From Chlorokybus atmophyticus (lineage: Eukaryota > Plantae > Mesostigma and Chlorokybus algae): a DNA stretch of 64,000 nucleotides. Shown here one piece after another: positions 1-64,000 of the stretch. A program made the position numbers and the translations under genes. A model generated the notes under the pieces. The model searched no databases, was not told the origin of the DNA, and was given only the letters and a program-made list of their open reading frames with translations. Where the stretch lies: NCBI GenBank assembly GCA_009103225.1, contig RHPI01001737.1, forward strand, positions 438,223 through 502,222. Reading direction: 5' to 3'. The stretch's first letter is position 1, and each line of letters opens with the position of its first letter.

Positions 1-2794
1 TCTGCCAAACCCCTGCACCTGTTTAAACCGCCCATACCACCAATATTGCGCCCTTACCAGGCTGACGGCACGCTTGACACCGAGGTGTTTAAGCTCAGCG
101 TGGAGGGCAGCGATAATGCCCTCGCGTGTGGCTGGTGTTGGCACCTCCTTGTCCTCATCCTGGACGCGGCGGTACACCTTGTCATCCGCCCACCGACAGT
201 GGCGGGTGCATTGACGGACACGATCTTTCTCTCGTGCACTCATGTTGGAGGGAAGCTGGCCACTTTGAAGGAATGAGAGTGATGGCTTGTCCAGCCGTAT
301 GTCCTGCCTGGTGTTGGTGGGTGCCAGCTCGTTGTCGTTGACTTCAATGTCGACCGCGTGGACGTCCCCTAGGGGTGTGGTCACTGTGGGGTCGGTAGAC
401 TCAAAGGCAGGAATCTCCTCTGACGTTGAGGTGGTTTTAATCTGGCGCCCTGATCGTAACGCGGTAACAGCAAACATGGCCGCCATAGTGAGAGCTGCTG
501 CTGCGGGGCCGAGCTCGTGCCGAGCTCCGGTTGCATCGTTGGTACTGCGGTGAGGGTTGCGACTGAGGCCATCAGCGTCCTGGTGGATGAGGCCGGCGCG
601 GTGGTCGATCTCAAAGTCATACTCTTGCAGCAACAGGGCCCAGCGAGCAAGTTTCCCTGTCAGATGTTGGTTGGTCATCAACCACTTGAGTGTGATCAAT
701 GATCAGTGATTAGCTGAAATTGTCGACTAAAGAGGAAAGGTCTGAAGAAGGAGATAGCCCATACTGCAGCGAGGCACTCCCCCCCGTAGCTGCTGTAGTT
801 GCTTCGGCTGGCGTACGACAGCACCCGCTTCTTCTTGTTCTCATCGTGCTATATATGCCAGCACAGCCCCCATCCCAAGCTTGCTCCAGTTGGTGTGGAG
901 GAAAAAGTTTTGTTGTAGTCAGGCTGTTGCAGGATGGGAGCGGTGGTGAGCCTGCTGTTGTGGCTCCTTCCACGCAAACTCCACCTCCTTCTTCAGAAGC
1001 TCGTTGAGGGGTTGCGCGACTTTTGCGAAGTTCTTCACGAACCGGCAAGGCCCAGAAAGGCACGCAGACGCCTAAGGTCTGTGGGAGCAGGGATAGCCGC
1101 CAAAGCCTCCACTTTTGCCTGCTGTACGTACACACCGTGAGGCACAATCATGTGCCCTAGGTAGGGTACCTTGCGAGTGAAGAATGTGCACTTATCGGGG
1201 TGCACTGTCATCCCCACCCCCTTAAGTCTTTCCAGCACTTCCTCAATGTGCAGGTGCTCGTCGTTATTGCGATTAAAGATGAGATTGTCGTCAATGTAGC
1301 ATCGCGCGAAGTCCAGCCCCTTCAAGGCATCGTCCATGATGCGCTGGAACTTGGCAGGAGCGTTTTTCAGTCTGAAGGGCATGATCTTCTACTGGTACAA
1401 CTGCCGGTTGCCCCAAAAAGAGGTCTTGTGCTTGTCCTCCTCCTTAATGGCGATCTGGTTGTACTCTTGTCGCATATCCAGGATGCTAAAATTCGGTGCA
1501 GTCTCCTACATTATCAAAGATACCCTTTGCAGTAGGCATTGGATACCTATCTTGTTTGGTCTTGCTGTTGAGGGGGCGATAGTCGCCGCAAATGCGCCGA
1601 TCCTTCCAGTTGCCTGCTGTATCCTTCTTCAAGGGCATGACGGTCGCGGCTGCAAAGTTCGATGTGGACTCCTCAATCAGGCCTGCATATAGCAGAGCCT
1701 TGCACCTCTGCTCCACCAGGTCTTCTTCCAACTTGGAGAGTCGGTGCTGTCGTTGAAACACCGGTTCGGTGTCCACCAACTCGATGTCCATCTGGTAAAC
1801 TAAGCAAACGCCCAGTTCCTTTATGCTGAATTGGACTGACTTCTCCATTTGTTGAGGAGAGCCTTCAATAGTTCTCGCGTCTGGCCTGTAGCCAGTAGTC
1901 CAATGGCATGGGACCAAGAGGTGGCGCTGGCGACCACTGGGATGTCCTCCACAATGACTGCTGCCTGCTCGTTCATATGGGCAATTTTGAGGGCGGTGTG
2001 TATCGCTTTGGTCTCTTGCACGCGATCGGCCCACCCCCCTGCCAGGTGTTCGAGCTCCTGGAAGGACACATGGCGGTCTTGGAGAGCAAAGCACATTTCC
2101 AATAACCATACCATGCTGTTCTTATCCATAGCGCGTCCAAACAATCGGCATTGCTGACTCTTGGTCAGCGTGGAACCTGTGATACTGCTTGGCGCGTTCG
2201 CGCTCACGTGCATTGAATTCCTCTAACTGGCCTGTATTAAAATCCAACACCATGCCTGCGCCGTGGTTATGGAAGGTGTATGATGCTGGGGTAGACACCA
2301 GAGTGGGGAGCGCACGACATGGTTGATCAGGCTGGTTGCTGGTAGAAGTGCTGGTGAACATGTCGGGTGACTGGTCGTGCTGTGTGCTCAGAGTCCAGGA
2401 TAGCGTCGACGAACAGATTGCGTGGACGATTGCTGTGCAGATATTCAGCAGCAAAGAGATCTTCGACTGTCGCCAAGTTGGTCCACTTGGCGCGAACGCG
2501 ATGAGCACGGGAGCCATGCCGCGCTGCGTTGATGCTGAGAGGATGTCCCAGTAAGGAACACACCTGTCGAAAGCTGTTGGCCACGTGATGGCGCTTATCG
2601 TTCTCGGAGTGCACATTCTCGATGATGTATCCTGGAGGCCTAGACAGCTGGCTGCTCTGCAATGTTTTGATGACTCGCATCAGTTCCCAGAACAGTCGTG
2701 AGCAAGGATCAGCGAGTCCTTGGCCACTGCCTGCTTTTGAGTATCCTTGACACTCCCATCTTGCTATCAGCAGGTCGATGTTGCCCACCACTAG
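1..2794 (-). mobile_element. Degenerate Ty3/Gypsy LTR-retrotransposon pol region (C5-MTase - RT - RNase H - integrase Zn-binding start), running off the window's left edge
   Basis: RT motifs RRICGDYRPLN, MPFRLKNAPAKFQR, YIDDNL, YLGH, LRAFLGLAG; RNase [31 protein letters not shown]; integrase-type HAELKHLGVKRAVSLVRAQYWW near 60-130. The RT-RH-IN order is Gypsy. Several frameshifts and stops. Confidence 0.92.
2080..2794 (-). pseudogene. C5-cytosine DNA methyltransferase domain (motifs IV-X) inside the Gypsy polyprotein, upstream of RT
   Basis: IDLLIARWECQGYSKAGSGQGLADPCSRLFWEL (motif IV region), YIIENV (VI), AHRVRAKWTN (VIII), ERERA (IX-like), LFGRAMD (X-like), across frameshifts. Motifs I-III are cut off by the Copia insertion at 2795. 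Confidence 0.8.
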
Positions 2795-3219
2795 TGTTGA
2801 AGCACTAGCATGCACATGTAGTTGAGGCAAGCATAGACACACAGAGACAGAGCTACCGCCAATAGAGCATACACAAGTCACATCACATTCATCTATTACA
2901 AGTTGTCCGCTGGTTCTTTTACCAGCCAATTAGACACACATCTACGTTTGCAAGCACTGCGTAAGCTATACTCAGCCTTTTGACACGCTTTAAGCTGCGT
3001 TGTCTTTCTTACAATCAAAGCTTTTCAACAAGCTTTTACACGCCTAATATGAGTAAGTATACGCGGAGATACAAAGCAGTTAATAAGGCTCCAGTCTGGA
3101 GTCCGGAGTCTAGTCCGACGACGCCATCTTGCTAAGTTCGGACCTAGTGCTCGTCCTTATGGCCTTCTACTCCTGTGTGGAGGGTTGATGCTGATTGTAT
3201 GTAGGAATGACTCTCAACA
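2795..3219 (-). repeat. 3' LTR of the Ty1/Copia element (425 bp)
   Basis: On the minus strand it begins TGTTGA right after a purine tract (GCGTGGGAG) that follows the RNase H end, and it ends TCAACA (6-bp terminal inverted repeat). The Gypsy MTase frame resumes immediately after it. Confidence 0.8.
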
Positions 3220-3234
3220 CTCCCACGCGAGCAA

Positions 3235-5700
3235 CTTGACCTCCAACGCTTGCTCCAGTAGTCAAACACAGATGCCAAGTCCTGCGCAACAAGTCTTGAA
3301 CTTGAGCGGTGACAATGGCTTTGTCATGAAGTCCGCCAGCATGCCCTTGGTGTTGCCGTACTGAAACTCCACCTCCTTCCTTGTAACTCTGGCATGCACA
3401 AAGTGATGCATGACATCAATGTGCTTCGTCCTGCCGAGGCGATAGGGTGCTTCAACAACTTGATGGCTCCTTAGTTGTCACAGTTGATGACGATGCACGC
3501 CATGGGGTGCTTCTAGTCTGCCATGAGCTTGCGGAGCCAGAGTGCCTCCTTTACTGCTGCTGCCGCTGCCATGTACTCAGCCTCTGATGTAGATGCTGCT
3601 GTTGTTAGCTGCAGTGTAACGATGCTCGTGCTGATTGAACACCTCACCAGAGCTACCAGCCTGATGAACGAGCTAGGATGCAGTTGAGCACACTAACGGC
3701 GCTATCACAGGTGCACCTACTCGCAATCAATCAACAACAGCATTCGCACCGTGGGGTTGAACACTTTGAGGGCAATGTAGGCGCCTCAAATCTTGTGGGG
3801 GCAGTCTGGTCCGTGCAAGAGCTGTAGCAAAAGCAAACCCACGCGCACACTCGCACCGTGGATGCAAACTACACAAGCACGCACACACCGTCCACAACAA
3901 GGGCAAATAATGTAAATTCCGCTTGGTCCAACCTCCCTAATAGCAGTATTCTAGCTACTTATATACCTAGAGGGCTACACTATCATTGTAGAAGTCATCT
4001 ATGTTGACTCCACCACAAACACATGCTCAAAAACACGTGAAGTAGCTGTTTCAACTGCGTCGGCGCATAGACACTGTCAACGGTGGTCAAATGTCAGCGC
4101 ATAACGCTCGCGTGACCTTTTTAACGCGCGCCCTCGATGTAAGAGTAACTCGGCGACTCGGGACTTTATATAAGCATAACGCGTCAGGCCTGTTAAACAG
4201 GGCTGTTTTGGGGTAAAAGGGCTAGAAACGTAGCTTAGAAGCAAGTGTAACACCAACTTTGTTACATGCAGCCTGCTGTTGTCCAGCTCACCACGCCTCC
4301 GTTCAGCTTGACGTAGCCTGTAGTGGACCTTCTGCTATTGAGGTCACGAGCAAAGTCCGAGTCGCAGTAGCCCTTCAACTCATTGCTCCCGCTCCCAAAC
4401 TTGATGCCAACTGTTTCGCTCCCAGCAACATAGCGTAGTACTCCCTTTGCTGCACTCCAGTGCTCCATGCTCAGTGCAAACATGTAGCAAGCAAGTACTC
4501 CCACAGCATGTGCAACATTGGGACGTGTGCACACTGCCAGATAGAGCATGCTGCCTACCAGCTCACGATATGGATACTGAGCCTTGTCGAGTACCTCCTC
4601 ATCCTTTGCCTTGATGAGGGCAGTGCCAAGTGCCAGCGGTGTGGTCTTGGCCTTTCTTCAGTGAGCCCGAACTTGGTGACGAGTCTGCTCACAATCTGCT
4701 TTTGACTGATCTTGATTGTGCGAGCAGCCCTGTCGCGCTCAATCACCATGCCAAGGAACCACTTGGCCTCTTCAAGATCACGAACTGAGAATGCTTGCTA
4801 TAGAGCAAGTTTCGTCTCCTGCAGGTGGTGCACTTGCCTGGCGGCGATGAGAATATCATCCACATACACGAGCAGCCAGACCTTGTGGTCTACATGAAAG
4901 AGGAGCCCAGGGTCTGCAGAGGATGCGGTGAAGCCAAGTGCCTCCAGCTCCTTTGTGAGCTTGACGTGCCACATACGCGGTGCCTGTTGCAGCCCAAACA
5001 GTGCCTTGATCAGCTTGCGTGCTGTGCCTCTCTCCCCCTCTTTATATCCAGATGGTTGATAAATACAGATCTCCTCCTCCAGCTCTCCGTAGAGGAAGGA
5101 TGTTTTCACGTTGAGGTGATGCAGCTTGAGGTCCTCAGCAGCAACTACAGCTAGCAGTGCACGGAAGGTGGTATGCTTACTTGCAGGTGCAAACACTTCG
5201 TTGAAGTCCACACCTTTCTGCTGCAAGAAGCCCTTTGCCACCAATCTTGCCTTGTAGCGCTCAATGTTGCCCTGACCATCACGCTTCACCTTGAAGACCC
5301 ATTCCACTGGAATCGTCTTCACTCCTGGCGGTAACTGCTCCAGTGACCAAGTGTTGTTGGCATGGAGTGACGCAATCTACTCGTCCATAGCACGCTGCCA
5401 TTGCTCCGCATAGGTGCTTGGTTCTTCATTCTCCTGCACACTGGCAACATGTGCCTTGTGTAGGAAGTCAGGTGCATTTCTTTCCCTCACTGGGTATTTC
5501 CAAGCTGCGTGCACCTGCTGCAGGCGCAGCTCCTCCTGGCCTGCTACAGCTGAGTCCTGCTCACCCTTGTTGTTGATGATGGCCTTGCCTGTAGCCTCCA
5601 CTGTCTCAGGATGCTCCTCCGGCTGTGCTTCATCTTCAGAAAAAAAGCCTGCTTCTGGTTGTGATAACCCCTCATGGAAAACCACCTCTCTGCTCACGTT
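3235..5700 (-). pseudogene. Ty1/Copia reverse transcriptase and RNase H (disrupted)
   Basis: WVFKVKRDG, RYKARLVAKGF, LFGLQQAPRMW, LLVYVDDILI, CTRPNVAHAV, GYCDSDFA, RRSTTGYV, STSEAEYMA, CDN*GAI; stops, frameshifts and a solo LTR insertion. Confidence 0.93.
3615..4266. mobile_element. Solo LTR (652 bp) of another retrotransposon inserted into Copia RNase H
   Basis: Termini TGTAAC...GTTACA; 5-bp target-site duplication TGCAG at 3610-3614 and 4267-4271. Removing it rejoins the SW..SRLQ.TTAASTSEAEY region. Confidence 0.85.
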
Positions 5701-5868
5701 TTAAATGTCTTCCAGCAAGATCCTGTAAGCCTTAGATTCCGGCTCGTAGCCAACGAAGATGCTCTTCTTGCTGACCGGTTTCAACTTGTGCCTAAGCTGT
5801 TTAGGCACTAGTGCATATGCCGTGCATCCAAACACACGCATACCACTCACATCTGGTGTGGCTCCATA

Positions 5869-7707
5869 CACACGGCTTGACGTTGAAGGACCATGCATGG
5901 TTCTTTCACGGATCCCGCGGACCATGCATAGTCCGTACCCCGCGTGCTAGGACTGCCTGGTCCGCGGGGGACGGACCGTTCCTGGTCCGTTCGGGGCCCC
6001 GCGGCCCGTGAATGGCTGGCGCGGCGACGCGCACCACGCATGGTCCGTGCCGCACCATCCATGGTGCGGCACGAATCAGTACTGTACTCTGGCCCTTGAA
6101 TGCGGACCAGGTGCGGTCCCGCAGTCCTGTGGCTTTATTAGCATGCACCGTACATGGTGCCGCATGGTCCGCGCCTCACTATGTACGGTGCAGCACGGAC
6201 CAGTAACCGCGGCCCTGCCGCTATCATGAGTGGGTAGCAGCAACCTACGTAAGGTACAATAGATATACAGCCGACAGCCGCACCGACTGTCGGCTATACA
6301 CCGTGGACAGCCGCAAGTGGATAACCGCAAATGGTCGGCGGCTAATTGACAGCCGGCCGGCTGTCAACTAAGCTGTAAGGGGCTGTCTATGCAATTAACA
6401 TACTTCATGGTACCGTGCGTGTTAATGGTGCATGTTCACAGATTTTTGCAAATCTGTGAACATGCACCATTAACATGTTCTATGCGTCTATCTAAGTATC
6501 TACGTATATATGAACATTAAGTATATATTATAAAATACATATATATGAATGTTAGCGTGTGCACAAATGGATCCAAATCTCATACGTATTTCAAATTGCT
6601 ATATCAGCCGTACTATGGGGTGAGCCGTGTTGTACAAGGTATGTCTCATGTAAACATACGAATAAGAAGTATACAAAAATCGCGTCACTTATTAAAATAG
6701 CCTCTTATGAGACCGCAGAATGATTGAAAGCCCCGATTAAATATTGTGTCCAATCAGACAGTAGATACCTACATTAGTGCCGCAATGCTCGGCGTTTCGT
6801 ATTTATATCATATAAACGTGTATATGTATATATACGAATGTTTACATATGTACACATGTATATGTGTGTATGCGCACGCAAGCAGGATATTGACAACCCC
6901 AAATAAGGTTACATACTCATGAGCAGCCCCCAACAAAGCATTGTAGTTTACACACCTTGGCAGCCGCCGAGTTGCGGCTGCCTGTGTCATCAATAATGAC
7001 TTAAAATGATGTGATACCGTGGATTAATACTGGTACAGCCTATGCACATTGATAGCGCATGCACTGCCTATGGGCCTGTCAATTCACAACGCCGACTTCC
7101 TGTGCAATTTCCGCCGCCGACAGTCGCCAAGCGGCCGTCGGTACAGTCTATTATGCAAACACTGCACGGTTTTATCGGTACGTGCACATGTAGCTTAGTG
7201 GTCAGGGTGTCGTGTTTGTGTTCCAAAGGTCTTGGGTTCGACTCTCGGTAGATGCATGCGTTCTTCATTCATCATTTCTAAGACGCCGCGGCCTCGTGCG
7301 CTGCACCTGGGGCCCCGCAGGTTGGGCGTGGCCGGTGCTGCCGGCTCAAGATAGAGCACTTTTCCGTCATTTGCATTACATCTGATGCTTGTGAATAAAT
7401 ATTGCGGTCAATGGTCCGCTAGCCGGACCAGTAATGATTTTTAAACTAAATGGTTTTGTTAAGTCCCTGGTCAGCAAACTGGTTCGTACCTGGTCCTGAC
7501 GCGACCGAAACCCCCCGGGAAACAGGCCGGACCAGACATGGTGCGACCCCCAAAAAACATGGGACCGTTCACGTGAGTTTCCGACCATGCATGGTCGCAC
7601 TGTCAATGACAGTCCGACCAGACATGGTCCACGGAATTCACTTAGCAGGGGAAAATCCCGGTTCGAGGGTACGGACCATTTATGGTCCTTTGACGTCAAT
7701 CGGTGTG
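5869..7707. mobile_element. Non-autonomous CACTA/EnSpm-like DNA transposon (1839 bp) with CACAC termini
   Basis: Left end CACACGGCTTGACGTTGAAGGACCAT vs reverse complement of right end CACACCGATTGACGTCAAAGGACCAT; 3-bp TSD ATA (5866-5868, 7708-7710); subterminal arrays of GGACCAT-nn-ATGGTCC palindromes; AT-rich non-coding core. Confidence 0.9.
7184..7256 (+). pseudogene. tRNA-like sequence (tRNA-Thr(TGT)-like pseudogene or SINE head) inside the CACAC element
   Basis: 73 nt, A box TAGCTTAGTGG, B box GGTTCGACTC, TGT at the anticodon position, partial acceptor stem GCACATG/TAGATGC-A. The anticodon stem does not pair well. Confidence 0.6.
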
Positions 7708-8421
7708 ATAGAAGTGCTCCCGCGGAGTCTTCTGCTCTGAGCTCACCGGAGACCTGTTGCGGATGTAGTTGGCAGTGAGTACCGCCTCCTTCCCCAGACT
7801 GTCTTCCATCTTTGTGTCGTTGAGCATGGCTCGAACACGCTGCAAGAGTGTCCTGTTGAGGCATTCAGCTGCTCCATTCTGCTGCCGGGTGTAGGGTGCC
7901 GTTGTCTCGTGGCGTATGCCCTTGCTGTCGAAGAACTCTTTCAACTCCTTGTTGATGTACTCCCCTCCTCGATCACTCCTCATTGCCTTCATCTTGTTGC
8001 CAGACTGGCTCTCTAAGAAGGCCACACCTGTGCGCACAGCTCCAGCAACTTCTGACTTCAGTGTCGACGGAAAGATGACGGGTAGCTTGCTGTATTCGTC
8101 GAGGAATGTAGCAAAGTACCTGACCCCTCCCTTTGCCACAATGCGCATAGGGCCACAGACATCCATGTGCACAAGCTTGCAAGGATGCTGACTGCTAGAA
8201 GAGAATGATGGGAATGGCATAGCATGCTGCTTTGCAACCAGGCATGGTTCACAAAGTGCACCTGATGGATTCTTGAGTTCTTCTGTGCTGAGATGGATGC
8301 CCTTGACCATCTTCTCAGCGACAAGGCGAGTGAGGTTGACGTAGATGAGATGCCCGAACCTTCGATACCACATTGTTGATGACTCCTTGTCCTTCACCAC
8401 CATGGCTCGAATGTCAATGTT

Positions 8422-9291
8422 CTAAGGGTGCTGCTCCATGTGGTAGAGCCCTCCCGGATCAACGATTTTAACCATGTGCACAACCCCATCAAGGATGACT
8501 GTGCAGCCACCCTTCCGAAACACTATTTCTGCTCCCAAGCGCTCAGCAACTCTTACACAGAACAGACTCGCAACAGCCTTTGGCACATGCAGAACGTCTC
8601 GTAACAACACCTCTCGTGGTGTGTTACCAACCTTGTACTGGAGTCGTACATTGCCAACTCCCTTAGCCACCAGTACTTCGCCACTAAAGCCTGCTTCCTT
8701 CACTGTAGACGTCAGCTTCTTGTAGCTCTCCAACTTCTCCTTGTTGGGTGTGAGATGACGATCGCAGCCAGAGTCCACCACCCAAAAAGCTGTGTTCTCC
8801 CTCGAACCGGATGCGGTAAAGGCGACATGTTTCTGCTTGTAATGATGCTCGTTGCTGCTGTTGCTGGTGCTTGCTCTAGGTTGCCCCTGTTGTTTCTTCC
8901 GACAGTCCCGCTCGATGTGGCCCTTCCAACCACACCAATGGCATTTGAGGTCTTTATAATGAGGGTTGCCCGGTTTGTTGCCCTTGTACTTCTCTTTATG
9001 GTTGCTCTTCATTGCATGCTTGCCGGTGTAGAAGGCGACGGCATCCGCTTGCTCGTCCTTCTTCACAGCTCTCTGCTCCACGGTGAGCAGCTTCGGTAGC
9101 ACATCGTCCGACGTCAACTCCGATAATGACGTCTCCAGCAGGGGTGCGACGACCTCGTACTCTGCTGGTAGCCATGCAACAGTAGCTAGCACGACCTTCG
9201 TTTCCCCCATGTTGTGGCCGACATTGATGAGGTCCGTCCATAGCTCTCTTGCGCGTGCAATATACTTCGTAATGGGTCCTGCTGCCTCCTT
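8422..9291 (-). pseudogene. Ty1/Copia gag (C-terminal part) and protease; 5' end truncated at a CACAC-type terminus
   Basis: ITKYIARARELWTDL, zinc knuckle CHWCGWKGHIERDC, protease WVVDSGCDRH, LRDVLHVP. Confidence 0.9.
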
Positions 9292-9720
9292 CACGCGGCT
9301 TGACGTTCAAGGACCATGTATGGTCCTTCCACGGACGCCGCGGGCCATTCATGGTCCGTGCCCCGAGTGCCTGGTCCCCGGGGGGACGGACCGTCCATGG
9401 TCCTTTCGGGGCCCCGTTGACTGGCGCGCAATCACGCACCATGCATGGAGCGCGGCCGGACCAGGCATGCTTTCAGTCTCAAGAGTCGCGCAAGTCCAGA
9501 CCATGCATGGTCCGCGGCCGAACCACGCACGTCCCTGGTTTTTATGTCAGTTTTCAAAAGGTTCATGCGTGGTCTGATTGTCAAATAGACAGTGTCAATG
9601 CCAAATACCGTATTATGGTTCCCGGCATTGAATGCTTTGTACGTAGTATTGCACAAATTATGCACGGTGCGTTCTCTGCGGCGCAACTCACCGTGCCTGG
9701 TTCGTACACTAGGGTTTGCA
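9292..9720 (+). mobile_element. Left terminus and subterminal repeats of a second CACAC-family DNA transposon
   Basis: CACGCGGCTTGACGTTCAAGGACCATGTATGGTCC, near-identical to the 5869 end, followed by the same ACCAT/ATGGT palindrome array. It truncates Copia gag. Confidence 0.8.
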
Positions 9721-9979
9721 CCTACGCTGTACGCCATCAGAGTCCAATATACGAGCTCGACAGCCGGCAGTGCCGGAAGGCAACGCAGGAATGTCGTTGC
9801 TTCTAGCGCTGGACCGGTGGAGGTGGAGGCGGCGGTGAGCGGTGGGTACAGAGCTTATCTTAGCGATTAAATTGTTGTGCTCTTTATTAGTTGTTTAGCA
9901 AGCAACAGCAATAGTACCAGCACTTGTGGTGTTTATGCACGCACAAGTACATCCGGGCTTGCAACCAAATGATAGTTAA

Positions 9980-10711
9980 TGTTAAAAACAATCTTATTTA
10001 GCTTGAGACGTTTGCTTGCTCGATTGGATTAAATTTTGGCATTGAGGCTCAGCCATGGATGAGAATCCTCATCAAGGCTGTGCGTACTAACATAGCCTTG
10101 CAGAACGGTGCAAATTGCACATCTGACGATTGAGAGTGCGCATAAGACCACACGAGCGATAGCTGCCACGCGGATGGCGCTGCCCATAGTGTCACCGTCA
10201 GCTACACCATTATAGCTCCGCTGAAGGTGGTGGCGTCGGCGGCAGCGCGGGTGGGTGGATTGGGTGCGCACTTCAGCAAGCACGAAGTTGATGGCGCCCA
10301 CATCGCCAATGAGAACATGAACAACTGCTGCGGCTTCAGCCACAATAATTGTTCACTTGCCAAGCTCGGCAAGGCTGCCAGCTGCCTGGCTTCTGGGCAC
10401 CGCCCATTAGGCCGGCATCGCTGGCTACGGCGTCATGCCCGAGGGGCAAGATGACGCGACCGCGCACAACATGTGCGCACAAGCATGCTTTTCTAGTGCG
10501 TCCTCAGACGCAATAAGAGCATGCTTACAGAGAGACACTCGCTAGCGAATTCCAATGCGTGAACATCTGAGCTTACAACCAGATAATCATTAATGTAAAA
10601 AACAAGCTTAGTCAGCTTGAGACGTTTGCTTGCTCGATTAGATTTAATTTTGGCGATAATACTCAGCCGTGAGTGAGAATCCTCATGAAGGCTGTGCGTA
10701 CTAGCATAGCC
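9980..10711. repeat. Pair of ~115-bp direct repeats (9980-10097 and 10594-10711) flanking ~500 bp; degenerate TRIM/LTR pair or DIRS split terminal repeats
   Basis: Shared core GCTTGAGACGTTTGCTTGCTCGATT...GAGAATCCTCAT.AAGGCTGTGCGTACTA.CATAGCC; TGTT...AACA ends in the first copy; no clear TSD. Confidence 0.6.
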
Positions 10712-10719
10712 AATTTTCA

Positions 10720-11890
10720 CAACACACTCACTGCCAAGTTTTTACCACTTGCAGGCTTACACCTCAAGCCGTTGAGGCTTATGGCCGTACGCTGCGAGTG
10801 GCAACACTGGGTTGACAAGGAGAAGCTTCGAGTGGGGACCCAGCATAGCCGGGAACAGCTGTTAGCAGCTATAGCCGCATCACAGATGATTTGCATGCAT
10901 GCTACTAGTGCAGAGCACCAACGTGCCAACACTGTAGCATTGTAATGCCGTTTGATGTGTAATAGGCTAAGGAGGGCTTGTGAAGCAATAATAAGCCATA
11001 CACAACCTCTCAGTGTAGCGACTTTTGCTATCATGGCCTAGTCGGCTAAGCCTCGCGTTACATTGGTAATCGGAGCTCTAAAGGTCGTGGGTTCGAGTCC
11101 CATCAGGCGCATAGAATTGCGCGCGAGTGGGTAGGTTTTCGAGACTGTCGGAAACGATCCAAGGCAGTTAGTGAGATTCGTTATGAATTTAACTTTGAGG
11201 TTAAGTCGACTAATTCGGCGCGCATGGTCGCTCCTGCGCACGGCAACGTGGCAAGTTGCTGCAAAAAAACTACGCGGCATGACCGGTAATGGCTGGTCAT
11301 GGCCGGACGCGAGCAAGCCCTGCTGGTCAGGAAGGACCAAGATGTGCAAAATAAAATCGCAGTTAAAGTTGGGTTGAATGTAATGCCGGTAAATGTGGAA
11401 TAGGCTAAGATGGGCTTGTGAAGCATTAATAAGCAATACACAACCTCTTATAGTAGCGACATTTGCTATCATGGCCTAGTCGGCTAAGCCCCGCGTTACA
11501 AGCATGGAGAGAGTTTGCCAAATTCGTGCAGAAACACGGGGAGAGTGTATTGGCTGTGGGGCCACATCTTGTACGCGCATACCTGCACGGGCATTGGTTG
11601 CCTATGCACGGAGCACGAGCTCGGTGTAACAACAGCTCCGGTGACTCGTGCGTAGCAGCTGGCTCATTACGAAATGTTGTCAACCACCTAGCCAATGGCT
11701 ACGCCACACTAGGCCGAGGACATTCTTGGGATCCTGTACAACTTGTTGGCAATCCTTGCAGAGCACCAGAAATACAAGAGTACATGAAGGGATATCATTG
11801 CGTGCTGGTGGCTGAAGAGTGGCGCCTCGACAGGCTCAACCCTCTCCCCTCAACGAGAGCCACATTCATCAGCTTTTGCAACATCTGACA
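10720..11890 (+). pseudogene. N-terminal (SAM-like) fragment of a DIRS-type tyrosine recombinase, interrupted by a TRIM
   Basis: After removing 10941-11500 the frame reads HATSAEHQRANTVAWREFAKF...VRAYL...GSLRNVVNHLA...WD...GNPCRAPEIQEYMKGY, resembling YR N-terminal domains. No catalytic RHRY part is visible. Confidence 0.55.
10941..11500 (+). mobile_element. TRIM (terminal-repeat retrotransposon in miniature), 560 bp
   Basis: Two 122-bp LTRs (10941-11062, 11379-11500) with TGTAATGC...GCGTTACA ends; 5-bp TSD AGCAT (10936-10940, 11501-11505); PBS-like TGGTAATCGGAGC at 11064-11076. Confidence 0.88.
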
Positions 11891-14800
11891 TATTGCAAGC
11901 CTTTTAAGGCGACCAGAGCCTGCGTAGGGAGCACCCAAGACAAGCCTTCGGTGGCAACGCACCAATCCGAGGCAATAGCGTTGCCAGCAGCACCAGGGCA
12001 GGCAGCCGCAGCGAAGAACAACTGTGCCTTGGCGTTAGCCTCCAAGGCAAAGCAATCTAAGGTTGGTTGACCCCATCTGCTGATGAGCAGGTGCGACGGC
12101 GCCGGCGCCCAGCTGGCTCCAGTTGCCAGTGTCCGGCGCTTGCAAGAGGGCATCCGCCTCTTGCAGGCAGGCCCGCGGTTGCCAGCAGCAGTGCAGCTGC
12201 CAGTCCTGCTGCCACAACACTTCCCACAAGTTGTACAGCTCCCCCCGCAGGTATGGATCACTCGCAGTCAGCTTGCTCAGCGCTGGCTGACAATCCCCCT
12301 GCATGGTGACACATGTCGTAAGCTTGGCTGCTGACGCGCAAGCTCGCACAGCAATCTGATGTACGCCATTGCTTCCTTCACACATGGAGCCAATGCCAGC
12401 TCCTGCTCAGCAAAGTTCCCCTGCACTGGGCCCCATTGTGACAGCCCCCCAACCATGCGTGCAGATGCATCTGCTTGCAGCAACACCGGTGCTGGCGGCT
12501 TCCACAAGGCGCAGCCGTGAGTTGTATATGCGCACAAGCGCGCCAGAAGCCACACCAAGAACTGCGTGGTATCAGCTGGTGAAGTGAAAAGGCTGTCCCA
12601 GTTGCACGCACTGGCCAGGGGTTCCAGTAACGTGCGAGCAAACAGCAGGACAGGTGGCAATGTTCTCCAAGTTGCTGCAGCTTGTGAGTAGGCACGGCAA
12701 AGGCACCTGTCTGCGTGTCCACCATCAAGCCAAGCAACGTCAGTAGTTGAGTCGGATAGGGATTGCACTTAGGCAGCCCGAAGAAACACCCAAGAGCAGC
12801 GAACAGTTGCATTAGCAACTTCGTTCTCCACATCACATGCAGCTTGCGGTGGTGCGCCAGGTGCATGTCCTTAATGTATGCCAAGGGGCCGAACCCCAGC
12901 ATCCGCAATGGTCCGTGAATCACTTGTTGCGTAATAGTAAAAGCATAGCATGCTATACTCAGGCTAAAGGGAAGAACATTCCACTGAAATGTGACCTTGG
13001 TACGATATACACAGGAACCTGCGGTGTTGAGGCCGCATGGGAATGTGATGGTAGCCCGACTTCATGTAATACTAGCTTGCCACCATCCTTTGTGCGTGTA
13101 GTATGTCGTGTAGGATGTCGAATAACGTTTTATAATGAAAAGGAACATGTGCTAGAAAGAGATTCACATAGCGCAAGTCAATAACCATCCTGAGCTTTGG
13201 TTGCGTAACCACTCATCCCCGACACCACTTGCTCAGCTGCCTCCACGGACACAGGTGTAATAGCACCAGTGCACACCAAGGTGCTCAGCTCATTCTGCAC
13301 GAATGCAGCGTGCTCTGTCACCAAAGCTCTATTGCGGAGCTGCATCGGGGTCAGAGTGCGTTTCAACAACTCTCCTCTGCGGTGCGCGCAATCTAGGCCT
13401 TCTTCCCTCAACATCATTCAACTTGGTTCCGCTTTTTGGGGGAAGCAGCAGCTGTACCCACAAAACGCAATGGCAGACCATGCCGTATCCATCCCAACAC
13501 TATTTCCGCAGCTGGATGCTCCGTGTGCTTCAGCCAGCATTCCCACGCAGCTGCGTGGTGAGTTGGCAACGCAGCTGTGAAAAGCGTGGCATCATGCATG
13601 ATGCCACGCAACTGAACCAACCACTCAGCCTCTGTACAGTCCGGAAGAACAGGTTCTGCTGCCAGGCAGGAAAGCTGGCGCAGCACGTGCATCACAACGC
13701 GTCGCTGCTTGTCTTGAGACCAGGGCGACGACAGCCTTGGCGTTGGCCATACCATAGGTGATACTGCTGCTGGCTCCACCAGCAGAAAGGGTTGCTGCGC
13801 AAGCAGGTGCACGGTCTGCTCTGCAGCGTGGTTCGGATGTTCCTTGCCTGCAGACAGCTCCGGCGCCCACAAGACATCCTGCTGGTCGCTTGAGGGTGCC
13901 GCGCATTGGCTTAGGTCCCCAACTGTAGCAGAAACAGCAACTGTGAGAGGAACAGTTCGTGCAGGCGCGGCCATGGGCCCGGCGTCTGCTGACGCAACTC
14001 CCTCGTCAGCCCCATGCTAGTCATCAGCGGCGACAGGACAGCGTACTCAGCTGCAGAGTACGATAGACGACGCTGTATCTCTTCAACAGCACCTTCTGCA
14101 GAAGTTGCCGCAGCTGGCGACGGGCTGATCACGCGCCGCGCCATGCAGCGACAGCACGGCAAACTGTGCTGTGCTGGACAGCTGTGGTGCCAAGGCTGCA
14201 GGTGGCTCAGCGCGCGCCAGTGATGGTCACAGGCCGTCGTGCAGGCAGAGTAGGGTCGCATGCGTGTGGCGACACTGCATGCGTCGTAGAGACACTGCAG
14301 ATCAGTCCCGACGCTAATGGGCCGAGCTGCTGCCAGAGCTTGTGCCGGCCCGATCAGCGCTGGTGGCGCTGAAGTGCGCGTGAATCGAGGCAGAATCGCT
14401 GTTGGATGTCGTTGCCGAACAGCGGTTTGTTGCGGTGTTGGCTTGGTATATATGGTTCACGACGCGACGCGGGACGACGGTGCTTTGGGCTGATCAGTCA
14501 GTGTCGGCTGAGCGTGGTGTTCAGTCGACATAGCGCTGGCGATCAGGCGTGTGTCGTGGTTGACGAACTGTGGGTTTGCGTTTGTGTTGTTGGTCCATCG
14601 TTTGCAGTGCCATGCCGACGCTGTTCCATAGCGTTGTACCAACGTTTCCCGCCAGCGCAAATCAAACGCATGGACAAGTGTGTTGGGACTGTCGCTGGAA
14701 GGGTTGTTGAGGGGCGGCGGCTTGAGGGCGGCGGCTTGTCTGTGCTGGGGTTGGCTTGTGTGGGTGTTGCATCGGCATGGACGCGACTGTGGGTGCAGAC

Positions 14801-14950
14801 TTTGTCATCCCACCATCGGTGACGTTGTCGCTCGGTGGGGCGCTGCCCTCCATCAGACGCAGTCGGTCTTTTTATGGGACGGCGTATGATCAGGTGAGTA
14901 TGCATCTGTCGTTGTTTACTGGCCCGGCTTGAATGTGTGACCACAATTGA
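11869..14950 (-). mobile_element. Degenerate DIRS-like (tyrosine-recombinase) retrotransposon: gag-like, RT, RNase H, N6-adenine-MTase-like domain
   Basis: VLGWIRHGLPLRF, FVQNELSTLVCTGAI, LAYIKDM (YIDD position), TLLGLMVDT, LQADAS (RNase H), RWGQPTLDCFA...PGAAGNAIASDW...SWVLP (DIRS MT domain). Many stops and frameshifts; the 5' boundary is approximate. Confidence 0.8.
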
Positions 14951-16441
14951 TGAGATGTTGCGTGTGTGGTAATATTTGTATAACTTGGTTAGGTGTCAAT
15001 TGGCTGGCCGGTGCAGTTACTGGCATCACCTTGTGGGTCCATCGATGGTGTTCGTGAGGTGCATGTGGAGTTGCCAGGTGGTTTTGGGTTCCGCTTTAGT
15101 TTGCATCGTGTGCGTCGGGTGTCAGGCTTCCCGCAGCGTTGTAGCAGTGATGTCATGGTCTGTGAGCATGTGGTGGGCGGTGTGGTGCTTGCAAGATGGG
15201 TGATTGCAACGGATTGTGATATGGACCCTGGACGCCGACGGCACTGGGTCGAGCAATAGCATGATACCGAGTGGCAACCTTTCGGGGTTGGGCAGTGGAG
15301 CCTTCATCCACTGCAAGGCGGTGAGCATAGGGACGATGATAATCCGGGTTTACCACACCCTCCTCCCGCAGTTGAAGGTGGTGGGTGGCATCCTATCATG
15401 CCAACACGCATAGGTACGTGCAGCTGTTATGTAGGTTGCTGTCATGGCTAGTATGTGATTGTTGATACGTCAGGCTGGAATGCTGTGGTGTGTGTTCTTG
15501 TATCATAGCTGTGAGTTGTGTGGTGTGCTGCTGTGCACTAGCGCAGGCACTGGCCTGAGCGCGCAAGTGATGTTGTGCTGTGCCAATGTACAGCGTTGAC
15601 ATAAATAGGTGATGTGCTGATGCACATAGTGTAGGGCTGCAATGCGAGGATGTTGCGTTGATCGCGTGCGCCGTCGGGTAATGTTACCTGCTGCTGTGGC
15701 ATCGCCATCATCATCGCAGGACGCACGCTGCAGCGTGCCTCACAAACCCACCAGCTGTGGGTTTGTGAGGCAGAACCACCGTGGAAGCTGCAAGGACAAA
15801 CGCACTGCCCTGCCTACGGTGCTGCATGTGTAGCTAGCTTGTAGCTACACCAGTGTTAAGATGGTGTAGACCTGTAATTGTGCCTGTGTATAAGCCCCCC
15901 ACAGACTGCTGCAAGTGGATCCATGCGAGACTGTGTGTGCTGGCTGCGGTGCAATGGTGTCAGTATTCTCTTTTGGCAATATGCAGGTAATAAAAATGAT
16001 GCGTGCCTAACATCATATCGAACGGCAATTGAAGTAGTCTATGATTGCGACTATATAAGATTGTGTTGTGCTGCATACTGAGTTTGCATATGCAGATGCG
16101 GCTTGTATTGCATGCATGCCATGGATGGTATTATGATGGAAATTATGGGTTTCAGTGTTGTGGCTGTGTGAATATGCAAAGAAATGCAACTGTGTCGGTG
16201 CTTGCACATGACTGTATCGGGTTGTATAATGCACAACTGGGTGGTGTAAATGTGGTTTGCATGTAGCAATGTGCATGGTTGTTAATGCGTGTGCCATTGT
16301 CTGGGCTGTTGTTCTTGTAATCTACGTGACTCAGAACTTCAAGAACGAGTCAATGGCAGATCGCATGTGTCCTCTTGCAAGCCCGCTGCGCCTCATCACT
16401 CACAGCATGAATGCCACGTGCTATGCATCTGGCCAGCATGT

Positions 16442-18529
16442 TCAGGACCATGATAGAGGCGAGCCTACTTGAACATAGCCTAGTGCAACCAACATCTGCC
16501 TGCCTACATACTCGGAGTATGCGGGGGGGATGCATTCGACTAGTGTAGACTCATCGGAGATCCAATCAATGCCGAGAGCATGCCTCCACCCTGTCATGGT
16601 TCCTGTGGAGGCAGCCTTCCCGTACACTGGATACATCTGCTGTACACCGCATGGGTTCTGCTGGAGGGTGTCGGCTGTGCGGTGTCCAGACAGTGCGCCT
16701 CATCGCTTGTCGGTGTGGGTGCATACCAAGTCCACACTGACGACAGGCACTGTCTCGAACACACAATGCCTAAAAGTGGGCAGGCCGAACATTGTCCCAC
16801 ACAACACCATGTTTGGCTTCATGAACTGTGATGCGTCGGGGATGTTCTCGATAACAAACGGTTTGCCGCTACGGTGCAGACGATCATGCAGTGCGTGCAG
16901 GAGTGTGCTGTGCTGCCATGTGCTGCCATGTTGCCTACGCTGTGACTCTGGTATGCAACGAGCAAACGCCTGGCAAGGTGGACTTGCCCAAAGAATATCG
17001 TACGGCTGGAGGTCTACCGTCAGTGCATCCTCGTTGATAAAGGTGAAAGGGTAGCCTGGCTGCTCATGTATATCAACTCCCGTGACGTCAAACCCAGCAC
17101 GGTATAGGCCCATGCTGGCGCCCCCTCCACCGCAGCACATATCCAGCAGCTTGGGTCTGTGCGGTGCCCCTGTACGCTGCTGTGCTGTGTGTGTCACCAG
17201 TAAAGGAGCGGACCGTCTCCATAAAGGCAGAATAGGCAATGGAGGAGTGGCCTTGCGGTTAGTAGGTGCTCTACTGCCACCGATGCAGAAGCAGCCTTCG
17301 CTGCCATAGTTGTCCAGCACAGCCACTATGTTGTGATTGTCTACGAGCACATGTTGCACATCACCATCAGAAAAGTGAACGCTGTGCCGTCCTGCATGCG
17401 GACACACTGTGTCAGCACATGCACACAGCCTGTACACACAGTCAGTGGGTACAACATCTGTTCACCTATGCGACTGTTGTGGGCGTAGATGCTGCCAGCA
17501 TACATAGCGGCGTCCGCTGGCCAGTAAACCATCACTGTTAGTCCCACGAGTGCAGGCCCTCCATCCAGGCAGCGTTGGCGCAAGTTTTCCACTGTTATTT
17601 CAAGCGCGTGCGCAGACTTCTGCGCGCAAAGCTGCTGTTGAAGAGGGAAGCGTACAACCAATGCCCGCTGTGCGTTTGTGTGTGGCAACTGTGTTGGTTT
17701 GTCCACGAGTCTCGCATGGCGGACGCGCATGGTGCGACATGCAGTTCTTATGCGTGTGCACGACACACATGATATCGCTAAGTCGCAGTCATAACGCCCA
17801 ACGCACAGCTGCAAGAACACAAGAATGTAGAGCACACGTGTGTGACCATGCGCGTGCCTGCGGCATGTGCGCAGGCTTGCCTGGAACAAACTCACATGCA
17901 CGCGCGCAGCAGTGCACAGACTGCTAGAAACGATGCGTGAACGCTGGCATGTGCACTTACTGCTGCTCCCTCGTGTGACCCGAATTGGAAGCTCTGAACA
18001 ATCGCATGTTGGACTTGATCACCGCGCCCGCAGCGACGACGCTGGGACTGCATGAGTTCAGTAGTGAGCTTGCCAATCGCAGTGTAGTGCAATGCGATTG
18101 TGGATAGGCAAAGCCACGTGAATGACATTTACTAACAGGCAATAGCGTGAACCGCTGGCCGTCCACCAACGTGCCGGGTTGGACATATGGCATGTAGCGC
18201 ATGGGCTTCCCGTGCCATTCAAACAATGCAGTAGCACATCTATTGCAACAGCATTGCTTGTTGAAAAATTCTGGAGAAGTGCAATGTAGCTTGCCTCTGC
18301 AAACCATCAGGTGTACTCCAGCACAATGATGGTGCCAACACGCAGCAGTATACCCAAACCGCGCCGCGTACTCCCTGCAGCTTGCTTCGTGCTGGACCAG
18401 TCGAGCACGTTGCCCGTTGCTGACAATGTAACCACGACATACTGTGCACACCTGTGCTGTTTTGCCCTTGACGGGCGCCACATCCGCCATGCACACACTT
18501 GCATGCTCCAAATGACAGCGCATTTCCAT
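16442..18529 (-). pseudogene. Cys/His-rich Zn domain - Tudor - C5-cytosine methyltransferase gene, copy 1 (one in-frame TGA)
   Basis: LLDMCCGGGGASMGLYRAGFDVTGVDI (I), ASPPCQ (IV), FVIENI (VI), LCGTMFGLPTFRHCVFET (VIII), CIPPAYSEYVG (X). Tudor VGLTVMVYWPADAAMYAGSI..G|RHSVHFSDGD with intron 17392-17465. In-frame TGA at 16700-16702. Confidence 0.85.
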
Positions 18530-18708
18530 GACCGGCTTTGGATGCTCTCTCCGAATGGATGTGAGACCAATCCTAAAACTGTTTACACAACCCTAAAATT
18601 CCTTGCATTACCACACAAGACTGTTTCCTGGCTGGTGGCGGCGATGGAGGCGGCGGCTTCGACAGCCGCGGCACAGTTTCAGACCAGGTCAGCAGGGTGT
18701 GTGTGTCT

Positions 18709-21700
18709 CTAGATGTCGTCCATGTCCATTAGCGTTAAGTCCTCAACGTCGCTGTCAGAATCCTCAGTGTCTTCCCAATTCCAGTCATCGGGTAGGTCCG
18801 CAACATGTAGCCCATCAGGAGGAGCAGCAGGTGCACCCTCACGCGCCGACTCGTGCACATTGCTGACACCTGTGGTGTCGTTGGTCATAGCGTGGAGGTT
18901 TTCGCATCCAATACATAAGCAGCTATAGCTGCATGCCTGGCCTGCTCTCCTGCACTTGCATCGCTTGCTGTCGCAGCGTCCCACCTTGCACCCGCATCCA
19001 TGCATGAGTAGCTGGCGCCTTGATACTGCGGCTGCCATGTTTGCAGGAAGGTCTTTCACAGCATACCACACTCCTTCAACATGCTGGAAACCGTACTCCG
19101 CCAAATCAGGCAGTTGCATCGCATGCTGGCAGCTGTAGCCACATGTTAACCGTGTAGACAGCGAGCAGTGCGTGTAGCCACAAAGCGTCGACAGTTGGGA
19201 TTGTATCTCGAGGTGTAGCATTTTTTTTTCCAAAACTGTCTTGTGAATGGCTTCAAGCCAGTCGCTCAAGAGCACCTTGTTGTTGGTAGTTGCAGTCGCT
19301 CCGTGCAGTGCGTAAAACAACGAAGCAGGGGTGCCGCTGTCAAAGGAAGACCTGTATTTCTCGAAATAGGCACACCCAATCAGTCGCAGCACCGCGAAGC
19401 ACATCTCGTGCTCCGGGGCACTCACATTGCCGGTGATTAAGTCTGCATGCTGAGCTAGCACAGTCTTCCAGATGAACTGCTTGGATATGCCTCCAATGAA
19501 TGACGTGTAGTCACAACCTGTAGCCGCATAAATCACCAACAGCAGCCAGCCACGATGCATTGCATCCATGCTGTGTAGCTGGTGCATGCTCCTCACATGC
19601 TGCAGCAGGAGTGTCAGGTTGATGAAAGGCGGGCGGGACCCAGCACGAGAGTGCTATGCGACCTGAACCGTAACGTCCCTCAGCGCCATATCCCAGCTCT
19701 CGATCACCGCGAGGCTGATAACTGTTACATCAGTGTCGGGTGAGACTATCATGATGTTGTTATAGGGCGCTTTGTGTGCATGCACCCAAACACGAGAATC
19801 TGCTTCTCCGTGGTTGCACGTGTCGTCGTTGGTGTGCGTCCTTGTGTACTCTCCAGCCGACCCGCGCGACACCACGCTGGCAAGGTCACCCAACTCAGCG
19901 TCGTTGGATCCGCCGGCCATTACTAATTCTTGGTCGTGTCGCAGGTGTGGTTCTATCATGCTTGGCAGGTGTTGAGTTAGCAGCTCGCACAACGACCTCT
20001 TCAAGCTGCGATCTCGGAGGACATCCCGCCAACAATTAGGCAGATGGCTGTCAAGGGTCAGTTGACGTCTAGTCGAGGTGTCTGCTCCGTCACGCGTGCG
20101 TTGCAGCGAAGACTTCACCCCCATTTGACACCTTGGTGTATCAAACATTTTGCACACTGCGCACAGTTGGGTTCACCAGCCTGCTCAGCACAGCGGTGCG
20201 CATTAGGTGCGTGATGTAGTCCTTAATTGTGCCCTGCCCCAAGTGGCACTCTTGGTTAATCAAGAACATTTCCTCTAAGATAATGCACTCCACCCCTGCA
20301 GGCGCGCTTTGCGACCAGCATGGAGCATCATGTGGGCCACTTTCGATAGAAACTTCGCCTTATCTTCAGAACGCATCTTGCCGGTGAGCTCGTCAAACAA
20401 CGCCCAAGGGTGTTCACAATACCTTGCTGTGACTGTGTCCTTGTCAGCACTAGTCGAAGCAAGCCGCTTAGTCACAAGCATCTCTTGCCCATATTGCTTG
20501 AGGACGGTAGCCTGTTTGGTAGTTCTTTTCTTGGCCGGAGCCATGGTGGCCAAGTTGTATCTTCTAGTCACCTTGCATGCCTGCGCCTCTCTGCATATCT
20601 CAACTTGCACATGACTGCTCATCGCTTCCACGCCAACTGTGTATTGCCGTGCCAGGTCAGTGGAGGCAGCTGGTGTTGCTGGCACAACTGATGTTAGATG
20701 CGTCAACTGGCTCAGCGGTGGACGAGACAATGCTTGGCTGCTTCTCAGCAGCTGCTGCAGATGCTGAAGGTCATTTCCACAATGTGACGCATCAGCCGTG
20801 AGAGTACGCACCACCCTGTTGCAATTGTCGTCTGCATCAGCATCCATATCGTGCAATGGCAAGTCTTGTTCCAAAAGCAGCTGGCGACTTAGTTGGTTTT
20901 GTAACTGGCTCCGCTCCCCAAGGTACAGCCTTGGCTGTTTTGTGGTTGGCTGAAACAGGGACATCTTCATGTCCCTGTTCACTTGGCACCCATGTGCCTC
21001 GTCCAATGCCACCAACCGACCTGGTGTCCCTGTCAGGCTCACCGTAAAACCGCCCGCAGCGAGCATGTCAACCAGGGATGACGGCATGAGCTGGAGGTCA
21101 GCCAAGTGCAGAGTCATGACCTTCTGATAGTTGAATCTGTCCCATGCAAACGAAAGTGGGCTCAGACCCTTCCAACTCGCTAGCCTCAGGTGCCAAATTT
21201 GTTGCCGAACAGAGCAGAATAAAGCCAGGTAATGCAGCATATCTCTGTTCACGAAATGCCACCAGAACTGCCAAGTCGCATCTTGCTGTGCCTTATCTTC
21301 GCACCATATCTCGAACAACCTCCGTGGTCGACTGGCCGTGACACCTTGCTGCGCCCAGCCTTGTTCGCACTGCTGTTTCGTGCTTGCTTGCAACTGCTCC
21401 CACCACAGGTCGTGGATGTGCCGGTATAATGCCTCCCAAACCTTGCATAAAAAGTTGTGGATCCGTTTTCAATGACTGCCATCTGCCAGATGGTTTCTAG
21501 CAGTTGATGCGGAGAACCCACACTCCAAGGACATTGTGTCTAGGCCAGCGTCCCATGCCATCTTCATCAGCACGGGCTGCATATTCATTAGCACGTGAAA
21601 GTCGCCAGGAACAGGCACTACCCAATCCCGATATCCCGGCTCGGCTTTCTTCGAGGCATGCATGAGTGCAAACGTTTTCTGGTCTCCAGTAATGCACATC

Positions 21701-23527
21701 TTGCTTTGCTCTTCGTTCAAAACAACCTTGCTCCGCAAGTGGAGCGCGATCGTGAGATTATTAATCGTGTCAGGGTAGAACGGGAGCATTGGAAGGTACT
21801 TAATGTCGTTGGCTACCATGGGTGGCTCTGCACTGGAGATGTTAAGATTCTGCGCCCAACTGTCCTTGAGGGTTGGTAACGCATTCTGCTCTTCCACGCG
21901 CATCCGGAACAGCACTGTGTTATGCATCGTCACCTTGAACTGATCCATGGCAGCCAACTCTGCCGGCTGGAGATGCAGCATTCGGTCACTGCGTACCGCC
22001 GCGTGTTGCCTGTGTCTGGGTTGAGTCGGAGGCCGCGTCTCAGGACATGGAGGCGCCAGCATGGCCTCTTGCAACGTGTGGTTGCGCGTACGCTGTGCAA
22101 CAGAACACATACAATGTCACCCACTAACAGTTTGCACTGCTACTCGGCGGGGTAACTTGACATCATGCATGCATGACTCAACTGCGCACTGTGGTGTATA
22201 CACACCTGCAGGTCGACCGGCATACTCCTCGGACGCCCGAGCGTGGATGTGAGCTTCGTGGACGTGGCATGTATGTCGCCTGTAGTTCTGCCTTTATACT
22301 TGGCTTGGTAACCAGCCCTCACATCCAAGTTGTCTATTGAAGCCAGGACATGCATCCCGGGCCGTGGTTGTAGTCTTGCAATTGAATGCAAGTTGTGCAC
22401 AGCACGCTGATGGATGTGGCTGTTCATGTGACACCTGCTGGCGGTTACCCCCAGACGATTCAACGTCTATATTACTTGTTACCCGTTGTCGCTTGGTCAA
22501 CTGCGTCGGTCACCACCAGGTGCAACGGGGACATGGCCCACTTGCTTCTTGCGTACACCGCAGAATGGAACAGAAAACATGTTTTGTTTTGCAGGATGGC
22601 TAGATTCCTTGCATACCGTGGCCCAGGGGACTTGACTCTCTCCATGGCAATATACCCTGTCAAAGCTCCGAACACCTTGCGCAACGTCTCCCCAGAGGTC
22701 TCCCACTCAGCTTGCCAGTCAACGAAGCGCAAGTCGTGATCAACCTGGTTGCGCTCCACCAAGCGTTGTCTCTCCTTCTCCATCAGCATGTTCAAGTTAC
22801 GCAGCACCACTTCAGGCACTTCTGGTTCTCTCAACGATGTACCTCTGCCTCTGGAGTAAGTTGCGGTCGGCACATCGGTCACCCGCATCGCATGGCGCAG
22901 CAGACACGCTAATGGGTCTGCCCAGGCAGCGATCACCAGAGTGCCCTGTTGCCGTGCACCAGTCACTGAAATGATGGCGCCCTGTAGTCTAGCCTGCACT
23001 GCTCTCAGCAGCACCCGAGCCTGTTTGATGCGGTGCTTCGCTGCCACAGCCGTGACGAGAACAACCGCGTCCTTGTGCAGCAGCTGTGCTGCCACATCCT
23101 TCACCGCACAAGTCAACGCATCGACTCCTGCCTCTTCTGCGACAGCCCGGACGTCGTCTTCATACAGCAGTCTAACCTCTTCCGCCACCATAGCGTCATG
23201 CTGTGCATTTGAAGAAGGTCTTTGTGTGCTGATGGTGTCCCGGAGCCCAGCTATCACATCCTCCAGCTCCACTTGGCGGCAGCGGTAACCATCACGGTCT
23301 TGCTCTGCTACCTCACGCTGCAATTTCTCCATACAAGACTGAGTCGCCTCCTCCTGCACCCTTGTCTCCAACACCTGAAACCCACACAAAACCTCGTATC
23401 CTCTATTTGCGAGTCCCAATGGCACACAGCAACACAGCACACAGTACCTGCACATGCTGTGCGAGGTCGTCCAGCTCTTCTTGCAACTCCCCTCTCGCGC
23501 GCTCAGCCTCCTGTCGCTGCGTGACAT
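18709..23527 (-). mobile_element. AcademX-like transposase gene (Academ DDE domain + XPG/PIN nuclease + Cys8 zinc finger), multi-exon, probably degraded
   Basis: NRLGVTAS, SIDNLDV..TTGDIHAT, ITGDQKTF, PVPGDFHVLMN, VALDEAH..VNRDMK, HPWALFD..GKMRSEDKAKF, MFDTP..VKS, HGEADSRVWVHA, VSPDTDV, TGCDYTSFIGGISK, and C-terminal GCGCKVGRCDSKRCKCRRAGQACSYSCLCIGCEN. This domain order matches Academ proteins as I recall them. Termini not found. Confidence 0.78.
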
Positions 23528-23744
23528 TGGTCGTCTGCTGCTGGCGCAGCACTTGGCTCACTTCCTGTTAGGAGCATCAGCACTGGATTCAGCCTTAACC
23601 CAGCACGCAATTCAGGTACATATAGTTCACGCCTGACAACAATAATATGTGCCACACATAGTACTGCACAACTTGCAGTGCCACAGCCATATGCCATATG
23701 CTCACCTCCCACTGTGTGTGCAAGTGTTGCGCTTCCTTTTTCGC

Positions 23745-25290
23745 TCACTCACCCACATCGTCATGTGACGTGTGCAAACCGCTGTCACTGTCTGGCACTG
23801 CTGCCGCGCGTTCACGCAACTCCACTGCCAGTGCAGCTCGTTCCGCAAAGACATTTTGCAGCGCATCAGACAAGCGCTGCACCTCTCGCTTTAGGAACTG
23901 CAGGTCCCAGCAACTCCGTATCAACACAAGGGTGTACAGGATAGATAGGCAATCAAAGGTGCAACCATGCATTGACATTCTTTCAACACACGCCACCATG
24001 CTGTGAGAATCACTCACATCATGCACATGTCAGTATTGGTTGCTAGATAGCACGCCCATGCGTGCATGTTGCTGTGTCATTATCACCACACGATTGCATA
24101 GACATCCCAACGTACAATCTTGCATGAGCACAATGGTTGACATGACATTCAACAACACACTAAGCGCATGTTCCAGCATAGTACCTCTACTTGGCTGAAT
24201 ACACGTGTTTGTCTACACGTTGTATCACCATGCATAGGAGCAGCGGCCACACTCACATTGCGGACAGGATCTGCACGCACAACAACAATCCAATCAAGAT
24301 CCGCCAGTGAGACACAACAACCATGTCTAACCCGACGCAGGCACAGCATCATTTGCACAACGGCATCACACTAGTTTACTCAAATCAACATGAGCTGAGC
24401 TACATAGCGATCATTGTTTCCATCAACCACTACAGGGACCCACCTGACCCATTCATAGAAGGAGTCTTGGGCGTCTTAGGAGGTGCCTTTGCGTTGCCAT
24501 TAAGTCTACCGATTGTCGGACCCAGCACAACACGGTTACCATCTCTGTCAGTGCGCGCATTATGATGCTGGTACTGCTGCAGAGCGGCTGCAGCAGGCAC
24601 TTGCTGGTGCGCCACTACATGATGGTGCTTGGAACGATTTGGAAGTTGCGCCGACAAAGGGGCCATATTCTCCTGGTCCTCCTCCTCCTCCTCCTCCGAC
24701 TCCGAAGGCCCGGGATCAACATCATTGCTCTGCACGACAACACTGGTCACCAACTGCAAGGATGCATGCACACAACTCTAACGTTCTACCAACAGTCTAA
24801 GCCACCTGGTCATCAAGACCGTCTTGACTGCACGCAGGCAGACGTGGTGCATCCTACACCAACACAACTATATCAGCAGAAGCGCAAAAGCATTATGAAC
24901 AGCTGCATCACCATACGTGCAAGCCAGCACGACCATTGAAAAACTAACCGCGGGCAATGGATTTACTAACAACTCGTCGTCGACCCATCTCCACGTCCGC
25001 CCGGATGTCAAAGCATGCAAGAAAATTCCGGTGGCATTCATCCTAAACTTTTGCAACTTCAACTCCACCTTGAGTTGGTTGACAAACTACTTGTCTTCCG
25101 CCCGACGGCGCTTGGCATACTCTCGCTGGTTGTCACAACGGACCACGCGAGCAGACTCCAGCGCCTCCAACCGCTGAAGTTGCCGCTCAACATTGGACGG
25201 CAAATTACCCTCCTCCGCAACCACCGTCTCCGCCATCACCGCCGCAAATGCAGACACCCACAGCCAAAACAACCAAGGCTGAATGCTCAC
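23745..25290 (-). other. Probable upstream exons (coiled-coil, acidic, proline-rich) of the Academ gene or an adjacent cargo gene
   Basis: Same-strand ORF fragments (SESEEEEEEDQEN, LKREVQRLSDALQN, VERQLQRLEALESAR) separated by GT-AG bounded CA-rich stretches; in-frame TAG at 25087. No recognisable domain. Confidence 0.35.
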
Positions 25291-27284
25291 AGCACAATTT
25301 GAATTCGCACACCATTAAACAGCCAAGACACAGCGCGCGCAGCGCTGGGCCACAGCATATACACACAAGATATCGATATCTTGACAACACCACATCACCT
25401 AACCGACACGCATCACATATGCTAACCACGGTTCTTCTCTACGCGAACACAGCTGATTGACAGCCGTTTCGCACCCTCGTTCACGGCACGACAGTGTCAA
25501 CTGAGCACGCTGAACTCACGCAAATCTACGCTGTCAATCAGCTTCGTGCCAACGACATTCAACAATGTTCACGATTGACTCACGTCGCGAGGGCGCATCG
25601 CTGCCGTCGGTCTGCTCCAATATCACACAGCCGGCATAATCTTTCGCCCATTAGCGTCAGGACTGAGATGCGCCTGCAGCGGTGGGCCTCAGGCGCTATG
25701 TGACACAGCGACACTGCGTGCCATACTGTGCGGAGCAGACTGCAGGCGCATGCACATGCAACACACAGCCAGCACATCAGTATGGGCGTATATACATATA
25801 TAAAAAGTGGGGAAAACAGTGTTGGCCACACACGAACAGCGCGGGCACAGCTGACAACAACTAGCTAATCATATAGCTCAACTACTTATGCATTTTTTTC
25901 TGCCGGCGCTGGGGCATTCTTTCGCCAGGGGCGCTTGTCCTGCTGACGTCCGCCTCCCGCATTGTGCTGTGGTTGGTCATGGCGTCTATCTTTGTCCTTA
26001 CATCGCAAAATGTTTCCCGTGCCGGCCGACCAAATATTGGCAATGGCCGTGCCCCTGAGGATACTCATTTCGACTGTCGTGGCTCACTTCACTGGTAATC
26101 TCGATACAGGGACCTGAGCATAACGGCTGTCACCATCAATCGGCGGCCGTTTACAAAAAGAGCCTGACCCTAATTGACAGGTACCTGTCAAGTACCCATT
26201 AATCAAGCAAAAGGGAATTAACCTAACTGACAAGTAATGAACCAGCATCTAACAATTAGGCACCGGCGACCGTACATCAAATGATTGTGCCTGACAAGAA
26301 CCAGATGGTATCTGTATAGTACCGGCCATTATTAATGTGTACCATCATAGGTACCTGTTGGTACCGCTTGGTCATGATTATGCATCACACAATGATTGTC
26401 GTCAGCTGTGCAAGACGGTGACAAGTAATGAATTTGTAATGCCAATAAAGTTTTTATGCCACAATGTAAACTCCACGAAGCTATTGCTACTACTACTAGT
26501 AGTACAACTAAGCTACTATTTTTAGTCCTATCACCCTTGTACTAAGCTGCAGCTCTTACATCGCCCGCCACTTGAGCTGATAGCTCCGCCGCCGCTCCTG
26601 TAAAGTCAATTAACAGTAGCATACACGCCTACATGCTGTCGCTTGCCATGTATCGCCGCCGCCGCCGCGTCTGGCCTGGCCGCCCTATGGTACAAAGGGT
26701 GGGTAGGCTGCCTGCGCTGTTGCACATAACACAACGTTATGAAATACCGCAACTAAGCTCACCTACTGTTGGCCATTGCCGCCGCCGCCACCACCACCGC
26801 CGCCGCCGCCGCCGCTGCTGCAGCGCTGCTAGCCCCTGCACAACGCTCACAAGTCACGTGAGTCAAGTGTCAACTTGAATGAAGCCGTTCAGCTTTTGTA
26901 TGCTGCCAAAGACACGATGGCACAATCGTACTGTCAAAACGGTACGATTGTGCCATCGTCGCGATGGGAGCATCGTACTATGTTAATTGTACATCAAATG
27001 CAACGTATAAAAGTCACGACTTGCTGGCAATATGCAGCGACAAGTAGGAGTTGCCGGTCACTTGCTTGTCGCTAAAAGATTGCTGCCGCGCATCACATGC
27101 TACGGTTAGGTGATGATCGACATTCGGCCGGCACCACAAGTCACTATAAGGCGACCTGCTTGCCACAACAAGCAGGCCGCCGCGATGGCCAGGCTACGAT
27201 CAACAGTCGGCCGTCACTGCAAAGTCACATGCTTGCCATTTCAGGCAGGCAGCCATTACTTGTGTACTATTTACAGTTGATTGG

Positions 27285-27429
27285 CCGTCAACAACAGCCT
27301 TCCACAATAGCCGACGGCAGACCCAACAGTCCAAAAGTGACATGCTATGCACGGTCAAACACCCGTCAGTCCCTCAGTCCCTGGTCAGTCACTCAGTCCC
27401 TGGTCAGTCACCGTGTAAAATTTGCGACG
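27285..27429 (+). repeat. ~140-bp segment inverted-repeated at 33768-33915; probable transposon terminus
   Basis: GCCGACGGCAGACCCAACAGTCCAAAAGT...GTCAGTCACCGTGTAAAATTTGCGACG matches the reverse complement of CGTCGCAAATTTTACACGGTGACTGAC...ACTTTTGGACTGTTGGGTTTGCCGTTGGC. Confidence 0.75.
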
Positions 27430-27492
27430 TTTACGTCGGCGTGTCTTGCTCACGCTGTCTGTCACGGTGACCAGTATCCTTGTTGCTGAGAA

Positions 27493-28800
27493 TCATGAGC
27501 GTGGCATAGTAAGCAACAAAGCGCAGCATGCATGCAGCGCAGATGCACACAAGGGCACGGCTAGTGGCCACCATGCACATGCCGCCCTTAAACAGATCAG
27601 ACACCTGGCAACGTGCTGGAACTGACTGCAATGCTGCGCAGCCGTGCGCCGCACTTCATTGTAAAGGTTGAGGATCCCGTCGATGAGACGAGCCTCCGTA
27701 TATGTCTTCAAGAGCTTTGTCTTGGCTGCTTCCAACAAGCGTGCACAATCTTCACTGAATGACGCGGCGTTGTTTTCTCTAAACTCGCGGAACAAGCTAG
27801 CTTCTAGCAGCACATGTATATATGCCGCCATGAGCGGGTACCTTGAATCCATGACAATCTTGGAACGCCTCCACATGTTAAGGAGGCCTCCCATGGATGT
27901 GTCATTGTTGATGCGGTTTGCAATGTTTTGCCGCACCCGCACATAGTGAAATGTGCCAGTGAATTGCATGACATGCATGCCGTTGGGTGCAAGCACCATG
28001 CCGTTGGTGTTGGTAGACCCATTTTCATCCTCGATGGGCGGTGCGGGAGTGTGCGCGGTGGCATCCACAAGAAACACACATGAAGCGGGAACTTGTGCTT
28101 TGAGTTGTGAGGGTAAGAGTGTGGTGTTGAGGGTGCCTAGTGCGGAATCCTCCACGCCGTCAGCACGCGCTACCAAGCATTCACCACTCATGCTATGAGC
28201 ACCACCTTGTTGACGAGGGCGTGGAGGTCACGAGGAGGAGCCACGTCCTCACTACTCGCCGCCCCCATCTTCCTCGCTGGAGTTTAAGGCCATGAAGCTC
28301 TCCACGGCAGCGGTGAGGGCCTGGAAGGCCCCAGCTGCAGCGGCAAAGTCACATTGGCAGCGCCGGCGCCCTGCGCTCCTGGCAGCACGCAGGGCCTCCA
28401 TGCGGGAACAGCGAGAACCGGAGGAACCGCTCCTTCCGGAGGAACCGCTCTTTCCGGAGGAAGGGGTGGAGGTGGCTGACAGGGGAGAGGTGGGGGAGGT
28501 TGCGCCGCCTGAAGAAGTGGGGGAGGCGCGTGAGACGTGGCCTCCAGTTGTGGGGGAGAGCGGCGGGAGGAATGAGCGCGGCTCCGTACTGGGGCTCTGC
28601 GCCTGGCAGGGCTACGGCTGCGACTGCGGCGGAAGGTCCTGCTGCGGCCGGGGCTCTGGCTCCGGTTCCGCTCCCACAATGGCGTCGGGGAGCTGCTGCG
28701 CTGAGGGCGCTGCAGGTGGCGGGAGCTGCGGCGAGGGCTCCGTCGGTTTAGGTTTTGGGGTTGTTGTTGTTGTTGTTGTCTTCAAGGCTGTGACTACGTA
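27493..28800 (-). CDS. Hypothetical protein (232-aa open globular region plus upstream low-complexity S/P/R-rich part)
   Basis: Long open frame 27493-28191 with protein-like composition (CVFLVDATAH, FTGTFHYVRV); upstream frames are low-complexity. No family recognised. Confidence 0.45.
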
Positions 28801-31800
28801 CAACAGTCATCTTAGCAACTGGAATTGTTGTGCTTTTCGCTAGTCCTCTTTGCTTCTAACAGCAACAGCAGTTGTTGTGTTTGTTCACGCAACAGTGCTG
28901 CAGCAACAGCAACGGCTGCTACCATTGTTGCGTTTTGCTTATTGTCGTTTTTGTTACTTTGAAGCCGTGTTATGTTTCGTCAACTTGCTGCCAGCAATTG
29001 TTTTTCATTCTGCAGCAGTGGAGACTGCGGCTCGCTAGTACTGTTTTCGTTGTTTCATTTCAGTGGTGAACGTTGTCATCGTACAACTGTTATCTAGTCT
29101 TTAAGTTTGGTTGATTACTAGTTGTACAGCAGCAGCAGCAGTAGTTGACTGAACTACTACGGCCGTCATACAGCAGCAGCAGCTGCAGCAGTAGCTGCTG
29201 CTGCCAAGCTATTGTCGTGGTTGCAGTTCTCGTCACCCATCTCATTCAACATACCTTCCTCGCTGCCTTCCAACACAGCCCCTCCGGCAACAGCTGCAGC
29301 CCTCGACTGTTGGCTGCCGACCGTTGGGGCTGTTGCTTTACCTACCCCACAACCCTTCCCTTGACAGCACTCCACTGTTTGACAGTTGACTGTCATCAAT
29401 CATACAATAGTCGTGGACTGTTGGTTGACAGTCGCGCAGGCCAAGGAGGATCCATCGCTCATGTACAGTGTGAGTTTTGTGATGTAAGAACATCACACTA
29501 GCTTGGTTCTACACTCACTTGCTGCCTAACTTACCAGCACATTGCGTCCCTACACACGCATGCATATGCATGCACGCGCGAATGCACGCATGTTCCACAT
29601 ACCGATTCAACACAAGAGCACACACACACAAGCCACGCACAGGCCGCCGCTGCCAATGCTGCGAAGGCTAACGGCGAAGGCTAACGGATCTTCTGTTTAA
29701 ACACCTCGTCCTGAACTAGCTGGTAACCCGCGTGCATGCATAACAATGCGTGAACATTGCACCAAGCAAAGGTGCATATTGCATTGTGCGCATGCGCAAT
29801 GGTGTGGGTACATGCTTGCTCCCTTGCTACACGGTGAATTACTGCCACGGGCTCTGTGCACTCCACTGCACTCGGCTGCATGACTTGGTTGTATGTTCAT
29901 GCACGAGTGTGTAGTGTCGTGTGTGCATGCGCATGCACATGTTTGTGCTCGTGCAGGTACCTGCGTGTGCACGTGTGCGTATGTGCGTGTGTGAAGCTTC
30001 ACAAGTGAGTTTTTGCAGGAAAGCAACGTAGCTGAGCAGCATGCTAAGTTCTGGACACGACCAACTACAAGCACAGGATGCTTTGGCACCACAGTGTCAA
30101 CGTCCAGCAGCTTGGTGATTTGCAAAAGGCCCGCAGCCTCGACCGAGGCTGCGGACGCACACACTCGCCATTGCACAGCAGAGACTAGCAAGGGGGCTCA
30201 AGATAACAGCCGGCGTGTTAGCAACCCGTGCCTCTCTCCCTCACTTTGCTAAACCTTAGCCGCATCAACATCATCTGGTGCGTACGCGTGTGTATGCATG
30301 CATGGTGTACATGTGGGCGTGTGCGTGTGAGCATGCGTGTGCGTCAGTGTGTTGCGCAAGTGCGTGCCTAGCATACGCATGGTTTGGTTGCACGACATTT
30401 CTTCACCACCAGCGCCAGAAACCACAACCACGACAACATGCGCTCAACCGTGACACTGTGCTGGCAGCTGAGGGCTTCCCACAGCAGGGCTGTGGGAAGG
30501 GCTTGACAGCCTCGGCTGTCAAGAGGACTGTTGGTTGCTTACAGTCGCGCACAAGTGTGTGCCCTCACAGAAGTCACTGACACTTGTGACAAGCACAAGC
30601 GTGCTCACAAACATGCATGTTTGTACGCATGCACAAGCTCAACACGCAGAGACTTGCACACGCATGCTCACACACGCGTATACGCACACTCGCACACGCA
30701 CATTTGCAGGCCCTACTCACTAGCCGAGGTGCAGCAGCACTTGGGAGAGGGAGCAAGAAAGACTAAAGACTATTCTACGTGCACTCACCCCCCTCCCCCC
30801 NCTAATCTCTCGGCATGCGCGCAGGCCTTAGAAGTGGGTGGGTGGGTGGGTTTTGCATACTGGTGCGTACAAGTGGTGCGTATCTTCTGCTTCATTGCTC
30901 GTCTCCATGTGTTAGCAGTCCTGTGCAAGTGTGCAGGTCTTTGTCATCAATTTTGCTCTCGTGTGCGCATTTGCGCATGCATGCGTGCGTGCGTGTTCGC
31001 GCGCATGCACACGCACACATACACAGCAACCTTTTACTCTGCGGCTGCGCACGCAGCCCCCCCACAACGGCGTCAACTTCATCGCCTGGCGCCAACCGCG
31101 GGCCTGACTGGCCGGGGCTGCTGCCACGGGCTGGTCAGCCCGTGGCAGTCCGCACCACGGTGTAGGGCTTCAGTTGTGGAAGTGGCGCAGGCAGTCGAGG
31201 TGAGGGGTGGGTGGGTGCGTAGTCGGGACGTTCAATGTCAGCTGGTCAGCAGCTTGCAGCTCGACGTCTTGGACCTCACTCGCCCTGCCTGACAGCCATT
31301 GACTGCTGGGAGGACAGTCCTCGACTGTCAAAACACATTTACTGTCATTTACTGTCGCATCATTCAAGGTGCGCGCAAGGCCTGTCTGCATGCTGCTTTG
31401 CCTTGTGTCGCATGCATAGTCGCATGTAGAGGTGCACAGACAACCACACAAACAGTGCCACATATATCACAACTTGTGGTCGCGCACACCGTGTGCGTGA
31501 CACTCACGCACGCACATGCGCATCGCATGATTGTGTTGTGCCCGCGTATGTGCATCATGGCATTCACGACAGTTATTGGCCGTTGTGGCAAGCATGCACA
31601 CAGTAACTCGCAAGCTTGTACGCACGCACAAGCACATGACCATGCGGAGACTTGCACTGCATGTGGCACGCACGCGCAGTCACATGCTCAAACACGTGCA
31701 TGCACATGCAAGCCCAGCCAATCAGCCAAGGTAAGGCAGTACTTGCGGAGAGAATGACAAGCGGACATTACGCTAAGCAGCAGGTATCAACTTTGTAGCG

Positions 31801-32639
31801 CTTAATTCACTGTTGCACGGAGTCTGCACGTTTGTGGACTTTTGGCTGTCACCTCACATAGACAAGCACTCGTGCGCGGGTACTGCTCTTCTAACATGTG
31901 CAGGCCCTTGTGGGTGAGAAGGAAGAAAGGGGGGTTTGTTAAGCAGCAGGTACAAAGTGGTTGTGATGTGCTTGCGATTGTCAATGGTTCGGCTGTCCAC
32001 TAGCCTCACTGTCGACTAGCCTCACGCGCGCGCACGCGCATGTGCAGGACCTTGTACTAGCTAAGGTGTGGCGCCTCTTATGGGTGATAATGAGGAGCGG
32101 TTACCAGGGTCTTACAGGTAAAACTTTCTGTGGTTACGTCTTGCATATTTGTCACATGCTAACTGTCGCCTGTTGCACGGCACAAGCGCATGTGTGACTT
32201 GTTCTTTGATGTAGGTTTGTAGAAGGCTCTTGCTGTATAGGCTTAAGGGTAGTTTGCACCACATGTAGCTGCAACCATTAAGTGAATTCTTGGTTGTGTA
32301 CTTTTATCTATTGTCCTGTGTGCTATGCATTGTGTGACCGCATGCTGGCAGGCATTGTCGACAGCGCCAGCTGTGGTGGAAGCCGTGGCTATGGCCTGTC
32401 AACCGCAAAGCCCGTGGCCTGGCCGTGCTGGCGTGGTCTCCACCAGGCCAGCACGACCAGGTCAGCGGCCTGACCTGGTGCTTTCGGTGTTAAGCACCAG
32501 GCCGCCCGCCAAGCCATGAGCAGCGGCTGCCTAATGAAGGTTGCAGTTAAATTGCTGCAACTGACTGTCATTAGCCGCCAGAGCACAGTTAGTTTATTGC
32601 ACTTTTAACCGGCCATTAGTCGGTCTTTAAATCTATGCT

Positions 32640-32943
32640 GGTCCGAGTGCGACCCGCCAACGCACCATGAATTATTGTAATTCATACACCATGATGGTCC
32701 CCGAACGCTTGAACAGCGCGCACCAAGCATGGTCCACGCTGTCGCACATAAACTCTAAAAATTTCACGCACCAGCCATGGTGCGTCCCAATGGACACGGG
32801 GGACCTATGACGTGAAATTCGGACCATGTATGGTCCGACTGTCGATGAAGCACCGACCATGCATGGTCCACCAATTTACTTGGGAGGAAAATCCCGGTCC
32901 TGCGTCACCGACCATTCATGGTCCTTTGACGTCAGGCGGTGTG
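32640..32943 (+). mobile_element. Right terminus of a CACAC-family DNA transposon
   Basis: ...GACCATTCATGGTCCTTTGACGTCAGGCGGTGTG, closely matching the 7707 end (also GGAAAATCCCGG and the ACCAT/ATGGT array). Confidence 0.8.
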
Positions 32944-34331
32944 ACGAAGATGCTGGCTCATTATAAGAGGGAGAAGGAGACGAGAAGACAAGAGCAGGCT
33001 CAAGCAAAGGCTGACGCACAAGCTGTTGCAAAGACACAGAGAGGAGCAACAACATGCAGCATAAGCAGAGGAGGCGCAGTGAGCACAGTCTGCAAAGGAG
33101 GCCCAGGTTTTGCTGATGCGCTACATATGGGACCCTATGGAGTGCCACAACTAGCTGGGAGACCCCTTGTGGAACTATGCAGAGGCCTTTACAAAGCGAC
33201 ACTTCAGACTTGACCCCGCACACAACCAGCAGGTGAAAGAGGCAGGCGCCCGCTGGCGAGAGAAGCGGAAGACCAAGCACACACCAACCACCACACCGCC
33301 TTAGACTTAGGTAGACTTAGCAGTAAAACTCATGCATGCTGTACATAATCAAGCCAACAACCTCTATAACCTTATGTTGTCGCTGGCCTTGTGCATGTCA
33401 TCTATGCATGTCACATGACGGTCAGGGCGCCGCCGCCACACCCCACGGCATCACACAATGACCAACAACTTTACCGTCAAAGCTTCGAGCTTGGCTGCAT
33501 CATGAATCGCCAACGCATCACAGCTATCGCTGCCTGCCACAGCGCCTGCCACAACAGCCCACATCCACTCTATAATGGCTGCAAGGCCTCCGGAAAAAGG
33601 CTCAGCAAAGGCTGCAACTTGCAGCCTCACTGAGGCCTTTCACTCGCGTCTCAAGTCCTCAAGTTAGGGCTTGGGGACTTTTAAGCTATCTGCCCTCACA
33701 CCCCAACTTTGGCGCGCTATATCCGACACGCTATAGCGCAAAAAAATACAACAAAAATAATGCTATGTCGTCGCAAATTTTACACGGTGACTGACTAAGG
33801 ACTGAGGGACTGACTGGTGCCTGAGCCTGCCTAAGCCTGCCTGTTGCTGCCTGAAATATTACTTTTGGACTGTTGGGTTTGCCGTTGGCTTAAGTGGACT
33901 GACGCAGACGGCCGCGGGCCGAAAGTGGTTGTCAGTGGCACTAACCGGCCGAGAGTTGTCAACCAGTTACCCTTTGGTCGATGTGCACAGACGGCCGTTA
34001 ACCGGTAGTTACGGACAGCTGACAGCCATAGCCGGCAGTTTCGTTGCCGTTACACTGCTGTTAATATGTGACCCTTGCCATTTGACAAAAGTTGGCAATT
34101 CTTGCCGTAAGCCAACACTAACATGCCATGCAGCTTGTACAAACCTTGGACTGATTGTTTGGTCTTGCACCTAAAAGCCCACAATATATACAATGTACGG
34201 GCAGTGGTGAGAGTATGTCCACTCACAACTGAGCAGCCGACTTGCGCATGAAACTATCCTATAACATTGAGTCTAGCTGTCGGACTCATGCGCAGCTTGT
34301 CAACCCGTGGTGCCTGCCTAAGAACTCCTCC

Positions 34332-35205
34332 TCAAACCCCCTCCTCCTGTTCCTCCTCCGACGAGTCTTCTGCTTCAACGCCGGAGTCATCTTCATCCGC
34401 TGCCTCGCTCGCTGACAGTACAGCGGCTACTTCGTCCTTCAGCTTGAATGTCAGCGCCTCGCCGTGCACGCGCATGCGCTTGATGGTCGCTTTGAGAGTG
34501 ACCACCTGCATTTGGTAATGCTGTAAGAGTGGCGTGCTGCCAGAGGACTAGCCCATCAGCATACACACGCTTACCTCGTCTTCCGCTTTGTTGCACTCCG
34601 CCAGGCAGACAGTCAGCCTGCCGCGCTGCTCTTGGTTCACTCTGACCAACATGGCAATCTGCAAGCATACTGCTTAATTACCGCTGGAAACATTAAACTA
34701 GGTCATAGATTACCCGTTCGTTTGACTCCGCAGCTTCTCTTTTGCGACTTGTGAGCTCCCGCAAGTAGAAATAGGCTGTGCATTTGCGAGATTGGTCATG
34801 CTGTTCATGTGCATGACACTGGAGGTTGTGCATGAGGGTGTGCATGTCGTATTGACAATGTATGTCAAGTGCAAGATACTTGAGGCTGTGCATGTGCAAG
34901 ATAAAAGAACCCTAGCATGTGGCATTGACAGTGCATCGTAACCCACCTTGGTTATGCCAGTCTTGTTTGGTCCCTTCAATCATGTCGCCGTGGTCGCAGC
35001 TGCTGGTGGGTCGGATTTTCTTAGAGGCAGTATTGTGGTGTGCCTTTGCCCACTCGGAGGGGGAGCCCTGTAAGATATCGCCCGAGTCACTGTTGTCATT
35101 GGATGTGCCCTTGGTAGTCTTGGTGGGGTTTGACACCGAGGACACCCCTCCGGCACCCTGCCCGCCCTGTGCGAACATGGAATTCATCCCGGACCTCGAC
35201 CACAA
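34332..35205 (-). CDS. Hypothetical spliced gene divergent from the Plavaka transposase
   Basis: Exon-like frames (HMHSLKYLALDIHCQYDMH..., VVTLKATIKRMRVHGEALTFKLKDEVAAVL...acidic tail EEEQEEGV*) separated by GT-AG segments. Start uncertain. Confidence 0.4.
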
Positions 35206-35368
35206 TGCCCACTACGCCCCTGGCAGCGCCGCCAACGATCTTCCAAACGCCACATACCCTCGGCATCACGCCCCTGTAAGGGCATAGCTTGGCGGAGCTA
35301 TCAATGGTGTTTTCATGCGCAGGGGGACTGACATTGCCAGAGTTGTCAATGGTACGAACTGCCATTGC

Positions 35369-35539
35369 CATTGTACAAAGGTACCATTTCAATGGTACCT
35401 TTGTACAATGCCTAGACCTTTTGGCAAAGGCATCTTCGTACCATTGAAACGGTTCAATCAGAATATATATGTATATAAAAATATCCAGAGACTCACCCTG
35501 GACGTGCAATGGCTCGTTCGTACCATTATAATGGTACGA
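35369..35539. promoter_or_regulatory. Cluster of GTACCAT-based palindromes in a divergent intergenic region
   Basis: 20-bp-arm hairpin at 35369-35410; perfect 22-bp palindrome TCGTACCATTATAATGGTACGA at 35518-35539. Confidence 0.5.
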
Positions 35540-35690
35540 CGGAGCCAGTGACTGGCGGCCAAGTTTCCCGCCTCTGGCATGCAAGGGTAGCGGTAGCGGT
35601 GGCGGTGGCGGCGGCGGCGGCGGGTGTGCGTGTTGCTGGATATGATGCAGGTTACATTGGCGACACCTGTGTCGACGTTAGTAGTGAGAT

Positions 35691-38600
35691 ATGGGAGTCC
35701 TTTGTCCGTATTGCCACATGCGCTTCGCCACACGCAGCTCGGTCTACATGCACATTATTAGCAGCAGGGTGTGCAAGCAGATCAAGCTGTATGTCGGCCA
35801 GCGTCCATTACAGTACGATGCGGGTCATGTTGAACCGGGGAGTTCGATCCAGGATGCTCACATGCTTGATGCTGAAGGATTCCTTCAGGAGACACACGCA
35901 CAGCAGCAACAGGAGGAGGAGGAAGTGAACGAGGGCTTTCGATGTGTGCGTGTGCCTGAGAAACCTGTGGCACGCCAACATGGAAGTGGAGGCGTCCCTT
36001 CGCACGCGTCGGAATCCAGGTGGTATGGCTCGGAGCATGCTCTTGCAGTGGCATTCGTGCAGTGCAACAACGGCCAAGGCCTGTCGGCCTCCGACATGGG
36101 GCGGATCATCAAGTGCATCCGAAATGCACACTTCCTGACGGAAGAGCTCCAGTGGGAGACCGGTGTGCATGCGGCCAGCTACCTCCGGACCACGATTGCT
36201 TTCTCTCAGTCTGAGGTGTGTTCACGGTGTGCGGTGCATGTGCTTCAACCATCAGAGCCATGTCACATATGCACATGCGAGTGTGCTGCCGTATCAGAAC
36301 TACGTGACGGCTGACCTGCGCAAGCCTGGAGACCCTGAGGATCAGGACATCTGCGTCACATATATGCCGGCCAAGGTCTGTGAAATGCAGTACCTAATGC
36401 AGTATCGATGCAGTATCTATTCTGAGGCCAGCATAGTAAGTAATGCTCTTGGTCGGAGCAGGTATGGCTCGCGCGGTTGTATGGCAATCCACATGCCGCC
36501 AATGGCTTCAATCTCCAGTACACTGGTGACGAGCACAGCTTTGGCCATCCTTCCACGGGCGATTGGTGGAAGGATGTGGAGGTGGATTTGAGGAGAGAGG
36601 TGGGGGAAGCGTCCTACTTGGCGCCTGCCATTCTGTACAGTGACAAGACCACGCTGGACAGCGCGGGCAAGCGCTCTGGCTACCCTCTGATGGCATCGCT
36701 TGCCAACTACAGTTGGGACATGTATGCTAGCAACATGGGGGTTGTTATGATAGCGCTTCTGCCGGTGGTTCACGCAGTGGCCGGGCATCCCACCTGGGCG
36801 CAGGGCAAGGAATCGTTCTCCATTCGGAAACGTGAGATTTTTCATGACGCTTTGAATGTAGTGTTAGGGGATGTGAAGCGGGCGAGTTGGGAAGGTCTGC
36901 AGCTCATCGACCCGAATGGCATCGAGCGTCGTGTGTTTCCCGCGCTTGCCAACTACATCAGCGATTTGCAGGTAGTGGGCATGAATGGTTGTAACCGGAT
37001 GCAGCCCGCCAGCAAACAGTGCATGGAGGATGTTGTCAGTAGAACATCTGAGTTTGTCGTGTTGTAGGAGACTGCCACACTCGCACGCACTGTGTCGGGC
37101 AACCAAACACGACATCCTTGCGATGTTTGTCTCGTCACCAAATCAGATCTGTTGGAGATGGATGAGGACCGGGAATTGAGAACCGAGGCCTTCTACACAC
37201 CAGCAATACGTCAGCTGCGGGCGGACCTGCATAGCGGTGTTAGGAATGCACGCCAGACAGCCAAGGCTTTCAAAGAGCAGCACTCCATGCATGTCGAGGA
37301 GGTAATGGTCAAATTACCGGCATTCGTGAGGATGAATGGCTTTCCGTGAAACCAGGCAATGTGGTTTGGCAACAGAATGCACTGTGGGGTTGGCGACAGT
37401 CGCGGGTGCCGGGAGCTGACTGCTACTCTCGTCTTGCCCCTGACGCAATGCATGTGCTGGGAGGCATCATTGACCACCTGCTTGCTGCTGTGTACGACGC
37501 CGCGAAGGAACGAATGCGTCCATCCACGAGACAGATTCTGCAGGCCAGGCACGTCTTTGGTGTTGCTTTTGTGTTGAACACAAAAGCCAACAACACGTGC
37601 TCACGAGCAGATGTGCACAGGCTGAATGCATGCAAGGCGACTCTGCGGGTTTCGCACTTCAAGGCACCCACAAGCACAGTAGATTTCTTCCTGTCCGACC
37701 ACTCCTTTCAGGTGGTGGAGAAAGTGGCGGTGCTGCAGCTGCTGCCGGTCCTCGCAGACGGTTTGCTGCTCGACAGTGAGGGCAACGATTTCTTCACCAT
37801 TGCTGCCGCATCGCTTGCCCAGTGGAACAAGAAGTTGCTGAAGGCGCATGAACACACAAGAGAGACCCTGACCACAGCCGACAACGAGCTGGCTGCCTTC
37901 AAAGCTGCAGTGTTGCATCCGCTACTGTCGTCATATTCTGCACAGAAGTCAGGTTGGAAGATCGAGAAGATGCATCAGCTCACTCATTTTGGGCCGGCAA
38001 TTGTCAGCAGTGGACACCCAGATTGGTTCAGCGCCAACCGCATGGAGCAGACGCACGCCCAAAATATCAAACGGTGGGCGCGTGGTGGCAACAACCGGGA
38101 CTACCAGGCACGTATCCTGAAGGCATGGAGCTGTGCGGAATATGTGAGAGAGGATGGCATGGTCGTGGATCCCGAGATGCGCTCGGTCATGGCGCAGGCG
38201 CGGCAGCAGTGCTGTAATGTCATGGAGAAGACGGACAAGTTGCTACGGATGGATGTGCTGACAAGGAGGGAGTCCAGCCCGTACTGGAGCGGATCTGCGC
38301 GTAGCCGCCAAGTCGCCTTGAAGACTCCATTTGCCGACAAGCTGCCTGCCACCCTTGACAGCTGGTTGAGGAGGGAACAACTGGAGTTGGCCGACGGGTG
38401 GCGTGCTGTTCGCGTGGTGAACGGAGGCGCAGCGGTGTACATGACATCAGGAGTCAGCATGGCGCGCGCAACTGGGATGTTCCATGGGCGGCCTTGGTTC
38501 TCTACACTTGAGTTGGAAGGTGATGAGGACGGTGTGAACGTGACGTGGTGGGCTCAGGCACTCCTTTTTCTGCGCGTGGTGGTGTGGGGTGGTAGCGGCG

Positions 38601-38833
38601 AGCGCGTGTGGAAGGAGGTCGTGTTTGTCCGCTGGTACACGAAGCTGGATGTGACGAGCGACACAAAGTGCATCGCTCTGGAATGGGAAAAGCGTCGAGG
38701 CGGTCCACATCTCGATGTCGTGACTCTGGAGCAAGTAAAAGGCATTGTCCAGCTGCTCCCCATGTTTGACAAGGACAGCGCCCGTGTACAAGAGGGCAAG
38801 TATTGGGTGAACGTTCACTGCACTTCCACGTGA
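35691..38833 (+). CDS. Plavaka-family transposase (multi-exon) with N-terminal C2HC/C2H2 finger
   Basis: CPYCHMRFATRSSVYMH; GDWWKD; ILYSDKT...GKRSGYPLMASLAN; IALLP; IFHDALNVVL; ERRVFPALANYISDLQ|E; PCDVCLV; APDAMHVLGG; KMHQLTHF..AI..SGHPD.FSANRMEQTHAQNIK..AR; C-terminal FLRV..EVVFVRWY. Whether the exon 2/3 junction is intact is uncertain. Confidence 0.88.
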
Positions 38834-39036
38834 CACATGTACTTGTCTCACTACTCTGAGTTTGGAGCATATCAGTCAGTTAGGCATTGCTAATCGTATG
38901 CTAAGACTTTTGCATGTGGACGTGTACAATACCGGGCAGCTGTCACTGCACAACTGTCACCACAATCGAATGATCCATGCAACATTCAACAATCAGTCCG
39001 CCGTGTGGCATTAAGCATCAATACAGTGCACCACAC

Positions 39037-40765
39037 TCAAGCCTCATAGTTCCATGACACAGGAGGGTAGTCACAGCGCATATCCATTGTTTCAAGCATG
39101 AGACGCCCTATGCACTCCGCCATTGCGGGAGGAACTGCATTCGCTATGGAAACGGCCGAGGTCATCCATGGCACTCCCAGCGCTGTTTGCCACGCAGCAA
39201 TGCCGCCCCTGGTGCTTGGAAGGCCATAGACCGGGTACATCTGCTGTGGCGCGTTTGATGTCACGATTGTCTTCTTCGCGCTAGCGGACAGGTGCGGCGA
39301 TAGCAGTCCAACTGCCTTGCCCGCGTGCGAGCAGCGTGCTGGTGGGGTAGCTACCACTGGCTGTGTCTCAAACAGACGGTGTCGGAAAGTTGATAGGCCA
39401 AACATCGTGCCACAAAGGGACAGATTGGGTCTGAATGAGGAAGCTGCTCCTGGCACATTCTCAATCACAAACTTGACCTGGCTTGCAAGCAGCAGACGTC
39501 GGACGAGCGGTATCATATCCTGGTGTCTCCAGGATGTGCCATGTGCCGCCCGTTGAGGTGCCGGGATAGCACCTGAATAGGCCTGGCATGGTGGACTGGC
39601 CCAGATGAGCTCGTACTCGCTCAGCTCTCCTGCACTCAGGGTGCATACATCGCGGTGTATGAAGGGCAGCGGGTACTCAGAGGAGGGACTTATGTCCATC
39701 CCGGTCACGTCAAAGCCTGCGTGGTATAGACCGACACTGGCACCGCCACCGCCGCAGAATAGGTCGAGTGCCCTTGGTCTGCGTGTGCGTCCCAGCTTGT
39801 TGTCAAATGGCGTGTATGTGGTCAAGGCTGGCCGTGGTGCTGGCCAGGGACTAACAATGATGCCGTCCGGGCTTACTTTGCGACTGACGTTCTCCCCTCC
39901 GGCGCGCAGAACATGGCGTGCCCCGTCAACTGATGTGTACGCGAATACGTTGTGCCCTTTGAAGTTGATGGTTTGTGGTCGATCACCGTCATCGAATACT
40001 ATACGGTGCTGCCCTGCAAAGACATTTTCCATTGCACCATGCATATATGATGCGTCCTCAATCTCGCACGCCACGAAGCGATGCTGACCTGACGCTTGCT
40101 TGAATGATTCCACAACGCCCGCATACCATTCCCCATCCAGCGGCCAATGCACCATGACACTCACACCGATCAGCTGCTCGCATCCCAACTTAACTGCGTT
40201 CCGCAGCCGATGCAGTGCGCTGTCCAACGGTCGATGGTCTGCCTCCTCTACAGCGGCCAGGGGATGGAACTGCCCACGCCCACACCGTGCAAGACTGCTC
40301 TGAATGCGACAACAGCTTCAACATGCATGAAATAAGCATACGCCCAACATAACATGCAGTGATACGTCGCGGTCCACTCTTGTGGATTACCTCCACAGCA
40401 TCCACCACCTGTCCACTAACCACATGTCCCGGTGTTGTCCATGTGAAGAAGCGCATGGGTTCCCCTCGCCACTCGAAGCATGAGCGCGAGCACGATTCGC
40501 ACACGCACTGCACGCAATGGAAAAACTCGGGTTCCTTGCACAGCACTTGGCCGAGGCGGCAGCCAAACACGTCGACATTGTGTGTGGTGTGATGCCAGCA
40601 AGCAGCACTAAAACCGTGGCACACTGTCTGCACTCGCTGGCATTCGGTCAAGTGTGCTCGCATTTGCTGCCTACGGCCATTGGCACATACGTACGCATTG
40701 CATTGTGGGCACACCAAGCATGGTCTCCTAGGTGAGGGTGATTCAACTGCTGCCGCCGACATCAT
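39037..40765 (-). CDS. Cys/His-rich Zn domain - Tudor - C5-cytosine DNA methyltransferase, copy 2 (intact, 3 exons, 520 aa)
   Basis: Exons 40765-40391, 40299-40089 and 40013-39037 (1563 nt) join in frame. Tudor IGVSVMVHWPLDGEWYAGVVESFKQASGQHRIVFDDGD; MTase ALDLFCGGGG (I), ASPPCQ (IV), FVIENV (VI), FRHRLFET (VIII), NAVPPAMAECIG (X). Confidence 0.92.
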
Positions 40766-40903
40766 GCAAAATAGGAATCGGCACGGCTGCCCACAAACTG
40801 AGCGAGACTTTAGGGTATGGGCATCAATTTAGGGTTGCCAGCTTACGAACCCTAAATGGGTCAAACTTCAAGTGAAGCACGACTGTACCTTATACGCTAT
40901 TGC

Positions 40904-40921
40904 AGTACCATGCATGGTACT
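40904..40921. promoter_or_regulatory. Perfect 18-bp palindrome AGTACCATGCATGGTACT upstream of the Tudor-MTase gene
   Basis: Directly visible, ~140 bp upstream of the ATG at 40765, among several ATGGTAC half-sites. Confidence 0.45.
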
Positions 40922-41248
40922 ACATCAACATGAATGGTACTCTATCTGTTAATGGTACTACAGTACAAGGATACTCGCATACTACCACGATCGTAGAGTA
41001 ATACTGTGCTGTCATGCCATGGAACCCAGAGCGCTGTCCGAGTTTGTTGCTGTCAACCACGCTCTAAACCAGCGAGGTATGCAAGCCATGCACTGACTCA
41101 TGCGCCGGGCAGTCATCATACACATGTACAGCCAATGCTTCTAACAACAGCAGATCTCTGGTGCACCATGCACCATGCTGCAACTATACATGTACCTACA
41201 TGGTTCACAGGAAGCCAACACAAAACTACAATACATGCACAATTGGCA

Positions 41249-44200
41249 TCAAGGCGGGGGCCAAATCACCGCCGACACGTTGGCGTCTTGCATCAGGCGT
41301 GGCGACCAAAACGGGTGAGGTTGCTTGCAGAATGGACACGCTTGTAGATTCTTTGATTTATTTGCCACAGTCTTCTGATGTGCTATGATGCAGACATGGC
41401 ACATCGCTTTCTTGCAACAGGGCGTCTCCCCATCCGCTGGGGGGGGGGGGTCTTCCATGCGACAAATCAGCACACATGGTGCACGCGGGTGTGCAAGCTG
41501 CCTCTGCCACCAAACTCTGTTATCGCGTCGCAGGCGTAGCGACTCCCATCTGAATGGCGCAGCATAACGCTCCACTGCCTGCTCGATCACCTGACGCCCA
41601 TCTGCCGCCATACACCACCTGCTGGTCTTGGTGGTCTCGTCCAGCATGCGTTCATCCAGGCCCTCGACATGGCTGTCGTCACTCGTGTACTCCCCCGCAT
41701 CGTCATTTTCTTCGAGCTTCCACAGAATCAGCTCGACGTGCCGTATGACATACAGCCACTGCCAGCCAAAGCATGCCAAGTACAGCTCGAATGGTTTTAC
41801 TTGCCACCCAGTATGTTTGCTCAGGTAGTGGCACACATCTCGACCCGCATTAGTCGACATCGACAGGTACATCTGCTGCAGCAGGTCGAAGTTCTGCTCC
41901 GCAGATAGCTCTTGCACATTGCCGGGGTGCTGCGGCAGCAACAACACCATCATATCGAGGACGGCGAGGGGCAACAACGTACTACGGATGGCCATATCGT
42001 GTATGGGTTCCAACCACGGCCAATCCCCAGAGGTCTGTTTAGACCGCATTCTCCGCGTTTGCTCCCACTTATTGCAAACTTTCGTCACCCACCTCGAGGC
42101 ATGCCGCATGCGGTGATGCAGCGCGTCTTGGGCGTACTGTAGGGTGATCAACTCCTTTGCACTACGAGTCAGCCCCCCAAAGCGTCTGCGCGTCGGTGCT
42201 TTGAGCTTAGGCAGCTCGTGCCGCACCGGCTGTCTCTCTGGACGATGCTGAGCAGCCACTTGACGCTGTAAACCCGCCTGTGCCTACTCAGGACACACAG
42301 TCAGCCCCAGTGAGGCTTCAAGGCGCTGTGCTTCTTCTAATGTTGTAACGATGCCTCACCTTTCCTTTTTTGGTCCTGTCAGCGTCCTTTGTTCCAACAA
42401 CCTTCTTCTTTTTTTTTTGGTCACCCTGCACATCCTGGCAGGCGCTCTCCGTGGCACTGTCACTCAGAGGAGGTAAGGCGTTATCTTCTTGCTCCACAGC
42501 CTTGCGCTTGTTGGTTGCCTCCCGTTCCTCCACGACCTCATGTTGCTTCATGAGGTCGAGCATGAAGCCTTTGTCTTTCAGCGCAGCTTTCAGGACACCT
42601 CGATCAATCTCTTTACCAACAAGACAGGCTGGGATCAATGTGGCAAGCTTAGAGGGAGAGGGCGAGCTACAGCTGCTTCTTGATGGAGATGCCTCCGGAT
42701 GGTCAGAGTGCGGTGGCAAGTGAGTCTCCGCGGCAGGAAGGGAGGGTGCTGAATTGGGATTGCGAGCATGTGGCTGTGGTTGAGGGGAGGCAGGATGTGC
42801 AGAACACTCGGCTACTTCTTGCCTAGCACACGAAGGCGAGGCCTGAGGCGTTGGCGCAGCACTCTGGGTCACAGCCGGTGGTAGCGGGGAATTGGCAACG
42901 CCATTCCGCCACTCTCCGATCAGGTGTGTTACCTCCGGTGGCACTTCATGCATAGGCCACGACCACTGTTCGGTGCTTGCAGGCTTGAGGAGCCAAAAGT
43001 GTGCTTCTGGCTCATCAGGAGCAGTGTTGCCCACCACCAGGACTGAGTTGGGGGCTTCTTTATTTTCAACCCAAACTGCGCTGCCGGTCCGTGGCACCCA
43101 CTCCCCATGCTCGCGCTGAACGGTCACGCAGCCAATCAACAAGCCCAGCTTGTTGGCAAACATGGTCATCTGCAGGTGCTCGACGTACACATCTTTTCTC
43201 CGCACGATCTGTCGCACCTTGGCCATGGCTAGGTCAATGTTGCAGTTGATATCAGCCAACATGGTCGCAGGCAGTTTGTCGTAATACTGCGCCATCTCTC
43301 CCGCGGCACCAGTGGCTCTGCAGAAGTCTAGGATTCTGCTCGCCACGCCTGCATCGACAGCCTTGGCGGTGATTTTGCGGAGAGTGTGCCCCCTGCCGTC
43401 GTCGTCCATGGTGTCAAGCATGGCCCAAAATCTGCTCGAGCTGGGGCACTTGTGATCATCCAGGACACTTTGCGCTATGGATGGCTTGGCGCGAAATACA
43501 CAATGGTAGAAGCAGTTACCATCCGTTAGCGCATTGAAGTGGTCCCATGAGGCGAGCTGGCCACCTAGCATGACTGATGGCCGTATGCGGGTTGCGGCCA
43601 GCTCCTCTGATGACTCGCTGGCAGGTGGTGACCCCTGCTGCATGCGCATACAGCACTCACATGGTGTGTCCAACTGTGGACGGCAAGAGTCACAGTGACT
43701 GATAAAGTACCTGAGTTTGGGGCAGACTGCCGGCTTCAACTTGCAGCGGGTGGGGTAAGGTAGGTGCAGAAGCCACATCGGTTGTTGCATTGTGCTGTGG
43801 TCTCGCCGGTGGCGGCAAGAAGGATTGTTGCCCCGCAATCACCGGTGCTGCTCGTGGAGGAGATGGCAGTGCACGAAGGACTGGTGCCGCGGAAGGTGGT
43901 TGCGCTCTGGCTGGGAGGGGAGCAGGAGCTGCAGGTGAGACCACTTGTGCATGCAGCAAGGGGGGCTGTATACAGGACCCAGGATAAGATGGCTCACAAT
44001 GTTGCAAAGGACGAATATAAGCTTATGCAGTGCCTGACGCATTGTTACCAAGGCACGAGCATAAAAGACAGCGACTTACCTCAATGGCCCGTGGGCTGCA
44101 TGGAGCAGGGGAAGCCATGGGGGCTGACAAGGTGGTATTGGCTGCACTCTCCCCGCCACCCTCGATGGCAGACTCGTCACGGAGCTCTTGAGCCATGGGC

Positions 44201-45200
44201 ACATCATGCGCCACTGCCTCAATGGACATGTCGGGATTCAACAGGCCAACATGCATGTTAAACTGATGCCGCATTGCCGCCGCGCCCATCAGCAAGTGGG
44301 ATTGAAGGACCAGTTGATGGGATTGAATCCAGGCTTGCATAGGAGCTCCAACAGGACTTAGTGCACTGTGGTGCTGTCAACCAATCACATGTGGGTTAGC
44401 TGCATGCTTGCGACACTGCAATTGCAATAGTCAACTGCGTCACACCGTCATCAGTTGGTTGCTTCGAACAGTCACCTGCGGCATTGCTGGTTGATGCACG
44501 AATGATTGCATGGACTGCGTCATTGCTGGTTGATGCACTATTGGTTGAATGCCGGACGAATGGCCACGCGCTCCTGTGCTCAAACCCAGCCTACTTCGTT
44601 CGGCACGCGCGCGCGACTTCGCACGCTCACGCACATCCTAGCATGCAAAGGTAGGCATGCATTGGAGCCGACATTGCAGTCAACATGCACAGCGAGATTG
44701 GCAACAACATACCGCCGCCCAGCTCTGTCTATCTGCTCTTGCTTCCGCAATGTCGGCTTGACTGTAGGGTGGGTATGGGTGAATAGTGGAGGCCTGCAGC
44801 CACGCTACATATATCACATGGACTGCGCTAAAAAACAAATTGCTCTTGCAAGGAAATGCATGTGACTGTTGAGCGTACCTCTGCATTCCTTTGTGCTTGT
44901 TCCCACAGCCGCAACTGGTCCCGCATGGTTCTGACAAGGGGCTCCAAGGACTGCAGCTCCTGATCCACTCCCTGTTGCAGAAAGCGAGCCACCAAGCAGC
45001 TCTCTGTGTGAAGATGGTCTTTAATGGCTTGCCTGCTGGTTTGTCCAATGTTGGTGATGCATGTTGGACAGCCCCATTGCTGACGCCTGCCATGATCCAT
45101 GACGTGGCGACCGGTAGTAGCTGGCTTCGCTGCTTGAACTCTTACGACCACAACTTCTCGCAAGATGTGCCACGCCGCCGCCGCCGCCGCCGCCGCCTCC
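41249..45200 (-). CDS. Spliced gene encoding (C2HC finger) - low-complexity - OTU cysteine protease - RING-type finger
   Basis: OTU TDGNCFYHCVFR...EAHFWLL in ORF 42318-43838. RING-like CVLIC...PCCKKAMCHVC...CPFC in ORF 41249-42259. A 94-nt intron 42266-42359 (GTGAG donor, CTGAC branch-like site, TTTACAG acceptor) joins them in frame (KKGK|RQVAAQ). The upstream exon has CPTC..KDHLHTESC; the 5' exon structure is approximate. Confidence 0.72.
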
Positions 45201-45361
45201 TCCGACTCCTGGTCCTCCGCCTCCTAGTCGAACCCAGGCCCATCAAGCCTGACATTCGACCCGTCATCGACCTGGTGCCCCTGCGTGCCATCATCCGGCC
45301 ATCAATGAAGCGTGTTTGGGTGAGTGCATGCTAACTCCCATTTGGGCTGATCGAGCAATGC

Positions 45362-45520
45362 CTCTGTCGTACCATGGATGGTACGACAGAGCCATTGTAC
45401 GGCAATCGCTGGGGTTGGACGAGAGATGCCTCTGTCGTACCATAAATGTTACGACACAACCATTGGTAACAATGGTTGTACGAAGCATGCATGGCACGAA
45501 TGCATAAGTCGTACCATCAA
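45362..45520. promoter_or_regulatory. GTACCAT palindrome cluster in a second divergent intergenic region
   Basis: 14-bp-arm CTCTGTCGTACCAT-GG-ATGGTACGACAGAG at 45362-45391 and a degenerate second copy near 45430-45460. Confidence 0.5.
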
Positions 45521-45699
45521 CCATAGGAGCAAGGACGCACTACAAGTGCGACTCTAGTGCGGGACTCTAGACGTTCAAAACCGCCTCATTTTCGTTTTCG
45601 CGCCTCATACATTCGGGCGGGCCAACCGGCGGCGGCAGCGTTGGAGGCGGCAGCGCCACTTACAGCTAAACAGGCGGCACCCGACTATCAGTTGGAGAG

Positions 45700-47290
45700 A
45701 TGCCTCGTGGTCCATCCGTAAGTGCACCTCGTCGTGGAGGTCGGCGCCAGTTGTCCACATTGCCCCCAGTGTTCAACCAGGCAACCGTCGCCAACCAATC
45801 GCAGCAAGACCCCGCGCTAACGCCCAGCACATCACAACAACTCCACCTGACACCGCAGTCGCAAGGGCAAGCTAGACTGCATGCGTTCTTGATGCACTGT
45901 GCACGTTGCTTCTTGCTCAACTTCTAACTTGGATGCTTGCTTCTATCATGACTAGCACAGTGACTCACTGCATGCGTTCTGGATACACTGTGCACGTTGT
46001 TCTTCTTTTGCAACTGTGAGGGTTGCATCTTTCATGGCTGGCAGCATGACTCATGTGGTTGTGCTTGCAGAGGGTCGATTGGAACCCCCAACCCAAACGC
46101 ATTTGGCCGTGACGTGGCAACCTCGGCCGTCAGCAACCCTTCCCCAAGCAAGTGGAAGATTGGCAACGAGGTAAGCACTGTGTGACACTGTGACACTGTG
46201 TGTATGTGTGTAACGGATTGTTCTTCTGTGGACAGCATTTGCGAGATGCCGTCGTTGAAATCATAAACGGCCACTGGGTAGAGAGCCACGTTTATCCCAA
46301 GGAGGACACTATTCGTAACGTCATGTGTCAGGTGCTGTGAATGCTTCATGACCGCACTGCACCGTGACACTGACCAACCTGCCCGTGACAGGTAGTTGGC
46401 TTCGACCATGACGACGAGGCCGATGCGGCCAAGTTCTATGAGGTGTACTGGACTCCCAAGGAGTGCCCCTTCCACTGGAGTGTCGCCCTGAAGAAAGCTA
46501 CGCAGGTCCGGTCTGAGAACGTCACCAAGATCAAGCATGTCCTTGAGAAGGAGTACAAGTGGACACTGTTTAACAGCAACAAGCGCAAGTGAGTTGGGTC
46601 CCTCACCACCATGTCTGCTATGCAACACTGCCTTCTTACTCAGCCTCCATACACACGTACTCATCTCGCCTATTGTAACCGATTCAATCAGGCACATCGA
46701 CGCCCTAATGGACCCCGAGACCCAAAAAGCCCAGATGCGCAACGCGCTCCAAAGTAAGTCACAGGCACTATTCTAGCCTGGTGCAGGCTCAACTTGAACT
46801 ATCTATTTCGTGACTAATGCCTTGTCGGTATGACTGTCGCAGACAAGTCATGGCGGAGATTTGAGGTGACCGACACTGCAGACCCGGAGCGGAGGAGATA
46901 CATCCATGAATGGGGCAATCCCATAATCTGGCAAATGATCGTGCAATGCTGGTCTTACGCCGTCACTACACCTGGTCGCCGGCAGCTGACAGTCAACCAC
47001 TTCTTTGTGTGCTATCCATGAATTAGATTTTACTCCACCCTCATCCTCAATGTTGGACTCCTCATCACTCAACAACTCCACCTGCGAAGAAGAGTCTTCG
47101 ACAAGGCCCTCTTCGGATTGATCATTCTTGTGGACACTCCACTCTTCGAGGGCACCTTCGATGGGCATGAGTGCCAGTCCTCTAAATCCGGTGGGCATGA
47201 ACTCGCATGCAACTCGCTTCTGCCTCAAGCAAACTCAGCTGATGGGTTGGATGCAAGTGAAAGATGCGTGTTTCCTTGCAAAAAGGTAGT
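45700..47290 (+). pseudogene. Spliced hypothetical gene (unknown family) with an in-frame TGA at 47019-47021
   Basis: Clean GT-AG bounded exons: GSIGTPNP...KWKIGNE | HLRDAVVEIINGHWVESHVYPKEDTIRNVMCQ | VVGFDHDDEADAAKFYEVYW...LFNSNKR | HIDALMDPETQKAQMRNALQ | KSWRRFEV...CYP*IRFYSTLILN. Confidence 0.6.
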
Positions 47291-49003
47291 ATGAGATGAC
47301 TACATTTTTACTTATAATCAGCCGGTCACTCATGTTAAACAGTCCTAACTCAATCCTTACTTAATGTACATACCAAGGCAGCCCATACGGCGCATCAAAT
47401 GTGCAACAGTAACACACGCGCCTTCATGCACAGCAACGCACAGCAATGAACGCGTGCACACACTCTATACACATGTAAGCATGTGCACAAGCATCCGCTC
47501 AATAAGGAAACCTTTTTCCAAAGGCGTTGCTTGCACTCTGGTATGGTCATGCATCAAATCAAACCAGGAAACAAGCTAGCAAATCCTAACATATGACCAT
47601 AAAGGTATGGCCCAACCAACTCTTCAATTACTATAACTGTCGGTTTGCATTAGAATAGTAACAGTCATGATAGCGTTAATAGGTAACGGTAGACGGTTAG
47701 GAAAGGCTTATTAAAACTCATCCTCTTTAAGTAAACTTCAAGATGCATTTGTTTACGCCAACCCACAGCCAAACCGTTTACTTCCACTGTAAGTTATAGC
47801 TTCCAAAAGTCACGACTTATAAATAGATGCGCGGGATACCATAATGACCCAAATATGCTGTCAGCTCGATATCTGATTGTAGACATGCAATGAACACACC
47901 TCCCTCACGTTCATGAGGACGGCAACATGAGTTCTACAGCAAAACCCAACACATAAACCCTGTTAATTGGCTATGAGTTGAAGTCCCAAGTCTATTCATG
48001 TTGCTTGCCCAAAAGACACAATGCACACGATACTACATGCTCGCGTGATGACACCTCCCTTCGTTAAATGCAAGCCCAATTAACATAATGTATAGTGAGA
48101 GGCACTGTGTTTATGTTGATTTGATATCTGATAGATATATTGTAGTGTATAACATCATTGTAATAAGACTGTTACATGTGTAATGTCGAGGTCATGTACG
48201 TATATTGCGTAAATTTGACAGCTTAGGCAAAATATGTAACACACAACTTGTATGTTTCAGTATAATATGTATGTATTAAACGTTGTATTTATCTCATGTA
48301 TACACATACTCTGTCACATGATATAACATATATAATGTATACTATATATAACGCATACGAGATATTTACGTTTTCGTGTGCTTTAATATGCATGAAGTTC
48401 TCTTGCAGGATGCATATAATGGCTATGCATGTTAACATTAAAGGTGCGGGGTGTCAATAGTATTTTAACTTGTGCATGTGTTTTCCACAAAGGTATCTTG
48501 GAGGTTGTGCGGTAGCTAAAAGTTGCTCCACTTTCAGATAGGGCCATCACATGATCAGTGCACATCCTTTTATTTTGGGGGGTTTGGTTTTTTTCTTTAG
48601 ATGCCCAGCTCCCGATCTCAATTGGACACGACGGAGCCTTTTAGCCTGAGATATTCAGGGGTCTTCATGATAAGTGCACATCAGCGTGCCGCACAGCGAG
48701 TGCCTTGACGCACAACGCAGCACAATGGTAAACTCGGCACCTCGGGCTGGTTGCATGGGGTGAAATTTGAAACTCCAGCTCCAGAGTGCCCGTTTTAAAC
48801 GCTGCTGCTTTGAGGCAGGCGACAGTCAGCTTTCGCCGCAAGTGGCCACTGTCGCCGACGACGGCGACGCTGGGGTTAGCAGTTGACGGAGGAGGGGACT
48901 TCGTCCTACGCCAATGACACCGCCTGCTGCCCAAGTCCAGGGTAGTGGACTGCTAGTCAGCAAGTTGTAAGCGGAGGTAGACTGTGGGGCGGCCGCCGCA
49001 AGC

Positions 49004-60219
<11,216 letters not shown>

Positions 60220-60559
60220 ATTGCCAATTCCCAGCATTTCAAGGATAGTGTAGGATTGTAAAGTCTCCCATGTGCTCTTTACCAATCATAAACCTGTAAA
60301 CCCGCCTTCTGTGCGTGTACCATGGGTAGGCAGCTCCATATTCTAGCAAATCGTTGCATGTACACTCTGTTGACCATGCTGCAATGATACATGCGCATGC
60401 AAGCTTCAGCACTTATTGGAACGCTTAAATTTGACACCGCTAGGCTATGTGGTACTTCTAACTCTACCACTCTAACATGCATACCCCACCACAGCAACAG
60501 GCATTGTCGTGATACCTGCCACTGCCGATCGTGTCAGCCTTGCGCAGGTCAACGTTGAC

Positions 60560-60886
60560 AGCGGCAACGACCAGCAGACTCTCTCCGCCGCCGCTCCCCG
60601 ATCCTCCCGCCACCAGCAACAGCCGCTACTGCAGTAACATGGTCGCTATGGCTTGGCTGACGGTATCGCACCCATCCAGCCTGTTAGGCGTCAGGCAGAC
60701 AGACATCAAGAAACCCACTGACCGGCTGATCGCTGTCACGTAGGCTCCGTGTGCATGTGTACTTTACAAAGGTGCTTGTGTGCCAGAGTCCTTTGGGGAT
60801 TCATTGAGAGACCCAAGACTAAACTCCGTGCAGTGAATACAGTGATGTATTTTGTGCGCAACAGCGAGCGAGCGAGCGAGAGCGAG

Positions 60887-60935
<49 letters not shown>

Positions 60936-63900
60936 NNNNNNNNNNNNNNNNNNNNNNNNNNNNNNNNNNNNNNNNNNNNNNNNNNNNNNNNNNNNNNNNN
61001 NNNNNNNNNNNNNNNNNNNNNNNNNNNNNNNNNNNNNNNNNNNNNNNNNNNNNNNNNNNNNNNNNNNNNNNNNNNNNNNNNNNNNNNNNNNNNNNNNNNN
61101 NNNNNNNNNNNNNNNNNNNNNNNNNNNNNNNNNNNNNNNNNNNNNNNNNNNNNNNNNNNNNNNNNNNNNNNNNNNNNNNNNNNNNNNNNNNNNNNNNNNN
61201 NNNNNNNNNNNNNNNNNNNNNNNNNNNNNNNNNNNNNNNNNNNNNNNNNNNNNNNNNNNNNNNNNNNNNNNNNNNNNNNNNNNNNNNNNNNNNNNNNNNN
61301 NNNNNNNNNNNNNNNNNNNNNNNNNNNNNNNNNNNNNNNNNNNNNNNNNNNNNNNNNNNNNNNNNNNNNNNNNNNNNNNNNNNNNNNNNNNNNNNNNNNN
61401 NNNNNNNNNNNNNNNNNNNNNNNNNNNNNNNNNNNNNNNNNNNNNNNNNNNNNNNNNNNNNNNNNNNNNNNNNNNNNNNNNNNNNNNNNNNNNNNNNNNN
61501 NNNNNNNNNNNNNNNNNNNNNNNNNNNNNNNNNNNNNNNNNNNNNNNNNNNNNNNNNNNNNNNNNNNNNNNNNNNNNNNNNNNNNNNNNNNNNNNNNNNN
61601 NNNNNNNNNNNNNNNNNNNNNNNNNNNNNNNNNNNNNNNNNNNNNNNNNNNNNNNNNNNNNNNNNNNNNNNNNNNNNNNNNNNNNNNNNNNNNNNNNNNN
61701 NNNNNNNNNNNNNNNNNNNNNNNNNNNNNNNNNNNNNNNNNNNNNNNNNNNNNNNNNNNNNNNNNNNNNNNNNNNNNNNNNNNNNNNNNNNNNNNNNNNN
61801 NNNNNNNNNNNNNNNNNNNNNNNNNNNNGGGCGGGGGGGGGCGCTCACCATAAGGATTGACAAAGTACATTACAGCGCAAGCAGGACTTGTCAGTCTTGC
61901 TCTGATAAGCTAAGTGCTATCTGGAAAGTGTGTTGTCATCATTGTCATGTGGTCTCTCAGTTGTGATCGCCCTTGTTGCTGATCCTCCCTCTGCTTAACA
62001 GGTCTGCTTATTCCCTACAACACTACCTGTACTCATGTATGCTCTACCCCTTGCGTAGATTGGTCATTGTCATCGTAGAAGTTGTAGTCCGTGCTACCAT
62101 GGCTGCGCGCGTGTTCAGCGGGGGCGGGCAGGCGGTAGATCGTTTCCAAGCGCATCTCAGCAGCGGCAGGCATGTTTTCCAGTCCAACACCATACACCAC
62201 CCGACGTGTCCAATTCATAAGATACTGCTAATCGTGCAGCTCATGGTCTTTAGACGGCCAATCCTGCAGTGCACACCCACCACCACATGACACGGTGTGT
62301 GCCAATCCAACTGACTTGTGCGTCCCTGTGGATAAGCACGCAGGCACACGCATACAAGCACACGCACACATAAATGTATGCGCACGTGCGCTCGAATGCA
62401 ATTGTAGCTGTGTACACACGAGTGCACACGCTCACAAAACAGGCTTGATTTTTGTGGCCGAGTTCGTACCATACGCTTCTCACAATTGTGTGTCGCGTCT
62501 CTTAGTGCAGTGCATGCAACACCGTACACGTATGCTGCTGCATGCGCGCACTCGGGCAGGCCTGTGAACACCGTCGCCGCCGCATCATGTAGCGCACCCA
62601 CCTTGCCGGTTGTTGCACATTCCATCAGAGTTGACCAGATGTTAGCAATGATGGAAGCACAACACAGACACACGCATCACACGAGTAGTCCCGTCATACA
62701 CCACGACAGTCACCTCGTAAAAAGCCACACGCACGCTCAGCGCCTGTGCAATAGCACATGCTATCGCTTTCTGGTTGTCATCAAGATCTGCTTTCAGGAT
62801 CAACTCTTTTGGCGTTCCTCGGTGTCGGAAAAGCACGGCTTGAGAGCTCGACTCGCTCTTTGTGTGAAGTTCTGGCAGCTTTGTATCCAGCATCTCCCTC
62901 ACGTGGACTAATCAATGATTACGTCCTTGTCATCTACGCCCACCTTCTTTGGTGCCGCATCACATTTGCCTGAAGCAAATGTACAGATATCAACTTGTGG
63001 GCGCGCGCATGCGCATGCTGCCCGTGAGCCTGTGAGGGTGCGGACATTTGTGAGTTGCGTGCGTGCACTTGAGACTATACTCAATACAAGTAACCTTCAG
63101 ACATTTGCTTGGACTGAACTCACGCAAGCAGCTGCGTGTCGCATCCCGGTTCTGTGTTGCATCGCATGAGCAGGGCTTCCAGAATATCCATGTAAGTATG
63201 GCCGCGCTCAACATAGTAGGAAGGCGCAGGCCGCCAGAAGTGTTGGTCGAGTGTACTGGTCTCCCGATTCAAAAAGCATCAGTGATGCCTGCACCTCATG
63301 CAAATAGTGTAGATGTAGGACATCTGGACCAACCCACCATGGTTCCCATGAGAATGATTTGGTGCTTCACATGCGTGATGTGTGAGTAGTTGTTACCACT
63401 TCATCTGCTTGCGTGTTTAGGGCCTGCCTTGGCTTGCTGCTGCGTATTGGGCTCAGAGCTGCTGCCAGTACTTGAGCCACCTGTCACAAACCTGTGCACG
63501 TCAACTCAGGCACACCTGCAAGCGTACACACACATGCCTTTGGACTAATACAGCATCCTGGCAGTGACCAAGCAATGCTTCTTGGTGTACAACATGCGGC
63601 ACCTACCAGCTTACAACATGATGCGTGTGCCTACTCATCAACTGCATTTTGACAGTGGGAATTGCGCTCTCGGTGTGTACAAATGTACCTTCTAGATGCG
63701 CGCAAAGGCAACGACATTGCGTTGTGTGGAAATGACTCCCAGCTGGACCTTTCCGCATGCCGCTGCGCGCAGTGTGCTTGAATCCTATATCCCACACAAT
63801 CAGTACTAAGGGCAGTGTTTAATATTACGGAGTGAGAGAGTCGCAGATATGTGCGTGTGGAGAAGCAGCTGCTCCTGTGCATGGATGTACAGGTGTCCAT

Positions 63901-64000
63901 GCACGCACTACTGTGTGCACATTGCTATAGGCAAAGACTCATATGCGTTCACCTATGCGCACGCACGATTGCACGTGTGCGCATAGGTGAACATGCCCAA
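60560..64000 (-). CDS. Probable 3' exons of an unidentified host gene convergent with MOR1
   Basis: Exon-like frames (HFWRPAPSYYVERGHTYMDILEALL; REMLDTKLPELH...AFYE; IWSTLMECATTGKVGALHD; YLMNWTRRVVYGVGLENMP) separated by CA-rich intron-like DNA. Product not recognised. Confidence 0.35.
60866..60935 (+). repeat. (AG)n microsatellite adjacent to an assembly gap
   Basis: Directly visible dinucleotide run. Confidence 0.95.
60936..61827. other. Assembly gap (N run)
   Basis: 892 consecutive N. Confidence 0.99.

Follow-up and report, generated by a model that had tools for sequence, protein, structure and literature searches.

A predicted Tudor–C5 methyltransferase fusion gene carried beside a Plavaka transposase in Chlorokybus atmophyticus

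Cytosine methylation (5mC) normally silences transposons, and it is a standing question why some of them bring along a methyltransferase. Chromomethylases and the bdelloid N4CMT are known examples of methylases fused to readers. Algal transposon-borne C5 methyltransferases have been described under the names KnitGypsy-Dnmt3, SymbioDIRS-Dnmt3 and SymbioLINE-Dnmt and proposed to be self-methylating (PMC5890265), and for accessory methylases of algal transposons, too, the element that carries them has been suggested as the substrate (PMC12477816; bioRxiv 10.1101/2025.02.11.637652). Among cut-and-paste elements, the giant-virus transposon Mariner-1_OLpv is described with a C5 methylase (PMC3627910), and the giant Plavaka elements of the red alga Bostrychia with an accessory gene, PAG2, that joins an N6/N4 amino-methylase (PF01555) to a SET domain; accessory genes of red-algal Plavaka are reported to move between transposon families (bioRxiv 10.1101/2025.02.11.637652). 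Other accessory functions include the TET/JBP dioxygenases described in fungal Plavaka (PMC12730594), the ParB-methylase of Ectocarpus Sola1-1, and the Tudor domain of Ectocarpus Gypsy-10, which was described as the first Tudor on a transposon (PMC12477816). In a recent account of eukaryotic DNA methyltransferases, ChloroDNMT and others combine a histone reader with a DNA methyltransferase and are partly of prokaryotic origin, and orphan eukaryotic DNMTs are generally described without companion domains (PMC12344493). Plant-type Tudor domains are reported from land plants, green algae and some other algae (bioRxiv 10.1101/2024.10.15.618488), and the Tudor protein RDM15 is described as linking H3K4me1 to DNA methylation, acting through Pol V (PMC8184781).

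Here we analyze a 64,000-nucleotide stretch of Chlorokybus atmophyticus DNA (hereafter the window), with a GC content of 50-57% and short GT..AG introns, which holds a gene for a predicted 520-residue protein composed of a Cys/His-rich domain, a Tudor domain and a C5 methyltransferase domain. The base composition and introns, the plant-type Tudor and a Dnmt3-like frame elsewhere in the window suggest a green-algal host. The locus resembles the red-algal Plavaka, as described, in being a giant element with several accessory genes and a DNA methylase joined to a chromatin domain, but differs from PAG2 (N6/N4 enzyme with a SET writer) in that its C5 enzyme is fused to a zinc module as well as a Tudor reader. 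It resembles the RDM15/PDS5C Tudor (7DE9) and the MSH6 Tudor in keeping the five methyl-lysine cage positions; RDM15 itself is without a methyltransferase, whereas here the reader and the writer are in one chain and on a transposon. The KnitGypsy-Dnmt3, SymbioDIRS-Dnmt3 and SymbioLINE-Dnmt enzymes differ in being, as described, parts of retrotransposon polyproteins, mostly Dnmt3, intronless and without a reader. The Mariner-1_OLpv enzyme is a viral protein of 344 aa, paired with a restriction nuclease and described without introns or reader (PMC3627910). The Gypsy-10 Tudor, as described, is part of a retrotransposon polyprotein, unlike a Tudor on a DNA transposon with a C5 enzyme, and the Sola1-1 and fungal Plavaka accessory enzymes are described as amino-methylases or dioxygenases, not C5 methyltransferases. 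ChloroDNMT and the other reader-fused methylases are host genes with PWWP, chromo or BAH readers, in contrast to the transposon-borne Tudor of the window gene. Mycobacterium phage Pukovnik gp82 and Gordonia phage Yakult gp45 belong to the same family as the window enzyme (36-40% identical); such phage and prophage orphans (~220-240 aa, stand-alone or polymerase-fused) are not its sister group. The first-pass annotation of this locus had named no known Tudor–Dcm fusion in a cut-and-paste transposon: in the main texts of the literature searched, no Tudor–C5 fusion on a DNA transposon was found (the DNMT tables of PMC12344493 and of the Bostrychia study may hold relatives), while a Plavaka methylase–SET fusion was already known in red algae. 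An algal transposon carrying a methylase is thus known, and what surprises is that reader and writer are fused, that the fusion occurs next to transposases of two types, and that its kin bear an MBD.

Gene structure and the surrounding element

The gene lies on the minus strand in three exons (40765-40391, 40299-40089 and 40013-39037), which join to 1563 nt, i.e. 520 codons and one stop. Exon 1 (40391..40765, 125 codons) encodes the Cys/His-rich domain, likely two zinc-binding modules, the pattern of which is conserved in a paralogue; exon 2 (40089..40299) encodes a helical linker and the first Tudor half with the cage Trp and Tyr; and exon 3 (39037..40013) encodes the second Tudor half with the cage Phe and two Asp, a linker, and the C5 methyltransferase domain (~39790-39040), in which the target-recognition region is very short. 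Both introns are GT..AG. Intron 1 (40300..40390) is 91 nt long and in phase 0; intron 2 (40014..40088) is 75 nt long, in phase 1, in frame and stop-free, and splits the Tudor domain.

The paralogue, recovered by a self-tblastn search of the window (16442..18490, minus strand), has the same order of Cys/His, Tudor and C5 methyltransferase domains. It lies ~21 kb from the main gene, is 41% identical to it over 360 aligned codons, and is a pseudogene in the window copy, with an in-frame stop at ~16700. Over the same 360 codons pN is 0.43 against a saturated pS of 0.75, which indicates purifying selection between the two copies. Intron 2 has a counterpart in the paralogue at the same codon and in the same phase, also GT..AG and 74 nt long, so that the frame there is shifted unless the intron is removed and splicing is required. 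Unlike the exons, the two intron 2 sequences show no similarity beyond chance (their alignment score was equalled by 10.8% of 500 shuffles), and intron 2 is supported by this comparison. Intron 1 is less secure: its position is not fixed by the paralogue, and 46 GT..AG pairs would keep the frame open. The donor of the chosen pair looks best, and the resulting intron is about as long as those of the transposase; we infer its exact ends, and with them how exon 1 connects to the remainder of the gene. Among the contigs of four sequencing runs, one of which (X4) is possibly RNA, there was no spliced joint at either intron, and the single X4 contig on the gene enters intron 2 by 16 letters, too few to count. 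The first-pass annotation had read three exons joining into a 520-aa frame, and with the open frame, the two GT..AG introns and an intron 2 shared with the paralogue, this is very probably a real spliced gene.

Tail-to-tail with the methyltransferase gene, across a gap of 203 bp, lies a plus-strand gene for a Plavaka (CMCT/EnSpm-related) DDE transposase (35691..38833; PF18759, E 4.5e-23), with five exons, introns of 74-96 nt, and an open frame of 934 codons and one stop, in which candidate D, D and E motifs are present. Plavaka transposases are described as CMCT-group enzymes with C(2)C and H(3-4)H after the second D and ahead of the final E (PMC12730594), and with element ends that are terminal inverted repeats of the type TGT..ACA or CATCA..TGATG with a 2-3 bp target duplication. 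In the window transposase, C(2)C stands at residue 389, and one His only of the H(3-4)H motif was recognized by eye, near 475; the search with its last exon returned no homologue. The likely left element end (33769..33898, plus strand) has an inverted copy facing away from it (27301..27429, minus strand), and the two are identical over the 27 nt next to their inner ends (33769 and 27429), the match decaying farther out. The shared terminus begins CGTCG, preceded by TGT in the left-end copy alone, and was not found in the JGI metagenomes. A single element spanning 27301-33898 with terminal repeats was rejected, the identity peaking at the inner ends; the second terminus may be the end of the paralogue-bearing element.

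Contigs of two sequencing runs, X1 (possibly the source of the window) and X3 (from another study), cover the stretch from ~33.8 to 47.0 kb. In both runs the cover begins in the bin holding the left end, with little or none to the left of ~33.8 kb; to the right of ~47 kb there is none in X1, such gaps proving nothing alone. One X1 contig (37874-40394) bridges the transposase and methyltransferase genes. The X3 contigs on the stretch number 879 and fall into four bands of declining identity (367, 268, 135 and 109), as variant element copies would give, contig depth not being copy number. At 47000, X1 and X3 contigs both depart from the window and continue in a common sequence that it does not contain, marking the point where the element copy is cut or interrupted (46980..47000). 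The true right end lies outside the window and only the left end is defined, so that neither paired terminal repeats nor a target duplication could be demonstrated; the element unit exceeds 13 kb, with its left end likely at 33769. Besides the methyltransferase gene, it holds two minus-strand open cargo frames of 506 and 344 aa (41252..43838) and small putative cargo genes on both strands (44831..46800). The 506-aa frame has an OTU-peptidase-like motif, recognized by eye only, and gave no PDB match, and the 344-aa frame ends in a RING-like finger (Pfam RING E 0.42, below the cut-off). Carriage of the gene beside a DNA transposase had been claimed before, and with an open Plavaka enzyme at such short distance and joint contig cover, we regard the Tudor–methyltransferase gene as transposon cargo with high confidence.

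Directly upstream of the paralogue lies a decayed, transposon-like gene set on the minus strand (18712..23557), the frames of which are broken by stops. It contains DUF6589 transposase-like frames (E 1.9e-05), a TCR/CXC domain (TCR E 4.4e-04), both below the curated Pfam cut-offs, and an XPG/PIN-like nuclease recognized by eye. The transposase-like gene beside the paralogue is hence of another type than the Plavaka transposase beside the main gene.

All 14 copies of the motif GTACCAT in the element fall into three patches upstream of genes (1.1 expected, largest value 5 in 200 shuffles), the motif having been picked after the hairpins had been seen. Six copies lie upstream of the transposase (35349..35537, with hairpins at 35369-35410 and 35507-35550), four form an inverted repeat of GTACCAT/ATGGTAC 140-190 bp upstream of the methyltransferase start (40905..40958), and four form an inverted repeat between two divergent putative cargo genes (45369..45517). 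No 4-mer depletion pointing to a methylated motif was found in the element, the lowest z of a C-containing 4-mer being -2.5.

Reader and catalytic domains

The best PDB sequence match of the Tudor domain is the Arabidopsis RDM15/PDS5C Tudor (7DE9, E 2.8e-05), which matches in two pieces flanking intron 2, and the paralogue Tudor matches the same structure at E 0.0089. Pfam, run on the unspliced gene pieces, called no Tudor family, so that the profile search was silent on the split domain and the structure-database match carried the assignment. In RDM15, the monomethyl-lysine is described as held by Trp616, Tyr623, Tyr641, Asp643 and Asp645, with Glu647 and Gln654 holding H3R2 (PMC8184781). With intron 2 removed, both window copies have W, Y, F, D and D at offsets 0, 7, 25, 27 and 29, without gaps relative to the RDM15 cage, Phe in both taking the place of Tyr641. 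The assignment to the PDS5/MSH6 type made in the first-pass annotation was thereby supported. Beyond the cage, where the alignment is loose, offset 31 in the region of the RDM15 H3R2 contacts is Pro in the main copy and Gln in the paralogue; the H3R2-holding residues are not clearly kept, and the mark that is read may therefore differ from H3K4me1. The cage points to a low methyl-lysine, not surely H3K4me1. Judged from these residues, the domain is rather likely to bind a methylated histone tail, and we name H3K4me1 as the mark tentatively.

The N-terminal domain has the pattern C-x2-C-x15-H-x3-C followed by a WHH / C..C / CxCx2C cluster, retained in the paralogue at 37-39% identity, its conservation being seen between the two window copies only. 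No homologue was found among 1.84 billion representatives, and the Atlas gave sub-0.9 matches only. The model of the domain has a pLDDT of 48 and is confident only for residues ~9-45 (a hairpin and a helix), and none of its 95 weak Foldseek matches, several of them zinc fingers, reached E 0.001. Taken together, the pattern and the model are suggestive of a zinc finger-like first half.

The catalytic domain carries the C5 motifs in order, starting at 39768 (I), 39600 (IV, SPPC), 39465 (VI, ENV), 39387 (VIII, RHR) and 39144 (X), and its Pfam match (DNA_methylase, PF00145, E 7e-06, above the curated cut-off) covers the last 250 residues. An AlphaFold model built from a 31-sequence alignment is confident (pLDDT 89.9, pTM 0.89) and superposes on M.HhaI (1FJX) with Z 17.5 and rmsd 3.7 over 221 aligned residues; DNMT1, DIM-2 and HaeIII tie with M.HhaI as fold matches, and identity to the fold matches is 12-21%. 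The catalytic Cys, ENV and the first Arg of motif VIII are invariant in the 31 aligned family members, and in the motif X region a Tyr that is nearly invariant in the family is Met in the main copy. These results agree with the earlier description of a complete C5 methyltransferase, to which structure prediction now adds an M.HhaI-type fold. It had also been described as unlike DNMT1, DNMT3, DNMT5 or the chromomethylases, which fits the low identity and the lack of companion domains: Pfam called no BAH, RFTS, chromo, PWWP-ADD or SNF2 domain, nor the PWWP found in ChloroDNMT, and neither DNMT1 nor DNMT3 was among the 11 PDB entries matched by sequence with E values up to 10, the trees below being built without canonical DNMTs. 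A literature search found no measured activity for any member of the short phage/prophage methyltransferase family to which the enzyme belongs; from its motifs and modelled fold, the product is probably an active DNA C5 methyltransferase.

Relatives of the enzyme

A homologue search retrieved 2529 proteins among 7997 candidates, and most of the 120 homologues listed are prokaryote-type enzymes of 230-260 residues. Phage records account for 319 matches, mostly actinophage, and the 30 listed are 36-40% identical over 90% of the catalytic domain; members of the short family are likewise present in prophages and in numerous genomes of bacteria, and some relatives are fused to or beside DNA polymerase or primase genes. 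By sequence, the enzyme belongs to this short phage/prophage methyltransferase family. Relationships were examined in a quick tree of 141 rows (15 of 151 proteins excluded, i.e. five tandem dimers, five cluster duplicates and five weak matches) and in a careful tree of 48 rows (LG+G4) that included three actinophage rows and 25 of the 118 ungrouped rows chosen at random. In both, the two window enzymes fall into a 20-row clade (SH-aLRT 99 in the 141-row tree, 99/95 in the 48-row tree), made up of the window pair, a nearest group of five proteins, and 13 proteins with a longer insert. A short signature was present in 23 of the 151 proteins, all from this clade or cluster mates of its members. 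The nearest relatives are metagenomic proteins, not actinophage enzymes (of 10 clusters from the nearest clade, 8 had neither a telling name nor a telling accession), and four of the five in the nearest group have a Pfam MBD inserted in the enzyme's variable region (E 1e-09 to 2e-06). Within the clade, the two trees differ as to the sister of the window pair: it is the MBD group with SH-aLRT 92 in the 141-row tree, and in the 48-row tree the placement has a support of only 60/29. The long insert of the 13-protein group aligned to MBD with an HHalign probability of 5% and E 0.008 (reversed control, E 0.26).

The first-pass annotation had proposed a bacterial or actinophage Dcm-type origin. Family membership stands, and a clade of the window pair with the three actinophage enzymes was rejected (AU p 0.00067, in a test run after a first tree had been seen), so that actinophages are not the nearest kin. 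Among the viral fold matches, a Pithovirus enzyme (E 7e-19, 32% identity) leads by a clear margin, and the transfer route may therefore include giant viruses or other eukaryotic mobile elements.

No Tudor-fused form was present among 26 longer homologues (precomputed Pfam assignments, with six sequences read). Profile scans of IMG/VR (45 of 64 parts), metagenomes (8 of 64 parts) and GTDB returned the short family, and scans of IMG/VR with three single nearest-clade proteins returned none. None of the 80 GTDB matches kept spans more than 840 bases, compared with ~970 for the insert clade. The one long-span IMG/VR match read of four (L006) proved to be two short enzymes in tandem, and another match (L004) was rejected as a different methyltransferase.

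Possible function of the fusion protein

We consider it somewhat more probable than not that the gene is an element accessory gene, the product of which would be a chromatin-guided enzyme writing 5mC on copies of its own element. The Tudor domain would dock on a histone tail that bears a low methyl-lysine mark, with H3K4me1 as the first candidate, and the catalytic domain would then methylate cytosines near the docked nucleosome by SAM-dependent transfer via the PC cysteine, as in M.HhaI. With so small a target-recognition region, most of the specificity would be supplied by the Tudor together with the zinc module. The target could be the element itself, e.g. the palindromic motif that precedes its genes or DNA close by, which is the most speculative step, and self-methylation would tune expression of the element or disguise it from host silencing. 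To the step that the enzyme is directed at its own element, taken by itself, we give slightly less than even credence.

Action in trans is unlikely, yet deserves weight: an active, reader-guided methyltransferase could work on marked host chromatin (gene bodies or rival repeats) and reshape the host methylome. H3K4me1, which the Tudor type is reported to read, marks gene bodies in land plants (bioRxiv 10.1101/2024.10.15.618488), no observation links the enzyme with element DNA, and the zinc module is without a known partner. However, retention of the gene in two distinct transposon lineages would be expected to profit the element, the motif clusters at the promoters provide a candidate target in cis, and gene-body H3K4me1 is reported as absent in Chlamydomonas (bioRxiv 10.1101/2024.10.15.618488). 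The intact catalytic motifs of the main copy, and the DNA polymerase and primase genes beside or fused to phage relatives, which point to DNA, make it quite improbable that the protein binds without methylating DNA cytosine, be it as a weak decoy or anti-silencing binder or as an enzyme that uses a different substrate, whether RNA or a non-standard alkyl donor. In favor of such a reading are the very short target-recognition region, the Tyr-to-Met change near motif X, the failure of the literature search to find a measured activity for the family, the range of C5 folds, to which tRNA methylases belong and also a carboxymethyltransferase (8YF3, one of the fold matches), and the observation that it is difficult to predict what orphan DNMTs act on (Sarre et al., PMC12344493).

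The window is also a transposon graveyard of several nested elements, the paralogue is dead, and the right element end is missing from the window, all of which would suit a passenger, i.e. a Pack-style captured host or viral gene that serves no purpose for the element, or else a host gene that was domesticated and lies among transposons. This is very unlikely in view of two copies at 41% identity, each beside a different transposase-like gene and with purifying selection between them, of a promoter motif common to the methyltransferase gene and the transposase, and of second-study contigs that cover the gene along with the rest of the unit.

Starting from the preferred reading of a self-directed accessory enzyme, a wider one can be formulated. 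A chromatin-type module appears to have been swapped among relatives, with an MBD inside the enzyme there and a Tudor here. A eukaryote/giant-virus branch of the phage family might be a modular transposon tool that swaps targeting modules (here an H3K4me1-type Tudor and a new zinc domain), crosses transposon superfamilies, and deposits 5mC where marked nucleosomes cover the element's palindromic promoter motifs; we hold this to be doubtful as a whole, and if it were true, no known single-chain histone-reader DNA methyltransferase would be smaller, and the protein would link H3K4me1 directly to 5mC. If the enzyme is active, H3K4-methyl reading would be joined directly to DNA methylation, which plants do only through RDM15 and Pol V, and a path would be shown for prokaryotic enzymes turning chromatin-aware while on transposons, before host domestication. 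The question of why transposons carry methyltransferases is made testable by this 520-residue protein, the reader, writer and candidate DNA motif of which can be assayed separately.

Elsewhere in the window, a Dnmt3-like frame, recognized by eye, precedes a gypsy reverse transcriptase (2330-2929); in Klebsormidium, Dnmt3 is described in front of a gypsy reverse transcriptase (PMC5890265).

Relatives with domain insertions

The Logan proteins P0005, P0006, P0008 and P0010, relatives of the methyltransferase in the Tudor–C5 fusion, are C5 methyltransferases whose target-recognition region contains an inserted methyl-CpG-binding domain (MBD; Pfam E 1e-09 to 2e-06); they may represent an enzyme that both reads and writes 5mC. 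A literature search for MBD-inserted C5 methyltransferases of this type found no paper. A further clade (P0011, P0013, P0015-17, P0019, P0026, P0029, P0030, P0032, P0051, P0064 and P0126) comprises intronless-looking methyltransferases of 340-490 residues with an insert of 100-115 residues, which by sequence weakly resembles MBD. These enzymes are found on metagenomic contigs of up to 245 kb, and are possibly of giant-virus origin.

Fused and tandem forms of the short family

Short methyltransferases, the phage/prophage C5 enzymes, also occur in composite forms. In a Bryobacterales MAG, one is fused to an HNH-like nuclease (L214, 1129-3299; about 14 sister loci, L216-L236), and this fusion, present in many identical copies, lies behind a transposase that appears IS1595-like by eye. 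Two short methyltransferase domains stand in tandem within each of the proteins P0001-P0004 and P0009, and the IMG/VR locus L006 holds two short-family genes in tandem arrangement.

Other elements and genes of the window

A Gypsy-type retrotransposon remnant (1-2929, minus strand), broken by a copia insertion at about 3000-9300, holds a C5 methyltransferase frame (E 3.8e-09), the third methyltransferase of the window, upstream of its reverse transcriptase, an order that resembles the algal retrotransposon KnitGypsy-Dnmt3. In the stretch 26880-27429, a variant of the palindromic promoter motif (GTACCAT/ATGGTAC) occurs in hairpins, alongside a terminus that is also found on the Plavaka element, the transposon holding the fusion gene. 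The closest transposase-like gene on this flank belongs to the DUF6589 type, not to Plavaka; two unrelated transposases may have ends in common, or this stretch may be a separate non-autonomous piece.

At about 50000-60400 (plus strand) lies a host gene, rich in introns, that belongs to the XMAP215/MOR1 family (TOG domain, E 2.3e-17). A dispersed repeat with abundant GACCATGCATGGTC hairpins, found at 5859-6063, 7528-7708, 9283-9469 and 32767-32944, is probably a small non-autonomous element.

What the first reader, a model, noticed from the sequence alone, without database searches (positions are those of the whole stretch)
41249..43838. OTU deubiquitinase and RING finger apparently joined in one protein (A20-like ubiquitin editor)
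Seen: the ORF track shows two separate ORFs, but a canonical 94-nt intron (42266-42359) fuses them in frame. The upstream part has the OTU catalytic signature DGNCFY...HF; the downstream part ends in C-x3-C...CC-x4-C-x2-C...CPFC. Known: OTU removes and RING adds ubiquitin; A20 combines both activities using a different finger type. Inference: a transposon-encoded ubiquitin-editing enzyme, possibly acting on histone H2A/H2B ubiquitin or on silencing factors, next to the Tudor-MTase.
Basis: partly seen in the sequence, partly recalled or inferred. Interest (0 to 1): 0.8.

Follow-up and report, generated by a model that had tools for sequence, protein, structure and literature searches.

The report
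Transposon gene joining ubiquitin eraser, writer
A gene inside a repeated Plavaka-type DNA transposon is predicted to splice into one protein of about 1,100 residues, with a likely ubiquitin-removing (OTU) domain and a likely ubiquitin-attaching (RING) zinc finger, which would give the jumping element its own control over protein ubiquitination in the host.

Summary
Observation confirmed and extended. The two ORFs, the OTU Cys/His boxes, the eight-Cys cluster and the in-frame GT-AG intron (donor 42359) are present. All three acceptors after the branch site (76, 82, 94 nt) keep the frame. The gene probably starts further upstream: seven exons (45100-41249), 1,112 aa, no stops, six phase-0 introns like those of the element's transposase. 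It is cargo of a repeated Plavaka (EnSpm-like) transposon, about 33.77-47.0 kb, whose right end is missing here. OTU is supported by a language-model match (0.94) and an alignment-guided fold (Z 10.6 to OTUD2; partly circular); plain sequence support is weak. The RING is an RBBP6-like C4C4 variant with an atypical first Cys pair; all matches are sub-threshold. No RNA run, close homologue or activity data exist, so splicing and both activities are predictions. A20-like chain editing and a histone target have no support. Precedents: Helitron-borne OTU/VTD deubiquitinases, a fungal VTD-RBR fusion, red-algal Plavaka cargo genes. The scan earlier noted a transposase-RING-deubiquitinase fusion in another genome, but not this gene. 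Verdict: new variant of a known kind; interest 0.5.

The parts
44879..45100 (-). Predicted exon 1 (aa 1-74): ATG, CxxC...H...C zinc-finger-like motif, likely coiled coil
   Evidence: Open frame with donor GAG|GTACGC; no Pfam match at E<=10; manual model, not transcript-confirmed
44713..44793 (-). Predicted exon 2 (aa 75-101)
   Evidence: Phase-0 GT-AG flanks, introns of 85 and 75 nt
44446..44637 (-). Predicted exon 3 (aa 102-165); least certain boundaries
   Evidence: Chosen because it keeps phase 0 without a stop
44080..44373 (-). Predicted exon 4 (aa 166-263)
   Evidence: CTAAC branch upstream, donor GAG|GTAAGT
43711..43965 (-). Predicted exon 5 (aa 264-348), Pro/Ala-rich
   Evidence: Donor CAG|GTACTT; 73-nt intron to GCAG at 43638
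42360..43637 (-). Exon 6 (aa 349-774): OTU domain, low-complexity linker, basic NLS-like patch (KKKKK at 42416-42402)
42900..43580 (-). Divergent OTU-type protease domain; Asp387, Cys390, His561 of the model; Trp at His+2
   Evidence: ESM Atlas 0.94, 189 of 256 features; AF2 with OTU alignment pLDDT 69, pTM 0.66; Z 10.6, rmsd 3.5, 141 aligned to OTUD2
42266..42359 (-). Predicted phase-0 intron joining OTU and RING exons; alternative in-frame acceptors at 42284 and 42278; branch CTGAC at 42304-42300; contains ORF A's stop
   Evidence: more variable than the flanking exons among shown variants; no RNA evidence
41249..42265 (-). Exon 7 (aa 775-1112): basic segment, unidentified middle domain, acidic linker, RING-like finger, stop
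   Evidence: middle part has no Pfam match and only two E>0.3 PDB sequence hits
41327..41476 (-). C4C4 RING-like finger, C-x3-C-x14-C-C-x4-C-x2-C-x17-C-x2-C
   Evidence: Pfam zf-C3HC4 E 0.046, 14 bits against a cut-off of 21; top PDB hit TRIM30 2ecw E 0.03; ESM named hits all RING clan, 0.89-0.91
45369..45517 (.). Cluster of four GTACCAT motifs upstream of the gene (likely promoter region shared with a divergent gene)
   Evidence: similar clusters at 35349-35537 and 40905-40958, none between 41000 and 45340
35697..38833 (+). Plavaka transposase, spliced (5' end approximate)
   Evidence: Pfam PF18759 E 4.5e-23; phase-0 introns of 82, 86, 96 and 74 nt by inspection
39037..40828 (-). Neighbouring cargo gene: Cys-rich + Tudor-like + C5 DNA methyltransferase
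33768..47000 (.). Repeated transposon copy that carries the gene; left terminus near 33768, right end not present in the window
   Evidence: Run X2: 836 contigs laid; depth 150-320 across about 33.5-47.0 kb against 1-23 outside; loose ends at 33768 and 47000; no inverted copy of the left end within the element

Best explanation
This is a cargo gene of a repeated Plavaka-type DNA transposon that is predicted to splice into one protein with a likely active OTU deubiquitinase and a likely E3-type RING finger, and it most likely works as a self-protected ubiquitin ligase serving the element in the nucleus. Shown in the sequence: the element context, the open exons, the Cys/His boxes, the eight-Cys finger and the splice signals. 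Predicted: the splice, the OTU fold and the RING fold. Inferred: the RING recruits a host E2 and ubiquitinates a host factor (for example a silencing protein) held by the unidentified middle domain, while the tethered OTU strips ubiquitin from the fusion itself and from element proteins such as the transposase, so that they escape the proteasome. The two domains would then act on different substrates rather than re-editing one chain as A20 does. Odds: one protein with both domains about 0.75; OTU active about 0.7; RING an active E3 about 0.5; the whole mechanism about 0.4.
For: Splice: strong in-phase donor 41 nt before ORF A's stop (chance about 0.002). All three acceptors after the branch site are in frame. 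Phase and size match the five other modelled introns of this gene and four of the transposase (72-114 nt, all phase 0). ORF B's first Met lies only 209 nt past ORF A's stop, and no GTACCAT cluster lies between them, whereas clusters lie upstream of four of the element's other or flanking gene starts. Among the 40 shown X2 variants, 5 substitutions plus 3 insertion rows fall in the 94-nt intron, against 9 in the 1017-nt exon 7 and 23 in the 1278-nt exon 6; one diverged contig keeps the donor. In the modelled frame 12 of 32 exonic variants are synonymous and 0 create stops; the shifted frames give 8 and 4 synonymous, with 2 and 1 stops. OTU; Gly/Cys/His columns are invariant against 75 OTU-family proteins; 7 of 11 OTU-core variants are synonymous, 4.0 expected, p 0.055. 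RING: three weak but concordant searches; the CC-x4-C-x2-C core matches the RBBP6 consensus (PMC1360078, passage). Precedent for the mechanism: Helitron DUBs are proposed to prevent degradation of transposition proteins (PMC9741609, passages); OTULIN prevents LUBAC auto-ubiquitination (PMC9356280, passage).
Against: No transcript evidence. No close homologue was found to show that the fusion is conserved. OTU sequence support outside the Cys box is weak: no Pfam match at E<=10; family HMM E 0.055, Cys box only; tail against 71 family tails not above shuffles (53 of 300 reach it); best single tail p 0.0045 before correcting for about 35 candidates; ESM recognition value 2210, below its 2300 mark; single-sequence AF2 failed (pLDDT 37); the good model used an all-OTU alignment, so the fold match is partly circular. 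His+2 is Trp rather than the usual Asp/Asn (recalled), although the viral relatives also lack it (HFK 62, HFQ 6, HFR 3, HFN 3 of 74). RING: first pair is C-x3-C, not C-x2-C; Pfam covers only model positions 13-40 and stays below cut-off; ESM shared features 122-146, under the 170 typical of true family members. Exon 7 shows no excess of synonymous change (2 of 9, 2.0 expected). No substrate is identified.
Confidence: 0.4

Rival explanations
1. One spliced protein, but only the OTU is an enzyme. The Cys-rich tail is a degenerate RING or other zinc module used for binding or dimerisation, so the gene is simply another transposon-borne deubiquitinase.
For: Atypical C-x3-C first pair; all RING matches are sub-threshold and cover mainly ligands 3-8; the top three ESM hits are unnamed viral clusters; transposon OTUs are common in Helitrons (PMC11417382, passages).
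Against: All eight Cys are present with RING-like spacing; a hydrophobic residue precedes Cys2 and a Lys follows Cys8, as in E2-binding RINGs (recalled); none of the 9 shown exon-7 substitutions hits a Cys.
Confidence: 0.25
2. An A20-like editor: the OTU removes one chain type from a substrate (possibly histone H2A/H2B or a silencing factor) and the RING writes another on the same substrate.
For: Both domain types lie in one predicted chain; basic NLS-like patch; a chromatin-type methyltransferase gene lies next door.
Against: The OTU model is closer to OTUD2/Otu1 and viral OTUs than to A20 or Cezanne (Z 10.6 against 7.1-7.2); no ubiquitin-binding or histone-reading domain was detected; no substrate data.
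Confidence: 0.12
3. Two separate products: ORF A ends at 42318 (OTU protein) and ORF B is a separate or untranslated gene.
For: No RNA shows the splice; no homologue shows the fusion; donor-branch-acceptor triples arise by chance about twice per window.
Against: Position and phase of the donor, three in-frame acceptors, a gap of only 209 nt to ORF B's first Met, no motif cluster between the ORFs, faster change inside the intron.
Confidence: 0.12
4. The protease domain is inactive, acts on a ubiquitin-like modifier other than ubiquitin, or serves to process the element's own protein.
For: Extreme divergence (12-23% identity to the aligned OTUs); Trp at His+2, changed to Leu in a minor variant class; several structural neighbours are viral OTUs solved with ISG15.
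Against: Asp, Cys and His are intact in an open frame; the major X2 class is synonymous at the Asn of DGNC and has Pro before TDGNC, as the viral relatives do.
Confidence: 0.11

Closest known systems
Helitron-encoded OTU and VTD deubiquitinase domains (PMC9741609, passages; PMC11417382, passages)
   Same: A DNA transposon carries a cysteine-protease deubiquitinase domain; proposed role is protecting transposition proteins from degradation.
   Different: There the domains lie in or near the RepHel ORF of a rolling-circle element. Here the gene is a separate multi-exon cargo of a cut-and-paste Plavaka element and ends in a RING. The paper says transposon OTU activity had not been tested.
Agaricomycete VTD-RBR fusion protein (PMC9741609, passage)
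   Same: A deubiquitinase domain and a RING-class ligase in one polypeptide.
   Different: A host gene, with a VTD rather than an OTU and an RBR rather than a single RING.
A20/TNFAIP3 (PMC9356280, passage; domain layout recalled)
   Same: N-terminal OTU plus C-terminal zinc-finger ligase activity in one chain.
   Different: A20 uses A20-type fingers and a larger OTU subfamily. This protein has a RING-type finger and an OTUD2/viral-like OTU, and no editing activity is shown.
RBBP6-type C4C4 RING (consensus C-X2-C-X11-C-C-X-[NS]-X2-C-X2-C-X12-C-X2-C; PMC1360078, passage)
   Same: Adjacent Cys-Cys followed by x4-C-x2-C and a final C-x2-C.
   Different: First pair spaced x3, loops of 14 and 17 residues, Lys at the [NS] position; no DWNN domain.
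Giant Plavaka elements of red algae with PAG1-3 (10.1101/2025.02.11.637652, passages)
   Same: A large Plavaka element with several accessory genes, including a DNA methylase; inverted-repeat arrays lie beside a cargo gene.
   Different: PAGs are an N6-adenine methylase/SET, a ParB/2OG oxygenase and an unknown gene; 'OTU' does not occur in the main text. Supplements were not seen.
Uncharacterised ~240-aa OTU proteins (PF02338) from metagenomes, Nucleocytoviricota-like
   Same: DG(N/D)C Cys box, HF-x His box without Asp/Asn at +2, similar C-terminal extension.
   Different: These are about 240-aa proteins (only 95-420 aa were searched); identity is 12-23%, too weak to claim a viral origin.

Membership tests
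OTU superfamily | Cys box D-G-x-C and downstream His box in one open frame | tested here: met
   DGNC at 387-390, HF at 561; invariant columns G, C, H in alignment A3
OTU superfamily | Match to Pfam PF02338 or PF10275 at the curated cut-off | tested here: not met
   No family at E<=10
OTU superfamily | OTU fold | tested here: inconclusive
   Z 10.6, rmsd 3.5, 141 aligned to OTUD2, but the model was built from an all-OTU alignment; single-sequence model unusable; ESM 0.94, with recognition value below its mark
OTU superfamily | Asp/Asn two residues after the catalytic His (recalled; not universal) | tested here: not met
   Trp; the related family has K/Q/R in 71 of 74
OTU superfamily | Ubiquitin isopeptidase activity | not testable with these tools
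   Needs an assay
RING finger (C4C4 / RBBP6-like variant) | Eight zinc ligands in RING order | tested here: met
   Cys 1038, 1042, 1057, 1058, 1063, 1066, 1084, 1087
RING finger (C4C4 / RBBP6-like variant) | First ligand pair spaced C-x2-C | tested here: not met
   C-x3-C
RING finger (C4C4 / RBBP6-like variant) | Profile match at cut-off | tested here: inconclusive
   PF00097 14 bits against 21, E 0.046; TRIM30 E 0.03; ESM 0.91 with 122-146 shared features
RING finger (C4C4 / RBBP6-like variant) | Cross-brace fold | not tested
RING finger (C4C4 / RBBP6-like variant) | E2-dependent ligase activity | not testable with these tools
   Needs an assay
A20 family | A20-type zinc fingers | tested here: not met
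   The tail gives only RING-clan Pfam matches
A20 family | A20/Cezanne-subfamily OTU | tested here: inconclusive
   A20 Z 7.1, Cezanne 7.2, OTUD2 10.6 on an alignment-biased model
Plavaka (CMCT/EnSpm-like) transposon | Plavaka transposase | tested here: met
   PF18759 E 4.5e-23, 82 bits against 26.3
Plavaka (CMCT/EnSpm-like) transposon | Termini TGT..ACA or CATCA..TGATG with 2-3 bp TSD (PMC12730594, passage) | tested here: inconclusive
   The window reads TGT at 33766, but other contigs diverge before 33768; the right end is absent, so no TSD could be checked
Plavaka (CMCT/EnSpm-like) transposon | Dispersed repeat that includes the cargo gene | tested here: met
   Depth plateau and many divergent contigs over 33.5-47.0 kb, four contigs with other flanks at 33768; depth is not a copy number

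The most novel reading that the evidence does not exclude
A cut-and-paste transposon encodes a single-chain OTU-RING ubiquitin writer/eraser that is co-regulated with its transposase and Tudor-methyltransferase through a shared GTACCAT promoter motif, and that rewrites ubiquitin marks on chromatin or silencing factors at its own copies: an element-borne ubiquitin arm of anti-silencing.
Probability: 0.15. Interest if true: 0.8.

Novelty: new variant of a known kind. Interest (0 to 1): 0.5.

Why it matters
Transposon-borne deubiquitinases and deubiquitinase-ligase fusions are each known, but I found no paper on an OTU-RING chain or on ubiquitin enzymes in Plavaka elements (searches; open-access library only, supplements not seen). 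If both domains are active, this is a compact, testable case of a transposon using the host ubiquitin system in both directions. It would help explain why transposons keep capturing deubiquitinases, an open question raised in PMC9741609. If only the OTU works, it extends a known theme to a new transposon superfamily.

Tried and rejected
RNA: no RNA holder was listed. X1 is only guessed to be RNA and its 7 contigs do not cover the junction. No whole genome is held, so no other intact copies or right terminus could be read. Homologue searches were empty: OTU part against longer proteins, 0 of 902 candidates; against 1.84 billion representatives, 0 at E<=0.001; exon 7, 0 of 710 candidates at E<=1, 185-592 aa only; viral contigs, none for exon 7, none of 182 pattern matches for alignment A1, none for a fixed-spacing C4C4 pattern. 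Metagenome and viral scans with the OTU part gave four loci selected by the DGNCFYHC pattern itself, so their E-values are not independent. PDB sequence search found nothing for the OTU part. Single-sequence AlphaFold was unusable. hhalign gave probability 87% over only 36 columns. The shuffle control crashed and was replaced, which were mostly non-significant. The middle domain of exon 7 stays unidentified. The wide structural search was not run and no complex prediction was made. Rejected: the start at 43838 (a stop-to-stop boundary, not a start); fusion onward into the methyltransferase gene (stop at 41249, separate motif cluster at 40905-40958); A20 family membership; any claim of viral origin.
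Full report
Observation. The two minus-strand ORFs are as described. Removing 42359-42266 (AAG|GTGAGG ... CTGAC ... TTTACAG|) joins them at phase 0 without a stop. The donor class AG|GTRAG occurs 17 times in both strands of the window; one in phase within 45 nt of the ORF's stop has a chance of about 0.002. Complete donor-branch-acceptor triples are not enriched overall (2 donors against a shuffle mean of 2.1), so the argument rests on position. The three YAG acceptors after the branch site (42284, 42278, 42266) are all in frame with ORF B, so the intron may be 76, 82 or 94 nt and the fusion holds in each case. The OTU Cys-box pattern and the CC-x4-C-x2-C...CPxC pattern each occur once in six frames and in 0 of 60 shuffles (post-hoc patterns).

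Gene model. Reading upstream by hand gives five more exons. The model 45100-44879, 44793-44713, 44637-44446, 44373-44080, 43965-43711, 43637-42360, 42265-41249 has six GT-AG introns of 72-114 nt, all phase 0, and encodes 1,112 aa with one terminal stop. Four introns read by inspection in the neighbouring transposase are also phase 0 and 74-96 nt. The upstream exons were chosen to keep the frame and are less certain than the last two. ORF B's first Met is 209 nt past ORF A's stop. GTACCAT occurs 20 times in the window (chance mean 6.2; 0 of 100 shuffles reach 20); 14 of the 20 lie in three clusters at 35349-35537, 40905-40958 and 45369-45517, upstream of the element's gene starts, and none lies between 41000 and 45340. 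This fits one transcription unit for OTU and RING.

Context. A Plavaka transposase (PF18759, E 4.5e-23) and a C5 methyltransferase (PF00145, E 7e-6) lie to the left. In run X2, 836 contigs lie on 33-48 kb, in identity classes 366/267/132/71. Depth is 150-320 from about 33.5 to 47.0 kb and 1-23 outside, with loose ends at 33768 and 47000. The stretch is therefore a repeat that includes the gene; depth is not a copy number, and X2 may be close to the window's own source. The left end has no inverted partner inside the element, so the right end is missing in this copy. Earlier AI notes call this genome likely an early-branching green alga with many Tudor-methyltransferase transposons; I did not test the organism.

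Variation among copies. One search showed 40 of 164 substitution rows; I used 39 and dropped 41212, which is outside the gene. Five substitutions and three insertion rows lie in the 94-nt intron, 9 substitutions in exon 7 (1017 nt), 23 in exon 6 (1278 nt) and 2 in the 73-nt intron. One diverged contig keeps the donor and differs inside the intron (table 7). In the modelled frame 12 of 32 exonic changes are synonymous and none makes a stop; the shifted frames give 8 and 4 synonymous, with 2 and 1 stops. In the OTU core 7 of 11 are synonymous (4.0 expected, p 0.055); in exon 7, 2 of 9 (2.0 expected), though 6 of 9 fall at third positions (p 0.04). Frameshifting indels occur in exons at depths of 2.5-7.4, against about 120 for the main class, which indicates decayed copies. 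The table is truncated, so these counts are suggestive only.

OTU domain. For: ESM Atlas 0.94 with 189 of 256 shared features and 10 of 10 named hits in one family or clan (PF02338 is on 34%, 20% and 72% of the members of the top three clusters). The alignment to 75 OTU-family proteins is collinear, with invariant G, C and H. AlphaFold with that alignment gives pLDDT 69 and pTM 0.66. All listed Foldseek hits are OTUs or otubain-type deubiquitinases (best E 7.8e-4), and VIA Z is 10.6 to OTUD2, 7.1 to A20. Against: no Pfam, PDB-sequence or database homologue; the family HMM catches only the Cys box (E 0.055); the region after the Cys box scores no better than shuffles against 71 family tails (53 of 300), and p 0.0045 against one protein out of about 35 pattern-selected candidates; the ESM recognition value is below its mark; the model is alignment-driven. 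His+2 is Trp; the related family has K, Q or R in 71 of 74. I put OTU membership at about 0.85 and activity at about 0.7.

RING finger. The spacing is C-x3-C-x14-C-C-x4-C-x2-C-x17-C-x2-C. The core matches the RBBP6 C4C4 consensus given in PMC1360078 (passage read), but the first pair is x3. Pfam's best match is zf-C3HC4 at E 0.046, below cut-off and over model positions 13-40 only. The best PDB sequence hit is TRIM30, 2ecw (E 0.03). ESM named hits are all RING clan at 0.89-0.91, with 122-146 shared features among the listed hits, and three unnamed viral clusters rank first. No structure was predicted for it. A RING-type zinc finger is likely (about 0.7); E3 activity is about 0.5.

Mechanism. 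Most likely, a nuclear, element-serving ligase with a built-in deubiquitinase: the RING marks a host factor, and the OTU keeps the fusion and other element proteins from being degraded. This is inference from precedent. Erven et al. propose that Helitron deubiquitinases protect transposition proteins (PMC9741609, passages), and OTULIN restrains LUBAC auto-ubiquitination (PMC9356280, passage). Rivals: DUB-only with a non-catalytic finger (0.25), A20-like editing of one substrate including histones (0.12), two separate products (0.12), inactive or non-ubiquitin protease (0.11).

Known systems. OTU, UCH, Ulp1 and F-box-associated domains are recurrent Helitron cargo (PMC11417382, passages). A VTD-RBR fusion exists in Agaricomycetes. 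Red-algal giant Plavakas carry methylase/SET and oxygenase cargo, and the word OTU is absent from that main text (10.1101/2025.02.11.637652, passages). The words OTU, RING and protease are absent from the main text of Kojima's TET-transposon survey (PMC12730594, passages). A RING ORF is reported in one Ghost MULE (PMC6446971, passages). PMC9940879 and PMC13015453 were read as passages and added nothing on this architecture. Six searches (listings only, except the papers named) showed no OTU-RING protein; subscription papers and supplements were not seen. The scan itself noted a transposase-RING-deubiquitinase fusion and a PHD-OTU-MULE transposase in other genomes (unreviewed), and no look-alike of this sequence.

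Verdict. The feature is real, the fusion is likely but unconfirmed, both domain calls are probable but sub-threshold, and the A20/histone reading is unsupported. New variant of a known kind; interest 0.5.

Noticed in passing
window 35349-35537, 40905-40958, 45369-45517; also 26339 and 26687: GTACCAT motifs, often as inverted pairs, cluster upstream of the element's genes (14 of 20 window matches; chance mean 6.2), and two lie near the likely promoter of the neighbouring element. They may be sites for an element-encoded DNA-binding or anti-silencing protein.
   Followed up: partly
window about 16400-27430: A second, different transposon-like unit (DUF6589 E 1.9e-5, TCR/CXC motif) carries a homologous Cys-rich/Tudor-like/C5-methyltransferase gene (up to 55% identity). 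Its end at 27301-27429 is 76% identical to the Plavaka left end at 33769-33898 in inverted orientation. Two transposase types appear to share termini and cargo.
   Followed up: partly
window 1489-2929: A third C5-methyltransferase-like ORF (PF00145, E 3.8e-9 at 2330-2929).
   Followed up: no
window about 45600-47030, + strand: A further spliced cargo gene, divergent from the OTU-RING gene and of unknown family; its last predicted exon crosses 47000, where X2's main contig leaves the window sequence.
   Followed up: partly
window about 34300-35300, - strand: A small spliced gene between the left terminus and the transposase, with a weak counterpart at 25704-25805 in the second element.
   Followed up: no
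window 7696-9306: Copia-type LTR retrotransposon pol fragments (gag, protease barrel, integrase), broken by stops.
   Followed up: no
window 12378-14016: ORFs that read like a DIRS-type reverse transcriptase/RNase H region (recalled resemblance; no Pfam match for the one ORF tested).
   Followed up: no
window about 60700-62000: An extremely AT-rich simple-repeat tract (GC 8.6% in 61001-62000) that produces spurious long ORFs; the window also holds 895 N.
   Followed up: no
L003:391-1113 and P0001-P0119: A large uncharacterised family of about 240-aa OTU proteins (PF02338) with an HFK His box that lacks the usual acidic or amide residue at His+2; ESM clusters point to Nucleocytoviricota.
   Followed up: partly
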